Below are positions 1 to 64,000 of a DNA stretch of 64,000 nucleotides, in pieces. Made by a program: the position numbers and the translations under genes. The notes under the pieces are model-generated. The model saw nothing but the letters and a program-made list of their open reading frames with translations, did no database searches and was not told where the DNA came from. Each line of letters opens with the position of its first letter. Position 1 is the first letter of the stretch. Source of the DNA: Puniceicoccaceae bacterium (GTDB lineage: Bacteria > Verrucomicrobiota > Verrucomicrobiia > Opitutales > Oceanipulchritudinaceae); assembly GCA_040830765.1 (NCBI GenBank), contig JBFOMH010000004.1:96001-160000 (forward strand), in the 5' to 3' direction.

Positions 1-446
1 AAGGGGATCGTGTTGGGCCGGTCCCCATAAACCTTGTTGGTCGACATGTGGGCGAACGGTGCTTCCGGACAAGCCTGTCGGGTGGCTTCGAGAAGGTTGA
101 CCGTCCCCACCGCGTTGGTGTCAAAGTCATCGAACGGAATGGCTGCTGCCCTATCATGGCTGGGTTGTGCCGCAGTGTGGACAATCGCATCCGGCTCGAC
201 CTCCTTCAGTAGATCGAGGACGCCCTGTCGGTCGCGGATGTCTACCTCGTGATGGGAAAATTTTTTGCCGAGCGACGACTGCAAACGATTTTGATTCCAT
301 CGGGTATCGCCTTGCGGGCCAAAAAACACAGCCCGCTGATTGTTATCCAATCCATGGATTTCCCATCCCAGATTCGCGAAATAGATGCAGACTTCGGATC
401 CGATTAATCCGGAAGATCCGGTAACAAGTAATTTTTGTTTAGACAT
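1..446 (-). CDS. NAD-dependent epimerase, CDP-paratose 2-epimerase (tyvelose epimerase)-like; runs off the window start
   Basis: Not in the ORF track; translated manually from ATG at 446: [20 protein letters not shown]...[12 protein letters not shown]...[14 protein letters not shown]...[17 protein letters not shown]...[10 protein letters not shown]. It has a GxxGxxG Rossmann motif and the [11 protein letters not shown] motifs of RfbE-type extended SDRs, and overlaps the upstream stop by 8 nt. Confidence 0.85.
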
Positions 447-1335
447 GGTGTTTTAAAGTGACGCATGGAATTGCGGATCGGATAGTCCAATCGGCCTCCG
501 TATCCTTTAAAGGGTGAATCGCCCGCAGATTTTCATCATTGAGATCCTCAATGGTAAAATACCTCGCACCATGCATGTATTTCCACCCTTCCACAAACCG
601 GGTCTTACGAATATCGATGACCTTTCCCCCGAGCATTTTGATCAGAATGGGTAGCAGCACATCATCATTCCACTCCAAACCGTTCTTTCCAGCTGGAACC
701 AGGTATCCGTTCTTATCCATAAGGCCTAAAATGCCTTTTCCTATGGCATAGCCTCCTCCGGTAGGCTGGGCATAAGGCCATTTGAGCTTCATCAATCCCC
801 AAAAGGTTGCCCGGGCATGCCAAGTCATGCCAATCCGTAATTTCCCGGCCTTGCCATACCGGTGAGTTGCCGGTTCGCGGCTAAGGCCAACGGGTAGGCA
901 GTCAACCAGCAACCGCATCCATCGTTTCATGTTATCACCCCGAGCGCGGTAAACGGCGTGTGGAGCTATAAAATCAGCCTGTTCCGATTGACTCAAAGAG
1001 GCGAGATCCTCAAAAAATTCCCGTGATAATACAACTGTATCTGGGTCCAGCTTGATGAGTAAATCGAATGACCGCTTTGCCAAATTTCCAAAACACCAGA
1101 ACACAGTTTTCCCAATCTCGGTATAGGGTCGCGGGGCCTCGGGCACTGTGATGACGGCGATCTCCTCACGGCTTGAGAGTCTGTCAATTAAATTAGATTT
1201 CCCTGTGTTATCAAAGACGTATACTGAAGTGGTATATTCTTCAGGAACCAAGGCCAGTGCCCTGTGTAATCCTTCTTCGGCGATTCTTTCCTCCCCGGGG
1301 GAAACAACTAGGAAGACTGCCAGCGAAAAGTTCAT
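439..1335 (-). CDS. Putative GT-A fold glycosyltransferase (GT31/Fringe-like motif order)
   Basis: 298-aa ORF coupled to both neighbours; motifs IKLDPDT (DxD), TGGGY, NDDV and HPLK. Confidence 0.6.
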
Positions 1336-3170
1336 GTCAATTCAACCCTGTCACCAAAACCGAGCTCCTCAAATGTACCCTGCCGTTCCACCCCACCATC
1401 TTTGAGAAGGAAAATCTGGTCAGCTCTACGAATTGTTGTCAATCGATGAGCAATCACAACCAGTGTCATTTGGCCGTAAAGGGCTTCAATTGCCTCCATT
1501 AAGGCTGACTCGGTCGCGTTATCCAGGGCACTTGTCGCCTCATCAAGTACCAGCAAAGCCGGCTTGTGGTACAAGGCACGAGCTAAACCTATGCGCTGGC
1601 GCTGGCCTCCGGACAGGCGAACGCCTCTTTCTCCTACCCGGCTCTGAAATCCATCCGGCAATTCACTTTCTATGAACTCTCGTATCTGGGCAACCTCTGT
1701 AACCGTGCGGAGTTGCTCTTCGTCGATGGCCTTCGCTTCCAACCCAAAGGCCACATTGGCCGCAATTGTGTCGTCCAGTAAAAAGATTTCCTGGGGAACA
1801 TAGCCAATGCTGGCTCTCCATGGGCGCATGTTGTCCCGAGCTAATTCAAGCTCATCAATCATTATCCGCCCGGACTGAGGTCTATGTAATCCCAAAAGGA
1901 TGTCCACCAAGGTCGACTTCCCAGAACCCGTTTCGCCAACAAAGGCAATGAAGGAATTCTTGGGAATTTTCAGAGAGAGACCATTTATGACAGGGCTTTT
2001 CGTCGAGGGGTATTGAAAGGTGATCTTTTCCAACCTTATGGCATTGCTCCACTCCAATTGATTTACATTCGCGGGGCGCCGCGCGATGAGCTCAAGCGTG
2101 TCCGGCTCCTCTGCGGTCATGAATTCATCGTACACCTCCTCCATGCTGTGCATCATCAGGGTTATTTGAGTGGCGGATCCATAGAAGAGCTGGAAGTTAG
2201 GAATCAGCCTGTATCCGGCCATAGCCATGACGCCAAGCATGGGGATAAAGGAAGAAAAGTCCTGCCTTTGTATGGACAATAAGAGCACGAAAATAACGAT
2301 GGCGCCGAACGCCAAGGGCTCAATAAGGTAACGCGGTGCATTCTGGTAAATGGGAAACCACTTCTGCAGGGTCGCTTGGATGGCCGAATGCTGAGCATAG
2401 CGATTTAGGAACACTTGCTCCACTCCGTGCACTTTTATTGGTTTTATACCACCAAGCAGTTGCTGAGCTTCTCGCATGGCACCGCGATTTGCCAACTTCA
2501 TCGAACGCGAGGTGTTTTCTCTTCGATTGCGTAGTATTTTGTAGATTAAGGAGTAAAAAATCCCCAATGCAATCGCTGCTCCAATGGCAAATCCAGGATT
2601 AACCAAGACAAGCGTGAGAATTAGAAAGATGGATGTAATCCCTCGGGCAACACCCTCTAACAAAGGAGACAGCACACCAGAAACATAAGCATAGACATCA
2701 CCTGTTGTCTTTTTGAGTAATTCCCCAGTATTTGTGTTGAGAAAATAGCCGTAGGAATTCTGCAGCATTCGATCGAGGAGGCGCAAGCGCAACCAGTGGG
2801 CATAGCCGTGAGCATAGCGGGTGCGGACAATTTCCCCGGCCATCATCAAAGCATTGGATAGTAATAGCATGATCAGGGCAAAAAGCCCTGCAAAGAATAT
2901 CAAACGAGCATCTGAGAGAGGGGGAAGTGCGTTGAGGAGTATATGCCCGACGGAAGAATCCTTGAAAGCTGCGGGATTTGCCGCCAAAGCGAGAAAGGGA
3001 AAGATGGATGTGACCCCAATGACTTGGAAAAGGCCTTGGGCGAGGATAACGATGAAAACAAAGATCAATCGCTTGCGCCCATAGGGTCGGGCCAAAAAGT
3101 ATGCCTTCCGCAAGAAATCACTAACTTTCGACTTTTCCGTACCAGCCATATTTAGATTGTCATGAGCCAA
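1332..3170 (-). CDS. ABC transporter permease/ATPase, PglK/Wzk/MsbA-like lipid-linked glycan flippase
   Basis: N-terminal TM domain, Walker A GETGSGKST, signature LSGGQRQR, Walker B LVLDEATSALD, H-loop IAHRL; lies in the glycan locus. Confidence 0.9.
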   Translation of the reverse strand: MAHDNLNMAGTEKSKVSDFLRKAYFLARPYGRKRLIFVFIVILAQGLFQVIGVTSIFPFLALAANPAAFKDSSVGHILLNALPPLSDARLIFFAGLFALIMLLLSNALMMAGEIVRTRYAHGYAHWLRLRLLDRMLQNSYGYFLNTNTGELLKKTTGDVYAYVSGVLSPLLEGVARGITSIFLILTLVLVNPGFAIGAAIALGIFYSLIYKILRNRRENTSRSMKLANRGAMREAQQLLGGIKPIKVHGVEQVFLNRYAQHSAIQATLQKWFPIYQNAPRYLIEPLAFGAIVIFVLLLSIQRQDFSSFIPMLGVMAMAGYRLIPNFQLFYGSATQITLMMHSMEEVYDEFMTAEEPDTLELIARRPANVNQLEWSNAIRLEKITFQYPSTKSPVINGLSLKIPKNSFIAFVGETGSGKSTLVDILLGLHRPQSGRIMIDELELARDNMRPWRASIGYVPQEIFLLDDTIAANVAFGLEAKAIDEEQLRTVTEVAQIREFIESELPDGFQSRVGERGVRLSGGQRQRIGLARALYHKPALLVLDEATSALDNATESALMEAIEALYGQMTLVVIAHRLTTIRRADQIFLLKDGGVERQGTFEELGFGDRVELT

Positions 3171-3829
3171 TATGTATCGATTTCCCGATGCTCATTACCA
3201 ATGAATGGGAGTGCGCTGAGGTCCTTAATGAGGAATGCTCTTTTAACTCTTGTGAAATGGGCTGCGACCTCAGCAACCCTATCCTTGCCGTGAATTTCAA
3301 TCAGCCAATCGTGTTTATCGTTCTGAAGTATATCCTGTGCGCCATTGAGGGCCTCGGTCTCAAAGCCCTCAATATCAATTTTGATCAAACCCGACTTCCC
3401 GTGGAGTTCGGGATGGGACTTATGGAAATTGTCCAAGGTAACATAGTCATCTGAATCCTCCGCCCCGACAAATTTCTGCACAACTGTAATCGTGCAATTT
3501 GAGTACTCTTGCCATTCTCTTGGTTGCAGTAAGGATGGCATGTTTCCGGCACCCGGTTCAAAGCTGATAATGTCAACCGGTCGTTGATTTCCTTTAGACA
3601 TCAACCAGGCCAAGCCATAGGTATCGTATCCATCGTTAGCCCCGACATCGAATGCGAAATCCTTTTGCGGAGCAACTTCCTCCAACCAGTCATTAAGGAC
3701 GTGTTCGTAAAGACCGAATATCTTGCGTTTTGAGTCGGCCGGATTCAGAAAGACCCTCGCTCCCTTAAAGGGTCCCCGGAGAATCTTAACATCCTCCTGC
3801 TTGTTACTGAGTAATTTAATGGGATTCAT
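3152..3829 (-). CDS. FkbM-family SAM-dependent methyltransferase
   Basis: Motifs FDVGANDG, SFEP and IKIDIEGFE...L.GA; 225 aa. Confidence 0.85.
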   Translation of the reverse strand: MNPIKLLSNKQEDVKILRGPFKGARVFLNPADSKRKIFGLYEHVLNDWLEEVAPQKDFAFDVGANDGYDTYGLAWLMSKGNQRPVDIISFEPGAGNMPSLLQPREWQEYSNCTITVVQKFVGAEDSDDYVTLDNFHKSHPELHGKSGLIKIDIEGFETEALNGAQDILQNDKHDWLIEIHGKDRVAEVAAHFTRVKRAFLIKDLSALPFIGNEHREIDTYWLMTI

Positions 3830-4067
3830 ATGACCGTTGTTTCGAGTTTAAATTTGTAGCCCCCACGCTGCCGCCCTTGGTCGAATCCTGAAAATGGAAA
3901 ACCAATCGGAAAACATTTGGTCGATGACCGGGAACTCATAAAACTTTCACTCCCGTAAAACGGGATGGCTGCTGCCTGCAAAGTATGGGGAATCCAATAG
4001 AAATGGGCAAATGGGGTCAAGGGGCATGAGGGCAAAGCGCTTTTCTGCGGAAAGATTAACAATTGAT

Positions 4068-5180
4068 TTACGCATGGTCGGATTCCAGCAGGCTCGAATA
4101 GAGCCCGAATTGCTTACTCGCCACCTTCTCACAGGTATATGCGGATTGGACCAATTCACATGCCTTCCGGGATAATTCTTCCCATTGAGACCGGCCGAGT
4201 CCCTTTGCCGCTTCCAGTCCTGTCTTGATACTTAAGGAATCCGGTTCCACATGAATTCCAATCTTAGATTCAAAAATATCGGGGAAATTGCAGCCTTGGG
4301 AAACAATTGGTACCATTCCGCTTTGCATGGCCTCCAAAACGCTACTTGGAAAACCTTCGCTGTAAGATGGTAGCACGTAGAAATGGCAGGATTTGAGCAG
4401 ATTTGCCTTTTCCTCGCCAAAAACCGGACCGATATATTCAACATTTCCAATTCCCGGGTTGCCTATGAGGAACTGCTCCAGCTTTGAGAACTCTCCATCA
4501 TCCGGTCCAGCTATTTTCAAGAAGACTGAAGAGGACCGACTTAGCGAACTGGCCTTCCATCCCTCCAAAAGAGGCATAATACCCTTTTTCTGATGAAGGC
4601 GGGCCATGAATAGGAAGGTTGTGACTGGACTTCGTTCATCAGCGGTCTCCGACCAATCAGTCTCCACGACACCATTAGGAATCCATTCCATCCGATTCTG
4701 AAATACCTTCTGCAAGTTTGCGTATTCAGGTTTAGAAACAGCCCGAATCACGTCTGCCCTCTGCAAAGCACGTTTTTCGAAAAGATTAAAATAGCCCCAC
4801 TTCAGCAGCCTTTTTTGGGAGCGGCTCCACGGCTCCAGCATCCCTTGGGGCACAGCTACCCAGGAGAAGCCCAAGTTCTTAAGGTGTCGACCCCATCTCG
4901 TTGGAAACTGCCAGCAGCCATGGCTGACAATCACATCCTTTGCGGGATTCAAGCCTGCCATGGAGGTGATGTCCCTCAGGTGTTTCGTGGCGAGGTTATC
5001 AAGCCCCCTGGGGATAGCCCCATTCAAAGCCTCTTTCACTACCTCAGAGGTGGAACTGGGATACCAGATCTCGGACTCCACAGAGTGATTTTCTTTCAAT
5101 TCTCTTGATGTGGAAATAGCGGCATTCCAGATGCCAAAATTAACCCGATCGAGGCGGTCGACGATGTTGATAATGCGCAT
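4068..5180 (-). CDS. Glycosyltransferase family 4
   Basis: Motifs PQGMLEPW, FMARLHQKKG and LPSYSEGFPSSVLEAM. Start moved to ATG 5180 (MRIINIVD), 2 nt after the upstream stop. Confidence 0.88.
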   Translation of the reverse strand: MRIINIVDRLDRVNFGIWNAAISTSRELKENHSVESEIWYPSSTSEVVKEALNGAIPRGLDNLATKHLRDITSMAGLNPAKDVIVSHGCWQFPTRWGRHLKNLGFSWVAVPQGMLEPWSRSQKRLLKWGYFNLFEKRALQRADVIRAVSKPEYANLQKVFQNRMEWIPNGVVETDWSETADERSPVTTFLFMARLHQKKGIMPLLEGWKASSLSRSSSVFLKIAGPDDGEFSKLEQFLIGNPGIGNVEYIGPVFGEEKANLLKSCHFYVLPSYSEGFPSSVLEAMQSGMVPIVSQGCNFPDIFESKIGIHVEPDSLSIKTGLEAAKGLGRSQWEELSRKACELVQSAYTCEKVASKQFGLYSSLLESDHA

Positions 5181-5182
5181 GT

Positions 5183-6259
5183 CTACTTGAAGCTTTCCTG
5201 AAGATAAAGAGCCCAATTCGAACAATTGAACTGGGAGACCCTTTGCCGGGAGCGTTCGCTCATTTGCAGCCATTCCTGCGTACCGGTCATGGGCAAGCCG
5301 TTGAGGACGGTCACAAGGGCACTTTCATCGCAGGGGTGAAAGAGCCAACCACTTTCCTCATCGACCAGATCTGGCTGACACCCACAGGCGTCACTACAAA
5401 TGACTGGGAGGCCGGCAGCCATAGCCTCGTTGACCACTAATCCCCATGGCTCAAAAGTGCTGGGCAGGACAAAAGCACTGGCGCGGGCATATTCCCCGGG
5501 CAGCGCCTCATACCCTACCCAGCCGACAAATTCCACTCTATCGGAGCCGCCGGCGGCATCTCGCAAGGCCTTTTCCTCTGGCCCTCCACCAATAAGACGC
5601 AGTCGCCATGAACTGGCCAGTTCGGATTGCCGGAAGGCGGCGATCAACATGCCCAGATTCTTTTCCGGACTGAAGCGGGCAACCGAGAGCAGGACGGGTT
5701 CACGTCTTATGGAGCCTGATGTAGCGAAATGGTCATTATCGACGACACTGTACCCAACCAGGATGCGGTCCTGGGGGATTCCCAGTTTCTTATGAAAGTG
5801 ATCCCGGGCACGACTGCCTGAAACGAAGAACCTTTGACAGAATATCCGCAGGAAGAATCCCTTGGCCCGGTTAAGCAGCCAGTTCTCCCCATACCAGGAC
5901 TCGGCAAAGAGGGTCACCCGGCAACCCCGCATCCAAGCCAGCTTGATGAAGAGGATATATTCCAGCCGGCCGTAACCTGCGATGGCGACGTTTCGAATTT
6001 GCTTCTCCTTCAGGAGCTTCCAAAACCGTCTCACCCGGTTCCACAGATCCAGTTTTTCAACCGGTTTGGTGGAGAGGACAAAATGGCGGTTGGATTCAGC
6101 AGATCTGCCCCATCCATAGAGCCCGTCCTCTCCGCCGAAATCAGCCGTAAAGACCTGCTCCTCATTGACGAGCTCTTTAAGGGCACGGACCCTTGCCCGA
6201 TGGTAATCGCCAATCCGGTCCCAGACGACCAATATGTTGCCACTTTCCACCCTGTTCAT
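5183..6259 (-). CDS. Glycosyltransferase family 4
   Basis: Motifs VARFSPEKN and LPSTFEPWGLVVNEAMAAGLPVI. Confidence 0.9.
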   Translation of the reverse strand: MNRVESGNILVVWDRIGDYHRARVRALKELVNEEQVFTADFGGEDGLYGWGRSAESNRHFVLSTKPVEKLDLWNRVRRFWKLLKEKQIRNVAIAGYGRLEYILFIKLAWMRGCRVTLFAESWYGENWLLNRAKGFFLRIFCQRFFVSGSRARDHFHKKLGIPQDRILVGYSVVDNDHFATSGSIRREPVLLSVARFSPEKNLGMLIAAFRQSELASSWRLRLIGGGPEEKALRDAAGGSDRVEFVGWVGYEALPGEYARASAFVLPSTFEPWGLVVNEAMAAGLPVICSDACGCQPDLVDEESGWLFHPCDESALVTVLNGLPMTGTQEWLQMSERSRQRVSQFNCSNWALYLQESFK

Positions 6260-7497
6260 CCGCCTTGAATGTTATCCAATTCCTGCAGCATCCGATCCCA
6301 TCTGGCAACTTCATTGCTCCTCTGGTAGTTTTCAGCCCAAAGGCGCCGGGCATTTGATCCCTCTTTTCCAAGTAGATCCGGATTCCTGCTATAACGTCGC
6401 AGTGCTTCAACCAGGCTGGAGTAGTCCCCTTCATGGATAGAACAGCCGGCCTCTGCAAATGCCAGCAACTCAGCGATCTCGCAACGCGTGTCCCCGATAA
6501 AGATAACCGGCCGGCCCGCCTGGAGAATGCCGAAGAACTTGCTTGGAAAAATATACGGTGTCATTGCTTCCTTGAGGGTGAACCAATGCACATCCGGGAC
6601 CCGGAGGGCTGAGGCCAGCTCATCCAGCGGCTGATAGGGAAGGAAAGTGAAACTACTCTCCAGTCCGGCATCTTCAACCGCTTCCTGCAATGCGGCATAT
6701 CCATGACCGCCTCCACACAGCAGAAAGTGAATCTTGTCTTCTTTTTCGAGCGCTTTGGCTGACTCAAGAAGTGTCTTCCAGTCATGGGCCCGACCAAGGT
6801 TGCCCGAGTACCCGACCAACAAGACATCCTCCGGGATCTCCCACGCAGCCCTTAGTTCTTTTTCCCTCGTTCCACCTTCATCCTCCTGTACTGCCCAGTT
6901 GGAAATGCAGACCAGACGGTGACGTTCGATCTCCCGGGCAGAAAGATATGCCTGCATATCTTTTCCGAGGACAACGACCCGGTCGGAACGCCGCAGGCTC
7001 CAGTCGCGGACCAGCTTCAGAAACTTGAACAACCAGCTCGTAAAATTGGAAGGCCGCATACTGGCGATCGCCACCTCGGGAAAAACATCCTGGCACCAGG
7101 CAACCAGGCGGAACTGCTTTACCAAGCGGCCTATGGAACCAAGTATGCTCAGAAGCGGTGGATCTGTCTTCAAGACGACTATGTCCCCGCCTCCAAGGTT
7201 ACGAAGGATGTAGGCGAAGAAGGAGTAATAGATGGTCAGGTAGTCCATCAAGCGGCCGGACAGGGTGCCTCGCCCGAACCGGGTCGACCAGAGGCGGACA
7301 ATCTCGACTCCGCCCAGCTGCTCCCGACGGTCATACTGGATTTCCTTGTTGGCATAGTCCAACCTGCTGGAAATGACCGTGACCTCATAGCCCAGGACAT
7401 CGAGCTCGCGGCAAAGATCCGTCAGGATCTGCGCGGTCGCACTCTGGTCGGGCCAGAAAAAGCGGTTAAAGAAGAAGACCCTCCGGGGACGCATCAT
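6256..7497 (-). CDS. Glycosyltransferase family 4 (WbuB/WcaI-like)
   Basis: Motifs NRFFWPDQSAT, QDVFPE, YSGNLGRAH and FPSKFFGILQAGRP. Confidence 0.88.
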   Translation of the reverse strand: MMRPRRVFFFNRFFWPDQSATAQILTDLCRELDVLGYEVTVISSRLDYANKEIQYDRREQLGGVEIVRLWSTRFGRGTLSGRLMDYLTIYYSFFAYILRNLGGGDIVVLKTDPPLLSILGSIGRLVKQFRLVAWCQDVFPEVAIASMRPSNFTSWLFKFLKLVRDWSLRRSDRVVVLGKDMQAYLSAREIERHRLVCISNWAVQEDEGGTREKELRAAWEIPEDVLLVGYSGNLGRAHDWKTLLESAKALEKEDKIHFLLCGGGHGYAALQEAVEDAGLESSFTFLPYQPLDELASALRVPDVHWFTLKEAMTPYIFPSKFFGILQAGRPVIFIGDTRCEIAELLAFAEAGCSIHEGDYSSLVEALRRYSRNPDLLGKEGSNARRLWAENYQRSNEVARWDRMLQELDNIQGG

Positions 7498-8084
7498 GAA
7501 TCAGATTGTTCAGCGCTTTCCGGCAGCGGCCGGTCCTTGATTTTGCGGGCGGGATTGCCGCCGAGGATTGTCAAAGCCGGGAATGATTTCAGGACCACAG
7601 AGCGCGCCCCGACGATGCTGAAATCCCCAATCTCAACACCCGGCCCGACAAAGGCATCGGCACAGACCCAAATGCCCTGCCCGAGCCGGATTTCCGGTTT
7701 CAAAAGAGGTAGATTAACTTGCGTGTAGTCATGTGTCCCGGCACAGAAGTGCGCCCCGTAGGAAATCATGGTCCCATCCCCGATGATGATTTTTCCCAGC
7801 GAGTACAATTGCACCCGCGGTCCAATAGTGACTTCATCCCCGATTTCCAAATTCCACGGAAAGAAGATGTCCACATCCGGGTAAATGCGGACAGCCTGCC
7901 CGATTTTCGCCCCGAAAGAGCGCAGTAACGCATTCCTGAATCCGTAGAAGAAGCGTGGAACGAGACGCAAAATCGGCCGTATGGCCATCCATAGGATCCG
8001 CTTCCCATACTCCGCGGAGTCATAGTTCTCATTGGCACGGTGGAGCTGAGTACTGAAAATATCTTCTCGATTCATTTTCTGCAT
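7494..8084 (-). CDS. WcaF-like hexapeptide-repeat O-acetyltransferase
   Basis: LRSFGAKIG, FPWNLEIGD, CAGTHDY and GGNPAR; left-handed beta-helix repeats. Confidence 0.88.
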   Translation of the reverse strand: MQKMNREDIFSTQLHRANENYDSAEYGKRILWMAIRPILRLVPRFFYGFRNALLRSFGAKIGQAVRIYPDVDIFFPWNLEIGDEVTIGPRVQLYSLGKIIIGDGTMISYGAHFCAGTHDYTQVNLPLLKPEIRLGQGIWVCADAFVGPGVEIGDFSIVGARSVVLKSFPALTILGGNPARKIKDRPLPESAEQSDS

Positions 8085-8090
8085 GTCCGG

Positions 8091-9527
8091 TCAATTTTCT
8101 CCGCGCGATTTATGGATTACAATGCCCATTACGACAAGCGCAACCGAGGGCAACAAGGATGTCGTAAAAAACTGAAGGCTACGCATTAACAGCAAAATAG
8201 CATAAAAACCACTGGCAAAGACAATCAACGGAAACGGAGTTGTGATGTACTTCGCCAAATGGTTCCAATAGCAGCAAAACATGCCGATCAGTAGCCCAAT
8301 GGCAATAATCCATGGTCTTCCACCTGCAATATAAGCCTCTCCCACCCATGCGACTGCCACTGTGTAGCCTTGTGCACCAACAACGTCTTCGATAGAAACG
8401 GCAAGGTCAGTCGGTTTGCCGGGCCAGAAAGCCCTCGGAATTGGTTTTGTCAGAGCTACAAAAACGAAGTTGAACCCAAGGTAATCATAGTATTGCGGAA
8501 ACGCAGCCGACATTTGAGCAACTCTCCACAAGTTGTAATCTACAAAATATCCGTATTCACCAGAATTCAAATTATCACCCTGATATTGATCTTCAATCTC
8601 GGCAAATGCAGCCGTATGCCGACCTTCCTCTATATACCTTCCCAGCCCCATGTTTCGAAACTCGAGCATCATCCCAGCCAAGTATACAAAACCAATTCCA
8701 ACTAATAATACCGTAGGAATTATAAGCTTAAGTTTTAGTTGCTTCTGAACGATAAAGAAACCGGCAAAAAAGCCAGCAACTTGAATGGCCAGTACATTGC
8801 GCGTTCCGCTGGAAAAGGCCGAATACCACAAAACGACCACGAAAAAAAGAACCACTGCCACCGCGAACTTCGAGTAAAGCTTGCGCCTTGCCAAGATTAC
8901 CCCTGCGACAGGAGGCATGACATAGCCCATGAGCTGCAACTCAAATAAGAGGGCGGATAGGTCTCCATATCTCCCCCTACCCCAGGCCCTTCCGAAGCGC
9001 CACTTGAGAGTTTCCTCAAACCAGGCAATCGGATTGAATTCTACGGCGAGTAACATGGGTAGAAAGTTCAAAAATGTTGCCCCGAAGAAAATAATTAGGA
9101 AATCCCGGGGGCGCATTTCGATCTTGCCAATATGGTCAAGCGTTCCTTTCGGGAATATATCAATGTGCCGTCCTATTACGATTGTCGCCACCCCCATCAG
9201 CGTCAGGTGAATGGCTGTGACCAGGTCGTCGGGGATGACCAACGTATCGAACAGACTTTGCTCAAATAGGAATTCGAAGTAGAGAAGGAAATGGAAGGAA
9301 AGGAGGGCAAAAATATCGACGCGGATCAAATTTCTCAATCCGGCCCGGGCATCGAGCAAAAAGCTGATAGCAAACCCAATCAGCAAAACAACACTGACCC
9401 ATCGGGCCACTTGGGAGGGCATGGCATCACGGAAACTTATGATGGTTCCTAAGACACAACAGACAAGAATGGCAGCTGTGCCGATAGGAGAAGGTCCAAG
9501 TCGATGCCGTCCTTGCATTGGTTTCAA
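8091..9527 (-). CDS. Polytopic membrane protein, Wzy-like oligosaccharide repeat-unit polymerase
   Basis: About 11-12 hydrophobic segments, SGTR and IPRAFWPGKP loop motifs typical of Wzy-type proteins; AT-richer sequence; lies among GT genes. Confidence 0.7.
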   Translation of the reverse strand: MKPMQGRHRLGPSPIGTAAILVCCVLGTIISFRDAMPSQVARWVSVVLLIGFAISFLLDARAGLRNLIRVDIFALLSFHFLLYFEFLFEQSLFDTLVIPDDLVTAIHLTLMGVATIVIGRHIDIFPKGTLDHIGKIEMRPRDFLIIFFGATFLNFLPMLLAVEFNPIAWFEETLKWRFGRAWGRGRYGDLSALLFELQLMGYVMPPVAGVILARRKLYSKFAVAVVLFFVVVLWYSAFSSGTRNVLAIQVAGFFAGFFIVQKQLKLKLIIPTVLLVGIGFVYLAGMMLEFRNMGLGRYIEEGRHTAAFAEIEDQYQGDNLNSGEYGYFVDYNLWRVAQMSAAFPQYYDYLGFNFVFVALTKPIPRAFWPGKPTDLAVSIEDVVGAQGYTVAVAWVGEAYIAGGRPWIIAIGLLIGMFCCYWNHLAKYITTPFPLIVFASGFYAILLLMRSLQFFTTSLLPSVALVVMGIVIHKSRGEN

Positions 9528-10657
9528 TCCTGTTCAACCGGATTGTCGGGCTCAAGCAATTGCTCAGCACATTTATCCCAAGGAAAACGGTCCGCTACAA
9601 GAATTCGATTGTTTTCTATCGAGCCCACAGCCTCCGCAATCCCTTCCACATCACCAAAGGTCACCACGCTCCCCGTCTGCCCCTCGCGGATCAGGTCCTT
9701 GGCCCCGACCCGGTCGCTGACAATACAGGGCACGCCGACCTGCAGGGCCTGGACGACAACCAGGCCAAAAGCCTCCTCGGCAGAGGGAAGGACAAGGACA
9801 TCCATGTCTTGCAGCGCACGGGCAAATTCCGCCTGGGACAAGGAGCCCCGCTGGACAACCTTGGCCCCACCCTTGTAGGCCTCAAAATCCGGCTGGGTCT
9901 CGGCAAACTCCATGCCGAAGCAATGGAGCTCCCAGCCGGTGGAATCGGTATGTTCGAGGGCTTTAAGGAGGTAATGGATCCCCTTGCGAAGGCTTTGGCG
10001 CCCGGCAAAGGCGACTTTGAATGGGCCCTCGGGTAAAGTGGTCCGCTTCTGGAACAGTTCCTGATCGGCCCCGTAGGGAACGACCCAGATTTTTTCCTGT
10101 GAAACCCCTTCCTGCATCAGTTGGTCCCTAACCACCGTGGAGGCTACACAATGATAATCAGCAAGGTCCCATTCCTCCTGCAGCCGCTCCTCGTACCAGT
10201 CGGGCAGCGGCATGGCCTCGTCGAGGCTCCGGCCCATCCGCTCATACTCGGGAGCAACGAGGGCCCGCCATTGCTTCATCGGCCCGGAAGCGTGGTTCAA
10301 AACTGTCGTCATACCGATGCGGCGGGCTGCCTTGAAAGTCTCCAGGCACTGGCCGGGCAGACCATGGATGCAGCCCTCTCCCTGGAGGATGTTTGCCACG
10401 GCAGCATCAAATCCCTTGTCCTGCCAGCGAAACATCCTTGCGTCATCCGGTCGCAGCTGTTCGGGACAGCGCTGCAGGCCATAGGTGATCAGCGTCCGCC
10501 AGGATCGACTGACCATCGGGAACCCGGCCGGTGGATTCAAGCGCCAGCGCGGATATCCGCTGTAATAGCAGCCCAGAGCCCCCTTGTCCTGCAGGGCAAG
10601 TGCCATGTCATAGACATGACAGGGATTCGTGGCCGCAAACGAATGCTTCATTACCAC
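9524..10657 (-). CDS. Glycosyltransferase family 4
   Basis: Motifs FAGRQSLRKG and LPSAEEAFGLVVVQAL..GVP. Confidence 0.88.
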   Translation of the reverse strand: MVMKHSFAATNPCHVYDMALALQDKGALGCYYSGYPRWRLNPPAGFPMVSRSWRTLITYGLQRCPEQLRPDDARMFRWQDKGFDAAVANILQGEGCIHGLPGQCLETFKAARRIGMTTVLNHASGPMKQWRALVAPEYERMGRSLDEAMPLPDWYEERLQEEWDLADYHCVASTVVRDQLMQEGVSQEKIWVVPYGADQELFQKRTTLPEGPFKVAFAGRQSLRKGIHYLLKALEHTDSTGWELHCFGMEFAETQPDFEAYKGGAKVVQRGSLSQAEFARALQDMDVLVLPSAEEAFGLVVVQALQVGVPCIVSDRVGAKDLIREGQTGSVVTFGDVEGIAEAVGSIENNRILVADRFPWDKCAEQLLEPDNPVEQD

Positions 10658-10669
10658 CAGTCAATATCC

Positions 10670-11851
10670 CTAAAGCTTGTCATCCCGCAAGCCCCATTCC
10701 TCGAAGGAATCGAGTACGAGATTTTTGACGGCCTTGTGTCCTTCCTCCGTAAAATGGCCCTCATTGGGATGAAACAAGCTATTGCCATCCATAGGACTGT
10801 CACTTTCAGGACCAAATTCCCACGCTACGTCCAAACAGGCTAGGTCCCTGTCCTGACACATTTTCATCAACTGTTCTCCTACAAATGCCTGGAACCGTCC
10901 GGAATAGGAGTCGGGATCGGAGACCAGTGATTGCCCGGGCAGGAGGATAACCGATAAGCCGGTGCCACGACTGGCTGCCTCTGCCTGAATTGCTTCAACC
11001 AAAGCCTCCATCAGCTGGATGCGATCTGTCAGGCGACGTTTGAGGATCTCGTCCGTAACGGATTTATCGACATCCGCCCGGCTTTGAAAAATTCGGGAAA
11101 ATAGATGCCGCTCCTTTAATTTGCCTAGCCACCCATTCCGGTGTTCAACCAACTCATCCCCAAATGTCTCACTGGCCAGGGTTCTCTGGTACTCCTCCGG
11201 CTTCGGCTCCCTCGGGACGGGGCTGTTGCGTAACAAGAGGTCGCCATATTCCGTCAGCTCGAAGTAGGGCTTGGCCAGCTGGGTCTGCAGGGGATACGGG
11301 AGGGCGTTGTCGAGAAAGTCATTCCCGAGGTAGATGACGAGCAGGTAATGGTCGATCGCCAGCTGGCGACCGCGGTTGCGCATGAGGAGGTATTCCTGGT
11401 CGGTACTGTAGCCGGGAACGGCGAGGTTGAGCCAGTCGCGGTCGGGGTTCTCCTGCTGGAGCAGGTCGACAAAGGTCTGCCCGTCATCGACCCCGAACCC
11501 GAAGGTGAAGCTGTCCCCGAGAACACCGATCCGGGGCCGTTCCTTGGGCTGGGAGAGGTCCGGAAAGTCACCCCGGAAACCGTGTTCATTGATGGTGTAG
11601 GTGACCTCAAAATCGTGGTGCCCATGGGTCCCCTTCCAGCCTGGTGCGAGCTTCCATCCGAGGACGCGGTCATACTGGATGAGCCCGGGATCAAGCCGGT
11701 TGCTGTTGTTGATGCGATCCTGCCGCCAGCTGAGGAACAGCTCGGCCCCGACGAGACAAATCAGGAGTTCAACAAGGACAATGAGGGAAATGAAAAAGAC
11801 CTTTCTGCCTGTGCCGATTTTACCGCCCATACCTGCCGCCTGACTGTGCAC
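10670..11851 (-). CDS. Membrane-anchored SGNH/GDSL hydrolase-family protein (possible glycan O-acetylation or de-acetylation)
   Basis: N-terminal TM helix; LGDSFTFG, NLAVPGYSTDQ, YLGND and EGHFTEEGH blocks. The start could be ATG 11830. Confidence 0.8.
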   Translation of the reverse strand: MHSQAAGMGGKIGTGRKVFFISLIVLVELLICLVGAELFLSWRQDRINNSNRLDPGLIQYDRVLGWKLAPGWKGTHGHHDFEVTYTINEHGFRGDFPDLSQPKERPRIGVLGDSFTFGFGVDDGQTFVDLLQQENPDRDWLNLAVPGYSTDQEYLLMRNRGRQLAIDHYLLVIYLGNDFLDNALPYPLQTQLAKPYFELTEYGDLLLRNSPVPREPKPEEYQRTLASETFGDELVEHRNGWLGKLKERHLFSRIFQSRADVDKSVTDEILKRRLTDRIQLMEALVEAIQAEAASRGTGLSVILLPGQSLVSDPDSYSGRFQAFVGEQLMKMCQDRDLACLDVAWEFGPESDSPMDGNSLFHPNEGHFTEEGHKAVKNLVLDSFEEWGLRDDKL

Positions 11852-11980
11852 AATCCGCTGGTGCTGTCCACCTGTATTGGGACCTCCCTGAACAGAAGAA
11901 TATGAGGAATTTCCATTGACCCATGCCCAAAAAATCCCTCATATAATGTAACGCAACTGTAACTCTCCTCGCCTACCCCG

Positions 11981-12187
11981 GTGATCACACTCTCCAAGAA
12001 AACATTTTGCCTGCTCCTGCTGGGCCTGTCCACGCTTGCTGTGGCCAGCCTCTGTAGTATTCTGCAACTACCTATGCATCAGGCAATTATGGCATTCATC
12101 ATCACATGGATTGGCCTGATCGCCATCTTTGAGGTGGCGGATTTCAGCAACGACAATTTTCCGCGGGACCCATCGAAGCAGCAGTGA
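11981..12187 (+). CDS. Small two-TM hypothetical membrane protein
   Basis: 68 aa with two hydrophobic segments; fills the gap and is followed by a terminator hairpin. Confidence 0.5.
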   Translation: MITLSKKTFCLLLLGLSTLAVASLCSILQLPMHQAIMAFIITWIGLIAIFEVADFSNDNFPRDPSKQQ

Positions 12188-12233
12188 GGTTGATTTTGCG
12201 AGACCAGCAACCCACTTGAAGGGACCCGCACCC

Positions 12234-12263
12234 AAAGAAGGAGGCCGAAAGGCCTCCTTTTTT
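12234..12263. terminator. Bidirectional Rho-independent terminator
   Basis: AAAGAAGGAGGCC-GAAA-GGCCTCCTTTTTT: GC stem, GNRA loop, T-tract on + and A-rich flank on the other side, between convergent genes. Confidence 0.85.
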
Positions 12264-12288
12264 GATCGGCAGGGGGAGAAGTGGGCAC

Positions 12289-15200
12289 CTAAAGGACGGG
12301 AGCAAGGTGCTCCTGGAACCACTCGAGGCTCCCCTCCCGGCTCCAGGCATCCAGCTGGGCGGGGTCCTTGAGCTGCTGACCGCGGAGGCGGGGGACCTCG
12401 ATGAAAGCGGCCTGCCCCTTCCCCTGGGAGGGAAGGTAAGCGGACATGTCTCCCCAGAGCCGTTCAAACTGGAGCACGGGAAAAATATCCTCCTGTCCCC
12501 TTCCCCACCGTTTCTTGGTTTCCTTGATGGTGATGTACGTCGGCATGCGGGTAGCCACCCGGCGCACGGCATCCTGCAATTCTGCATAGCGACAGCCATC
12601 GGGCAACAGGTCCGGATGCGAGAGGTCCTCACGGGAGTAGCCAAAGATGGCCAACAGGGCATCGACATCAATCCACGAGGTAGCGGTGTTATAGAAGGAG
12701 AGCCGGAATTCATCCTCCTCTTGGGGCAGGGCAAATCCCTCGACCAGGCGAACCTGGCCATCAACGCGGGCCAGTCCTCCCCCGACATCCTCGAACTTTC
12801 GTTGCATGACTTCAAAGGTCAGCGGGGACCCGCTCAGCAGGTGATGTCCCAGATAGACCGGGTCCAGGGAGGCTCCCAAAGTATCGATGTTGTGCAAGAG
12901 CAGTGTGGTCAGTGACGGATTGGCCAGAAGAAGGTTCTGGAGGGTCCCGTTGAGGAGCAGGTTCGGCACCTCATACCAGTGTCCGACCGGATGGAGGCAT
13001 TGCAGGGGAAGGTTGTCGCGGTAGTCGGCGGCCTCGCCGGTGTCCTCGGCCCAGCGCATCAAGGCCTTGCGGACGGAATCCCGCATTTTTTCGGCCTGCT
13101 CATCGAGTTTCTCCTGAGGCAGCTCATACCAGGCATAGCGCAAGTCGCGTAACGTCGGCACGAGGCGCAAGCCGACCGAGCGGCCCTCGGACAAATGCAG
13201 ATCGACCCCCTCGAGGGCCTGTGGGTTGCGCTTACGAAAAACCTCGAGCCAGTCGGAAATGGGTCCATGCGTCAGGTAGCCGGTGGTGACGACATGGGAA
13301 ACCGGTGCTCCAGTAACCTGGGCACTGAGCCGCGACTTGGCCAGGTGCGTTTCCAGAAAGCTCCGGAACACCCCCTTGAAGGGCGCGAACGGGTGGAGGG
13401 CCTTAACCACTCCGGCACCCTGGGTCCACCGGGAACCCGCCCCGGCGGCGAGGGTGACGACCGCACACTCACCCCGGGCCAACGCTTCCTGTCCGGCCTC
13501 GGCACAGGCTTCAGGATCAAATTTGAATTGCAGTTCGTCGCGGGAAACGTCCTCAAGGTTTGTCTTCGGATGTAACCGGTTCTGGCTCAGCCCGACCCTT
13601 CCAGCCCGAAGGTCCTCCCGGATTTGTTCGTGTTGCTGGGGATCAAAGCCGTGACGCTCCAGCAATTCGTTGAGCCCAACGGATTCCGTGGACGCATCTG
13701 CCTTCCGGGTTTCCTCCGGAACCAGACTGGCGAGGAACTCGCCTGCATGACGACCGGCAAGATTCCGGACCATGTGCATGTCATGGCGTTCCACGTTCGA
13801 CCGCTCGGACGGATGCTTCTGAAGAAGAACCGGGAGCTGGAAACGGAGGTATTCCTTGAGGAAGTGCGGAACCGCCGGGTCCTGCCCGGCACCCGCATCG
13901 GCCAGATGCCCCGTGGAACCATGCCGGTTGATCGAGAAGTCATAGATCACCGGGTCCATGGCAAACGGAAGGGCACGCTCGTACTCCTTCTTGAGGCGGA
14001 TAAGCACCTCGGCGATGATCGGCTTGACCCTCTCCCGTAATTCGGGGCGGACAATCAGGCCCATTCCACCACCGGACATCCCGCCCAGCATCCAGAAACC
14101 CCAGAAGCCCTCGCTTAAGGTGGCGGTTCCGACCGATTGACCGGCATCGCTTGATCCATCGACCTCGGCGATGGCGGTTGAAACCTCGGCAATCAGTCGC
14201 TCGGTGAAGGCGTTACTGGACCAGGGGATAATTTCCTTCAACGGGCCGAAAAAGTGCCTCGTGGTCAACTGGCCCATTGTCCGGATATCTCCCTCGTGCA
14301 GGGCATCGAGGATTCCCCGGGTAAACTGCAGGGAGCCCTGGCGGGATTCCCATTCGAGGGCGTTTCTCAGCAGGTAACGCTCCGTTACCATTTCAAGGAT
14401 CGGGCCGACATTGGCCGCCATTCCCCCATGGATAAGGATCAGGGATTCCTCCAGGGCATTGATGGAGGCCTCTGGAATATAGTCTCCGTCCAGCCGGGTA
14501 TGGCGCGGAATCAAGGCCCCTCGGGCAACTGCGTCATCTTTCACTTCAGGGGCCGTTGCGACTGCTTCGTCCGGGGATTCCTGGGAAAGCATCGCGGAAG
14601 CAATCTCACCGTTTATGAGGCAGCCTTCGATCAACTTGGCCCCCGGCCAGATGCCTCCCGAGTCCTGCCAGCCGCCCCCGGAGCCCCCAAGCCACTCGCC
14701 GAGGATAGCCCGCGAGGCGACTATCCGACGTTCCTCCTCGCTCATTCCTCCCGACAAGTCCTTGATCTGGCTGGTGGCCCGCATGCAGGTTGCGATGAGG
14801 CTTCCAAGCAGGTTGGTCGAAACCGCCAGCCGGCTCCCCTTGGGAATGTCCCTTACCCAGCTGACCAGCTCCAGCCCGCGGCCAGGACCCAATAGTCGGG
14901 CCAGCAAGCGGCTGAGTGGCGTCCGCGATCCTTCCATTCCCGGGGGAATAATCCCTGAGGCGATCAGCGCTGCCTTGAGGAGCCCGAGGTAGTCCCGGCC
15001 GAAATCAAAAAGGGTACCCAGGTCATCCACTTCAGCCACATTTTCGAGGTCAATACTGACCAGGCGGATAACCGGCCGGTCGATGACCCGTAAGGCACTC
15101 AGGCAGGGCGGTACGGGCCCCTGCGGGCTTCCCGTCATGGCCAGGTCAACAGATACATTGACCACCTTGGCGAACTCCGGCCGGTCCATACCAAGGAAGA

Positions 15201-15828
15201 AGATGTCCGACCAGGAGCTATGGGAAAGGTCCATCCGCACCGGTGTTTGCTCAATCAGCCAGGGAGCGTTACCATCCTGCCCATTGACCAATTCCTTGCG
15301 GACGCGCAGGGGAAAGTCATCCGGATGCCCAATGCGGAACATCCATTGGTTCCCGATTTCCTGGCGGACGGATTTCCTGACCTGGTTGGCAAGGCTTTGC
15401 AGGGCGAGGTCGTAATAGGCCGTGGCCAGGCCGCTCGACAGGGTCACATTGAGCCGGGCCTTGCGCCCATGCTGAAGAAGCGCATCGATGGCCTCCTCAA
15501 AGTTCCGGTTCTGCAGGGCCCGATGGGCGTTCAGCGGGATGGGACACGGCACCAATTCCTCGTCATCCACACCCGGCCGGCTCGCTTCATTCGCATCCAC
15601 ATGAGCGGGAAGGACGAACCGGTGCAGGTGATAGAGAATGACGAGTGTCCGCACCCGCAAATACAGGTTATCGGTCTCCCGCCAGAAAGACTCCATCGCG
15701 TCACAGTCTTCGAGAAGTTGCTCAAGGCTGCGGCCCTCGACCAGACTCTCAATGGACCGGTCAAACGTCGCCGCTTCGGTTCCACACAAGGTCTCGAGGA
15801 AAGGGGACATGGCTGTTCCAGTACTCAT
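12289..15828 (-). CDS. Fusion of a GHMP-family sugar kinase and a UDPGP-family UTP:sugar-1-phosphate uridylyltransferase
   Basis: Kinase-like motifs TPVRMDL..SWSD, IPKGSRLAVSTNL, GGSGGGWQD and GGMSGGGM; C-terminal LAAGAGSRW..GVVKA, HPVGH, NIDTLGA, YNT and QFE motifs. Confidence 0.8.
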   Translation of the reverse strand: MSTGTAMSPFLETLCGTEAATFDRSIESLVEGRSLEQLLEDCDAMESFWRETDNLYLRVRTLVILYHLHRFVLPAHVDANEASRPGVDDEELVPCPIPLNAHRALQNRNFEEAIDALLQHGRKARLNVTLSSGLATAYYDLALQSLANQVRKSVRQEIGNQWMFRIGHPDDFPLRVRKELVNGQDGNAPWLIEQTPVRMDLSHSSWSDIFFLGMDRPEFAKVVNVSVDLAMTGSPQGPVPPCLSALRVIDRPVIRLVSIDLENVAEVDDLGTLFDFGRDYLGLLKAALIASGIIPPGMEGSRTPLSRLLARLLGPGRGLELVSWVRDIPKGSRLAVSTNLLGSLIATCMRATSQIKDLSGGMSEEERRIVASRAILGEWLGGSGGGWQDSGGIWPGAKLIEGCLINGEIASAMLSQESPDEAVATAPEVKDDAVARGALIPRHTRLDGDYIPEASINALEESLILIHGGMAANVGPILEMVTERYLLRNALEWESRQGSLQFTRGILDALHEGDIRTMGQLTTRHFFGPLKEIIPWSSNAFTERLIAEVSTAIAEVDGSSDAGQSVGTATLSEGFWGFWMLGGMSGGGMGLIVRPELRERVKPIIAEVLIRLKKEYERALPFAMDPVIYDFSINRHGSTGHLADAGAGQDPAVPHFLKEYLRFQLPVLLQKHPSERSNVERHDMHMVRNLAGRHAGEFLASLVPEETRKADASTESVGLNELLERHGFDPQQHEQIREDLRAGRVGLSQNRLHPKTNLEDVSRDELQFKFDPEACAEAGQEALARGECAVVTLAAGAGSRWTQGAGVVKALHPFAPFKGVFRSFLETHLAKSRLSAQVTGAPVSHVVTTGYLTHGPISDWLEVFRKRNPQALEGVDLHLSEGRSVGLRLVPTLRDLRYAWYELPQEKLDEQAEKMRDSVRKALMRWAEDTGEAADYRDNLPLQCLHPVGHWYEVPNLLLNGTLQNLLLANPSLTTLLLHNIDTLGASLDPVYLGHHLLSGSPLTFEVMQRKFEDVGGGLARVDGQVRLVEGFALPQEEDEFRLSFYNTATSWIDVDALLAIFGYSREDLSHPDLLPDGCRYAELQDAVRRVATRMPTYITIKETKKRWGRGQEDIFPVLQFERLWGDMSAYLPSQGKGQAAFIEVPRLRGQQLKDPAQLDAWSREGSLEWFQEHLAPVL

Positions 15829-15834
15829 GCGTTG

Positions 15835-16686
15835 CTACCGCTGGGCCGGTTCATTTCCCTGCTTGGAATCGGCGAGAACACGTATCAAGTCAGCCAGTAC
15901 CATTTCCCGGTTCGGCCCGGCCAGAGCCATCGCCAGCTCGGCATGGAGCAGGCCGTACTGGGCCTCAAGATCGAAGCGGTTGCCGTCAAGGAGGGCGGCG
16001 TGCAGGTGCCCCCGTTTGGCCAGGGCATTCAAGGCAGGACTCAGGCCGATGGAATCACTTTCGGCTGCGACGGCATCAAGCTGTTCGAAGATTTCCCGAT
16101 CAAGGACGTGGATGCCAAAGAACCCGAGGTAATACCCGGAGCGGTGTCCCGGTACCCGCATGTGCAACTCCGCTTCCGTCGGGGTTGGTTTTTCGCGCAC
16201 CTCCCTGACCTTGTATATTCCCGGTTGCTGGCCCACTGGTTCGCCGGTAACGACCCCAAACTGGGTTACCTGGCTCTCGTGCGTCGACTGGACAGCTGAA
16301 ATGGGCGACTGGAACCGATCGTGCAACTTAACCAGCTGGGCGACGCAGCTCAACTCGCTGTCATGGCTCAGGAAAAGATGGTCGCAGACCAACAGGACAA
16401 AGGTTTCATCACCAACAAACGCCCTTGCCCGGAGAACAGCATCCCCAAAACCGCGGGGATTATCCTGGGCAATCATGGTCAGCCGCTGCTGGCCCGAACG
16501 GACTGCCGATTTGTAGAGCTCTCCATCTCCCGGGGTATGGACAACGGCCACCTCAGTTATGCCCGCCGCCTCAAGGTCCTTCAGGTGAAGGGCCAACAAG
16601 GGGACAGCCTTTCCCTCGGTGTCGGACAGGGTCTGGACGGGCAGGTTCCGGTGCTGCGGACTGGCCGCAGTAATAACAGCTTTCAT
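15835..16686 (-). CDS. GalU/GalF-like sugar-phosphate nucleotidyltransferase with a degenerate signature
   Basis: KAVITAASPQHRNLP in place of KAVIPxAGLGTRxLP; retains Q..PRGFGDAV, CDHLF, FGVV and EKP. Confidence 0.75.
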   Translation of the reverse strand: MKAVITAASPQHRNLPVQTLSDTEGKAVPLLALHLKDLEAAGITEVAVVHTPGDGELYKSAVRSGQQRLTMIAQDNPRGFGDAVLRARAFVGDETFVLLVCDHLFLSHDSELSCVAQLVKLHDRFQSPISAVQSTHESQVTQFGVVTGEPVGQQPGIYKVREVREKPTPTEAELHMRVPGHRSGYYLGFFGIHVLDREIFEQLDAVAAESDSIGLSPALNALAKRGHLHAALLDGNRFDLEAQYGLLHAELAMALAGPNREMVLADLIRVLADSKQGNEPAQR

Positions 16687-16719
16687 TGGGCATAACGCAT
16701 AACGCCCAGACTGAAGGGG

Positions 16720-17619
16720 TCAACTTAGGAACCGCACTTCGGGCTCCAGCTCCACGCCCTCCTTCTCCCGCACAACCGACTGCACCTGCTCCATCAAGGC
16801 CAGCACATCGGCGGCCGTGGCATTGTCGGCATTCTCAATCCAGTTGGCGTGCTTGAGCGAGACCATGGCCCCGCCAATCCTGTGGCCCTTGAGCCCACAG
16901 CGGTCGATCAGGACAGCGGCCGGAACGCCTTCTGCAGTCCCCTTAAAGACCGACCCGGCGGTGGGCTGGGTCAGCGGTTGCCGTTCATGGCGCATGGCGA
17001 GGTGGATGGCCGTTTCCTCGCGAATAGCTTCCCGGGTGGACACCTGCTCCAGGGCAAACCGGGCCGCGGTGACAATCCGGCTGGAGTCCAGAAGGTCCGT
17101 GTGGCGATAGACCGGATGAAAATCGGCATAGGGCTGCCACTCGGCTTCCCCCTCTAGCGAAACGGTCCGCACTTCCGTACACCGGTTGGCGGTCTGGCGC
17201 TCATCCCCGGGTCCGTAGCCGGCATTGATGGCAACAGCGGCCCCGACGGTTCCCGGAATGCCGATGTAGAACTCGTATCCCCCGAAGCCTTCCCCGGCGA
17301 CTACCTTGGATAGCCGTGGCAGGGACATGCCGGCCGAAACCTCGATAATGGTCTTTCCTGATGGGTCCTTGCTCAGGGAATGGTCAGAGGAATCCATCTG
17401 GCGCAGGCAAATGACCAGCCCCTTCAGACCGGCATCGGCTATCAGGACATTGGAACCCCGGCCGAGGATATGAAGTGGGAGTTCCTGTCCTTTCGCCCAC
17501 GCCAGGGCCTGCAGCAGTTCCGCCTCCGTCTGGGGCATCGCAAACCACTCCGCCGGACCACCAATCTTCCAGGTCGTCAGGGGGGCAAGGGGGATGTTCT
17601 GCTCAGGCAAGTGTTCCAT
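16720..17619 (-). CDS. murB: UDP-N-acetylmuramate dehydrogenase
   Basis: TTWKIGGPA, GRGSNVL, GIPGTVG, QP...TAGSVFK, KHANWI and LEPEV motifs. Confidence 0.95.
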   Translation of the reverse strand: MEHLPEQNIPLAPLTTWKIGGPAEWFAMPQTEAELLQALAWAKGQELPLHILGRGSNVLIADAGLKGLVICLRQMDSSDHSLSKDPSGKTIIEVSAGMSLPRLSKVVAGEGFGGYEFYIGIPGTVGAAVAINAGYGPGDERQTANRCTEVRTVSLEGEAEWQPYADFHPVYRHTDLLDSSRIVTAARFALEQVSTREAIREETAIHLAMRHERQPLTQPTAGSVFKGTAEGVPAAVLIDRCGLKGHRIGGAMVSLKHANWIENADNATAADVLALMEQVQSVVREKEGVELEPEVRFLS

Positions 17620-17622
17620 AAA

Positions 17623-17742
17623 AATCTTAATCTTGATCTTAGTCTTAATCTTAATCCAGCGGCGAACTCAAAGGCTAAGATTAAGAGCAAGATTAAGGCT
17701 AAGATTAAGATTATGGGGGAGATTAAGGCTAAGATTAAGATT
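17623..17742. repeat. Intergenic inverted array of hexamer repeats, (AATCTT)n / (AAGATT)n
   Basis: 17623-17656 has about 6 AATCTT-like units. 17671-17742 has 12 in-phase hexamers, mostly AAGATT/AAGGCT, complementary to the left arm. Confidence 0.9.
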
Positions 17743-18676
17743 ATTCCAGGACGCCCTTGAAGTAGTCGATGGTTCGTTGCAGGCCTTCCTCCAGATGGAC
17801 CTTTGGTTCCCAGCCGAGCTTTTCCCTGGCGAGCTCGATATTCGGCTGACGCTGGAGGGGATCATCCTGTGGAAGCGGCTCGTAGATGATTTTAGACGTG
17901 GAACCGGTCATTTTAATGACCGCTTCAGCCAGCTCGAGAATCGTGAACTCGCCGGGATTGCCGATATTGACCGGACCCGTGAAGTCCTCGCAATTCATCA
18001 GGCGAATGAAGCCCTCAACAAGGTCATCGACGTAACAGAAGGAGCGTGTCTGGGAGCCATCCCCATAGACCGTGATGTCCTGGTTCTGGAGGGCCTGGAC
18101 GATAAAATTGGAAACTACCCGGCCATCGCCCGGATGCATGCGCGGGCCATAGGTATTGAAAATCCGGACCACCCGGATATCGACCCCGTTCTGGCGGTGG
18201 TAATCAAAGAACAGCGTTTCCGCGACCCGCTTGCCTTCGTCATAGCAGGCACGAATGCCGATCGGGTTGACCGACCCGCGGTAACTTTCGACCTGCGGAT
18301 GAATCTCCGGATCGCCGTAGACCTCGGAAGTACTGGCCTGGAAAATCCGGGCATTGACCCGCTTGGCCAGGCCGAGGCAATTGATGGCCCCCATGACCGA
18401 GGTTTTGACCGTCTTGATGGCATTATACTGGTAATGAACCGGTGAGGCCGGACAGGCCAGGTTGTAGATCTGGTCCACCTCGACCTTGAATGGATCGATG
18501 ACGTCCCAGCGCATCAACTCGAAATTGGGATGCCCCAGCAGGTGCCGGATGTTGGCCTTGGTACCCGTGAAGAAATTATCCAGGCAGATGACATCGTGAC
18601 CCTGTTCAATGAGCCGGTCCACCAGATGGGAGCCAAGGAATCCAGCTCCTCCTGTTACGAGAATGCGCTTGTTCAT
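17741..18676 (-). CDS. uxs: UDP-glucuronate decarboxylase (UDP-xylose synthase)
   Basis: [39 protein letters not shown] and [10 protein letters not shown]. Confidence 0.92.
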
Positions 18677-18697
18677 AAGTATTGTTCCGGTTGTTGA

Positions 18698-19354
18698 TTA
18701 ACGTACGAGGCAATGTACCCCGAAGGAACGGGTTTGGCTAACATTTCCATCCGAAATCTTGGCCGAAAGGCGGAGGAACTCGGTGGCTTTCGTGGCAAGG
18801 TTCTTGGGGGTTATCTTGAGGCGGTAGCTTCCGGCACTTTCCTCACTCAGTTCGGCATCAAACATTTTGGTCGCCCTTTCAGGGAGGCTTACCTCGACCA
18901 TCCTGCCCTCCGGTATCGTGACGGATATTTCCCGGGTTGAAACCGGCTCATCCATTGTCCATCGCAAGACCCGCGGCTCAATCTTCAACCACTCGGGAAT
19001 GTGGGTGGTCATGGTGAGGACGTAGGTCTCCACGGATGGACTGGTCGTCCTGACCGTAATCCGCTTCGTCTGTTTTCCGACCCGGGAACCAAAGGTGAAG
19101 ACGGCCTTGATATCGCCACTTTCGCCGGGTTGGTATACCAGTTTTTCCAGTTTGGGGACCGTGCAGCCGCAGGATGACGTTGGATTGATCAAGGTCACGG
19201 CTTCTTCACCGGTATTGGTAAACCGGAAAACCGCCTCCGCCTTCTGGTCCATCAGGGAGGGATTGTTGACGATTTCCGTCTGCTCAAATTCCAGCGCCGC
19301 CTGGGCGACAAAGGTCCCCAGGATGAGGGAGGTGATAACAAGGGCTAATCTCAT
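18698..19354 (-). CDS. Secreted DUF1573-like Ig-fold protein
   Basis: Signal peptide; F.FTNTG, SSCGCT and PGESG motifs. Confidence 0.8.
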   Translation of the reverse strand: MRLALVITSLILGTFVAQAALEFEQTEIVNNPSLMDQKAEAVFRFTNTGEEAVTLINPTSSCGCTVPKLEKLVYQPGESGDIKAVFTFGSRVGKQTKRITVRTTSPSVETYVLTMTTHIPEWLKIEPRVLRWTMDEPVSTREISVTIPEGRMVEVSLPERATKMFDAELSEESAGSYRLKITPKNLATKATEFLRLSAKISDGNVSQTRSFGVHCLVR

Positions 19355-19374
19355 GTCTACTATCCTTTGTTGGT

Positions 19375-20361
19375 TCAGTCTGTTAATTCATCAAGCAACG
19401 GCGCCAGCCAAGATGCCTCTTGCTGGTACCAGTCAACCAGGGCCCTGAAGCCGGCCTGAGGGGGAGTTTCCGGTTCCCAATCAAGCAGCCGCCGGGCCTT
19501 TGAAATATCTGCAGAGGTATCTCGCATGTCGGCGGGATTCCATGCCTGTTGGTCAATTAGAGCCTTTTTCCCGGTATACTGTTCAATCAGCTCGATCATG
19601 TAATTGATCGAGACCGGCTCATTGCCCCCGCCGAGGTTGATGATTTCGTATCCCAGCGGCTTCAAGGCAGCCACCGTCCCGGAGGCAATGTCGTCGACGT
19701 AGGTGAAGTCGCGCCGCTGCTCACCGTCACCATAAAGGGGGAAGGATTTTCCGCTGGCAATGCGGTGGACAAATTTCAGGGGCGACATGTCCGGTCGCCC
19801 GGCCGGCCCATAGACCGTGAAATAACGGACAAGGGAAACATCAAGACCATGCAGGTGATGGTAGGTGTAGGTCATGACTTCCGAAGCCTTCTTGGCCGCG
19901 GCATAGGGGGACAAGGGGCGGTCCACCGGCTGGTCCTCACTGAACGGAGCCGGCTGGCCGGCATAGACCGATGAAGAGGAAGCCTGGACCAGTTTCTTGA
20001 CCCCGAACCGGACCATCGTGTCCATGAGCCCGACAAGTGCGGTCAGGTTGGTCTCCAGATACAATTGCGGCTGCTCAATGGAAGGACGGACACCGGCACG
20101 GGCAGCCAGATTGATGACCGCGTCCGGTTGGTGCTCCTGGAAAAGCCGGTCCAGGAGAGCGGTGTCCCCCAATTCGCCGTGAATAAACCGGAAGTTCTCC
20201 CCGCCCTGCTCCTCGAGTTGGCGAACCCGCCAGTTCTTCAGCTCGACCGGATAATAGTCATTGAGGTTATCGAGCCCGATTATGGAATGTCCCTCACCCA
20301 GCAAGCGCTCGCCGGTCTTCCAGCCGACAAATCCCGCGCATCCGGTGAGCAAAATCTTCAT
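19375..20361 (-). CDS. NAD-dependent epimerase, UDP-glucuronate 4-epimerase-like
   Basis: GCAGFVG, DNLNDYY, LAARAGVRPS, SPYAAAKK and YFTVYGPAGRPDM. Confidence 0.88.
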   Translation of the reverse strand: MKILLTGCAGFVGWKTGERLLGEGHSIIGLDNLNDYYPVELKNWRVRQLEEQGGENFRFIHGELGDTALLDRLFQEHQPDAVINLAARAGVRPSIEQPQLYLETNLTALVGLMDTMVRFGVKKLVQASSSSVYAGQPAPFSEDQPVDRPLSPYAAAKKASEVMTYTYHHLHGLDVSLVRYFTVYGPAGRPDMSPLKFVHRIASGKSFPLYGDGEQRRDFTYVDDIASGTVAALKPLGYEIINLGGGNEPVSINYMIELIEQYTGKKALIDQQAWNPADMRDTSADISKARRLLDWEPETPPQAGFRALVDWYQQEASWLAPLLDELTD

Positions 20362-20380
20362 AAAACATACGAATTAACCA

Positions 20381-21328
20381 TCAGGACCGCAGACGTCCAG
20401 CTTCCACGGAGGAGAGGAAATCCGCATAGGCGTTGGCAAGCCCCTCCTGAAGGGAGATTCGTGGCTTCCAGCCCAGTTCCCGGATGAGAGTGTTGTCCAT
20501 TAACTTCCGCATGGTCCCGTCCGGCTTGGAGGTATCGAGGGTAATGGTTCCCTCATAGCCAACGGTCGCAGCGACCTGCTGGGCCAGATCGTGGATACTG
20601 ACATCCTCGCCATAGCCGATATTGACCCAGTCGGGCGGGTCCTCGAGCTCCATCAGATAAAGAAGCCCCTCGGCCAGGTCATCCACATGCAGGAATTCCC
20701 GCCGCGGCTTGCCCGTTCCCCAAATGGCGACTTCCGGCAAGCCGGATTCCCTGGCCTCATGGAAGCGTCGGATAAGTGCCGGGAGGACATGGGAATTCTC
20801 CGGGTGGTAATTGTCGCCCGGGCCGTAGAGGTTGGTCGGCATGGCGGAGTGGAAGAGGACCCCGTACTGGCGGCGGAGGTAGGAGCAATACTTCAGACCG
20901 GAAATCTTCGCCAGGGCGTAGGCTTCGTTGGTCTTCTCAAGGGGTGACGTCAGAAGGCACTCTTCCGGCATCGGCTGGGGTGCCTCGCGGGGATAGATAC
21001 AGGAGGAACCAAGGAAAAGAAACCGCTTCACGCCGTTGCGCCAGGCCGCGTTGATGACGTTCATCTCCGCCATCAGGTTCTCGTACATGAACTCCGAGGG
21101 ATAGGTGTTGTTGGCGTGGATGCCACCCACCTTGGCGGCAGCGAATATCACGAGTTCCGGTTTTTCGGCAGCAAAGAAATCGTCCACATCCGCCTGCACC
21201 GTCAGGTCGAGTTCCTGCCGGGTCCGGGCCACCAGATTCGTGTAGCCCCTGGCATCCAGAGCCCGGCAAACCGCGGAGCCGACCATACCCCGGTGGCCGG
21301 AAACGTAGATTTTGTCCGTCTTGTTCAT
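20381..21328 (-). CDS. fcl: GDP-L-fucose synthase
   Basis: [43 protein letters not shown] and SHVLPAL. Confidence 0.95.
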
Positions 21329-21342
21329 CCGTCTTTTTTATT

Positions 21343-21443
21343 AACCACGGAATACACGGAATACACAGAATTCATATAAGATAATTGGGGTGGAGATTTT
21401 TCGAAGGAATCGGATTTCCGTATTTTTCGTGTATTCCGTGGTT
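21343..21443. repeat. Intergenic inverted repeat built from 9-bp tandem units (CACGGAATA)
   Basis: Left arm AACCACGGAATACACGGAATACACAGAA (21343-21370); right arm TTCCGTATTTTTCGTGTATTCCGTGGTT (about 21416-21443); flanked by T and A runs. Confidence 0.85.
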
Positions 21444-21456
21444 TAAAAAATCACCC

Positions 21457-22527
21457 CTACCAGCCCTTCTTTTCGACGCTGGCGATGTCGGCCTCGGTCA
21501 TGATCTTCACCAGGTCGGTGAACTTCGTCTTTGGCTCCCAGCCTAGCTCGCGCTTGGCCTTGGCCGGGTCACCGATGAGCAGGTCAACTTCCGCGGGACG
21601 GTAATATTCGGGATCGACCGCCACCCGGACAACGCCCTGGTCATCACGGCCGACCTCGTTTTCTTCACTGCCCTCCCAGGTAATGTTGATACCGGCATGC
21701 TTGAAGGAGAGCTCGGCAAATTCACGAACCGTGTGGGTTTCGTTGGTCGCCAGGACAAAGTCGTCCGGCTCATCATTCTGGAGAATGCGCCACATGCCCT
21801 CGGTGTATTCCGGAGCGTAGCCCCAATCCCGCTTGGCATCGAGGTTGCCAAGGCGCAGCTGTTCCTGCAGCCCCAGCTTGATCCGGGCGACGGTGCGGGT
21901 GATCTTGCGGGTGACAAAACTTTCCCCACGACGCGGTGATTCGTGGTTGAAAAGGATGCCATTGGAGGCATGGATGCCGTAGGATTCGCGGTAATTGACA
22001 ATGATCCAGTAGGCGTAGAGCTTGGCCACGCCGTAGGGGGAACGCGGATAGAAGGGCGTCGTCTCATCCTGGGGAACCGCCTGGACCTTGCCATAGAGCT
22101 CGGAGGTGGAGGCCTGATAGAAGCGGACCTTGTCCTTGAGGCCGACTTCCTTGATGGCGTCGAGGAAGCGAAGGGTGCCCACGGCATCCACTTCAGCGGT
22201 GTACTCCGGAACATCGAATGATACCTTGACGTGCGACTGGGCACCGAGGTTGTAGATCTCCTCCGGACCGATGTTTTCCAGCAACCGGTTCAGGTTGGAG
22301 GAATCCGTCAGGTCGCCGTAATGGAGGAAAAGCCGCTTGCCGCGGATTTCCGGATCCAGGTTAAGGTGTTCAATCCGGCCCCAGTTGAAGGAACTGCTGC
22401 GACGGACGATGCCGTGGACGATGTAGCCCTTGTCCAGCAATTGCTCCGTCAGGTAGGAACCATCCTGGCCGGTGATACCCGTTATCAGGGCCACCCGGCC
22501 CTCATAGGATTTTGATGTGTCAGACAT
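21457..22527 (-). CDS. gmd: GDP-mannose 4,6-dehydratase
   Basis: [30 protein letters not shown] and [17 protein letters not shown]. Confidence 0.97.
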
Positions 22528-22540
22528 TTTTAAATATGGA

Positions 22541-23845
22541 TTAGAGCGCGCGGATCATTCCCCCCGCCAACGTTTCATGCGTAAATGGATCCACTAGAAC
22601 AAGCGATCCGGTAATTCGGTTTCGGGAATACTCATCCACAAAGAGTGGACTCGCAACCCGTAAGTGAATTCGGGCGATCTCGTTCAGCCCAACTTCCGGC
22701 TCATCCTCGACCTTGTGCAGGGTATTGACGTTGACCTTGTACTGGACCGATTTCACGGCCGCCTTCACTTCCCTGCTGGTATGGCGGATGAAGAGCTTGT
22801 CGCCCGCCTTGAGTTTCCGCTTCTCGGAAAACCAGCAGATCATGCAGTCGATCTCCTGCTCCACCCGGGGCTTGTTGTTGGGCTTGACCAGCATGTCGCC
22901 GCGGGAGATGTCGATCTCGTCCTGCAGGGTGATGGCGCAGGAGTGCGGATGGAATGCTTCCTCAAGCTCCCCGTCATGGGAGTGGATGGCCTTGATCTTG
23001 GAGGTGAACCCGGACGGCAGGACCATCACCTCGTCCCCCGGCTTGAAGACACCGCCAGCCACCTTGCCGGCATAGCCCCGGAAATCGTGCCATTCATTGG
23101 AATGCGGACGGATGACCCACTGGACCGGGAACCGGGCATCGACATGGTTGGCATCCGGCCCGATGTAGACCGTCTCCAAGTGGTAAAGCAGGGAGGACCC
23201 CTGGTACCAGGGCATGTTCTCGGACTTGCTGACCACATTGTCCCCCAGCAGGGCGGAAATCGGCATAAAGGTGATTTGCGGGATGTCGAGCCGGGACGCG
23301 AAGTCCTTGTAGTCATCGACAATCTCGTTGAAGCGCTCCTCGGACCAGTCGACGAGGTCCATCTTGTTCACCGCCACAACCACGTGCTCGATCTGCAGCA
23401 GGGAGGCGATGAAGGAGTGACGGCAGGTCTGCTCAATGACCCCGTTGCGGGCATCAACCAGGATGATGGCCAGGTTGGCCGTGGAGGCCCCGGTGACCAT
23501 GTTGCGGGTATACTGGATGTGGCCCGGGGTATCCGCGATGATGAACTTGCGCTTCGGAGTGGCGAAGTAGCGGTAGGCCACGTCGATGGTAATCCCCTGC
23601 TCGCGTTCCGCCCGAAGCCCGTCTGTCAGCAGGGCCAGATTGACGTTCTCGTCACCCCGTTGCTTGGAACTGCGTTCCACCGCTTCCAGCTGGTCCTCGA
23701 AAATGGTCTTGGTGTCGTACATCAGCCGCCCGATGAGGGTCGACTTTCCGTCGTCAACCGAGCCCGCGGTGGTGAACCGGAGCAATTCCATGTCGAGGTA
23801 GGAGTCCTTCTCCTTTGCCTGTTTGTCTTGATTAACTGAAGTCAT
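22541..23845 (-). CDS. cysN: Sulfate adenylyltransferase GTPase subunit 1 (no fused APS kinase)
   Basis: [40 protein letters not shown] and NKMD. Confidence 0.96.
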
Positions 23846-23866
23846 GCAAAAATTCCTCGAAATGGA

Positions 23867-24775
23867 TTAAAAGTAGCCCTGCTTCTTGCGGTCTTCCATC
23901 GCCGTCTCCGAGCGGCGGTCATCCGCCCGGGTGCCGCGCTCGGTTTGTCGGGCCGCGGCCACTTCGGCAATGATGTCGTCCAGCGAATTGGCGGCCGACT
24001 CGGTACAGCCGGTGCAGGTGGCGTCCCCGACCGTGCGGAAGCGAACCACTTTCTCTGCTACCTCCTCATCGTCCTGGACGGTAATGAAGTCGGTCACCGC
24101 CATAATGGTGCCGCCGCGCTCGATGACCGGACGTTTGTGGGAGAAGTAGATGCTCGGCAGGTCGATATTCTCCCGCTTGATGTACTGCCAGACGTCCATT
24201 TCCGTCCAGTTGGAGAGCGGGAAGACCCGGAAGTGCTCCCCGGGGTTCATCTTGCCATTGAACAGATTCCACAGCTCCGGGCGCTGGTTCTTTGGATCCC
24301 ACTGGCCAAAGTCGTCCCGGTGCGAGAAGAAGCGTTCCTTGGCCCGCGCCTTTTCCTCGTCGCGGCGGGCACCGCCAATGGCCGCATCAAAGTTGTTTTC
24401 CTCAATGGCGTCGAGGAGGGTCACCGTCTGCAGGCCGTTGCGCGAGGCATTGGGGCCCTTCTCCTCGACCACCCGGCCCTGGTCAATCGAGTCCTGGACG
24501 GAAGCCACCACAAGGCGCGCCCCCATGTCCGCGACAAAGCGGTCCCGGAATTCGATCGTCTCCGGGAAATTGTGGCCGGTGTCGACGTGCATCAAAGGAA
24601 AGGGCACCTTGGCCGGCCAGAAGGCCTTCTTCGCCAGGTGCGCCACGACAATGGAGTCCTTCCCGCCCGAAAATAACAGAACTGGGTTCTGGAACTGCGC
24701 CGCAACCTCCCGTAAAATGAAGATCGCTTCCGATTCCAGGTGCTCCAAGTGGGTGACCGTGTAGGATTTGTGCAT
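23867..24775 (-). CDS. cysD: Sulfate adenylyltransferase subunit 2
   Basis: LESEAIFILREV, FSGGKDS, GGARRDEEKARAKER and MEDRKKQGYF. ATG 24775 preferred as the start. Confidence 0.96.
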   Translation of the reverse strand: MHKSYTVTHLEHLESEAIFILREVAAQFQNPVLLFSGGKDSIVVAHLAKKAFWPAKVPFPLMHVDTGHNFPETIEFRDRFVADMGARLVVASVQDSIDQGRVVEEKGPNASRNGLQTVTLLDAIEENNFDAAIGGARRDEEKARAKERFFSHRDDFGQWDPKNQRPELWNLFNGKMNPGEHFRVFPLSNWTEMDVWQYIKRENIDLPSIYFSHKRPVIERGGTIMAVTDFITVQDDEEVAEKVVRFRTVGDATCTGCTESAANSLDDIIAEVAAARQTERGTRADDRRSETAMEDRKKQGYF

Positions 24776-24810
24776 AAGCCGTCTAATCTGTGGTTTATTA
24801 GGTAAAATAG

Positions 24811-25425
24811 TCAAGAACCAATGCGGTCCGGCGATTGGCGGGCTTCCAGCTGCTTGAGGAGGGCCTGAACGGACTGCTCGACGGAAGCGGATTCGGTATC
24901 GAGGACGAGGACCGGATCGCCATCAATTGGTTCCTCAAAGGCGGAGTCCTTGCCGGTGAAATTGGCGATTTTGCCGGCCTGGGCCTTCTTGTAGAGGCCC
25001 TTGGGATCGCGCTGGGCGCAGGTCTCGAAGCTGGCCTTGACGAAGACCTCGACAAAATCGGCCTCCCCGACGACAGAGCGGGCGAGCTGGCGCAATTCGC
25101 GGGTGGGACAGATAAAGGAAGTGATGGTGATGACGCCGGAATGGAGGTAAAGCTTGGCCACCTCAGCAATGCGGCGGATATTCTCCGCCCGGTCCTCGTC
25201 GGTAAAGCCGAGGTTGGCATTGAGCCCGGTGCGGATGTTGTCCCCGTCGAGAATCTGGGTCATGTAGCCGGCCTTGTTGAGCTCCCGTTCAAAGGCGTTG
25301 GCAATGGTGGACTTCCCGGACCCGGACAGGCCATAGAGCCAGAAAACGACGGATCGCTGCTTCAGAAGCGCCTCCTTGTCGGGCCTTCCCAGCATACGGT
25401 GGAACTCTGGATGAATATTATCCAT
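24811..25425 (-). CDS. cysC: Adenylyl-sulfate (APS) kinase
   Basis: GLSGSGKST, LDGDNIRTGL, ENIRRIAEVA and RDPKGLY. Confidence 0.96.
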   Translation of the reverse strand: MDNIHPEFHRMLGRPDKEALLKQRSVVFWLYGLSGSGKSTIANAFERELNKAGYMTQILDGDNIRTGLNANLGFTDEDRAENIRRIAEVAKLYLHSGVITITSFICPTRELRQLARSVVGEADFVEVFVKASFETCAQRDPKGLYKKAQAGKIANFTGKDSAFEEPIDGDPVLVLDTESASVEQSVQALLKQLEARQSPDRIGS

Positions 25426-25514
25426 AAAAAGGAAGCTCTCCTTTCTTTGCGTTTAGAGGAAAGGGTCAAACCCTTAGTGACAGGCAGATCCGCCTTACAT
25501 TCCTCTTACAATTC

Positions 25515-25627
25515 AAAGGAGTCGGGCCTTCAGGCCCGGTAGCGTCATCAAAATCTTGCCACCGGGACAGCTGGTGATTCTGTGAGAGGGGTATAGGCAC
25601 AACCGGGCCTGAAGGCCCGACTCCTTT
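25515..25627. repeat. REP-doublet (REPIN-like) element: perfect 26-bp inverted repeats around a 61-bp spacer
   Basis: AAAGGAGTCGGGCCTTCAGGCCCGGT (25515-25540) and its exact reverse complement (25602-25627); each arm carries the hairpin CGGGCCT-TC-AGGCCCG. Confidence 0.8.
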
Positions 25628-25641
25628 ATCTCATTAGAATT

Positions 25642-26784
25642 ATGGAATCCGGATTTATCGAGTCGATGCTGTCCTCTGGGGTGGGGCCGTTCACCCTGGG
25701 CCAGTTGTTGTTAAGCTTCGCCATTGTCCTCTTGACCCTGTTTCTCCGGGGTCTGCTGACAAAAACCATCTTCGCCAGCCTGAAGCGATTGGCCGCGCGC
25801 ACCCGCTGGGAGCATGACGACCGCTTCCTCGAGGCCCTCGAAAAGCCCACCTCCTCTTTTATCCTGATCCTCGGGATCTACCTGGCTGTTGTCGTCCTGC
25901 CGCTGGACGAGGAATGGATGGATGTGATCGACACCCTATTCCGGGGCATCTCCATATTCATCGTCTTCTGGGGCCTGTTCCGCCTTGCCGATGTCCTTGT
26001 GGACGTCATGGCCTCCGTCTCGAGCGCCAGCGGAAATGACAGTTTCCGGGGTTTCGGCAACCTGGTGAAGAAATCCCTGCGGGTCTTCATTATCATTGTT
26101 GGTGTGGTGATGGTCATCGATAACCTCGGCTACAACATCGGCGGCATCCTGGCGACCCTCGGGATTGGCGGTGCGGCCTTTGCCTTTGCCGCCAAGGACA
26201 CCATCGCCAACCTCTACGGCTCGATTGCCCTGGCACTGGACCGGCCCTTCCGCGTCGGCGACTGGATCCAGGTTGGCAGTGTGGTCGATGGTGATGTTGA
26301 GGAAATCGGCCTTCGCTCGACGAAGGTCCGCACCTGGCCCAAGACGGTCATTTCCATCCCCAATGCGGTGCTTGCCAATGAGATGATCAACAACTGGTCG
26401 CGGATGCCGAAGCGGCGCATCAAGCAGGTGGTCGGGGTGACCTACGAAACCAGCCCGGACACGATGGAAGAAATCGTCGAGTCCATCCGGGAAGTCCTGC
26501 GCAACGACGAAGACGTGAATCAGGACTTTATCCTCGTCAACTGGACGGATTTCGGGAGCAGCTCCCTCGACATCCTCGTGTATTACTTCACCACGACCAC
26601 GAAGTGGCTCGAACACATGGACATCCGCCAGCGGATCAACGTCAAGATTGCCAAGGTAGTCGCAGCCCATGGTTCCAGCGTGGCCTTCCCGACCCGGACG
26701 CTTTACCTGGAGGGGGATGTCGCCCGGCAGTTGGCAGGGGGTATCGAGTTGCCCAATGATGCCGGGCCGCAAGCACCTCATTGA
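25642..26784 (+). CDS. Small-conductance mechanosensitive channel (MscS family)
   Basis: LGIGGAAFAFAAKDTIAN, RPFRVGDWI, EEIGLRSTKVRT and AFPTRT. Confidence 0.93.
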   Translation: MESGFIESMLSSGVGPFTLGQLLLSFAIVLLTLFLRGLLTKTIFASLKRLAARTRWEHDDRFLEALEKPTSSFILILGIYLAVVVLPLDEEWMDVIDTLFRGISIFIVFWGLFRLADVLVDVMASVSSASGNDSFRGFGNLVKKSLRVFIIIVGVVMVIDNLGYNIGGILATLGIGGAAFAFAAKDTIANLYGSIALALDRPFRVGDWIQVGSVVDGDVEEIGLRSTKVRTWPKTVISIPNAVLANEMINNWSRMPKRRIKQVVGVTYETSPDTMEEIVESIREVLRNDEDVNQDFILVNWTDFGSSSLDILVYYFTTTTKWLEHMDIRQRINVKIAKVVAAHGSSVAFPTRTLYLEGDVARQLAGGIELPNDAGPQAPH

Positions 26785-26788
26785 TCTT

Positions 26789-27601
26789 TTGGAAATTCCC
26801 GCACATCAATTGCCAACGGATGACCGGAGCCCCTTTCAGCGGGCCATGGCCGTCTTCCGGCGAAAGCATTTCAGTCCCTTCAAGGCCTATATCCGGCGGG
26901 ACCTTGGCCTCGCCGTCTGCCTCAACCCGAAGGTCGGCTCGACCGCTTTCCGGTCCATCCTCGTCGAGGGTCTGAAGCGGCATGACCAGGCCCCCCTGCG
27001 GGGCAAGCTGTGGCCGCTGAATGAGACCCGGCGTTACATGACCGCCCCGGTCCGGGACTATTTCCACGCCTTCGGACAGCCGGAGGCCTATGAATTCTTC
27101 TGCTTTGTCCGCAATCCCTACGCACGGGTTATCTCCGCCTGGAATGACAAGATGGTCCGGGGACATCGGGAGGGCTACTCCCGCAGCATGAAAGGGCTGG
27201 TCCCCGTTATCAAGCAGTGGGCGGCCAAAGAGGGCCTGCCGGGTTCGGAACCAGAGGAGGTGGTCCCCTTCCCTACCTTCCTCAGCTACGTCGAATCCAA
27301 GCCGGAGGGACAGCGCAACCAGCATTGGGATTCGCAGGTGCTGGTTCTTGGAGCTGACCTTATCACCTTCAAGGGGGTTTATGACATCGGGACCGAATTT
27401 GCTGAAGGCATGTGTGAGGTCCTTTCCCGTATTGGCATCGACCGGGATTGGGTGGCTGAAAAAGTGGCCCGGCCGCAAAACGCCAGCGGGGCCATCCGGG
27501 AACCAGTGCTCGATGAGGCTCTGGCTGAACGGGTTTACCAGATCTACAAGCGGGACTTCGACCATTTCGGGTTTGATCCCGAATCCTGGCGCGGCAAGTA
27601 A
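26789..27601 (+). CDS. Carbohydrate sulfotransferase (Sulfotransfer_2 type)
   Basis: 5'-PSB-like NPKVGST, 3'-PB-like FVRNPYARVISAW, HWDSQ and Y..DF..FGF. Start uncertain (TTG 26789 or ATG 26846); the track start at 26669 overlaps mscS too far. Confidence 0.82.
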   Translation: MEIPAHQLPTDDRSPFQRAMAVFRRKHFSPFKAYIRRDLGLAVCLNPKVGSTAFRSILVEGLKRHDQAPLRGKLWPLNETRRYMTAPVRDYFHAFGQPEAYEFFCFVRNPYARVISAWNDKMVRGHREGYSRSMKGLVPVIKQWAAKEGLPGSEPEEVVPFPTFLSYVESKPEGQRNQHWDSQVLVLGADLITFKGVYDIGTEFAEGMCEVLSRIGIDRDWVAEKVARPQNASGAIREPVLDEALAERVYQIYKRDFDHFGFDPESWRGK

Positions 27602-27604
27602 ACC

Positions 27605-27997
27605 TTACCGCTTTCCCCGCGGGCCACGGGGCAGGTCGGGACCCTGTTCCTTGAAGAGCGGCCCCTTGATGACGGAGTCAGCGTAGGCATTTTCCTGCCA
27701 CTCCCGGTAATTCCAGAGGAGCAACGTCACGAGGATGGACCCGAAGATCAGGCTGTAGCTGCAGAGCCGCTTGAATTCCGGCTCCAGCTTGAGCTTGGCC
27801 TCTTGCTTGGCCAGAAGGGCGGTCGCCACGATGGGCAGGATGAAGACCAGCGGACCCCAGATGCCAATGGTCCGCAAGGGGGCCCGCATGAGACCGGCAA
27901 ACGATGACCCCATCACCGCCATGGCAAAGACAACGGAGAAGATCAGGCTGCGGCCACGAAGACCTTTCCACAGGGCTCGGAGGGAAATTGGGGTCAT
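27605..27997 (-). CDS. Hypothetical membrane protein (about 3 TM)
   Basis: 130-aa ORF with three hydrophobic segments, filling the gap. Confidence 0.7.
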   Translation of the reverse strand: MTPISLRALWKGLRGRSLIFSVVFAMAVMGSSFAGLMRAPLRTIGIWGPLVFILPIVATALLAKQEAKLKLEPEFKRLCSYSLIFGSILVTLLLWNYREWQENAYADSVIKGPLFKEQGPDLPRGPRGKR

Positions 27998-28041
27998 TTC
28001 ACTTCAAGCAAAGAATCAACCAGCCTTTTTGTCCAGTTGCT

Positions 28042-29991
28042 TCAACTGGAGAGGTCCATGAGATATATCCAACCGGGGCCGTTGGTGATGGAAGGACTCG
28101 TGCTGTAGACCCACGTCTGCAAGGTGGTGGAAAAGAACCAGTTGTCACGCTGGTCAACCGGGGACAGGGAACCCGTTTCAAATGTGTATAGCCAGGCACC
28201 CGCCCCTGGTGAAATATAGACCACGGGCAAGTATACCCATTCACCGGGACTGACAGCATAACGCCAACCGGCCAGCCCGTCTCCATCCCCTCCCACCCAG
28301 AGCCAGCCAATGAATCCGCGACCTGTATCAGCGTAGCCCTCAGGGTTGACCGCATAACCGGCCCAGGTGACAGTTGGATCGGGTGGTGACCGGTCCGGCA
28401 GGAAGGTCTCCAATTTCTCCCGGAAGACGGCAAGGATGGCCGCATACACGGGGTCACCGGCCAGATTATCCCATTCATAGGGATCGACCCGGTGGTCATA
28501 AAGCTCCTCGGCCCCGTTGTTGTATCGGATGTAGCGAAAGTCCTCTGACCGCAGGGAATAATTTTGGAGAACCGGACTGGTTGATGCATCAGCCGGCTGG
28601 GGATTGCGCGGGTCTGAGACATGCTGGAGCATGGTCAGGGCAACATCCGGCCCCGCCCATTCGCGGCTTTCCGGATTACCCATAAACGGCCGCAGGCTGA
28701 ATCCATCGAGCGGGCGCCCGGATCCGTTTTTGCGGGTGTCGCCTTCAAGGCCACACAGATCGACCAGAGTTGGATAAAGATCAATCAGCGATACCGGTGC
28801 CGCGGGACGACCCCCGGACTGGCTGATTCCCGGTGCCCGGATGAGCAAAGGCACGCGGCCGCTTTCCTCCCATGGAGAATTCTTGAAGAGGTATTCCTTT
28901 TCACCGAGATTCCAGCCATGGTCGCTGGTCAGGATGACAATGGTGTTGTCGGCCAGGCCATGGGCATCCAGGGCGTCCAGGACGACGCCAATCTGGTCAT
29001 CAACAAAGGCCGTGCAGGCAAGGTAGGCCTGGGTAAAGCGGCGCAGGCCTTCCTCGATTGTCGGGTAGGATTCACCGAGCTTGGTATAATAAGCGAGACC
29101 CTTCACAGTGTCCGGATAGATGTCACGAAAGTGGGTATCCTCAGCATCCGCGGGCAGGATGACCGGCAGCTGGACGCTTTCGAGGGGAAACATGTCAAAA
29201 TACTTCTGCGGTGCGAACATGGGGGTGTGCGGGCGAACAAAGCCAATCGTCAGAAAGAATGGCGGGGCCTCGGAATTGCCTGCCTGTTCCGCTGCATAGC
29301 CGGCGATCTTCCCGGCCGCCCATTGGGCATTGATCTCATCATACAACAATGAGCGGTCCTCCTCGGTGTGATAGTAAAACGGGGAGTAAGCACTGGGTGA
29401 ATAGGACCAGCCCTTGCCCACCTCACCGGCAAAGGGGACGTCAGCGAGCGTCCCGAAGGAACCGTCCCGCAGATCCACTGAACGGAAGGGTTCGGGGACG
29501 GAAGGGTGACCAACCGCCTCCGTCCCGTCCCAGGGGAACGGTCCGGCATTTCCCCGGGTTCCAAATTCCGGCCAGACGGATGCCTCAAAGTGGTGCATCA
29601 CCTTGCCGGTCCCGGCCACATGGTAACCATTGTCCGCGAAATGCTCCATCATAGTCTTGGAGTTGATGAGCACGTCGTTCTCGTACCAGCGCTGGAAGCC
29701 GAAGTTTCCCGAGGTGTGCGGATATATTCCGGTCAGGAAGCTGGCCCGGGAGGGCGCACAAATGGGATTGTTGCTGTAGGCACGGATAAAGGAGGAACCT
29801 GTCTCCGCGAGCGCGTCAATGTGTTGCGTCAGTGCTTGTGGATGCCCGCCAAGGTGGCCGACGTAGTCATTCAAATCATCACAGATGATGAAGACCACGT
29901 TGGGCCGGCTGCCTTCAGTGGCGGAAAGGCCTGTACAAAGGCCTCCAACCAAAAGTACGGTGATGAAGAGGAACCAGCGCCGAATAAGCAT
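28042..29991 (-). CDS. Secreted Cys-type sulfatase (iduronate-2-sulfatase-like) with a C-terminal Trp/Tyr/Gly-rich module
   Basis: Signal peptide, PNVVFIICDDL, CAPSRASFLTG, GKVMH, RPHTP, SDHGWNLGEK and D..EWDNLA. Confidence 0.92.
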   Translation of the reverse strand: MLIRRWFLFITVLLVGGLCTGLSATEGSRPNVVFIICDDLNDYVGHLGGHPQALTQHIDALAETGSSFIRAYSNNPICAPSRASFLTGIYPHTSGNFGFQRWYENDVLINSKTMMEHFADNGYHVAGTGKVMHHFEASVWPEFGTRGNAGPFPWDGTEAVGHPSVPEPFRSVDLRDGSFGTLADVPFAGEVGKGWSYSPSAYSPFYYHTEEDRSLLYDEINAQWAAGKIAGYAAEQAGNSEAPPFFLTIGFVRPHTPMFAPQKYFDMFPLESVQLPVILPADAEDTHFRDIYPDTVKGLAYYTKLGESYPTIEEGLRRFTQAYLACTAFVDDQIGVVLDALDAHGLADNTIVILTSDHGWNLGEKEYLFKNSPWEESGRVPLLIRAPGISQSGGRPAAPVSLIDLYPTLVDLCGLEGDTRKNGSGRPLDGFSLRPFMGNPESREWAGPDVALTMLQHVSDPRNPQPADASTSPVLQNYSLRSEDFRYIRYNNGAEELYDHRVDPYEWDNLAGDPVYAAILAVFREKLETFLPDRSPPDPTVTWAGYAVNPEGYADTGRGFIGWLWVGGDGDGLAGWRYAVSPGEWVYLPVVYISPGAGAWLYTFETGSLSPVDQRDNWFFSTTLQTWVYSTSPSITNGPGWIYLMDLSS

Positions 29992-30131
29992 GCCAATCTC
30001 CCATTACCGTCACGGGGCCTGCGCTGGCAATCACTTCTTCCCAAAATCCGGATCCTCGGAGCGGGTGAACTTCAGCCACCCCGAACTTTTCCATTGATTC
30101 GCTTCATCCCTGTGTTCCACTTTGCCGTACC

Positions 30132-31589
30132 ATGAAATGTGACCGCCGCCTGCCCCGTTCTCTAATTCTGGTTGTCTTCTCCACACTGCTGTTGGCTCCG
30201 TTGTTATACGGTAGTCCAAAAACGGACACGAGAAACGTCATCATTGTACTGGTCGACGATCTGGGCTGGGCGGATTTGGGCTGCTATGGAAGTACCTTCC
30301 ATGACACCCCCAACTTGGATGCGCTGGCCGCAGAAGGCATCCGCTTTACCCAGGCTTATGCCGCCTCACCGGTCTGCTCCCCTTCCCGGGCCGCGCTAAT
30401 GACAGGCAGGCATCCGGTTCGGGTTGATATCACCGACTGGATCAAGGGCTTCGTTAAAAAGGACCCGCTGCTGCAGACGCCGGAGGATCGGGACGAGCTG
30501 GCCCTGGAAGAGGTAACCATGGCAGAAATCCTCAAGGAGCATGGCTATAAGACCGGATATTTTGGCAAATGGCACCTTGGGGAAACGGAGGATTACTGGC
30601 CGGAGGCCCAGGGCTTCGATGAAAACTATGGTGGATTTTCCAAAGGCTCTCCCCCTGGTGGATACTATGCACCCTGGAATAATCCGCGGCTGGAGAATGG
30701 TCCGGAGGGGGAATACCTGACCGATCGCCTCACCGATGAAGCCATCGGGTTCCTGCACCGTAACCGGGAAAGCCCGTTTCTTATCTACCTTGCCTATTAC
30801 ACTGTGCACACGCCCATTGAGGGATGTGCCGAATGGGATGATCATTATGCCGATAAGCGGGAGGGCCTGGCCTTGCCGGATCCGGATGCCACCCGCCCGG
30901 AGGGTCCGGCCAAAACCCGCCTTCACCAGTCCAATGCAAAATATGCCGCCATGGTCCGGTCGATGGATGAGAATGTCGGACGCCTTTTGGCGGAGCTTAA
31001 GGACTTGGGCCTCGAGGACGACACCGTTGTTGTATTTACATCGGATAATGGGGGCCTTTCGACGGGAGGAGGCCGCCAAATCCCCACCTCCGTGCTGCCG
31101 TTACGGGCGGGCAAGGGTTGGTGCTATGAAGGAGGAATTCGGGTGCCACTGATTATCAGGGCTCCAGACCGAACAACGCCCGGGACAGTCAGCGCCCAAG
31201 CGACGATCAGTATGGACCTTCTCCCGACTGTCCTTGATTTGGCCGGCCGGCCTCTGCAACCGGAACGGCATCTCGACGGCATATCCCTAGGTGCCGCGAT
31301 CGCTGAGCCGGACGAGTGCCAGCCCCGGAGCCTGGTCTGGCATTTTCCGCACTACCATGCCGGCCAATGGACGCCCGGCACGGCCATGCGGGTTGGGGAC
31401 TGGAAGATTATCCAACGCTACGAAACCGGAAGTTTTGAGCTGTACAACCTGAGGGATGATCCGGGGGAGCAGGATGACCTGACAGAGGAACAGCCTCATG
31501 TATTGGAGGTCATGCGAAGCAGTCTTGAGGCATGGCATGCCGCCATGGGCTCGGGGATTCCAAGGGCCTATGGGGCTGGAGAAAATTGA
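30132..31589 (+). CDS. Secreted Cys-type sulfatase (arylsulfatase-like)
   Basis: DDLGWADL, CSPSRAALMTG, GKWHLG, SDNGG, YEGGIRVP and LYNL..DPGE. Confidence 0.93.
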   Translation: MKCDRRLPRSLILVVFSTLLLAPLLYGSPKTDTRNVIIVLVDDLGWADLGCYGSTFHDTPNLDALAAEGIRFTQAYAASPVCSPSRAALMTGRHPVRVDITDWIKGFVKKDPLLQTPEDRDELALEEVTMAEILKEHGYKTGYFGKWHLGETEDYWPEAQGFDENYGGFSKGSPPGGYYAPWNNPRLENGPEGEYLTDRLTDEAIGFLHRNRESPFLIYLAYYTVHTPIEGCAEWDDHYADKREGLALPDPDATRPEGPAKTRLHQSNAKYAAMVRSMDENVGRLLAELKDLGLEDDTVVVFTSDNGGLSTGGGRQIPTSVLPLRAGKGWCYEGGIRVPLIIRAPDRTTPGTVSAQATISMDLLPTVLDLAGRPLQPERHLDGISLGAAIAEPDECQPRSLVWHFPHYHAGQWTPGTAMRVGDWKIIQRYETGSFELYNLRDDPGEQDDLTEEQPHVLEVMRSSLEAWHAAMGSGIPRAYGAGEN

Positions 31590-31664
31590 TTTGCAGCCAG
31601 TTGATGGAATCTGCATCAAATCTATCGATTGCCCTTGTTTCACCCCTCAACCCCAAAGTAGATA

Positions 31665-33698
31665 ATGCATATATTGGACCTGATTGTATTCTTCGTCTTC
31701 GTGGCAGCGGTCATTTCGATTGGCCTGTGGAAAAGCCGAGGTGAGGACCTCAAGGGCGACCATGCCGCCAGCGATTACTTCCTCGCTGGTCGTGGACTGA
31801 AATGGTGGCTCATTGGCTTCTCGCTCATCGCCGCCAACATCTCCACCGAGCAGTTTGTCGGCATGTCCGGCAACGCGGCCAGTCATATCGGGATGGCCAT
31901 TGCCAGCTATGAGTGGATGGCGGCGATTACCCTCGTTGTAGTGGCCTTTGCCTTCCTGCCCTACTTTCTTCAGGCCGGCATCTACACCATGCCTGAGTTT
32001 CTCGAATACCGCTACAACAGCGGCGCGCGCCTCATCATGGCGGCAGGGACGGTCTTTATTTACCTGCTCCTTCTGGGAGCGGTGACTTACTCCGGTGCCT
32101 TGACCATCCGGACCATCGCCATGGAGCGGGGAGTGGACATTTCCCTCCAAGCGGGTGCGCTTGCCATTGGCCTGATCGCCATGGTCTACGTTATCGCTGG
32201 TGGACTCAAGGCCTGCGCCTGGGCCGACCTCATCCAGGGGAGTGCCCTCATCATAGGTGGCGGTATCATCATGTACTTTGCCTTCGACATGATGGGCAGT
32301 GCGGAAACATTGGCCGGAATCGCTGACGTGAAGACCGGCGAAGTGGTCATGAAAAGCTTTGATGCCGAAACGGGTGCATTTGCCCGCTTCATGGAACTGA
32401 ACAGTACCCGGTTGAACATGTTCCTTCCGGCCAGCGACAGCACCCTTCCCTGGACGGCCCTGTTGCTCGGCTTGTGGATTCCAAATTTCTACTACTGGGG
32501 CCTCAACCAGTACATCACCCAGCGGACCCTTGGCTCCGCCTCCCTCTCCGAGGGTCAAAAAGGGATTGTCTTCGCCGCCTTCATGAAGCTGCTCATTCCC
32601 TTTGTCATCGTCATTCCCGGCATCATGGCCTTCAACCTCTTTGCCGGAAACATGCATATCGCCGCCGGCAAGGACAACGGGACGGTCCTGGCCAAGTACC
32701 TCGCCGCCAATCCCGCCAGTGCAGTAGTCAACGTCATGGAAGCCCCTTCAAATGAAGTACTGGCGGCCATTCCCCATGACACCTACGTCCTGGCCGTCTA
32801 TCCGGACGCAGCTGCCGTCAATGCAGCCGAGCTGCCGAACGGCCATGTCTTTGCCCTGAGCCAGGATGCCTTTGCGGCAGCCCAGGCCAGCCTGAGTGGG
32901 CCGACCGTCTTTGAAAGCGACGACTATGCCTTCGCCAGCGCCAATCCGGCATTGGCGACGGAACTGGCAACCTTCAATGCGACTGTCCGAGCGGCCAATA
33001 ACTCTGTAGCGACCGAGAAACTACTTGGATACAAGTATGACACCGCCCTCGGACAACTGCTTTCCAATGTCCTGCCGGCGGGATCCGGGCTGCTCGGCTT
33101 TGTGCTGGCCGCACTCCTTGGGGCGGTGGTCAGCTCCCTCGCGGCCATGCTGAACGCAGCCTCGACCATTTTCTCGATGGACATCTTCAAGAAGTACATC
33201 CGCCCGGAAGCCAAGCAGAGTACGATCGTCGTCCTCGGCCGGATCAGCGTGGCGGTGTTCGCGGTGATTGCCGTGGTGCTGGCCCCGATGCTGGGCAACC
33301 CGAAGATCAGCAATTCCATCTTCACCATCATCCAGGAAGGCCAGGGTCTCATTTCCCCCGGTATTCTCGCGGTCTTTGCCTTCGGCCTGCTGGTCCACAA
33401 GGGACCGCGGATTTGTGGCGTTGCCGGGTTGCTGACCAACATCATTGCCTATCCGGCCCTCAAGTTCGCGGTGCCGGATGTCAACTTCCTGAACCGGATG
33501 GCGATCTGTTTCTTCCTTTGCATTGTTGTCATGACCGTCATCACGGTGGCCAAGCCGCTGGCCAAACCGATTGAGTTCGAGGCCAAGAACGTGGTTGCAC
33601 TGGAGTCCTCCAAGGGTGCCCGCACCGCCGGCATCGGGGTGGTTATCCTGACCCTGTTGCTCTATGTGATCTTCTCCCCGCTTGGTATCGCCGGTTGA
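31665..33698 (+). CDS. Sodium:solute symporter (SSS/SGLT-like sugar transporter) with an enlarged loop
   Basis: YFLAGRGL, SLIAANISTEQFVGMSG, YYWGLNQYITQR and VSSLAAMLN. Confidence 0.92.
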   Translation: MHILDLIVFFVFVAAVISIGLWKSRGEDLKGDHAASDYFLAGRGLKWWLIGFSLIAANISTEQFVGMSGNAASHIGMAIASYEWMAAITLVVVAFAFLPYFLQAGIYTMPEFLEYRYNSGARLIMAAGTVFIYLLLLGAVTYSGALTIRTIAMERGVDISLQAGALAIGLIAMVYVIAGGLKACAWADLIQGSALIIGGGIIMYFAFDMMGSAETLAGIADVKTGEVVMKSFDAETGAFARFMELNSTRLNMFLPASDSTLPWTALLLGLWIPNFYYWGLNQYITQRTLGSASLSEGQKGIVFAAFMKLLIPFVIVIPGIMAFNLFAGNMHIAAGKDNGTVLAKYLAANPASAVVNVMEAPSNEVLAAIPHDTYVLAVYPDAAAVNAAELPNGHVFALSQDAFAAAQASLSGPTVFESDDYAFASANPALATELATFNATVRAANNSVATEKLLGYKYDTALGQLLSNVLPAGSGLLGFVLAALLGAVVSSLAAMLNAASTIFSMDIFKKYIRPEAKQSTIVVLGRISVAVFAVIAVVLAPMLGNPKISNSIFTIIQEGQGLISPGILAVFAFGLLVHKGPRICGVAGLLTNIIAYPALKFAVPDVNFLNRMAICFFLCIVVMTVITVAKPLAKPIEFEAKNVVALESSKGARTAGIGVVILTLLLYVIFSPLGIAG

Positions 33699-33707
33699 TC
33701 TAGTGTT

Positions 33708-34613
33708 TCAGCCAATCTTCTTTTTTGGCTGGCGGTCCGGGATGAAGTGCCGCACCAGCCCGTAGAAGATGTAGCCAAGGAAGACGATGGCGATGGCCAG
33801 AAAATGGAAGAGGTAGATGGCCGTGAAGACGAGAAAGAGGAAGATGAAGCCGCGGATATCGACCTTGGTGTGCGTCCCGATGGTCTTGAGGCTCGGGTAG
33901 CGGACACTGGAGACCATGAGAGTGGCGATCAGGATGAGCAGAATCGGCAGGAAGAGGGCCACCGAGGGCAGGTCGAAACGGTTCAGGACAAGGACAATGG
34001 AGGAGACCATTCCCGCCGCTGCAGGAACCGGAAGGCCCAGGAACTCATGGTCCGGATTGGCATCTGCATGGGGCAACAGGGGCGTTGTCAGGACGTTGTA
34101 GCGCGCCAGACGGACAGCCGCACAGAGCAGGTAGAAGAAACCCACGAGGCCTCCAAGAGTCCGCACGAGGGGAAATTCCTCGGTTGGGCTGAGGAGGACA
34201 AAGAAGACCAGCAAAGCCGGGGCCAGACCGAAGGAAACCACGTCCGCCAGGGAATCGAATTCCTTGCCAAAGAGAGATTCCTTGCGAGTCATCCGGGCCA
34301 TGCGGCCATCCAGCATGTCGAAAATGACGGCGGCGAGGATGAACCAGACCGCCTGCTCGTAGAGCTGCTCGGGGGTCTTGGCCACTGTCTCGATAAACCC
34401 GGTGCCAAGGCCCTCCGCCGTGGAGGCAAACTTGGCCTGAATGCAGCGCATGATAGCGACAAACCCGCAAAAGAGGTTTCCTGCCGTCATCAAGTTGGGC
34501 AGGAAATAGATTTTGCTGGCCTCGGAGGAGTCCACGTAGGCCGGCCCGGAATCCGGCAGGGAGTCCTCCAGGGGCTCCTTGGTGAAATCCGGCTCAGTGG
34601 GTCTATCGGTCAC
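33708..34613 (-). CDS. pssA: CDP-diacylglycerol--serine O-phosphatidyltransferase
   Basis: LPNLMTAGNLFCG, DMLDGRMAR...GKEFDSLADVVSFGLAP, RLARYN and GLPVPAAA. Confidence 0.9.
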   Translation of the reverse strand: MTDRPTEPDFTKEPLEDSLPDSGPAYVDSSEASKIYFLPNLMTAGNLFCGFVAIMRCIQAKFASTAEGLGTGFIETVAKTPEQLYEQAVWFILAAVIFDMLDGRMARMTRKESLFGKEFDSLADVVSFGLAPALLVFFVLLSPTEEFPLVRTLGGLVGFFYLLCAAVRLARYNVLTTPLLPHADANPDHEFLGLPVPAAAGMVSSIVLVLNRFDLPSVALFLPILLILIATLMVSSVRYPSLKTIGTHTKVDIRGFIFLFLVFTAIYLFHFLAIAIVFLGYIFYGLVRHFIPDRQPKKKIG

Positions 34614-35017
34614 TCGTTGTCGTTTTTCTTGAGGGTTTCGAGGTACTTCCAGAAGGACTGGTGCTGCTCAATCATGGTTTCCGCCGTCACAGGGAGCTTG
34701 TTGCGGTAGATAAAATCCGTGAGGGAATTCTTCCCGAGAATGTAGTGTGCGTAGAGCGTGTCGCCCTTGACCTCGAAATAGCAGCGGAATTCACCCGCCC
34801 GGACACGGTAGTAGGTGATACCATCCCGGTGGAACCGCCCGATGCCTTCCTCAAGCCCTTCCAGTTGCTCCGGAGTGACATTGGAAATCTTGTCCACCAA
34901 TGCCAGTTGGCTTTCCACGGGGAGCTTGTTCAATTCCCGCATGGAATGGTCACTGAAGGTGACTTGATAGAGGCCGCGGGCGCGTCGCGACAAAGTCTGG
35001 GCATTTTCCGGGTCCAT
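34610..35017 (-). CDS. RelE/ParE-fold protein with a C-terminal extension; no adjacent antitoxin gene
   Basis: YQVTFS..SMRELNKL and YRVRAGEFRCYFEV resemble RelE; the stop overlaps the pssA GTG start. Start taken at ATG 35017. Confidence 0.7.
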   Translation of the reverse strand: MDPENAQTLSRRARGLYQVTFSDHSMRELNKLPVESQLALVDKISNVTPEQLEGLEEGIGRFHRDGITYYRVRAGEFRCYFEVKGDTLYAHYILGKNSLTDFIYRNKLPVTAETMIEQHQSFWKYLETLKKNDNE

Positions 35018-35140
35018 TAGCGCTAAATAAAAGGCTTGGGCCCGGTTTGGCAAGCACGGCGCTCTTTATCTTTTACTCCAAATCCGGGGTGATTTTGAAT
35101 TGCCAGAGTTTGACCAACTCCTCAATGATCACGTGATTCC

Positions 35141-36271
35141 ATGAAATTCAAAATAAATCGCGACCACTTCACCAACGGGCTGCAACAGGTATTGAATGTT
35201 GTCGGAACCCGCGCCACCATGCCGATTCTGGGAAATGTCCTGATTGAAGCGGCTGACAACCAGATTTCCCTCACCACGACGAATCTGGACCTGGGCATCC
35301 GGTGTAAAATCAAGGCCAACGTCGGCGAATCCGGCTCCCTTACCCTTCCGGTCCGTAAACTGGCCAGCATTATCCGGGAAATGCCCTCCCTCGAGGTCGA
35401 GCTGGAGACCTACTCCAACAACCAGGCCAAAATCACCAGCGGCTCTTCGCTTTTCCGTATCATGGGGATTGGGGCGGATGAATTTCCCCCGTTGCCCAGC
35501 TTTGCCGACCAGCACAGTTATCTCCTGCGCCAGGATGACCTCGAGCGCATGCTAAAAAGTGTCTCCTATGCCCAGTCCAGCGACGAGACCCGCTACATCA
35601 TGAACGGGGTTTACTTCAATTTTGAGGATCAGCAACTGACCCTCGCCGCGACCGATGGCCGCCGCCTGGCCGTGGTCTCCAAGGAGGTCGAGGTCTCAGA
35701 GGAAAATGCCGGTCACATCATTCTCCCCGCGAAGACTGTCCATGAGGTCGAGCGCCTGCTTGGCAAGGGGGACAATGTCCGGATTGCCTTCAATGACCGG
35801 CAGGTGGCCTTTGAAATCACCTCCGCCGAAGATGCCGATGACACCGGTCTGGTTGATTCCATCTACCTCGTCTCAAAGGTCGTCGAAGGGAACTATCCCA
35901 ATTACCGGCAGGTCATCCCCAAGGGGAACGACCAGCACATCAAGCTGAACCGGGAGAACTTCGCCAACTGTGTTCGCCGGGCAGCCCTGGTAACCAGTGA
36001 GAAGAACCACTCGGTGAAGGTGCATGTGAACAAGAATGTCCTTGAGGTGACTGGCCAGAGCCCCGAATTCGGGGAATCCAATGTCTCCTTGAACATCGAG
36101 TACGACGGGCCGGAGATCAATGTCGCCTTCAATCCCCAGTTCATCCTCGATCCGCTGCGGGCCCTGACCCGTGATGAGGTCATCTTCGAGTTCAAGGATG
36201 AGTTGAGCCCCGGCGTCATCCGGACCCAGGACAGTTTTCTTTGTGTCATCATGCCGCTTCGCCTGAACTAA
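35141..36271 (+). CDS. dnaN: DNA polymerase III beta sliding clamp
   Basis: [35 protein letters not shown] and IMPLRL. Confidence 0.97.
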
Positions 36272-36284
36272 GGGCACGTGGCAG

Positions 36285-37190
36285 ATGGAGCTGATCCCGC
36301 AGGGCGAATCCCTCCTGATCCAGGGCGGCATCCTCGCGCTGGCTATCCTCAGCCTGTTGGTATCCTGGTGGGCCGGTAGGGCGGGCTCCCCAATCCTGGC
36401 CATCGCCAGTCGCTGGCTGCGGTGGATCTTCATCGCCATCCTGATGGCCGGGGCTGTCTACGTCTTCGGCTGGACGGGCTACCGGTTTCCAGTGCTGTTT
36501 TTTGTCGCCATGCTGGCCTGGTTCCTGGTCGAGACCGCTTACAACTGGCTCGCCATCTCCACCTTGAGTAGGAGCGAGCTCCCCCTCTTTCCAAAATTCG
36601 AGGAAAACGACAGCGGTGAGGAGTGGCCGACCGACAATCGCTTCCTGAAGCTGAAAGACTGGCTCTCAGCCAACGGATTCAGCCGCCGGCAGGCTCTCAT
36701 TTCCCATCTGGAAGACCTCGTCCTGATGCGGGTATCGGTCTATGAGAACCAGGACCAGACCATCCGCCTGCATGTCCTCTTTTTGCCCAACGCCCGTGGC
36801 AGCACGGCGGTCTGTTTCACCTGTTACTCCTCAACCCGGCTGGGCGACTGCATCGTGACCGACAACGTTTTCCTGCCCTTCGGTGGATTCTATCCGGAAA
36901 ACTGGGATGTTGAAAGGCGCCCCTGGACGCGGGCCCTGTCCAATCTGGTGGAACGGCATCGTGCCCGCATCGATGCCAAGGCGGAGGTGCTGATGCCGTT
37001 TGTCACGTCTCCCCTGGAGCAGATCAACGAAGACCAGCGACAGGTCGAGCTGCTCAACCGGGATCTTGGATTTCTCAACAAGCGGGCGGAGGAGACTGAG
37101 TTGGGCCGTCTGACCACGGCCGGCAAGGCTCGCATCTGGCAGGAAATCTGGACCCTGGCCTATTTTGGCCTCCCGCTTTCCTACAATTGA
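36285..37190 (+). CDS. Hypothetical membrane protein
   Basis: 301 aa; three N-terminal TM segments followed by a soluble domain; starts 13 nt after dnaN. Confidence 0.75.
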   Translation: MELIPQGESLLIQGGILALAILSLLVSWWAGRAGSPILAIASRWLRWIFIAILMAGAVYVFGWTGYRFPVLFFVAMLAWFLVETAYNWLAISTLSRSELPLFPKFEENDSGEEWPTDNRFLKLKDWLSANGFSRRQALISHLEDLVLMRVSVYENQDQTIRLHVLFLPNARGSTAVCFTCYSSTRLGDCIVTDNVFLPFGGFYPENWDVERRPWTRALSNLVERHRARIDAKAEVLMPFVTSPLEQINEDQRQVELLNRDLGFLNKRAEETELGRLTTAGKARIWQEIWTLAYFGLPLSYN

Positions 37191-37193
37191 GGC

Positions 37194-37802
37194 TTACTTG
37201 TTGCGCCGGAACCAGCGGATCTCCTCGCGCCCAAAGCGCGACTCATAAGCCTTACTGGGCTTCCAGGCCTGGAGAAGGGTCAGCCCCTTGGAAAATAATT
37301 CCTCGATCTCCTCTTCCTCGATACGGAATGGCGGCCCTTCATCGTCTTCCGGATCGCGATAGAAGAGGGCCAGGTAATAGCCTCCCGGCTTGAGCAGCTT
37401 GCGCACGGAGCGGGCATAGTCCGGCCAATGCTTTGGTTCCAGGGCGCAGAGGCAGGTGTGCTCGATGATCCAGTCGAAGGATTTCTTCAAGGTCGGCGCT
37501 GGATCGAGAAAATTACCCCGCTTGTAGGTTGCCCGCCGGTGGGGATTAAGCTTCCGGGCCGCCTTGATGGCGGATGGGGCGATATCCAGCCCGGTCACCT
37601 TGGCCCCGAGTTTGGCAAAATAATAGACATCGTGACCTGAGCCCGGGCCGGGAATGAGAACATTGCCCGAAGGGACCCCTACCCGCTCGACAAACTCCTC
37701 AAAGGGCGGCGCATGGCTGCCATGGTCCCAGGGGGTCTCGCCCTTCTTCCAGCGGCCTTCCCAGAACTGGTGAATGTCCTCATGCGCGGCTTTCCTGCCC
37801 AT
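37194..37802 (-). CDS. TPMT/thiol-halide methyltransferase-family SAM-dependent methyltransferase
   Basis: FWEGRW...TPWD, VLIPGPGSGHD, FDWIIEHTCLCAL and GPPF. Confidence 0.85.
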   Translation of the reverse strand: MGRKAAHEDIHQFWEGRWKKGETPWDHGSHAPPFEEFVERVGVPSGNVLIPGPGSGHDVYYFAKLGAKVTGLDIAPSAIKAARKLNPHRRATYKRGNFLDPAPTLKKSFDWIIEHTCLCALEPKHWPDYARSVRKLLKPGGYYLALFYRDPEDDEGPPFRIEEEEIEELFSKGLTLLQAWKPSKAYESRFGREEIRWFRRNK

Positions 37803-37884
37803 ATTCGAATGGTTGAGGATCGGATTGAATGGATCAAGACTTGTCAGCGCTTTTCGAATGGCGCATTAAGGGAACAGAATCGAC

Positions 37885-38355
37885 ATGGCCGCCATCCGAC
37901 AAATCCGCTCCGCCGCCCGGGCCGTTATCATTTGTAACGGCTGTCTGCTGGCGACCAAAATGCGGGACCAGCGGGGCGTCTACTACATCCTTCCGGGAGG
38001 CGGACAACAGCCCGGCGAAACGATGGAAGAGGCCGTCCGGCGGGAATGTCTCGAGGAGGTGGGCTTGAAAGTTCGGGTAGTCCGGCTGCTCTACGTGCGT
38101 GAGTATATCGGGAAAAACCACACCTTTTCCAAGCGGCATGCCGCCTTTCACCAGATCGAGCATGTGTTCCTCTGCGAAGTCGACGATCCGACCGGTGCCT
38201 GCCCGGGCAGCGAGACCGACAACCACCAGATCGGGGTAAACTGGCTCTCCCTCGAGGCCTTCGACAATATCCGCTTCTACCCGGAGGCCATCAAGCCCTA
38301 CATCCGGGCAGATGGCGTTGACTTTCCCTCACTCTACCTCGGCGACTGCAACTGA
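37885..38355 (+). CDS. NUDIX hydrolase
   Basis: Nudix box LPGGGQQPGETMEEAVRRECLEEVG. Confidence 0.92.
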   Translation: MAAIRQIRSAARAVIICNGCLLATKMRDQRGVYYILPGGGQQPGETMEEAVRRECLEEVGLKVRVVRLLYVREYIGKNHTFSKRHAAFHQIEHVFLCEVDDPTGACPGSETDNHQIGVNWLSLEAFDNIRFYPEAIKPYIRADGVDFPSLYLGDCN

Positions 38356-39231
38356 GTCATCGCTATCCGATGGCAGCGTTGTTTCGGGCTCCTCGATGGC
38401 CACCAACTCGGCCCAGAAGTTGCCGACAATGACTTCACTTTCCATGCGCAGTGGCAAGCGCCGCTCATCCGCACTGATATAAAAGCGGATATGCCCATCT
38501 GGTGAGCGCTTGAAGACGCCCCCGACATCCTTGATGTCCGGCTCAATGACATAGGCTTCCTGCCGGCCGCCGTACTTGAACCTCCGCTTCACCTTCTTGA
38601 TAACGTGGACATTGGTGTAGAAGAACTCCTTCCCGTTACTCGTCGGGATAATGATCTCATCCCCAACCTCGAAATCCAGGCTGCGCAGGAAAAAGACGAT
38701 TCCCAGCGGATCGAACGTACCGGGAAGGATTTCAACCGGGCCACGCCGGTCATCCGTCAACTTGTTGAAGTAGCTGCCGGTAAGGTTTTCCGTATCAAAG
38801 AGGGCCTGCGAGTCGCGCTTGCGGCCACCCTCGTTCTGGTCTGCCCTGTATTCAAAAGATCGCGACACATCGCGACTGATCCAGCTGGTACTGTGGTTGC
38901 GCACCTTGTAGATGGGATCGGCAAACCCGTTGGTCCGGGTAGCGAGGCTGATCTTCCAGGCCGGTTGCTCTTCGTACATGTCCTCGACGCATTGCAACGT
39001 CGCCCTGGCGACACTGAAGACACCCCAACCAAGACGGAACCGCAATTGCTCCCCCTCGATGAAGGGCGGACTTTTTTCCACCGTCAGGGGGTCAACGCGG
39101 AATTGTTCCAGCTCCGGGGGGAGTTGTTCGAGAATACCTTCCGCGCCCTCCTCTGTCCGCGCGATGACCAGACTTGCCGGAAGAACAATCAGGACAAAAA
39201 AGCAGATAACTTGGGTAATCCGGCTATGCAT
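38329..39231 (-). CDS. Secreted DUF3108-like protein
   Basis: Signal peptide, GEQLRFRLGWG, DPLG...LRS and D.RRLPLR...VG...AEL pattern. Confidence 0.7.
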   Translation of the reverse strand: MHSRITQVICFFVLIVLPASLVIARTEEGAEGILEQLPPELEQFRVDPLTVEKSPPFIEGEQLRFRLGWGVFSVARATLQCVEDMYEEQPAWKISLATRTNGFADPIYKVRNHSTSWISRDVSRSFEYRADQNEGGRKRDSQALFDTENLTGSYFNKLTDDRRGPVEILPGTFDPLGIVFFLRSLDFEVGDEIIIPTSNGKEFFYTNVHVIKKVKRRFKYGGRQEAYVIEPDIKDVGGVFKRSPDGHIRFYISADERRLPLRMESEVIVGNFWAELVAIEEPETTLPSDSDDSVAVAEVE

Positions 39232-39249
39232 CAGAATGTTGGACTCCGT

Positions 39250-41784
39250 TTAGCCTTTTCCGTTCACCGGGACCGGTGCCGGTTGAAGGTTCCAGATTTC
39301 CTCCGCATACTGCCGGATTGTCCGGTCGCTGGAGAACTTACCGACGCGGGCAGTATTCAGGATGGCCATCCGCATCCAATTGTCGCGGTCGCGGAAAGCG
39401 GTATCAATCCGTTCCTGTGCCTTCACGTAATCCGCGAAATCCTCGAGTACGAGATACGGATCCCCACCTTCCAGCAGGCTGTGCTTAAGCGGCGCCAGGA
39501 CACCATCCTCTCCGGGCGTGAAGTAGCTGGAGCCAATCCAGTCAACGATTGCCCGCAGGTTCTCGTCATTGAAATAATGCTCGTAGGGATTGTAGCCCCG
39601 TTCACGCAAAGCTTCCACTTCCTCCACGGTCCGGCCGAAGATGAAGATGTTGTCGGATCCAACCTCTTCCTCAATTTCCACGTTGGCCCCGTCGAGGGTG
39701 CCGACAGTGAGGGCGCCGTTGAGGGCAAACTTCATGTTGCCGGTGCCGCTGGCCTCCTTGCCGGCAGTGGAAATCTGCTCGGAGACATCGGCTGCCGGAA
39801 TCATGCGCTCAGCGAGGGTCACCCGGTAGTTGGGCATGAAGACAACCTTCAGTTTGCCGCCAATGCGCTGATCATTGTTGATCGTCGCCGCGACTGCATT
39901 GATGGCGTGGATAATCGTCTTGGCCATCGTGTAGCCAGGAGCGGCCTTGGCCCCGAAGAAGAAGACCCGGGGAACCATGTCGAATTCCGGCTCGTGCAGC
40001 AAGCGCCTGTAGAGATGCAGGATGTGGAGCAAGTTGAGCTGCTGGCGCTTGTACTCGTGCAAGCGCTTGATTTGTACATCAAAAATAGCATCGGCGGAAA
40101 TCTCGATGCCGCACTCGGTCTTCACCAGCTCGGCGAGGGCTTCCTTGTTGGCCCGTTTGATGGCACGGAACTTGTCCCGGAAGGCTTTCTTTTTTGCGAA
40201 CGGCTCCAATTGGCGTAACTGGTCGAGATCAGCGACCCAGCTGTCCCCGATTGACTCGGTGATCAATTGGCCGAGATCCGGGTTACAGGCCAGCAGCCAG
40301 CGGCGCGGCGTGATGCCGTTGGTCTTGTTCTGGATTTTATTGGGATAGAGGGCGTCAAAATCGGGAAAGAGGTCCTTCTTGAGCAACTCCGTATGCAGGG
40401 CCGCGACCCCATTTACGTATCCACTTCCCACTACACTGAGATAAGCCATGCGGATCATCTTGGGCTTGCCCTCCTCGATGAGGGAAAGGCGGCTCTTCAT
40501 TTCATCGTCGCCGGGCCACTTTGCCTCCACCTCTTCCTCGAGGAAACGGCGGTTGATTTCAAAAATAATCTGCAGGTGGCGCGGAAGGACCTTTTCAAAG
40601 AGAGGGACACTCCATTTTTCCAGCGCTTCCGGTAGCAGGGTGTGGTTGGTGTAATGGCAGACCTTGCGGGTGATTTCCCACGAACGGTCCCAGCCCAGGC
40701 CTTCCTCGTCGACCAGGATCCGCATCAGTTCCGCCACTGTGATCGCCGGGTGGGTATCATTGAGCTGGATGGTCGCCTTTTCCGGGAAGGTTTCCCAGTC
40801 ACTGTTGCGTTTGCGCCAGCGGCGGATGATATCCTGGATCGAGCAGGAGACGAAGAAGTACTGCTGTACGAGGCGCAGTTCCTTGCCGGCCTCAGCCGAG
40901 TCGTTGGGATAGAGCACCTTGGAAATGGTTTCCGCTTCCGCCTTGTCGCGGACCGCGTCGATGTAGCCTCCCTCGTTGAAGACATCGAAGTCAAAGTCCT
41001 GCGAAGCCCGGGCTTCCCACAGGCGGAGGAAATTGACCGTCCCGACGTTGTAGCCGCAAATGGGGATATCGTAAGGGAGCCCATTGACCTCATGGGTATC
41101 CACCCAGGCCGGATAAGGATTGCCGAGGTTGTCGAACTGGGTCTCGACACGGCCATAGAGGCGAACTGTCTTGGTATATTCCGGACGGACAATCTCCCAA
41201 GGGCAGCCAAACTTGCGCCAGGAATCCGGACGTTCGACCTGCTGGTTGTCGACGAATTTCTGACGGAAGATGCCAAACTCGTAGTAAATCCCGTAGCCCA
41301 CCGCGGGATATTCCATTGTTGCCAGGGAATCGAGGAAGCAGGCCGCGAGGCGGCCGAGGCCACCGTTGCCGAGACCCATGTCCTCCTCCTGGTTTTCAAG
41401 GTCCTCGAGGGAGAGCCCCAGCTCGGCAAGGGCATCGCGGGTGACCTCATAAAGGCCGGCATTCCAAATATTGTTTCGCATCATGCGACCCATGAGGTAC
41501 TCCAGACTCAGGTAGTAGACCCTGCGGACATTCTCATGGTTATGGACCGCCATGGTCTTGATGAACCGCTCCAGGATACGGTCATGGACGGCATGGCAGG
41601 TGGAAATCCACCAGTCCCGGTCCGTGGCCGTTTCGGTATCCCGGGCCAGGGTGAACTTCAGGTGATTGAGAATGGAGGACTTGAGGCCCTCGACCGTATC
41701 ATGGGTGTTGAAGTGGAAAGACTTTACCGGACCGTCACTTCCGGCGGCAGGCTTCGACTTACGTTTGCTTTGCTTGGTAGGCAT
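39250..41784 (-). CDS. glgP: Glycogen/starch/alpha-glucan phosphorylase
   Basis: [33 protein letters not shown] and PLP site EASGTGNMK. Confidence 0.97.
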
Positions 41785-41913
41785 TGGTTTTCAAAAAATT
41801 GGAATTTTAGACAGAAGGAAGATAGAGCCGCCCGTTGTCATGGGAAGCGTTAAATGGTCATCAGCCTTTGAAAAAGCAGGTCTTATTCCCATAATCTAGG
41901 ACAATTAAAGGAA

Positions 41914-43503
41914 ATGCGACGCTTTACCCAGTTATTCCGCGAGTTGGACGAATCCAACCGGACCGGAGACAAGGAAGCCGCCCTGCAGGCCTATTTTCGA
42001 GAGGCCCCGCCGGCGGATGCGGTCTGGGTGCTGTGGTTTTTCTGGGGAAACCGGCTTAGCTTGGGAATTCCCACCAAGCGTCTCCGGCAATGGGCAGCCG
42101 ACCTTTCCGGCTGCCCCGACTGGCTTGTCGAAGCCTGCTATGAGCGGGTCGGCGATCTGGCCGAAACAGCTTCCCTGCTCCTGCCACTGGCCGGAGGTGA
42201 CGGAACAGACCTTCCCCTGCATGAGGTGATCGAGGACAAACTGCTACCCCTGAAACATTGGGATGACCGCTTCCAATTCCAGTTGCTGCGGGAATTCTGG
42301 CTCTCCCTGACGCGAGATGAGGCCCTCGTCCTCAACAAGATGCTGACAGGTGCCTTTCGCATTGGTGTTTCCCGCCTCCTGGTGGTCCGGGCGCTGGCAG
42401 AGGTTTTGGAGCTGGATCGGCCTACCCTGACCCACCGCCTCATGGGCGACTGGGAGCCCACGGCGGCATTCTTTGAATCCTTGACCGATGAGGAAGCCAA
42501 TAGGGAAGCCGCCTCCACACGGCCCTATCCCTTTTATCTGGCCTCTCCCCTGGGGGAACCGCCAGAGAGCCTCGGAAAGCCTGAAAACTGGATAGCGGAA
42601 TGGAAGTGGGATGGCATCCGGGCGCAAATCATTCGTCGTGACGGAGCCTGCCATATCTGGTCCCGGGGAGAGGAACGGCTCTCGGCCGCTTTTCCGGAAA
42701 TTGTTGAAGCGGCGGGCGACCTTCCGGATGGCTGTGTCCTGGATGGGGAATTGCTCTGTTGGGAGGAAGGTCGGCCGCTTGGATTCCACCGCTTGCAAAC
42801 CCGGATCAACCGCAAGAAACTCGACCCATCTGTCCTGAAGGAAGCTCCGGTGATTTTCATGGGCTATGATTGCCTGGAGGCCGACGGTCAGGACCTACGC
42901 AACAGACCGCTGGAAAGCCGACGGAAGAGGCTGGAGGAGGTTTTATCTGGAGCCGGCAATGACATCCTGTGCATTTCGGAGCTCGTTTCGTTTAAATCCT
43001 GGGACGAGCTCGCCCGCCTGTGGAACGAATCCCGCCAGCGTGGCGTGGAGGGCTTGATGCTGAAGCAGCATCAAAGCGTCTACAAGACCGGTCGGGTCAA
43101 GGGGGATTGGTGGAAATGGAAAGTGGATCCCTACACCGCCGACCTTGTCATGATTTATGCCCAGGCCGGCCATGGGCGGCGGGCGACCCTCTACACCGAT
43201 TACACACTGGCCGCCCGGGATGGCGAAAAACTGGTTCCGGTGGCAAAGGCCTATTCCGGACTGACCGACGAGGAGTTGCGGGAAATCGACCGATGGATCA
43301 AGCGCAACACGCTGGCCCGGAGGGGCCCGGTCCGCACAGTCCCGGCAAAGCAGGTCTTTGAGATTGGCTTTGAAGGATTACGCCCCTCGAGCCGCCACAA
43401 GTCGGGTCTGGCCATGCGCTTCCCCCGCATTCTCCGCTGGCGCAAGGACAAACCAGTGGAGGAAATCGACACGGTGGAGGGCCTGCGCGCCTTGCTGACC
43501 TGA
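41914..43503 (+). CDS. ATP-dependent DNA ligase
   Basis: EWKWDGIR (KxDG), LDGEL, EGLMLK, WWKWK and RFPRI. Confidence 0.93.
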   Translation: MRRFTQLFRELDESNRTGDKEAALQAYFREAPPADAVWVLWFFWGNRLSLGIPTKRLRQWAADLSGCPDWLVEACYERVGDLAETASLLLPLAGGDGTDLPLHEVIEDKLLPLKHWDDRFQFQLLREFWLSLTRDEALVLNKMLTGAFRIGVSRLLVVRALAEVLELDRPTLTHRLMGDWEPTAAFFESLTDEEANREAASTRPYPFYLASPLGEPPESLGKPENWIAEWKWDGIRAQIIRRDGACHIWSRGEERLSAAFPEIVEAAGDLPDGCVLDGELLCWEEGRPLGFHRLQTRINRKKLDPSVLKEAPVIFMGYDCLEADGQDLRNRPLESRRKRLEEVLSGAGNDILCISELVSFKSWDELARLWNESRQRGVEGLMLKQHQSVYKTGRVKGDWWKWKVDPYTADLVMIYAQAGHGRRATLYTDYTLAARDGEKLVPVAKAYSGLTDEELREIDRWIKRNTLARRGPVRTVPAKQVFEIGFEGLRPSSRHKSGLAMRFPRILRWRKDKPVEEIDTVEGLRALLT

Positions 43504-43549
43504 GATGGGCCGTTGACTTGTCCGGCAAGCCTCCCCATCTCAATTAGGT

Positions 43550-44305
43550 ATGGAATGGAGCAACTTGTTGGACACGGCTGAGTCGGTAGCCCGGGAAGCC
43601 GGACAGATACTCAAGGAAGGTGCCTCCGGCCTGCGTACGGTTGAATTCCAGGACAGTCGCGATGTAAAGCTGCGGGCGGATGTCGAGTCTGAAGAGCTTA
43701 TCCGGGAGCGCCTCGGGGCTGCCTTCCCCTACCCCGTCTATGGTGAGGAAAAGGGAGGAGACGCCAGCCTACGGGAGCGCGACGAACCCTACTGGGTAGT
43801 GGATCCGCTGGACGGGACCTACAACTATCTTCGCGGAAGCCGGCTTTGTGCAGTCAGCATTGGTCTCATGCGTGGCGAAACGCCGCTCCTAGGCGTAATT
43901 TATGACTTTAATGGCGACACCTGTTACGGCGGATATGTCGGGGAATCCTTTTGCGTGAATGATGTGCCGGCTACGCCCGATTGGGTGGATGAAATTGGAC
44001 AGGCCGCTCTGGCGACCGGGTTTCCGGCAGGAATGGACCGCTCAGCGGACCGGATGCAGGCCTTTATTGAGCGGATCGCCCCCTTCAAGAAAGTCCGCAT
44101 GGTCGGCTCCGCCGCCCTCGCGCTGGCCTATGTCGCCGGTGGTATTTACGACGTCTACTACGAGGAGTCCATACGACTTTGGGATGTCGCAGCCGGGCTG
44201 GCCCTGGTGAAGGCCGCAGGGGGTGACATTTCCATGACCCCCTCCCTTTCCGGAAAGCCGATGGCCTATGATGTCTGGGCCGGCAAGGGCGTGTTTTTTG
44301 GATGA
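43550..44305 (+). CDS. Inositol monophosphatase family protein (SuhB-like)
   Basis: GEE, WVVDPLDGT.NY, GSAAL and WDVAAG. Confidence 0.9.
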   Translation: MEWSNLLDTAESVAREAGQILKEGASGLRTVEFQDSRDVKLRADVESEELIRERLGAAFPYPVYGEEKGGDASLRERDEPYWVVDPLDGTYNYLRGSRLCAVSIGLMRGETPLLGVIYDFNGDTCYGGYVGESFCVNDVPATPDWVDEIGQAALATGFPAGMDRSADRMQAFIERIAPFKKVRMVGSAALALAYVAGGIYDVYYEESIRLWDVAAGLALVKAAGGDISMTPSLSGKPMAYDVWAGKGVFFG

Positions 44306-44311
44306 CCCTCA

Positions 44312-44367
44312 TGGAGTGCTGCGACATGTCGCAGCTTTCAAAAGCGCCGACATGTCGGCGCACTCCA
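44312..44367. repeat. REP-like inverted doublet of 27-bp palindromic units
   Basis: TGGAGTGCTGCGACATGTCGCAGCTTT-CA-AAAGCGCCGACATGTCGGCGCACTCCA; each unit contains a perfect 18-bp palindrome. Confidence 0.8.
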
Positions 44368-44420
44368 AAGTACGCCGCAATTTGACCTCGCGGGTTATGC
44401 ATGAAACCTTTCTTCTCTGA

Positions 44421-46430
44421 ATGCCGAACCAATTGATCAACGAAAAGAGCCTCTACCTGCGCCAACACGCGGAAAATCCAGTCGACTGGTACCCGTGGGG
44501 AGAGGAGGCCTTCAAGAAGGCCCGGGAAGAGGACAAACCGGTCCTGGTTTCCATTGGCTATTCGTCGTGCCACTGGTGCCACGTGATGGCCCATGAGTCC
44601 TTTGAGGATGATTACATCGGCAAGCTGATGAATACCCACTTTGTCTGCATTAAGGTGGATCGGGAAGAGCGCCCGGATGTGGACCAGATTTACATGGACG
44701 CGGTCCAGATGCTCAATGGCCATGGCGGTTGGCCGCTGAACGTCTTTTGCCTGCCGGACGGAAGGCCCTTTGCCGGTGGAACCTACTTTCCCCCGGATGA
44801 AAGCCGCGGGCAGAACATCGTCCCCTGGCCCCAGTTGCTCATCCGGGTGGCCGATTTCTATATGCGCCAGCGCGGCGACCTGGAGGAAAACGCCCGGGCC
44901 ATCCTTGGAAATCTGGAGGCCTCCAACGTACCCCACCAGGCCACGGGTGATGCGGTCGGCAAGGGGGATTTCCTCCTCGCGATGGATCGCCTGCTGGAGA
45001 ATCATGACCCGGAGTTCGGTGGCTTTGGCAAGGCTCCCAAGTTCCCGCCCTCGATGACCCTGGATTTTCTCCTCGCGATGCGCGCCAGTGCCACCGCGGA
45101 AAGCCAGTTTCCCGACCAGGCGGCAGCTGTCGACAGTGCGATCAACCGGACCCTCACCGGCATGGCCCATGGGGGTATCTTTGATCAGGTCGGGGGTGGC
45201 TTCGCCCGCTACAGTGTCGACCAGCACTGGCTCATTCCCCACTTCGAGAAGATGCTCTACGACAACGCCCTCTTGCTGGACATTTACAGCAAGGCCTACC
45301 AGCGCTATCCCAAGCCCCTCTACCGCAAGGTGGTGGAGGAAACTGTTGGTTGGCTCGAGCGCGAGATGCGGGCGCCAGGGGGTGGCTTTCACGCCGCGCT
45401 TGATGCCGACACGGACGGTGAGGAAGGCCTGACCTACACCTGGACTCTTGCGGAAGTGACCAATCTTCTCGGGGAGGAAGAGGGAAACCGGTTCTGCGAA
45501 GTCTATGGCATCACCGCGGAGGGTAATTTTGAAAATACCGGTCGCAGCAACCCCGCCCTCTTGAGCGGCGAGCCGGAAGTCCGGGATTCCTTTGAAGCGG
45601 CACGCGTCACACTGCTGGAGGCGCGCAACCTGCGTCCGCAACCCGGAAAAGACGAGAAGTGCCTCACCGCATGGAATGCCCTCCTGGTCCGCGGCCTGGC
45701 CCGGGCCGGATTCACCTTTGGTGAAAAGCCCTGGCTGGAGGCGGCACGCGCCACCGCAGAATGGCTCTGGCAAACCATGCGCCACGGGGAAAACCGTCTT
45801 CATACCGTTGCCTATGGTAATGAAGCCTCCGGCAACGGGACCCTCAATGACTATACCTACACCGCAGAGGCGTTCCTCGCCCTGAGTGCTGTCATCGACT
45901 GGTTACAACCGGGTGAAGCGGTTATCTGGCGTCAGCGGGCACTTGCCTTGTCCGAGGTTGTCCGCCAGCACTTCTCCGATCCGGAGACCGTGGGCTGCTT
46001 CTTCACCAGCGACGACCACGAGCAGCTCGTCCATCGCAACAAGGAGTGGTATGACAATGCGACGCCGTCCGGGAACTCCAGCCTCCTGCAGGCAGAGACA
46101 TTCCTTGAGGTTTTGACCGGTGAAAGCCGCCATGCCGAAGCGGTCCAGGCCCTGTCCACGGCCTATCCCGGCATTACGGCAACCTCGCCCGCCGCTGCCA
46201 GTCATGCCCTGAGCGGCTTGGTCTACCGCGCCATTGGCATTGCCACTATCAAGGTCCGGAAAGGAACGGATCTGGAACCATTGCGGAAGGCGCTCGTCGA
46301 GCGGCCATGGCGTCCGATCTTCTTCGAGGTTGATGCCACGGGTGAACTGGCATCCACCTACCAATTGTGTGTCGGCACGCAATGTCTCGCGCCGACAGAC
46401 TCCCTCGAGTCAGTCGTGGAGAACCTCTGA
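44421..46430 (+). CDS. Thioredoxin-domain protein of the YyaL/DUF255 (SPATA20-like) family
   Basis: [50 protein letters not shown] and D.ATPSGNS. Confidence 0.92.
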
Positions 46431-46448
46431 GACGCCCGTTCGGATAAT

Positions 46449-47117
46449 CTATTTCAGTCCCATCGGCGTACCCAGGACTTCCCTGAGCAGGATGGCCTTG
46501 CGGGTACTGGACGGATTCTGCAAATCAGCCAGGAGGTCGTTCCGCAGGTTGCCCGATGCAATTACTGAACGGCGGGTGCCGGCCTTTTGCTCCCTGGCGC
46601 CAACATCAGCGAGCATTTGCCTCGCCTTGGCCTTGGCTTCCTGTTGCTCCCGGCGGGCCCGTTCGAGGATAGCCCGCTGCTCCTGCAACCGTTGCTCAAG
46701 GCTGGAGGTGCGGGGCATGACCGGCTCGGGTGCCCTTCGGGAAACGGGCTGCGGCTGTACCACTGGACGGGCTGGCGCAGGCGTCGGCTCGGGCGCACGC
46801 CGCTGCTGGGTTTCCGGCAAAGTCGGGTCGTAGCGTGCCCGTCTCTGCTGGGGAACCGGTTGCTGCGGCTGGGGCGATTGCCCTTCCCGGGCCCGTTTGC
46901 GCTCCTCTATCTTGCGCCGGATTTCCTCCCGAATCTGGCGCGCCCGCTCTTCCATGTCGACGTCTTCCTGATAGCTATCTTCCTCGGGTTCGCCCTTTTT
47001 CTTTTTCTTGGAGCCCAGCAATTGGGCAATTCCGTAGAGGACGAAGAAGACAACTGGCAGGAGCGTCTCCCAGTCAAAGGAGGCGGCCAGGCTATAATCC
47101 AGGAGACCGTTGCTCAT
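46449..47117 (-). CDS. YqfB-like single-TM coiled-coil protein of the floA operon
   Basis: N-terminal TM, charged and Pro/Gln-rich body, C-terminal AILLREVLGTP; directly downstream of floA. Confidence 0.7.
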   Translation of the reverse strand: MSNGLLDYSLAASFDWETLLPVVFFVLYGIAQLLGSKKKKKGEPEEDSYQEDVDMEERARQIREEIRRKIEERKRAREGQSPQPQQPVPQQRRARYDPTLPETQQRRAPEPTPAPARPVVQPQPVSRRAPEPVMPRTSSLEQRLQEQRAILERARREQQEAKAKARQMLADVGAREQKAGTRRSVIASGNLRNDLLADLQNPSSTRKAILLREVLGTPMGLK

Positions 47118-47150
47118 AATCAGTTAGCGCTCGGATCCAGATTTGCCCTC

Positions 47151-48179
47151 TCAGGCATCCTTGGCGTCATCGGGCTTGGCGATGGACTTGCGCATGTCGG
47201 TATCGGACTCGATATTCTTGAGGCGCATGTAATCCATGACCCCGAGGTTACCGCTGCGGAAGGCCTCGGCCATGGCCAGGGGTACCTGGGCCTGGGCTTC
47301 AACAACCTTGGCCTGCATCTCCTGCACCTTGGCCTGCATTTCCTGCTCAAGGGCAACAGCGGCCGCGCGGCGGATTTCCGCCTTGGCCTGGGCCATGTTC
47401 TTGTTGGCCTCGGCCTGGGCAACCTGCAGCTGGGCCCCGACGTTTTCGCCGACATCGACGTCAGCAATATCAATGGAAAGAATTTCAAAGGCGGTTCCGG
47501 TATCGAGTCCGCGGTTGAGCACATTGCGGGAGATGGAATCCGGATTCTCGAGAACCCATTTGTAGCTCTCGGCCGAACCAATGGTGGTAACAATACCTTC
47601 ACCAACACGGGCAATGATTGTTTCCTCCTGGGCGCTGCCGACATAATGCTCGAGGTTGGAGCGCACCGTCACCCGGGCCCTGGCCTTCACCTGGATACCG
47701 TCCTTGGCCACACCGTCGATGGTGGCTTTCCCGGAATTCGGGTTCGGACAATCAATAACCATCGGGTTAATTGACGTACGGACCGCCTGGATGATGGACT
47801 TTTCCGTCCCCTTGGTGGCGAGGTCAATGGCACAGGCCTGGTCCCAGTCCAGCGGGATGCCCGCCTTCTGGGCATTGATGAGGCCGGAGACCGTCTGGAT
47901 GATGTCACCGCCCGCCATGTAATGGGTCTCAAACTCATTGACGGTAATCGGCAAACCGGCCTTCACCGCCATGATGCGGGCGTCAACAATGACGGAATAG
48001 GGCAGCTTCCGGAGATAGCGCATGGCAACGAGGTTCCACATGCTGACCGGAGCGCCTGATGAAAAGGCCTTCAGCCAGACGCTGAGGAAGGATCCCACAA
48101 TAAAGAGCAGGATGAGTAGAAACAGCAGGGCAATGATGGACGCGATTTGTCCAATCGTGAGTGCGAGGATTATATTCAT
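47151..48179 (-). CDS. floA: Flotillin-like protein FloA (YqfA)
   Basis: [42 protein letters not shown] and [15 protein letters not shown]. Confidence 0.93.
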
Positions 48180-48637
48180 TTTTTAGCTACGATTAATTTG
48201 AAAGTTTCGGAACGAAGCACCCGGACAGGCACCCCCTTGTCGAGGTAGCCGTCTTCCGCTGATGCGGTATAGACCTTGCCACCGAGCTCCACCCTGCCCG
48301 TCGGGGCCAGAATTGTCAAGGTGACCCCTTCGGTTCCGACAAGGCTCTCATCCTCCTTTGGATTAAGCTTTGCCGCGATGGTGGATTTCAGGGCCAGTTG
48401 CTGCCCAAAGCGGGTGTTGGCGATGAGGCGGATTTCCAGGAAAAACATCACCAGCGCCATGACCAGTCCACCAAAGAACAAGGCCGCGGCCCAGACCAGG
48501 CCCCACTCGGTGTAGGCCACTCCAGCGGCCGCCAGCAGGAAGACTCCACCGAGGACCGCGAGGACGCCCCCGGGGACGAAAATCTCGAAGAAAAACAGAA
48601 CGAAGGCAGTAATTACCAGACCGATGACCAGACTCAT
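48176..48637 (-). CDS. Short NfeD-family protein (TM bundle plus OB fold)
   Basis: EIFVPGG TM region and LVG.EG.T.T.LAP.G OB-fold pattern. Confidence 0.85.
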
Positions 48638-50211
48638 TGTGCAGTGTCCTCCAATGGTTCAACTAACAGACTGAAATGCTTGTAACCGGTGACGACAATC
48701 TTTTCCCCGCGGTCGAGGGAACCAATCTCCACGGTGGCCTGGTAGCGCACGCCGTCGATTTCCACCTCCCCGAGCGGGTGCATGGGCCCGACGACCGTTC
48801 CCTTGGAACCGATGTCAGGCAGGCTGTCCGTGCCGGCTACATCGCTCCCGCCGGTCACCACCGGATCCGGCATGGCACCCGCCATGGTGTGAACCAGGCG
48901 GCCGTAAACGGGCGTCTTGGGCAGGAAACGCCACACCAGCCAGAGTCCGAAAACCGCAATCGCCAGCGATCCCACCAGTTGGTAAAGGGCCCCCCATACC
49001 GAATCGGGGTCCACCGTGAAATTGATGCCCCCGGGGCCGTCGCCTTCCGGCAGCGGCCAGATATCGGAAAGTGACCAGAGCAGCGACCCGAAGATTAACA
49101 ACAATCCGATGCCAAGGAAGATAAAGGTCCCTGGCAAAAGGAAGATGTCCACGATGATAAACACCAGCCCCAGGATAAAGAAGATGATGGCCTCAAAGCC
49201 AGCGAGGCCGGCGAGGTAGTTACTGGCAAAGACAATCCCGACAAGGACCAGCCCGGCGATCCCAAAGACACCAAACCCGGGTGTCTTGAATTCGATGAAG
49301 AGGAGCAGTAGTCCCAGACCAAGAATGATCGGGGCAATGGAATCGAGGTATTTGGCCGCTTCTTCCGACCAGGAAATCTCGAAGGATTCCAATGTGTAGT
49401 TATCGGCCCCGTAGCGGGTGGCCAATAACTCGTCGAGGTCCGAGGCAATGCCCTCGGCGAGAAGCGGCCGTGCGGGCGACCCGTAGAGTTCAATGGATTC
49501 CGTCGCGGTCAACGAGAGGAGCTCTCCTGACTCCTTGAGCACCTTGCCATCAATTTTCAACTCATAGTCCAGATCCGCCATGGCCCGGATGACCTCGGCG
49601 CGGTAGGGAAATTCCTCCGTGTAGCTGCGCATGCGGGCTAACAGGTAGCTGTTGATCTTGGCCTTCATGCTTTCGTCAATCTCCTCACCGCTGCCGGAGA
49701 CAACGGCAGCCGCACCCATGACCCCGGCGGGGGCAAAGTAAATCGCATCCGTGGCCATGGAGATATAGGCACCGGCGGAAATGGCATCCTTGTTGACATA
49801 GGTGATGGTTTCCCCCTCGAAGCGGTCCAGCAGCTCCATCATGTCGAGCGTGATATCGAGCCGGCCGCCAGGCGTATCCATATCGAGAACGAGTACCTTT
49901 ACTCCCGTTTCGAGGGCCTGCTTGATGCTGCGCCTCAGGATATACATGTTCGGCTTGGAAATGGCCTCCGTAATGGGAACCCGATACACATGGACCCGAC
50001 CATCCACGGACAGGAGCTTCGCGGCCCGCTCGGCAGGACTGACTGTAGGGACTGGAACCGGTTCCTCTACGTTGACCTCAACTTCTGCCGGCCCCTCAAC
50101 AGGTGGAGGCGCCGGATCCGGTGCTTCATCATCGAAATCGGTATGGCCTGCCAGGGGAACCGAGGCAGCCAGCATTATCAGGACGGAAAATCTCCATATA
50201 CCCTTCATCAA
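48634..50211 (-). CDS. Long NfeD-family protein (YqeZ-like) with a ClpP-class serine protease domain
   Basis: DTPGG, AISAGAYI, MGAA, E...PGFG..G TM region and C-terminal OB fold. Confidence 0.88.
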   Translation of the reverse strand: MMKGIWRFSVLIMLAASVPLAGHTDFDDEAPDPAPPPVEGPAEVEVNVEEPVPVPTVSPAERAAKLLSVDGRVHVYRVPITEAISKPNMYILRRSIKQALETGVKVLVLDMDTPGGRLDITLDMMELLDRFEGETITYVNKDAISAGAYISMATDAIYFAPAGVMGAAAVVSGSGEEIDESMKAKINSYLLARMRSYTEEFPYRAEVIRAMADLDYELKIDGKVLKESGELLSLTATESIELYGSPARPLLAEGIASDLDELLATRYGADNYTLESFEISWSEEAAKYLDSIAPIILGLGLLLLFIEFKTPGFGVFGIAGLVLVGIVFASNYLAGLAGFEAIIFFILGLVFIIVDIFLLPGTFIFLGIGLLLIFGSLLWSLSDIWPLPEGDGPGGINFTVDPDSVWGALYQLVGSLAIAVFGLWLVWRFLPKTPVYGRLVHTMAGAMPDPVVTGGSDVAGTDSLPDIGSKGTVVGPMHPLGEVEIDGVRYQATVEIGSLDRGEKIVVTGYKHFSLLVEPLEDTAQ

Positions 50212-50286
50212 GGGTACAAGGTAAAGGGATATTTCGCTTTCCTCAAGCTATCTCACCACAGATTTACCGATTCACTATATGGGCGG

Positions 50287-52755
50287 TCAGTTTTCGAAGG
50301 GCCTCCAGGCGTTCTGGCTGTAGTCGAAGTACAAACCGAAGCTGTTTTCGGGGAACCAGATCCAGCTGCCATCCTGGAGGTTCCAGCCATAGTAGCCGCC
50401 GGCATAAACTTCCTGGGGTAGAACATAGCACCAGCTTCCCAGCTCGGCGTGATAGATCCACGGGAAGTGGTCATCCCACAATGCGCCGGCAGCGGTGGTT
50501 TTCATACCACTGGATTGCAGCCTGCCAGTATCCGACCACGGGCTGTACACGGGTTGCTGTACCCCCTGGGGCCGTGTCAGGTTAACCCCGGACGTATCGA
50601 CATAGAGGTCATCCATGAACAGCGTTCCCTCGCAATAATCGGTATTGTAGGAAACGGCATAGGTGGTAATCGCGCTGGATGTTCCATTACGGAATTTGAT
50701 ACCGCTCTTGAGTAACGTCTGCACCGGATAATTACTTCCACCGCGAATATAGATATCGTAGGTGTCCGCAGCATTGTCGATCACCTTCCAGACCTCGTAC
50801 CAGGTCTCCAACTGCAGGAGATCATCACCAATGGGCACGTAGCTGCCACCATCGCGGGCCTCGGCCTGGTTGATTCCAAAATAGACCCGGAATCCACTCT
50901 CGTAATCGTTGTAATTGTCAACAATGCCGGCATCGGAAATCCCGAAAACAAAATCCGCCTCGGGATTATTGTAGGAGAATCGCTGATACACCGTGGCAAC
51001 GCTTCCTTCCCCGATGGTTGGAACGGTAACCGTTGCCTGGTAAAGTCCGGGCGTCCGGTCTCCGGTGTAGATGGAGAGGACCTGGCTCCCGCCACTGGCA
51101 TGCGGATCCGGGACGGTGGCGGCGGAATAACTCACGTCCTTGCGTTCGGTCCAGGTAAAGCCGCTTTCAAAATTATCGACGAGGGTCCAGTCAGTAGCGT
51201 TCGCAGTGAACGCAGGTGCTCCTGTGTCAGGAAGGCGATACTTGAGCGTGGCGAAAACCGGATCAGGTTGGCTGTAGTAGCGCATCATTTCGGTCCCGGC
51301 GAGGAGGAAGGCCCCGTAACCGTAATCCTTGTCAAAGAGTTCCCCATTGTTAAGGGCGGGACCGGCACCCACCTGTTGGATGAAAAGGATGGTTCCCTGG
51401 TTGGTGAGCATGTTTGTCAGGGCTGCCCAGGCTTTTTCAATGACCGGGCTGTAGGTTGCGGCATCGAGGATGCCTTCATTGACACCCCAGGCCATGGCAT
51501 AGGTGAAGAAGGCACTGCCGCTGGTCTCCCGTTCCATGTCATATTTTTCCGGATACAACAGGCTGGAGCTCCACAATCCGTCATTCCCCTGGATGGCGGC
51601 AAGGGCAGCCGACATCTCTTCCAGGAGGACAATGTAGTCGCCACGCTTGGGCCAGTCTTGGGGCATGAATTGAAGCATCCTCACGAGGCCACCGATGACC
51701 CAGCCGTTGCCCCGGCTCCAGAAGACCGGCTTTCCGTTAGGCTCACGGTCATCGAAGTAACTGGAATCCCGATAGAACAGGTGGAAGTCCGTATCATAAA
51801 GAAAGTCCGTCGTATCCCACCATTGGTTGTCGATAAAGGTCTGGTAGGTGCTGTCGCCGGTGATCTCCGCTATCCGGCCATAGAGTGGTGGTGACATATA
51901 GAGGGCATCGCACCAGTTCATGTCGACCCGACCGGCAAGGGGGTCCGCCATCACCTGGTCCAGCCGGGCTTTGACGTCGGATATCCAGACCGGGGATGGA
52001 TTATCCTCGAGAAGATAGAGATCCACCCAGGATTGTCCGAGGCAGTGGTCATCCGCATGGTAAAATCTCTTGCCGCTTGTCCGGAGCCGCAGGGTCCAGT
52101 TGGCAAAGGCCCCCTTGTCGAGGATGGCCTGACGATACTTGTCGAGGCCGGTGGTGGCGTACATGGCACTGACGCCGGTGTAGAAGGCCCCGTTGACCCA
52201 GCCGGTCCCGTCCTGGCGATCCGTTTCATTGGCCACTTGCCAGTCAAACGCCAATTCAAGCATACCCTGGATTACCAGCGGATCGGTGATGTCGCCCCAG
52301 TCAACCGGCTGCATGCCGGCAAGCTGGGCCTCAACATCTGCCTGCAGTCCCGTCAGCAATTCCCATGCAATGGGGCCCCCGTCAAGATTGACGAACCGGA
52401 GGTACTGCACCTGTTCCGGAGTAAAAGTGACCAGCTCCTCAACCGTCTCGGCGTCAACGCCCTGCCCTTCTCCGAGAAGTGTCCAGTCACGGTAATTCAT
52501 GGAGCCCAGGAGCCGGAACCGGCCATGTCCGGGATTGTCCGAGGCCGCTACGAGGCTTTCCGTGGTCATCGGATCGCCGAGCAGGAAGCCCGCTGTCTGG
52601 CCTGCTGAGGTGGCCGTCCAGGAGGTCTCGATCAGGCCATCAACCAATAATCGTGGCGTGCCCTCTCCGACTGAATTTCTGACTTGGAGCTGGGCTGTGG
52701 CGACGGCACCTGACATCAGCAGGGCCGCAAGGGTAATCATCTGCGACTTTTTCAT
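50287..52755 (-). CDS. Secreted GH105 (unsaturated uronyl hydrolase) modular protein
   Basis: Signal peptide, HADDHCLGQ, WCDALYMSPP, LFYRD, FWSRGNGW, ETSGSA and YGYGAFLLAG; extra N- and C-terminal domains. Confidence 0.88.
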   Translation of the reverse strand: MKKSQMITLAALLMSGAVATAQLQVRNSVGEGTPRLLVDGLIETSWTATSAGQTAGFLLGDPMTTESLVAASDNPGHGRFRLLGSMNYRDWTLLGEGQGVDAETVEELVTFTPEQVQYLRFVNLDGGPIAWELLTGLQADVEAQLAGMQPVDWGDITDPLVIQGMLELAFDWQVANETDRQDGTGWVNGAFYTGVSAMYATTGLDKYRQAILDKGAFANWTLRLRTSGKRFYHADDHCLGQSWVDLYLLEDNPSPVWISDVKARLDQVMADPLAGRVDMNWCDALYMSPPLYGRIAEITGDSTYQTFIDNQWWDTTDFLYDTDFHLFYRDSSYFDDREPNGKPVFWSRGNGWVIGGLVRMLQFMPQDWPKRGDYIVLLEEMSAALAAIQGNDGLWSSSLLYPEKYDMERETSGSAFFTYAMAWGVNEGILDAATYSPVIEKAWAALTNMLTNQGTILFIQQVGAGPALNNGELFDKDYGYGAFLLAGTEMMRYYSQPDPVFATLKYRLPDTGAPAFTANATDWTLVDNFESGFTWTERKDVSYSAATVPDPHASGGSQVLSIYTGDRTPGLYQATVTVPTIGEGSVATVYQRFSYNNPEADFVFGISDAGIVDNYNDYESGFRVYFGINQAEARDGGSYVPIGDDLLQLETWYEVWKVIDNAADTYDIYIRGGSNYPVQTLLKSGIKFRNGTSSAITTYAVSYNTDYCEGTLFMDDLYVDTSGVNLTRPQGVQQPVYSPWSDTGRLQSSGMKTTAAGALWDDHFPWIYHAELGSWCYVLPQEVYAGGYYGWNLQDGSWIWFPENSFGLYFDYSQNAWRPFEN

Positions 52756-52895
52756 TTTTGGGGGTTTGGGGTGGTTTTGTCAGCCGTGATGGCTACATGT
52801 TCCATCGTTAACTCCTTGGTTCTGGATCGGCAAAGTCAATTTATAACTATTAAAATGGAGGTTGACCGGTTGTCCCGGGGCAGGAAAATCCCTTC

Positions 52896-54371
52896 ATGAG
52901 GACGTTGCTGACACTGATTGGTTTGGCATGGCTGACCTTGCTGAGCGCTGAAATAAGCATGCCGGCGGTATTTTCTGAGGGCATGGTCCTGCAGCAGGGA
53001 AAGCCGGTAAAAATCTGGGGCTGGGCCAATTCCGGGGAACCGGTCCGGGTATCCTTCCGGGAACAGGTGCATTTTGTGGAAGCCCATGACCGGCGCTGGG
53101 AAGTGAGCCTGGAGCCCATGCCAGCCGGCGGGCCGGATGAGCTGGTGGTAGAGGGCTACGACCGGGTTGTCATAGGGAATGTCCTCGTCGGTGAAGTCTG
53201 GCTGGCCAGCGGGCAATCGAACATGGTTTGGACGGTGGAAAAGACCTCGCATGCAGAGGAAACCCTTGCTGATGCCGACGAGCCGATGATCCGGATATTC
53301 AAGGTGAAGGAGCGGGCACTTGATGAACCGGAGGATGATGTAGAGGGAGAGTGGCTGGTCTCCACACCAGAGAACATGGCCTCTGTTTCTGCGGTAGCCT
53401 ATCTGTTCGCCCGGGAAATCCATTCCACACAAGACGTACCGGTGGGCATTCTTCTTTCCGCACGGGGAGGTACCCGCGCGGTCAACTGGACCAGCGAGGA
53501 AGTATTGGAAAAGAATCCGGATGCGGAAAACCATTGGGTCAACTATCGCCGCAGGGTTGCCCAATATCCAAAGGAATGGGCCCAATGGGTTGAAGGGGGA
53601 GGCGTGGACAAAGCGCCGCAATCCCCGACCCGGCGGTTGCCATCAGGCTATTTCAACGGCATGGTCAACGGCTTGATCCCGTACACCCTGCAAGGCGCGA
53701 TTTGGTATCAGGGAGAAACGGATTCCTGGAATGCGGAAGAGTATGTCCGCATGTTCCCGGACCTCATTGTCGACTGGCGGACACGCTGGGACCAAGGCGA
53801 CTTCCCTTTCTATTATGTCCAACTGGCCTCTTATAACGGCAAGCCGGGGGTGGACATAAATTATCCCCACATACGGGATATCCAGCTGAAGAGTTTGGAA
53901 GTGCTCCCAAATCTTGGCATGGCGGTGGCCATTGATGCCGGCGAAGAGTTGGACATCCACCCAGCGGACAAACGCCAGGTGGCCCACCGTCTGGCCCTCC
54001 TCGCCCGGAACCGGACCTATGGGGAGTCACTGGTGGATACGGGCCCCATGATGAAGGTGGTCAACTTCGCCGAAGGGCAAGCCATTGTAACCTTCACTAA
54101 CACCGATTTGGGATTGCAGGTTAAGGGCGAGACACTGAACGGGTTTGCGTTGGCTACAGGGGATGGCCCGTTTCATCCAGCAATGGCCCGCATTGAGGAT
54201 GATAAGGTGATCGTCTGGTCGGAGCTGGTGCCCGATCCGGACCAACTGCGATATGCTTTCCGCGGCTTTCCGGAAGCCAACCTTTACAACGGTTCCGGCC
54301 TGCCGGCATCGCCCTTCCGGACAGATAAGCGGCCCCGCGGAGACGATGCCGTAGTGACGATTCCTGAATAA
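52896..54371 (+). CDS. Sialate O-acetylesterase-family carbohydrate esterase
   Basis: GEVWLASGQSNM, WYQGET, DIHP..K and NLYN..GLPASPFRTD. Confidence 0.9.
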   Translation: MRTLLTLIGLAWLTLLSAEISMPAVFSEGMVLQQGKPVKIWGWANSGEPVRVSFREQVHFVEAHDRRWEVSLEPMPAGGPDELVVEGYDRVVIGNVLVGEVWLASGQSNMVWTVEKTSHAEETLADADEPMIRIFKVKERALDEPEDDVEGEWLVSTPENMASVSAVAYLFAREIHSTQDVPVGILLSARGGTRAVNWTSEEVLEKNPDAENHWVNYRRRVAQYPKEWAQWVEGGGVDKAPQSPTRRLPSGYFNGMVNGLIPYTLQGAIWYQGETDSWNAEEYVRMFPDLIVDWRTRWDQGDFPFYYVQLASYNGKPGVDINYPHIRDIQLKSLEVLPNLGMAVAIDAGEELDIHPADKRQVAHRLALLARNRTYGESLVDTGPMMKVVNFAEGQAIVTFTNTDLGLQVKGETLNGFALATGDGPFHPAMARIEDDKVIVWSELVPDPDQLRYAFRGFPEANLYNGSGLPASPFRTDKRPRGDDAVVTIPE

Positions 54372-54426
54372 TTCGGTGATTTACAGGAATCGGGTTGAGG
54401 CAACATAGTGTGACCCGACCGTTCCG

Positions 54427-55452
54427 ATGCCTGACCTGTCTCCAGAAGAAATGAAAGCCCGCCTCGTCTCGCTGGCACGAGACCTTGGCTTTGGTCCTGT
54501 TGGCGTGGCCGAGGTACCCCTGGAGCTGCGGCAGGCCTACTTCATGGAATGGCTTCAAGATAATCAGCACGGGGAAATGGGCTGGATGGCCCGGGAGCCG
54601 GAAAGGCGGGCCTTCCCGGAAAAGGTGATGCCGGAAGCCCGCTGCATCCTCAGTTTCGGTTTGAATTACTACCAGCCGGAGCCGGAGCGCCGGGGACGGA
54701 TTGCCAAGTACGCCCTTGGAAAGGATTACCACAAGGTTGTGCTGAACAAGCTGAAGCGGATCTGTTCCTGGCTCCAGGAGGCTGGTGCGATCAACCGGCC
54801 CTATGTCGACACGGGACCACTGCTGGAAAAGCCCATTGCTGCTGCCGCCGGCCTGGGCTGGCAGGGAAAGAACACCATGGTGCTCAACGAGGAGGACGGA
54901 CAGTGGCTCTTTCTTGGATTCATTCTCACCACCTACCCTTTTCCCCCGGACAAGCCTGTCGCGGACCGGTGCGGCACCTGTACCCGTTGTATCGACGTCT
55001 GCCCTACAGCGGCCATTACCGGTCCCTATCAGCTCGACGCACGGAAGTGTATCTCGTACCTGACCATTGAGCACAAGGGCTCCATTCCACTGGCCTACAG
55101 GAAGCTCATCGGCAACCACCTCTACGGGTGCGACGACTGTCTGGATATCTGCCCATGGAACAAATGGGCCCAAAAGACGCGCGAGGCCGCCTTTTCCGTC
55201 CGCGAGTATCCTGACTTGAGGGCGATGCTCTCGATGGATGAAACTGCTTTTCGCGAGGTCTTTGCCGGTTCCCCGATCAAGCGGTTGAAACGGGCACGGT
55301 GGCTGCGCAACGTCTGCGTGGTTCTCGGTAACACCGGAAGCATGGAAGATTTGGCCGAGCTTGAAGCAGCGACCCGGGACACGGATCCACTGGTAAGCGA
55401 ACACGCCTTGTGGGCTGTCGGGGAAATCAGCGCCCGGCACGCGGGCAAATGA
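54427..55452 (+). CDS. queG: Epoxyqueuosine reductase
   Basis: YALGKDYH, VDTGPLLEK, CGTCTRCIDVCPT, CISYLTIE and GCDDCLDICPWN. Confidence 0.95.
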   Translation: MPDLSPEEMKARLVSLARDLGFGPVGVAEVPLELRQAYFMEWLQDNQHGEMGWMAREPERRAFPEKVMPEARCILSFGLNYYQPEPERRGRIAKYALGKDYHKVVLNKLKRICSWLQEAGAINRPYVDTGPLLEKPIAAAAGLGWQGKNTMVLNEEDGQWLFLGFILTTYPFPPDKPVADRCGTCTRCIDVCPTAAITGPYQLDARKCISYLTIEHKGSIPLAYRKLIGNHLYGCDDCLDICPWNKWAQKTREAAFSVREYPDLRAMLSMDETAFREVFAGSPIKRLKRARWLRNVCVVLGNTGSMEDLAELEAATRDTDPLVSEHALWAVGEISARHAGK

Positions 55453-55492
55453 TTCCTTGCTGGTCGGGGCAACCCCCGGTAGAACCAATGGC

Positions 55493-56521
55493 ATGAGCTA
55501 CGTAATAGCCCTCATCCCGTTCGCCATTACATTGATTCTGGTCATCGCCTTCCTCTATGGAGCCAACTGGGTTCTCCTGCGGCGACATGCCGAACTGGGG
55601 AGCGAACGCCTCTTTCCGCGCCAGCTGGCCATGCTCGGCCTGACCATTGCCGGAATCGTCGTCATCGCGATGGCCCTGCCGGTCAATCCCAGCACCCGTA
55701 ATCAGGTTATCGCATTCCTGGGCCTCGTTGTATCCGGAACCTTCGCTTTTTCCTCCACCACCATTTTCGCCAACCTCCTGGCCGGGGTCATGTTGCGCAT
55801 CACCAAGCCCTTCCGGGCGGGGGACTTTGTCGAGGTGGAGGACATATTCGGACGCGTATCCGAGCGGGGTCTCCTCGATACCGAGGTGCAGACGGAGACC
55901 CGCCAGCTGATCTCAATCCCGAACACCTTTCTCATCACCCGGCCAGTCTCGGTCATCCGCAGCTCCGGCACCATTGTTTCCGCCAATCTTTCGCTGGGGT
56001 ATGATGTCCACCATTCCCGCATCAGCGACCACCTCAAGGAAGCAGCCCTGACTGCCGGACTGGAAGAGCCGTTTGTCCATATCATCGAATTGGGGGACTT
56101 TTCCGTCTCTTACCGGGTCAGCGGCCTGTTAACCGATGTCAAAAGCTTCCTCACGGCCAAGTCGCTGTTGCATGCCTGCGTGCTGGATTCCCTTCATTCG
56201 GCCGGCATTGAAATTGTCTCCCCGAACTTCATGAACCAGCGCCCCCTGAAGGATGGTACCCTGGTTATTCCAAGGCGCATGCAGGCCAAGCTTGATGAGA
56301 AGAAGGATGAAACTGCGGCTGAGGCCATTGTCTTTGACAAGGCCGAGGAAGCTGAACAGCGGGAATTGAAACAGAACCAGCTGATCCAAACAATCCAGAC
56401 CCTCGAAGAGTCATTGAAGACCGCGGTTGAAGAGACAAAGGCCGCCATTCAGCAAAAAATCCAAGCCGCCCGGGAACAGCTGGCGGAACTGGAAAAGGCC
56501 CCCCCGCCGGAAAAGGAGTAA
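55493..56521 (+). CDS. MscS-family mechanosensitive channel with a C-terminal coiled coil
   Basis: KPFRAGDFV, GRVSERGLL.TE, IPN and IEIVSP. Start taken at ATG 55493. Confidence 0.85.
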   Translation: MSYVIALIPFAITLILVIAFLYGANWVLLRRHAELGSERLFPRQLAMLGLTIAGIVVIAMALPVNPSTRNQVIAFLGLVVSGTFAFSSTTIFANLLAGVMLRITKPFRAGDFVEVEDIFGRVSERGLLDTEVQTETRQLISIPNTFLITRPVSVIRSSGTIVSANLSLGYDVHHSRISDHLKEAALTAGLEEPFVHIIELGDFSVSYRVSGLLTDVKSFLTAKSLLHACVLDSLHSAGIEIVSPNFMNQRPLKDGTLVIPRRMQAKLDEKKDETAAEAIVFDKAEEAEQRELKQNQLIQTIQTLEESLKTAVEETKAAIQQKIQAAREQLAELEKAPPPEKE

Positions 56522-56533
56522 GGAGGTCTGGCC

Positions 56534-56938
56534 ATGATCAAGCGACTTGCGCATGCCTGTATCCATTCGCAGGACCTGACAGAAACAGAGGCGTTTTATT
56601 GTCAAGCGCTCGGCATGGAGCGACACTTCGCATTTGAAAAGGATGGCGATTTGTTTGGCTTCTACCTCAAGGTTGGTGACCAGACATATATCGAGGTTTT
56701 CAAGGGTGAACCGGGTGCGGTTGGCAATATCAACCACCTCGCACTGGAGGTGGAAGACATGGACGCCGCGATAGCGCGTCTCAAGGACCATGGGATTGAC
56801 GTCACCGAAAAGAAGCTGGGGGCCGATCAGTCGTGGCAGGCATGGCTCACGGATCCGTCAGGCGTCCGTATCGAACTGCACCAGTATACTGCAGAAAGTA
56901 GCCAGTACAACCGGCGGACGGTCAAGGTGGACTGGTAG
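56534..56938 (+). CDS. VOC/glyoxalase-family protein
   Basis: LAHACI...DL...FY, HLALEVEDMD and DPSG.RIE; RBS AGGAGG upstream. Confidence 0.9.
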   Translation: MIKRLAHACIHSQDLTETEAFYCQALGMERHFAFEKDGDLFGFYLKVGDQTYIEVFKGEPGAVGNINHLALEVEDMDAAIARLKDHGIDVTEKKLGADQSWQAWLTDPSGVRIELHQYTAESSQYNRRTVKVDW

Positions 56939-56973
56939 GCGAGTCCGTTTCAATCGGATTCCACGAACCTGCG

Positions 56974-57005
56974 TTGACAGGCATCTATTCATAAATATAA
57001 ATGCC
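56974..57005 (+). promoter_or_regulatory. Putative sigma70 promoter with an overlapping inverted repeat, upstream of the aldo/keto reductase
   Basis: TTGACA (56974-56979), 16-nt spacer, TATAAA (56996-57001); GGCATCTAT/ATAAATGCC inverted repeat; AAGGAG RBS before ATG 57057. Confidence 0.5.
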
Positions 57006-57056
57006 ACTTCCTTTCATTTGAGCGAAATTTCAAAATAAACAGCAAGGAGACACGAC

Positions 57057-58028
57057 ATGGCAGACACACGAGGCAGACGCGATTTTCTGAAAAAACTGGC
57101 CCTTTCCGGAGCGGCCGTGACGGGAGGCACCGCCATTGCCCATGGTGGGAGTGACCACCCAACAGCTGGCGTTCCAAAGAGAACCCTCGGGAAGACAGGC
57201 GCCAAGGTCAGTATCCTCGGGTTGGGTTTGGGAAGCGCCTTCACGCGACCCTTTGAGGGAGACCCGGAAGCGACAGAAGCCGTTCTGATGCGGGCGCTGA
57301 GCCACGGTATCAATTATTGGGATACCGCGCGGGCATATGGTGTTTCTGAAGAGATGTTGGGTCCGGTGGTCGAGAAAGTCCGCAAGGACATCTACCTTGT
57401 CAGCAAGTCGCGGGTCCGGACCTATGATGGATTCAAACGGGAGCTGGAAACGAGCCTGAAAAACCTGCGCACGGATCACATCGACCTTTACCACATCCAT
57501 AACCTGAATCCCGAGCGGGATCCGGACATGGATGCTATCGAGAATGGGGCCGTGAAGGCCATCAAGGAAGCCAAGGAAGAAGGCATCATCAAGCATTTCG
57601 GCATTACGGGGCACAGTGGTGTGGAGATCCTCATGGAGGGTATTCGGCGCTGGGACCCCGACGCCATGTTGACTGTCTTCCCGGTGGACCGCCCGGACGA
57701 CGGGGCTTATGAAGACCAGTTGCTACCGTTGGCCAGGGAACGTAACATGGGCGTTGTGGCCATGAAGACTGTCCGCTGGGCCCGCAATTCGGATCTTCCC
57801 GGTCCGCAGTTGATTCGCTACGGAATCAGCGTGGAGGGTGTTGCCTGTGCGATCGTCGGCCTCGACTCCATGGCCCACCTCGATGAAAATGCGGCCATGG
57901 CAAGTACCTTTGAACCGATGTCCAAGGACCTGATGGCCGAGATGAGCCAGTATGTCCGCGGGGAATTGGCTTCGCTCGGCGAGCCACCCTGGAAACGGCC
58001 CGGGTACGAGGACGGCATGACCGCCTGA
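57057..58028 (+). CDS. Tat-exported aldo/keto reductase
   Basis: Twin-arginine signal GRRDFLKK; R.LGKTG, GINYWDTARAYG, SLKNLRTDHIDLYHIH and GITGH. Confidence 0.9.
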   Translation: MADTRGRRDFLKKLALSGAAVTGGTAIAHGGSDHPTAGVPKRTLGKTGAKVSILGLGLGSAFTRPFEGDPEATEAVLMRALSHGINYWDTARAYGVSEEMLGPVVEKVRKDIYLVSKSRVRTYDGFKRELETSLKNLRTDHIDLYHIHNLNPERDPDMDAIENGAVKAIKEAKEEGIIKHFGITGHSGVEILMEGIRRWDPDAMLTVFPVDRPDDGAYEDQLLPLARERNMGVVAMKTVRWARNSDLPGPQLIRYGISVEGVACAIVGLDSMAHLDENAAMASTFEPMSKDLMAEMSQYVRGELASLGEPPWKRPGYEDGMTA

Positions 58029-58047
58029 CCGGTCAAGCTTCCCAGAC

Positions 58048-58350
58048 TCAGTTCCGGGATTGGTGAGATGGGAGCAGCCTGACAATGGTGGCGCCCCACC
58101 CTCCGGCATTCCCTGGGGCGAGGGCATACTCTTGCACGCCCGGATGGCGTTCCAATAAGGCGTGCACCTGTTGGCGGAGAACGCCCATGCCCTTCCCATG
58201 GATGATCCGCAGGTCGCGAATACCCTTTTCCTGGCAGGCCTCGATATAGGCCAGCACGACCTCCTTGACCTCGGACGGACGGAAGGTGTGCAGGTCCAGT
58301 ACACCATCGACCGGGAATTCCGTGGGGCCCTCTCCTTCAAGCGCGTTCAT
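58048..58350 (-). CDS. Stand-alone Smr-domain endonuclease
   Basis: LDLHTF, IIHGKGMGVLR and GGWGAT. ATG 58350 overlaps the hrpB stop (ATGA). Confidence 0.88.
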   Translation of the reverse strand: MNALEGEGPTEFPVDGVLDLHTFRPSEVKEVVLAYIEACQEKGIRDLRIIHGKGMGVLRQQVHALLERHPGVQEYALAPGNAGGWGATIVRLLPSHQSRN

Positions 58351-60860
58351 CGCCATTCGTGCTTTGGATAGCGACCGAACAAATCCTTGCGAATCTGCGG
58401 ATACTGGCCTTCCCAGAATCCATCAAGGTCATCGGTTATCTGAACTGGTCGGTTGTTGGGCGCAAGCAGCTCAATCTTCAGGCGGCAGCGTCCCTGGCAG
58501 ATAGCCAGATCCTTGCCCGGCACATCGTAGAGTTGCTGGATGCGGGCCGGCAGGACCACCGTCCCATCCTCCTCGTAACGCAACTTGGGCTGGCCTTTTT
58601 CAGGCAAGGCGAACCGAACCGGAACCCAGTCGTCCAGCAAAGGAAGGATCGTGTCCGGCAACCAAGTCTTGAGGATTGGCAGGACCTCCCGGTCCTTGAC
58701 CTGCTTGTAACTGCTCGCGCCTTCGCAAATCTGCTCGATGAAGAGGAGCCGGTCTTCCTCCGTTATCGGTTTCAGTTCCCATTCCGGGCAATGCCGGGCA
58801 AGGACATTGACCCGGCGGATCCAGTTTTCCGCCGCGGCATCCCATTTCTTCAGGGGCCAGCTGTTTTCCACAATGGCGTGGGCAAGGACCTGGGAAGCGG
58901 CTGCGGAATCCGGCTCCATGTCCCCCTTTTCACGCAAGGTCAGGCCCCGGAAAACGATCCGTTCGACCCGCTCTACCCGACGGCGAGTGGCATCAAGTCG
59001 GTCGACGGTCTCTGTTCTGAGCTCACCGGGAAATACTTCCTCCAGCCAGGATTCATCGATCGCTGTTATACCACCGAGAAAGAGGGTCGCTTCACCACGG
59101 TACTCCCTTTCCTCCACCTCGGCCGCAACAAAGAGGTCCGCCTTGTCGACAATGGAGTCCTTGCGCATTTCCCCCCGCCGGCCATGGACCATTTCGCAAC
59201 GCAAGGTTCCCCGGTCGAGCCGGCGGGCCAAGTGGTCCACGTAGCCCGTCAGGCAGGTTTTGGCAAAGGCCTCCACCGAAATCGGTCCCGATGTCTGTTC
59301 GTCCCCGGCCAAGCGCTTCAGCTGCTGGAAAACCCGCATCGCCTGGTTCAGTCCATAGGCGTGTATACCCCACTCCCGGCAATATGCCATCCCGCCGCCT
59401 GAGGCCACAACCCGCTGCCAGGCCAGCACCCCCTTGAGCAAATCGGAGACACCTTCCGCCGCTTCCCACCACGACTCCCGTTCCCGGGCCTTGTGCTTGT
59501 CGTTCAAGGGAAGGATCAAGTCCCTGCCCTCGCTGATGGCAATGGCCGCCAGCACCAGATCCATGCAGTTGTTCTGCCGGGCCGCCACCAGCAGCCGGCT
59601 GAAACGGGGATGCAGGGGATAGCGGACCATTTCACGACCAATCCCGGTGATTGTTCCCTCCTGCATCGCTCCCAGGTCCTCCAGCAGCTCACCGGCATGT
59701 TCCCAGGCCGCCGACGGTGGTTTCTCAAACCAGTTGAAGGAAGCGTCCATTTCCAGGTTCAACAGGCGTAACCGGGTTTCACTGAGGTCCAGGCGCTCGA
59801 TCTCCGGTGCCGTGTAGGCGGGTCGATGAACGTGGTCGCTTTCCGTCCACAGGCGGTAGCACCGGCCCGGGGCCACCCGTCCGGCACGTCCGGTACGTTG
59901 ATCCGCACTGGCCCGGCTGATCTTTTCCGTCAAAAGTGTGTTCACCCCCCGCCGGGCATCAAAATCCGGGACCCGGGCCCATCCGCTGTCGATGACGGTA
60001 CGGATTCCCGGCAAGGTCAGCGATGTCTCCGCAATGTTCGTCGAGACAATCACCCGTGGCTTGTCCCCCGTTCCGATGGCCCGGTCCTGGGCAGCCGCAT
60101 CGAGCTCCCCATGGAGGGGAAATACGTCCCACCCGCGGGCTTCCCGGAGATGGGTGATCGCCTCCACTGATTTGTTAATTTCATACTTGCCCGGCATGAA
60201 CAATAGGACGTCGGACTGCGCCCCATCTTTAATTGCGGTTTTAAACCCATTGGCAGCCGACTCCCAAATCGGCTCCCTCGCTCCCGGGCGGAGGTGGGTC
60301 ACTTCGACCGGATACTGTCGACCCTCGCTTTCCAGAACAGTTGCGTGAGGCAGGTAAGACCCCAGCTCCCCCGTTTCCAAGTTGGCGGAAAAGACGCCGA
60401 TGCGGCCATTCCAACCGCCTTCCTGCCGGGCCACTGCCAACCCGAGGGAGATGTCCCCCTCCAGATGCCGCTCATGAAACTCGTCGAACAGGATGGCCCC
60501 GATATCATCGAGCTTGTCCCCTGAGGCCAACCGCCTCAGGAGCAGACCCTCCGTCACATAGAGGAGGCGGGTCTCGGGCCCCTCGGAAGCTTCAAAGCGT
60601 ATCCGGTAACCGGCAGTCTGTCCCGTTTTCTCGCCCAGCTCACTGGCCACGCGGCGGGCCAGCAGGCGGGCCGCCATGCGCCTCGGCTGGAGGATAAGGA
60701 TCGACTTGCCGGCCGGGAATCCCTCCCATTCCAAAAGAAAGCGCGGGACCCGGGTGGACTTGCCGGATCCCGTCGGTGCCTTGAGAACGAAATTGCGATG
60801 TTCCTGCCAGGCGCTTTGCAGCGGTTCCCGAAGCTCATCAATCGGAAGGGGAATGGGCAT
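58347..60860 (-). CDS. hrpB: ATP-dependent RNA helicase HrpB
   Basis: APTGSGKST, DEFHER, STNIAETSLT, QRTGRAGR and C-terminal LLAP..RPVQIT.DL..FW...Y...RKDL.GRYPKH.W. Confidence 0.93.
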   Translation of the reverse strand: MPIPLPIDELREPLQSAWQEHRNFVLKAPTGSGKSTRVPRFLLEWEGFPAGKSILILQPRRMAARLLARRVASELGEKTGQTAGYRIRFEASEGPETRLLYVTEGLLLRRLASGDKLDDIGAILFDEFHERHLEGDISLGLAVARQEGGWNGRIGVFSANLETGELGSYLPHATVLESEGRQYPVEVTHLRPGAREPIWESAANGFKTAIKDGAQSDVLLFMPGKYEINKSVEAITHLREARGWDVFPLHGELDAAAQDRAIGTGDKPRVIVSTNIAETSLTLPGIRTVIDSGWARVPDFDARRGVNTLLTEKISRASADQRTGRAGRVAPGRCYRLWTESDHVHRPAYTAPEIERLDLSETRLRLLNLEMDASFNWFEKPPSAAWEHAGELLEDLGAMQEGTITGIGREMVRYPLHPRFSRLLVAARQNNCMDLVLAAIAISEGRDLILPLNDKHKARERESWWEAAEGVSDLLKGVLAWQRVVASGGGMAYCREWGIHAYGLNQAMRVFQQLKRLAGDEQTSGPISVEAFAKTCLTGYVDHLARRLDRGTLRCEMVHGRRGEMRKDSIVDKADLFVAAEVEEREYRGEATLFLGGITAIDESWLEEVFPGELRTETVDRLDATRRRVERVERIVFRGLTLREKGDMEPDSAAASQVLAHAIVENSWPLKKWDAAAENWIRRVNVLARHCPEWELKPITEEDRLLFIEQICEGASSYKQVKDREVLPILKTWLPDTILPLLDDWVPVRFALPEKGQPKLRYEEDGTVVLPARIQQLYDVPGKDLAICQGRCRLKIELLAPNNRPVQITDDLDGFWEGQYPQIRKDLFGRYPKHEWR

Positions 60861-60941
60861 CCCCTAGGGATACGCCCTCTAAGGGGGAAAAGAAAAGCAA
60901 AAGTTGTTGCCTCGGAAAGGTTTTCAATTCCCCTGTAAAGC

Positions 60942-62294
60942 ATGAGCCCGACTGACACCATTGTCGCCCCCGCAACCGCCAACGGTGAGGCTGCCCTTGC
61001 TGTTGTCCGTGTTTCCGGCCCGATGGTCCCGGAACTCTGTAGGGTCATTTTTGGCCACACTCCCCCACCCCGCCGCGCCACCCTTGGTACCTACGGGAGC
61101 CTTGAGGGCAATACCCTCGACTCCCTTGTCTACCTTCTCTACGCCGAGGGCAAATCCTATACCGGGGAAGCGCTCCTGGAACTCAACCCGCACGGAAATC
61201 CCTGGCTGGTCCGGAAAATCCTTGATGATCTCATTGCGCGGGGCTGCCGGCTCGCTGAGCCGGGCGAGTTTACCCGCCGGGCCTTTCTCAATGGCAAGCT
61301 TGACCTGAGCCAGGCCGAGGCTGTGGTCCAGTTGATCCAGGCGCGTTCTGACCGGGCACTGGAGGCCGCCCGGCGACAGCTCGCCGGTTCCGTTGGCGAG
61401 ATGGTTAACAGCCTGGTGGACAGGCTCTTAGGTGTTACCGCCATGCTCGAGGCCTACATCGATTTTCCCGAGGAGGACCTCCCTCCAGAAGACCAGCAGG
61501 GACCGGCCATGGCGCTTCGGGTCCTCATCGATGACATGGATCACCTCATCGCCACCCGGCAGTACGCCTCCCTTCTCCATGACGGCGTCAAGTGCGTCAT
61601 CCTCGGGGAGCCCAATGTCGGCAAGTCCAGCCTGCTCAATGCCCTCACCGGTGAGGACCGGGTCATCGTATCCGCTGAGCCCGGGACCACGCGGGATTAT
61701 GTCGAGGAACGCATCCATATCGGGCCCTATCTCCTCCGCGTGATCGACACCGCCGGCCTCCACGAGGCCGCATCAGCCCTTGAGGAACAGGGGATTCACC
61801 GTTCCCTGCAGCAAATCCAGTCGGCCGACCTGTTATTGGTCGTCCTTGATTCAACCCGACCCTCCCCCGCTCTCCCCGACAGCGTACTCCAGGCTTTACG
61901 GGCCGGCAATACGCTCATCGTGGAAAACAAGACCGATCTGGCCATCAATGCGGACCTCGTTGCCTTTGCCGCCGATTGCCCCCATGTTCGTATCTCGGCA
62001 TCCCTCCATGAAGGATTACAGGACCTCCGGGATGCCATTCGTCAAGGACTTGAGCAAGGCCTCCTGATTCCGGATGAGAATACGGTCCTCGTCTCTGCCC
62101 GGCACGCAACCGCCCTCCAGGACGCCAAAAACCACCTGCGCCAAAGCCTGGAAAAGCTGCGCCAATCGGCGCCACCGGAGTTGGTCGCTTCCGACCTCCA
62201 TGCCGCCATTGAATCCATGGGTGCCATTACCGGAAAGATCGATAACGAGGCCATGCTGGACCGCCTTTTTCGGCAGTTTTGTATTGGTAAGTAG
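60942..62294 (+). CDS. mnmE: tRNA modification GTPase MnmE
   Basis: [39 protein letters not shown] and terminal FCIGK. Confidence 0.96.
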
Positions 62295-62311
62295 TTGTTT
62301 ATTATATACTT

Positions 62312-64000
62312 ATGAATTTTCAGGCCAGTTACGACATCATTGTTTGCGGTGCCGGGCACGCCGGCTGCGAGGCTGCCCTCGCCGCTGCCCGCATGGGTGC
62401 GCGGACCCTGATCTTGACAGGCAATATCGACACCATTGCCCAGATGTCCTGCAATCCCGCCATCGGGGGTTTGGCCAAGGGCCACATGGTCCGGGAAATT
62501 GACGCCCTCGGCGGGGAAATGGCGGTCAACACAGACCTCACCGCCATCCAGTTCCGCCTCCTCAATGCTTCCAAGGGTCCCGCCGTCCAGGCCTGTCGCG
62601 CCCAGTGCGACAAGAAGACCTATCAGTTCCGCCTCAAGCACATCCTTGAGCTGACGCCCAACCTGAGCGTCTTTCAGGCGGTCGTCACCGGTCTGGTCTA
62701 CAAGGCCGGCAAGGTTGTCGGGGTACAGACCCAGCTCGGCATCGACTTCGGGGCGACAGCGGTCGTGGTCACCACCGGGACCTTTCTCCGCGCCCTCATG
62801 CATGTCGGGCGCTCGAAGTCGGAAGGTGGCCGCATGGGCGATTTCAGTGCCAAGACCCTCTCCTCTTCCTTTACCGAGGCCGGAATTGAGCTGTCCCGCC
62901 TCAAGACTGGAACCCCCTGCCGCCTGCTCGGGAGCTCCATCGACTTCTCCCGACTCCAGAAACAGGACGGCGATCCCCTGCCCCCGCTTTTTGCCTTCTA
63001 CGATACCCGTTCGGATGAGCCATTGTTCCACGTGGAACAAAACGAGCGCATTTTCAGCGATCGGTTCACAAGGCAGATGTTCCACGTGGAACAGCCGCAC
63101 CAGATCCGGGCCGGGTGGCTGCCCGGAAGCAACCAGGTGCCCTGCTGGGAAACGGAAACCACCACCGAAACGCACCGGATCATCGATGACAACCTGGACA
63201 AGTCGGCCCTCTACGCTGGAGAAATCCAGGGCACCGGGCCCCGATATTGTCCCTCCATCGAGGACAAGGTGGTCCGGTTTGCGGACCGGCCGCGCCATAA
63301 GTTGTTCCTCGAACCGGAGGGCCGCCATACCGATGAATGGTACATAAACGGTCTCTCAACCAGTCTGCCGTTCGACGTCCAGGTTGAGATGCTGAAAACC
63401 ATTCCCGGACTGGAAAAGGCCCACATGCTGCGTCCGGCCTATGCCGTCGAATATGATTTTGCCCAGCCAACACAGCTTTTTGCCTCCCTCGAATCGAAGA
63501 AAGTAGAAAACCTTTTCTTCGCCGGGCAGATCAATGGGACCTCGGGTTACGAGGAGGCCGCCGCCCAGGGCCTCGTCGCCGGAATCAACGCGGTCCTCAA
63601 GATCCGTGGCGAGAATCCGGTCATCATTGGCCGTGAAATGGCCTACATTGGGGTCTTGATCGACGATCTGGTCACCAAGGGGACTACCGAGCCGTACCGC
63701 ATGTTCACATCCAGGGCGGAACACCGGCTCCTCTTTAACCACGGATCGGCGGAAATCCGCCTTATTGAAGTGGCTCAGCGCTATAATCTTGTCCCGGAGG
63801 ACCGGATTCGACGCATGCGTTCCAAAAGCGAAGCCGTGGGGCGCTGGACAGACAAACTGGAACGGGAAACCCGGAGTGGGGGAACCTGGGCCGACTTTGT
63901 CCGCAGGGGAGGGGACCCGGAGGAATTACCGCAAGAGCTGAAGTCACTTGCACCTGAGACCCGCGAGGAGATACTTTACCGGGTTCGTTACAAAGGTTAT
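62312..64000 (+). CDS. mnmG: tRNA uridine-5-carboxymethylaminomethyl synthesis enzyme MnmG (GidA); runs off the window end
   Basis: Not in the ORF track because no stop falls in the window. Translated manually from ATG 62312: [58 protein letters not shown] and [11 protein letters not shown]. Confidence 0.96.
63024..63039. promoter_or_regulatory. parS centromere-like site (ParB binding), copy 1
   Basis: Perfect palindrome TGTTCCACGTGGAACA matching the canonical parS consensus TGTTNCACGTGNAACA. Confidence 0.85.
63078..63093. promoter_or_regulatory. parS centromere-like site (ParB binding), copy 2
   Basis: Identical TGTTCCACGTGGAACA, 54 bp downstream of copy 1. Confidence 0.85.

Follow-up and report, generated by a model that had tools for sequence, protein, structure and literature searches.

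Bifunctional sugar-1-kinase/pyrophosphorylases, of which FKP is an example, are prized for nucleotide-sugar synthesis and define salvage pathways; plant FKGP is an enzyme of the same kind. In the GalU/GalF and GMPPB/GMPPA pairs, a nucleotidyltransferase-fold protein with a degenerate loop stands beside a catalytic pyrophosphorylase, and GalF and GMPPA are regulators or sensors for their catalytic paralogues. FKP of Bacteroides fragilis (PDB 5YYS, 9IIP, 9IIT; PRK13412) combines an N-terminal Fucose_pyrophosphorylase/beta-helix domain with a linker, described as three alpha-helices in the part of PMC11982464 drawn on here, and a GHMP kinase half. Zebrafish GKUP likewise joins a GHMP sugar-1-kinase to a nucleotidyltransferase whose expected product is a UDP-sugar; the part of PMC3938481 used here presents it as a glucuronokinase with a putative UDP-glucuronate pyrophosphorylase, the activity of which could not be shown there. 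Eukaryote-type UDP-glucose pyrophosphorylases (UGP; PF01704; PDB 8C0B, 2I5K, 2ICY) have a Gly-rich NB loop with a following Lys, an active site of GH, NxD, Glu and Asn, and a C-terminal beta-helix oligomerisation domain.

The window, i.e., the whole stretch of 64,000 nucleotides that was analysed, contains a gene that follows the logic of FKP, a kinase and a sugar-1-phosphate nucleotidyltransferase in a single chain, with a different build. An earlier note on this DNA had placed a 1179-aa ORF at 12289-15828 without giving a strand and had described it as a GHMP sugar kinase fused to a UDPGP domain. The ORF was present as a single frame on the minus strand, and every motif listed for it occurred in the translation. 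The features of the locus are as follows.

12289..15828, minus strand: whole gene (P0001), one uninterrupted ORF from ATG to stop, 1179 aa; TAG stop at 12289-12291
15253..15828, minus strand: family-specific N-terminal domain, residues 1-192, from the FKP linker region alignment
13879..15252, minus strand: fucokinase-type GHMP kinase domain, residues 193-650, from profile matches, FKP alignment and invariant motifs
13474..13878, minus strand: inter-domain linker, residues 651-785, of lowest conservation (mean column identity 46%)
12292..13473, minus strand: UDPGP-family pyrophosphorylase domain, about residues 786-1179, from Pfam, profile and motif evidence
15835..16686, minus strand: GalU-like NTP-transferase partner (P0122), 283 aa, 6 nt upstream of the large gene
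12238..12259, no strand assigned: GC-rich hairpin AAGGAGGCC-TTTC-GGCCTCCTT, read directly, 30 nt past the stop codon; not in the consensus scan list
11981-12187, plus strand: convergent small ORF of 68 aa, from sequence

Met7 is an alternative possible start of the large gene, and the database copy (P0002) is 1173 aa long. The hairpin is followed by TTTTTT on the plus strand and is likely a two-way terminator common to the large gene and the convergent ORF. Contigs identical to parts of the large gene were seen in metatranscriptome libraries of two studies; their strand and level are not readable, DNA carry-over is possible, and uncovered bins (e.g., 13783-14717 in X1) are uninformative.

The kinase half was assigned by comparison with FKP. 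When the family alignment was compared with an alignment of 14 FKPs by hhalign (about 490 aligned columns), residues 7-638 matched FKP 449-959, that is, the linker and the whole kinase domain, with a probability of 99.8% (E 1.3e-27). The N-terminal region of the protein, called helical in the earlier note, aligns with the FKP linker. The NCBIfam FKP model PRK13412 matched residues 194-401 (E 9e-14), at 50.1 bits against the equivalog cut-off of 721 and confined to model positions 613-800, and no Fucose_pyrophosphorylase domain was found in the Pfam scan. The PDB sequence match of this half was the FKP kinase chain 9iip_A (E 5.9e-7), and FKP chains were the only PDB relatives of the kinase-domain profile. 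The domain shows motif I PVRMD..W.SD (PVRMDL..WSD, 196-208), a variant P-loop PKGSRLAVST (IPKGSRLAVST, 328-338), GGSGGGWQDSGG with GGGWQD at 384-389, and motif III GGMSGGGMG (GGMSGGG, 582-588).

Residue invariance was scored in an alignment of 60 homologues that span at least 10 phyla. All FKP residues to which the part of PMC11982464 drawn on here assigns catalytic or sugar-contacting roles map to invariant positions: R592, W599, D601, E751, Q761, D762, S719 and S720 correspond to R198, W206, D208, E378, Q388, D389, S337 and T338, respectively, each in 60/60 sequences. The ATP loop, which the earlier note had called atypical, is so, and it is identical in 60/60 homologues. Compared with PxGSGLGSS(A), the Pro, Gly-Ser, Leu and Mg-holding Ser are kept, whereas the two GHMP-consensus glycines of FKP are Arg and Ala (G715 to R333, G717 to A335). 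In addition, FKP Thr602 is Ile209. The N-terminal domain has invariant residues of its own, including R60, R70, R108, E112, Q149 and GNxWMFRxG (159-167). Its profile found no sequence relative in the PDB and 646 proteins at E<=0.001, of which the best 150 (137-287 bits) appear to be family members or fragments. The profile of the inter-domain linker had no solved relative.

The C-terminal domain is nearest to eukaryotic UDP-glucose pyrophosphorylases. Its profile matched UGPases with E 1.8e-15, and its PDB sequence matches were UGPases (2i5k, E 6e-9). The HMMER check that the earlier note had proposed for each half gave a divided result: Pfam UDPGP (PF01704) scored 28.4 bits over residues 956-1062 against a cut-off of 22, whereas the Pfam GHMP models (GHMP_kinases_N/C) were below threshold or without a match on the 1179-aa protein. 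Together with the FKP comparison, the PF01704 match bears out the fusion of a GHMP sugar kinase with a UDPGP domain. The elements of this half are the NB loop LAAGAGSRW (793-801) with K809 after it, PVGH (947-950), NIDTLG (980-985), E1030 and YN (1046-1047). Residue roles in phosphate, Mg and sugar binding were taken from the part of PMC10470519 on AnUGP used here: G227/H228, N256, D258 and E307 correspond to G949/H950, N980, D982 and E1030, all invariant in 60/60 sequences, and N329 corresponds to N1047, conserved in at least 90%. One of the four glucose-binding residues of UGP, Asn331, is lost (A1049, in a variable column), and the SB-loop Lys292 is Val1015. K809 was assigned by motif alone. 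Only about 110-140 residues align with UGP by sequence, and the domain sits behind a kinase in this protein. The NB loop carries an Arg (GSRW) instead of the UGP form; such an Arg is a feature of UAP/USP-type enzymes.

The large protein therefore differs from FKP in that the domain order is reversed, the pyrophosphorylase is of a different family, and a C-terminal UDPGP domain is present in the absence of the N-terminal Fucose_pyrophosphorylase/beta-helix domain, the first two points being as previously claimed. It also differs from GKUP, in which, according to the same part of PMC3938481, the NTP-transferase is a short bacterial-type domain at the N-terminus and the kinase is C-terminal. Literature searches on the architecture and the family found no paper on a kinase-UDPGP build, in agreement with the earlier note, which knew of no characterised protein with this architecture. 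With most of the named parent-enzyme residues kept in both halves, a one-protein sugar-activation enzyme, kinase and pyrophosphorylase together, is the best reading of the sequence, as had been proposed.

The true unit is larger than the earlier note had seen: it consists of the large gene and an obligate upstream GalU-like partner. The partner gene lies directly upstream in 78/79 related loci and adjoins the large gene in all nine positive genomes of the phylum sample; 46 of the 61 called pairs are <=30 nt apart, and 15 of these 46 overlap by 4 nt. A physical association of the two proteins may be inferred from this synteny. The genome of this window also encodes a true FKP (1069 bits), and FKP has no such separate partner. 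Against the GalU model TIGR01099, the partner scored 92.8 bits, below the cut-off of 326.8, with the match confined to model positions 95-261. It keeps the uracil-binding Gln and the GYGHA, GD, EKP and R-x-D motifs, among which Q74, GYGHA, D102 and E165-K166-P167 are invariant. The GalU loop motif is GXGTRXLPXTK, and G11, R15 and K21 in it are crucial in PaUGP, as stated in the part of PMC11005391 used here. In 47 partner sequences, this loop is degenerate: the first Gly is present in 34/47 and the second in 5/47, Gln or His stands in place of the motif Thr in 46/47, the Arg is present in 27/47, and the Lys is replaced by Thr in 35/47. Because the nucleotide loop is degenerate, the partner is probably a ligand-binding, non-catalytic subunit. 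It resembles GalF and GMPPA in this respect; however, the large enzyme (UDPGP family) and its partner (GalU-like) do not form a paralogous pair.

The two genes form an ancient, highly conserved unit with a scattered distribution across many bacterial phyla; at least 594 species have it, one cultured example being Stieleria magnilauensis (locus on the TBK1r chromosome). The large-protein family has at least 7993 homologues in at least 10 phyla, with a mean column identity of 60% in the 60-sequence alignment and about 50% identity between members of different phyla. The pair was found in only 9/151 Verrucomicrobiota genomes and 9/151 Planctomycetota genomes sampled, and its tree largely tracks phyla despite this sparse occurrence. 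The database name of the large protein is UTP--glucose-1-phosphate uridylyltransferase, and the JGI auto-annotation already reads kinase/pyrophosphorylase. "Shorter" homologues were considered as natural stand-alone halves and rejected, as they are contig-end fragments. All the distant homologues that came up (29% identity) have the canonical Gly in the P-loop and no partner; they lie in giant ORFs beside domains resembling ROK glucokinase, glucose-6-phosphate isomerase, aldolase and glucose-1-phosphatase. One IMPase-like fusion was also seen.

From homology, residue conservation and synteny, we infer a two-step sugar-activating enzyme with a GalU-like subunit, which together would form a self-contained, anciently inherited accessory unit; we consider this whole reading moderately probable. 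In the first step, the fucokinase-type GHMP domain, on an N-terminal scaffold resembling the FKP linker, would use ATP to phosphorylate a free sugar at its anomeric hydroxyl, with Asp389 as the base, Arg198 as the transition-state stabiliser, Ser337 and Thr338 holding Mg, and Trp206, Asp208 and Gln388 holding the sugar. In the second step, the UDPGP domain would join the sugar-1-phosphate and UTP to form a UDP-sugar; Lys809 and His950 may bind the phosphates, Asp982 Mg, and Asn980, Glu1030 and Asn1047 the sugar. The partner would bind a uridine nucleotide or UDP-sugar, probably with its catalysis lost, and act as a regulator or sensor in the manner of GalF or GMPPA.

As for the sugar, we would guess first at a common hexose of gluco- or galacto-configuration, and the fusions of the distant homologues hint at glucose. 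The earlier note had put forward a uronic acid, pentose or deoxyhexose; the genome already encodes the true FKP and a GalK. Since the UDPGP domain is nearest to UGPases, the partner is GalU-like and the distant homologues stand beside glucose-metabolism-like domains, we tentatively suggest, as a possibility on the unlikely side, that the pair turns a common free hexose, D-glucose being the simplest case, directly into its UDP form with no need of phosphoglucomutase; an anomeric hexose 1-kinase would pass its product by channelling to a UGP-type domain, and the pseudo-GalU subunit would sense the UDP-sugar and govern the route. We know of no natural glucose 1-kinase, and a literature search for that phrase found none.

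The two-step unit proposed here would be separate from the neighbouring glycan locus. The earlier note had instead made it the dedicated NDP-sugar supplier of the adjacent glycosyltransferase/Wzy-like cluster (window 5183-11851), with which the flanking glycosyltransferase genes, both in the window and at the locus of the closest relative (L001), and the nearby GDP-fucose de novo genes are consistent. However, the survey of the genomic neighbourhood that the note had suggested, covering 79 related loci, revealed no conserved neighbour besides the GalU-like partner; the other flanks were assorted housekeeping genes. Among 131 immediate neighbours, glycosyltransferases occurred only at L001, and the remainder included PGK, PolA, PriA, RpoD, SucA, SMC, BamA and UvrC. 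The G+C content is lower in the cluster (0.49-0.54) than in the large gene (0.605) and elsewhere in the window. In a same-genus genome (G069), murB and the GT4 gene are retained and adjoin each other, and the ~6-kb block with the pair is absent. The link to the glycan locus is unsupported because of this genome and the lack of any other conserved neighbour, and we regard the supplier role as very unlikely. Rfam gave sub-threshold matches only, all in the murB-epimerase spacer; PADLOC defence-system models returned no family for the large protein or the partner, and phage records gave no match.

Two other explanations concern the chemistry of the pair. Two pyrophosphorylase-type proteins per module exceed the needs of simple salvage, which counts against the two-step reading. 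Their constant association would suit a three-site pyrophosphorylase-type cycle, the "Isselbacher" variant of Leloir logic, in which the pair would be catabolic, not biosynthetic: the kinase would form X-1-phosphate, the UDPGP domain UDP-X and an epimerase encoded elsewhere UDP-glucose, from which a catalytic partner running in reverse would release glucose-1-phosphate and UTP. In this genome, GalK adjoins GalE and searches for both types of GalT were negative; the genome therefore already seems reliant on a pyrophosphorylase-type galactose route. The partner also keeps its uracil-, Mg- and sugar-phosphate-binding residues. Nevertheless, we think this cycle improbable: the partner loop is degenerate at a motif with residues described as crucial in the part of PMC11005391 cited above, and none of the 79 loci has an epimerase gene linked to the pair. 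The kinase-like half could alternatively be a sugar- or ATP-sensing regulatory domain without phosphorylation, making the protein a regulated UDP-glucose pyrophosphorylase. Gal3p is a sensing regulator of this sort among galactokinase relatives, and the altered P-loop (PKGSRLAVST in place of PxGSGLGxSS), the unmatched Pfam GHMP models, the database name and the closeness of the UDPGP domain to UGPases agree with it. Such a domain seems quite unlikely, as the counterparts of the FKP base Asp, transition-state Arg, Mg-holding Ser and sugar-contacting Trp, Asp and Gln are invariant across the 60 sequences. The variant P-loop, too, is the same in all of them, and this favours a working, specialised site over decay.

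Several further hypotheses were dropped. Replacement of GalU by the pair found no support: a full-length GalU-type gene is present in 2/9 holders, but 104/151 genomes are without any GalU match and the two therefore show no complementarity. A functional link to FKP was rejected as well. FKP occurs in 6/9 holders versus 16/142 non-holders in Verrucomicrobiota, and in 0/3 holders from three other phyla; the co-occurrence looks like a reflection of lineage or lifestyle, not function. A myo-inositol oxygenase (MIOX) route to UDP-glucuronate, prompted by the IMPase-like fusion, was also abandoned, with no inositol-1-P synthase and no MIOX found in the genome, the latter a weak negative since the MIOX model matched no control genome either. 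In favour of the two-step reading, housekeeping routes are encoded elsewhere in the genome: the true FKP, GalK beside GalE, and a standalone UDPGP gene next to a PGM-family gene.

The build of the pair differs from that of FKP: the kinase comes first, a eukaryote-type UDPGP domain next, and a GalU-like subunit is separate. Once the sugar is identified, bacterial nucleotide-sugar metabolism would gain a step and a widespread annotation would be put right, and the family might serve as a one-pot catalyst for UDP-sugars. The partner with its degenerate loop would be a bacterial pseudo-enzyme controlling sugar activation.

We analyzed the 1179-aa kinase-UDPGP protein together with its upstream gene, and all motifs quoted in the earlier note were found in its translation. 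The elements of the window considered here were as follows:

5183-11851: glycan cluster with three GT4 genes, a hexapeptide acetyltransferase, a Wzy-like membrane protein and a GDSL esterase
11981-12187, plus strand: convergent 68-aa ORF with two hydrophobic stretches
12238-12259: strong hairpin with a T-run, common to the 68-aa ORF and the large gene
12289-15828, minus strand: large gene, a single ORF of 1179 aa by translation
15835-16686, minus strand: partner gene, 6 nt upstream of the large gene, encoding a 283-aa NTP-transferase nearest GalU
20381-24814: GDP-fucose de novo genes gmd and fcl, with cysDN

UDPGP was the sole Pfam match in the large protein (residues 956-1062, 28.4 bits, cut-off 22), and NCBIfam gave only a weak match to PRK13412 (residues 194-401, 50 bits, cut-off 721), the model of the Bacteroides-type bifunctional fucokinase/GDP-fucose pyrophosphorylase (FKP). 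In a sequence search of solved structures, residues 194-431 matched the kinase chain of Bacteroides FKP and residues 939-1085 matched eukaryotic UDP-glucose pyrophosphorylases. Each of these matches covers part of the protein, indicating that both halves are real and that the domain order is reversed relative to FKP; the fusion observed in the earlier note is thus confirmed. In FKP, the nucleotidyltransferase comes first and is of the short bacterial type, whereas the large protein begins with the kinase. Zebrafish GKUP, as described in excerpts of PMC3938481, also differs from the large protein in having a short bacterial-type nucleotidyltransferase first. The kinase-UDPGP architecture was not found in a full-text search of the published literature and is not mentioned in excerpts of the review PMC6329318.

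We divided an alignment of 60 full-length homologues into four parts and used each as a profile. In the PDB, the kinase profile had no matches other than FKP chains (E 5.7e-11). The C-terminal profile retrieved 16 sequences of UGPases (best E 1.8e-15), plus a single UDP-GlcNAc pyrophosphorylase (E 0.004). The N-terminal 192-residue profile and the 135-residue linker profile had zero PDB matches. In a profile-profile comparison with 14 FKPs taken from Verrucomicrobiota genomes, residues 7-638 aligned with residues 449-959 of the host's own FKP over 492 columns (probability 99.8%, E 1.3e-27), and the GHMP domain was whole, up to and including motif III. The N-domain thus corresponds to the FKP linker in enlarged form; the abstract of PMC11982464 describes that linker as three alpha-helices. 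The N-domain profile matched 646 proteins at E<=0.001 among 1.84 billion representatives searched; the best 150 of these (137-287 bits) resemble members or fragments of the same kinase-UDPGP family.

In excerpts of PMC11982464, FKP Asp762 is proposed to act as general base, Arg592 stabilizes the leaving group together with Mg, Ser719 and Ser720 are part of the glycine-rich loop 712-720, Glu751 is essential, and Trp599, Asp601, Thr602 and Gln761 are the sugar contacts. By alignment, these residues correspond to D389, R198, S337, T338, E378, W206, D208, I209 and Q388, respectively, all invariant in the 60 homologues. Among the catalytic and sugar residues mapped from these excerpts, the sole change was Thr602 to Ile209. 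The atypical ATP-binding loop that had been pointed out is genuine: PKGSRLAVST occurs in 60/60 sequences, with Arg and Ala replacing FKP Gly715 and Gly717, and this variant looks specialized, not decayed. For the C-terminal half, excerpts of PMC10470519 list Asn256, Glu307, Asn329 and Asn331 (glucose), Lys135, His228 and Lys403 (phosphate) and Asp258 (Mg) in Aspergillus UGP. Gly227/His228, Asn256, Asp258 and Glu307 align with the invariant G949/H950, N980, D982 and E1030, and Asn329 aligns with N1047, conserved in at least 90% of the homologues; the Asn331 equivalent is a variable column (A1049 in the large protein), and K809 was assigned from the loop motif alone. Judged from these residues, both the kinase and the UDPGP sites look built for catalysis.

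The partner matched the GalU model with 92.8 bits (cut-off 326.8), over model positions 95-261 only. Among solved structures, it is similar to YngB and GalU, and a comparison with the N-terminal domain of FKP gave no specific relation (probability 1.2%). By tblastn, it lay directly upstream of the large gene in 78 of 79 related loci, L049 being the exception. These loci came from species-representative genomes, and behind them are at least 594 relatives among the 600 pattern matches listed. Where both ORFs were called, 46/61 pairs were at most 30 nt apart, and 15 overlapped by 4 nt. When 884 ORFs from the related loci were clustered, the partner was the only recurrent neighbour; the next "cluster" was its antisense shadow. 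The conserved unit is a gene pair. Separately, in one Verrucomicrobiota genome (G033:C187:214-4416), the partner was downstream of the large gene, not upstream.

In excerpts of PMC11005391, G11 and R15 of the conserved PaUGP loop GXGTRXLPXTK are crucial, and K21 is required for the active tetramer. Across 47 partner sequences, the first Gly of this loop was retained in 34, the second in 5 and the Arg in 27; Gln or His stood in place of Thr in 46, and Thr in place of Lys in 35. Q74, the GYGHA stretch, D102, E165-K166-P167 and R237, which we take to correspond to the uracil, Mg and sugar-phosphate contacts of GalU, were all invariant. From its sequence, the partner looks like a binder rather than a catalyst.

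The proposal that the enzyme supplies the adjacent glycan locus was unsupported, as only the partner recurs in related loci and the other neighbours are miscellaneous, L001 excepted. Pfam assignments of the 131 immediately flanking ORFs included PGK, PolA, PriA, RpoD, SucA, SMC, BamA, UvrC, DinB and a tRNA synthetase, among others, and glycosyltransferases flanked the pair, as in the window, only in this closest relative. The G+C of the glycan cluster, to the right of the large gene on the minus strand, is 0.49-0.54, below the 0.57-0.60 of the remaining window; the large gene (0.605) is like the bulk.

In metatranscriptome libraries from two studies, some contigs matched parts of the large gene at 100% identity, and one contig spanned partner to murB (16039-17133). 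This is weak evidence for expression of the pair because the contigs show neither strand nor level, and DNA carry-over is possible. Contig depth in the RNA libraries X1 and X2 peaked in bin 12100-12286 (83.6 and 48.4, respectively). Between murB and the epimerase gene lies an AT-rich spacer (17610-17745) composed of AATCTTAATCTTAGCCTT-like repeats, which form a long hairpin with a folding energy of -34.7 kcal/mol (z -4.8); Rfam matches in this spacer were only sub-threshold (Phe_leader, 36 bits vs 55).

Proteins matching the query numbered at least 7993 (648-2064 aa), the best 120 with 52-100% identity. Holders occur in Verrucomicrobiota, Planctomycetota, Chloroflexota, Acidobacteriota, Ignavibacteriota, Bacteroidota, Calditrichota, Armatimonadota and Kiritimatiellae, among other groups. 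The pair is nevertheless rare inside phyla, at approximately 6% in the two sampled: 9/151 Verrucomicrobiota genomes (at least 90% complete) and 9/151 Planctomycetota genomes, a count that includes the holder chosen as centre. In three Planctomycetota genomes (G216, G232 and G293), the large gene matched as two pieces; those of G232 were approximately 1.2 kb apart, a gap that could be an insertion. A same-genus genome without the pair (G069, 2.1 Mb) showed collinear flanks with 70-81% identity, and murB, epimerases, fcl and the GT4 gene kept their order (G069:C2:66445-68656). Only approximately 330 nt separate murB from the GT4 gene there, where the window has the GDSL-esterase gene and the pair; window 10670-16686 is thus a 6-kb presence/absence block relative to G069.

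A FastTree phylogeny of the 60 homologues was largely phylum-congruent: it required 12 label changes, compared with a minimum of 9 and an average of 30.8 after shuffling. Ancient inheritance followed by many losses fits this better than recent spread. The pair was absent from phage records and occurred in 1 of 72,556 plasmids, a 243-kb non-mobilizable Hymenobacter volaticus replicon (L112, NZ_CP095065.1 51192-55422), whose partner gene bears the annotation "sugar phosphate nucleotidyltransferase". On this plasmid, the large gene is probably a pseudogene, being split into three pieces without an annotated CDS.

As to the sugar, the host genome encodes a true FKP (1069 bits; L083:138-5405, contig C27), galK adjoining galE (G000:C19:62376-64520) and a standalone eukaryote-type UDPGP (476 aa) adjoining a PGM-family gene (G000:C24, about 50000-53550). 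Neither type of galT was found in this genome (96.9% complete), and it held no canonical GalU. The galK-galE pair without galT, plus UDPGP beside a PGM-family gene, suggests a pyrophosphorylase-type Leloir route. Because of these genes, the conversion of fucose to GDP-fucose, the handling of galactose and the usual UDP-glucose route all seem to be covered elsewhere in the genome. Approximately 1 kb upstream of the true FKP gene is a gene resembling pectate lyases (141 bits with the PelZ model, below cut-off).

Distant relatives occur in giant fusion proteins. P0393 (2318 aa) and P0394 (3133 aa) showed 29% identity to the large protein over 95% of the query, with P-loops PRSSGLAIST and PRGSGLAVST, in which Gly replaces R333, and lacked a partner-like domain. 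Their kinase-UDPGP unit is fused to ROK kinase (nearest GlcNAc kinase or glucokinase), IMPase-family and HAD (nearest glucose-1-phosphatase YihX) domains; the N-terminus of P0393 resembles a signal peptide. When metagenomes were scanned with one of these proteins as query, two giant ORFs emerged:

L104:3-20783, plus strand: at least 6926 aa, 5' end open, with the kinase-UDPGP unit twice in tandem, two ROK domains, one tagatose-bisphosphate-aldolase-like and one glucose-6-phosphate isomerase-like domain
L105:3-12089, plus strand: 4028 aa, with glucose-1-phosphatase-like, ROK, class II aldolase and PGI-like domains

More than half of the length of these four fusions had no family match. They set the kinase-UDPGP unit among central hexose-phosphate enzymes, a loose pointer to glucose that we consider unlikely to hold and treat as a lead only, since this distant branch comprises a handful of sequences and lacks the conserved Trp.

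It is plausible that the large protein is a one-protein sugar-activation enzyme. The pair belongs to a large two-gene family, for which no published study was found, and is a variation on the kinase/pyrophosphorylase theme. To this family, the present analysis adds the homology between N-domain and FKP linker, a prevalence of approximately 6%, a mostly phylum-congruent tree, a within-genus 6-kb indel and the giant fusions.
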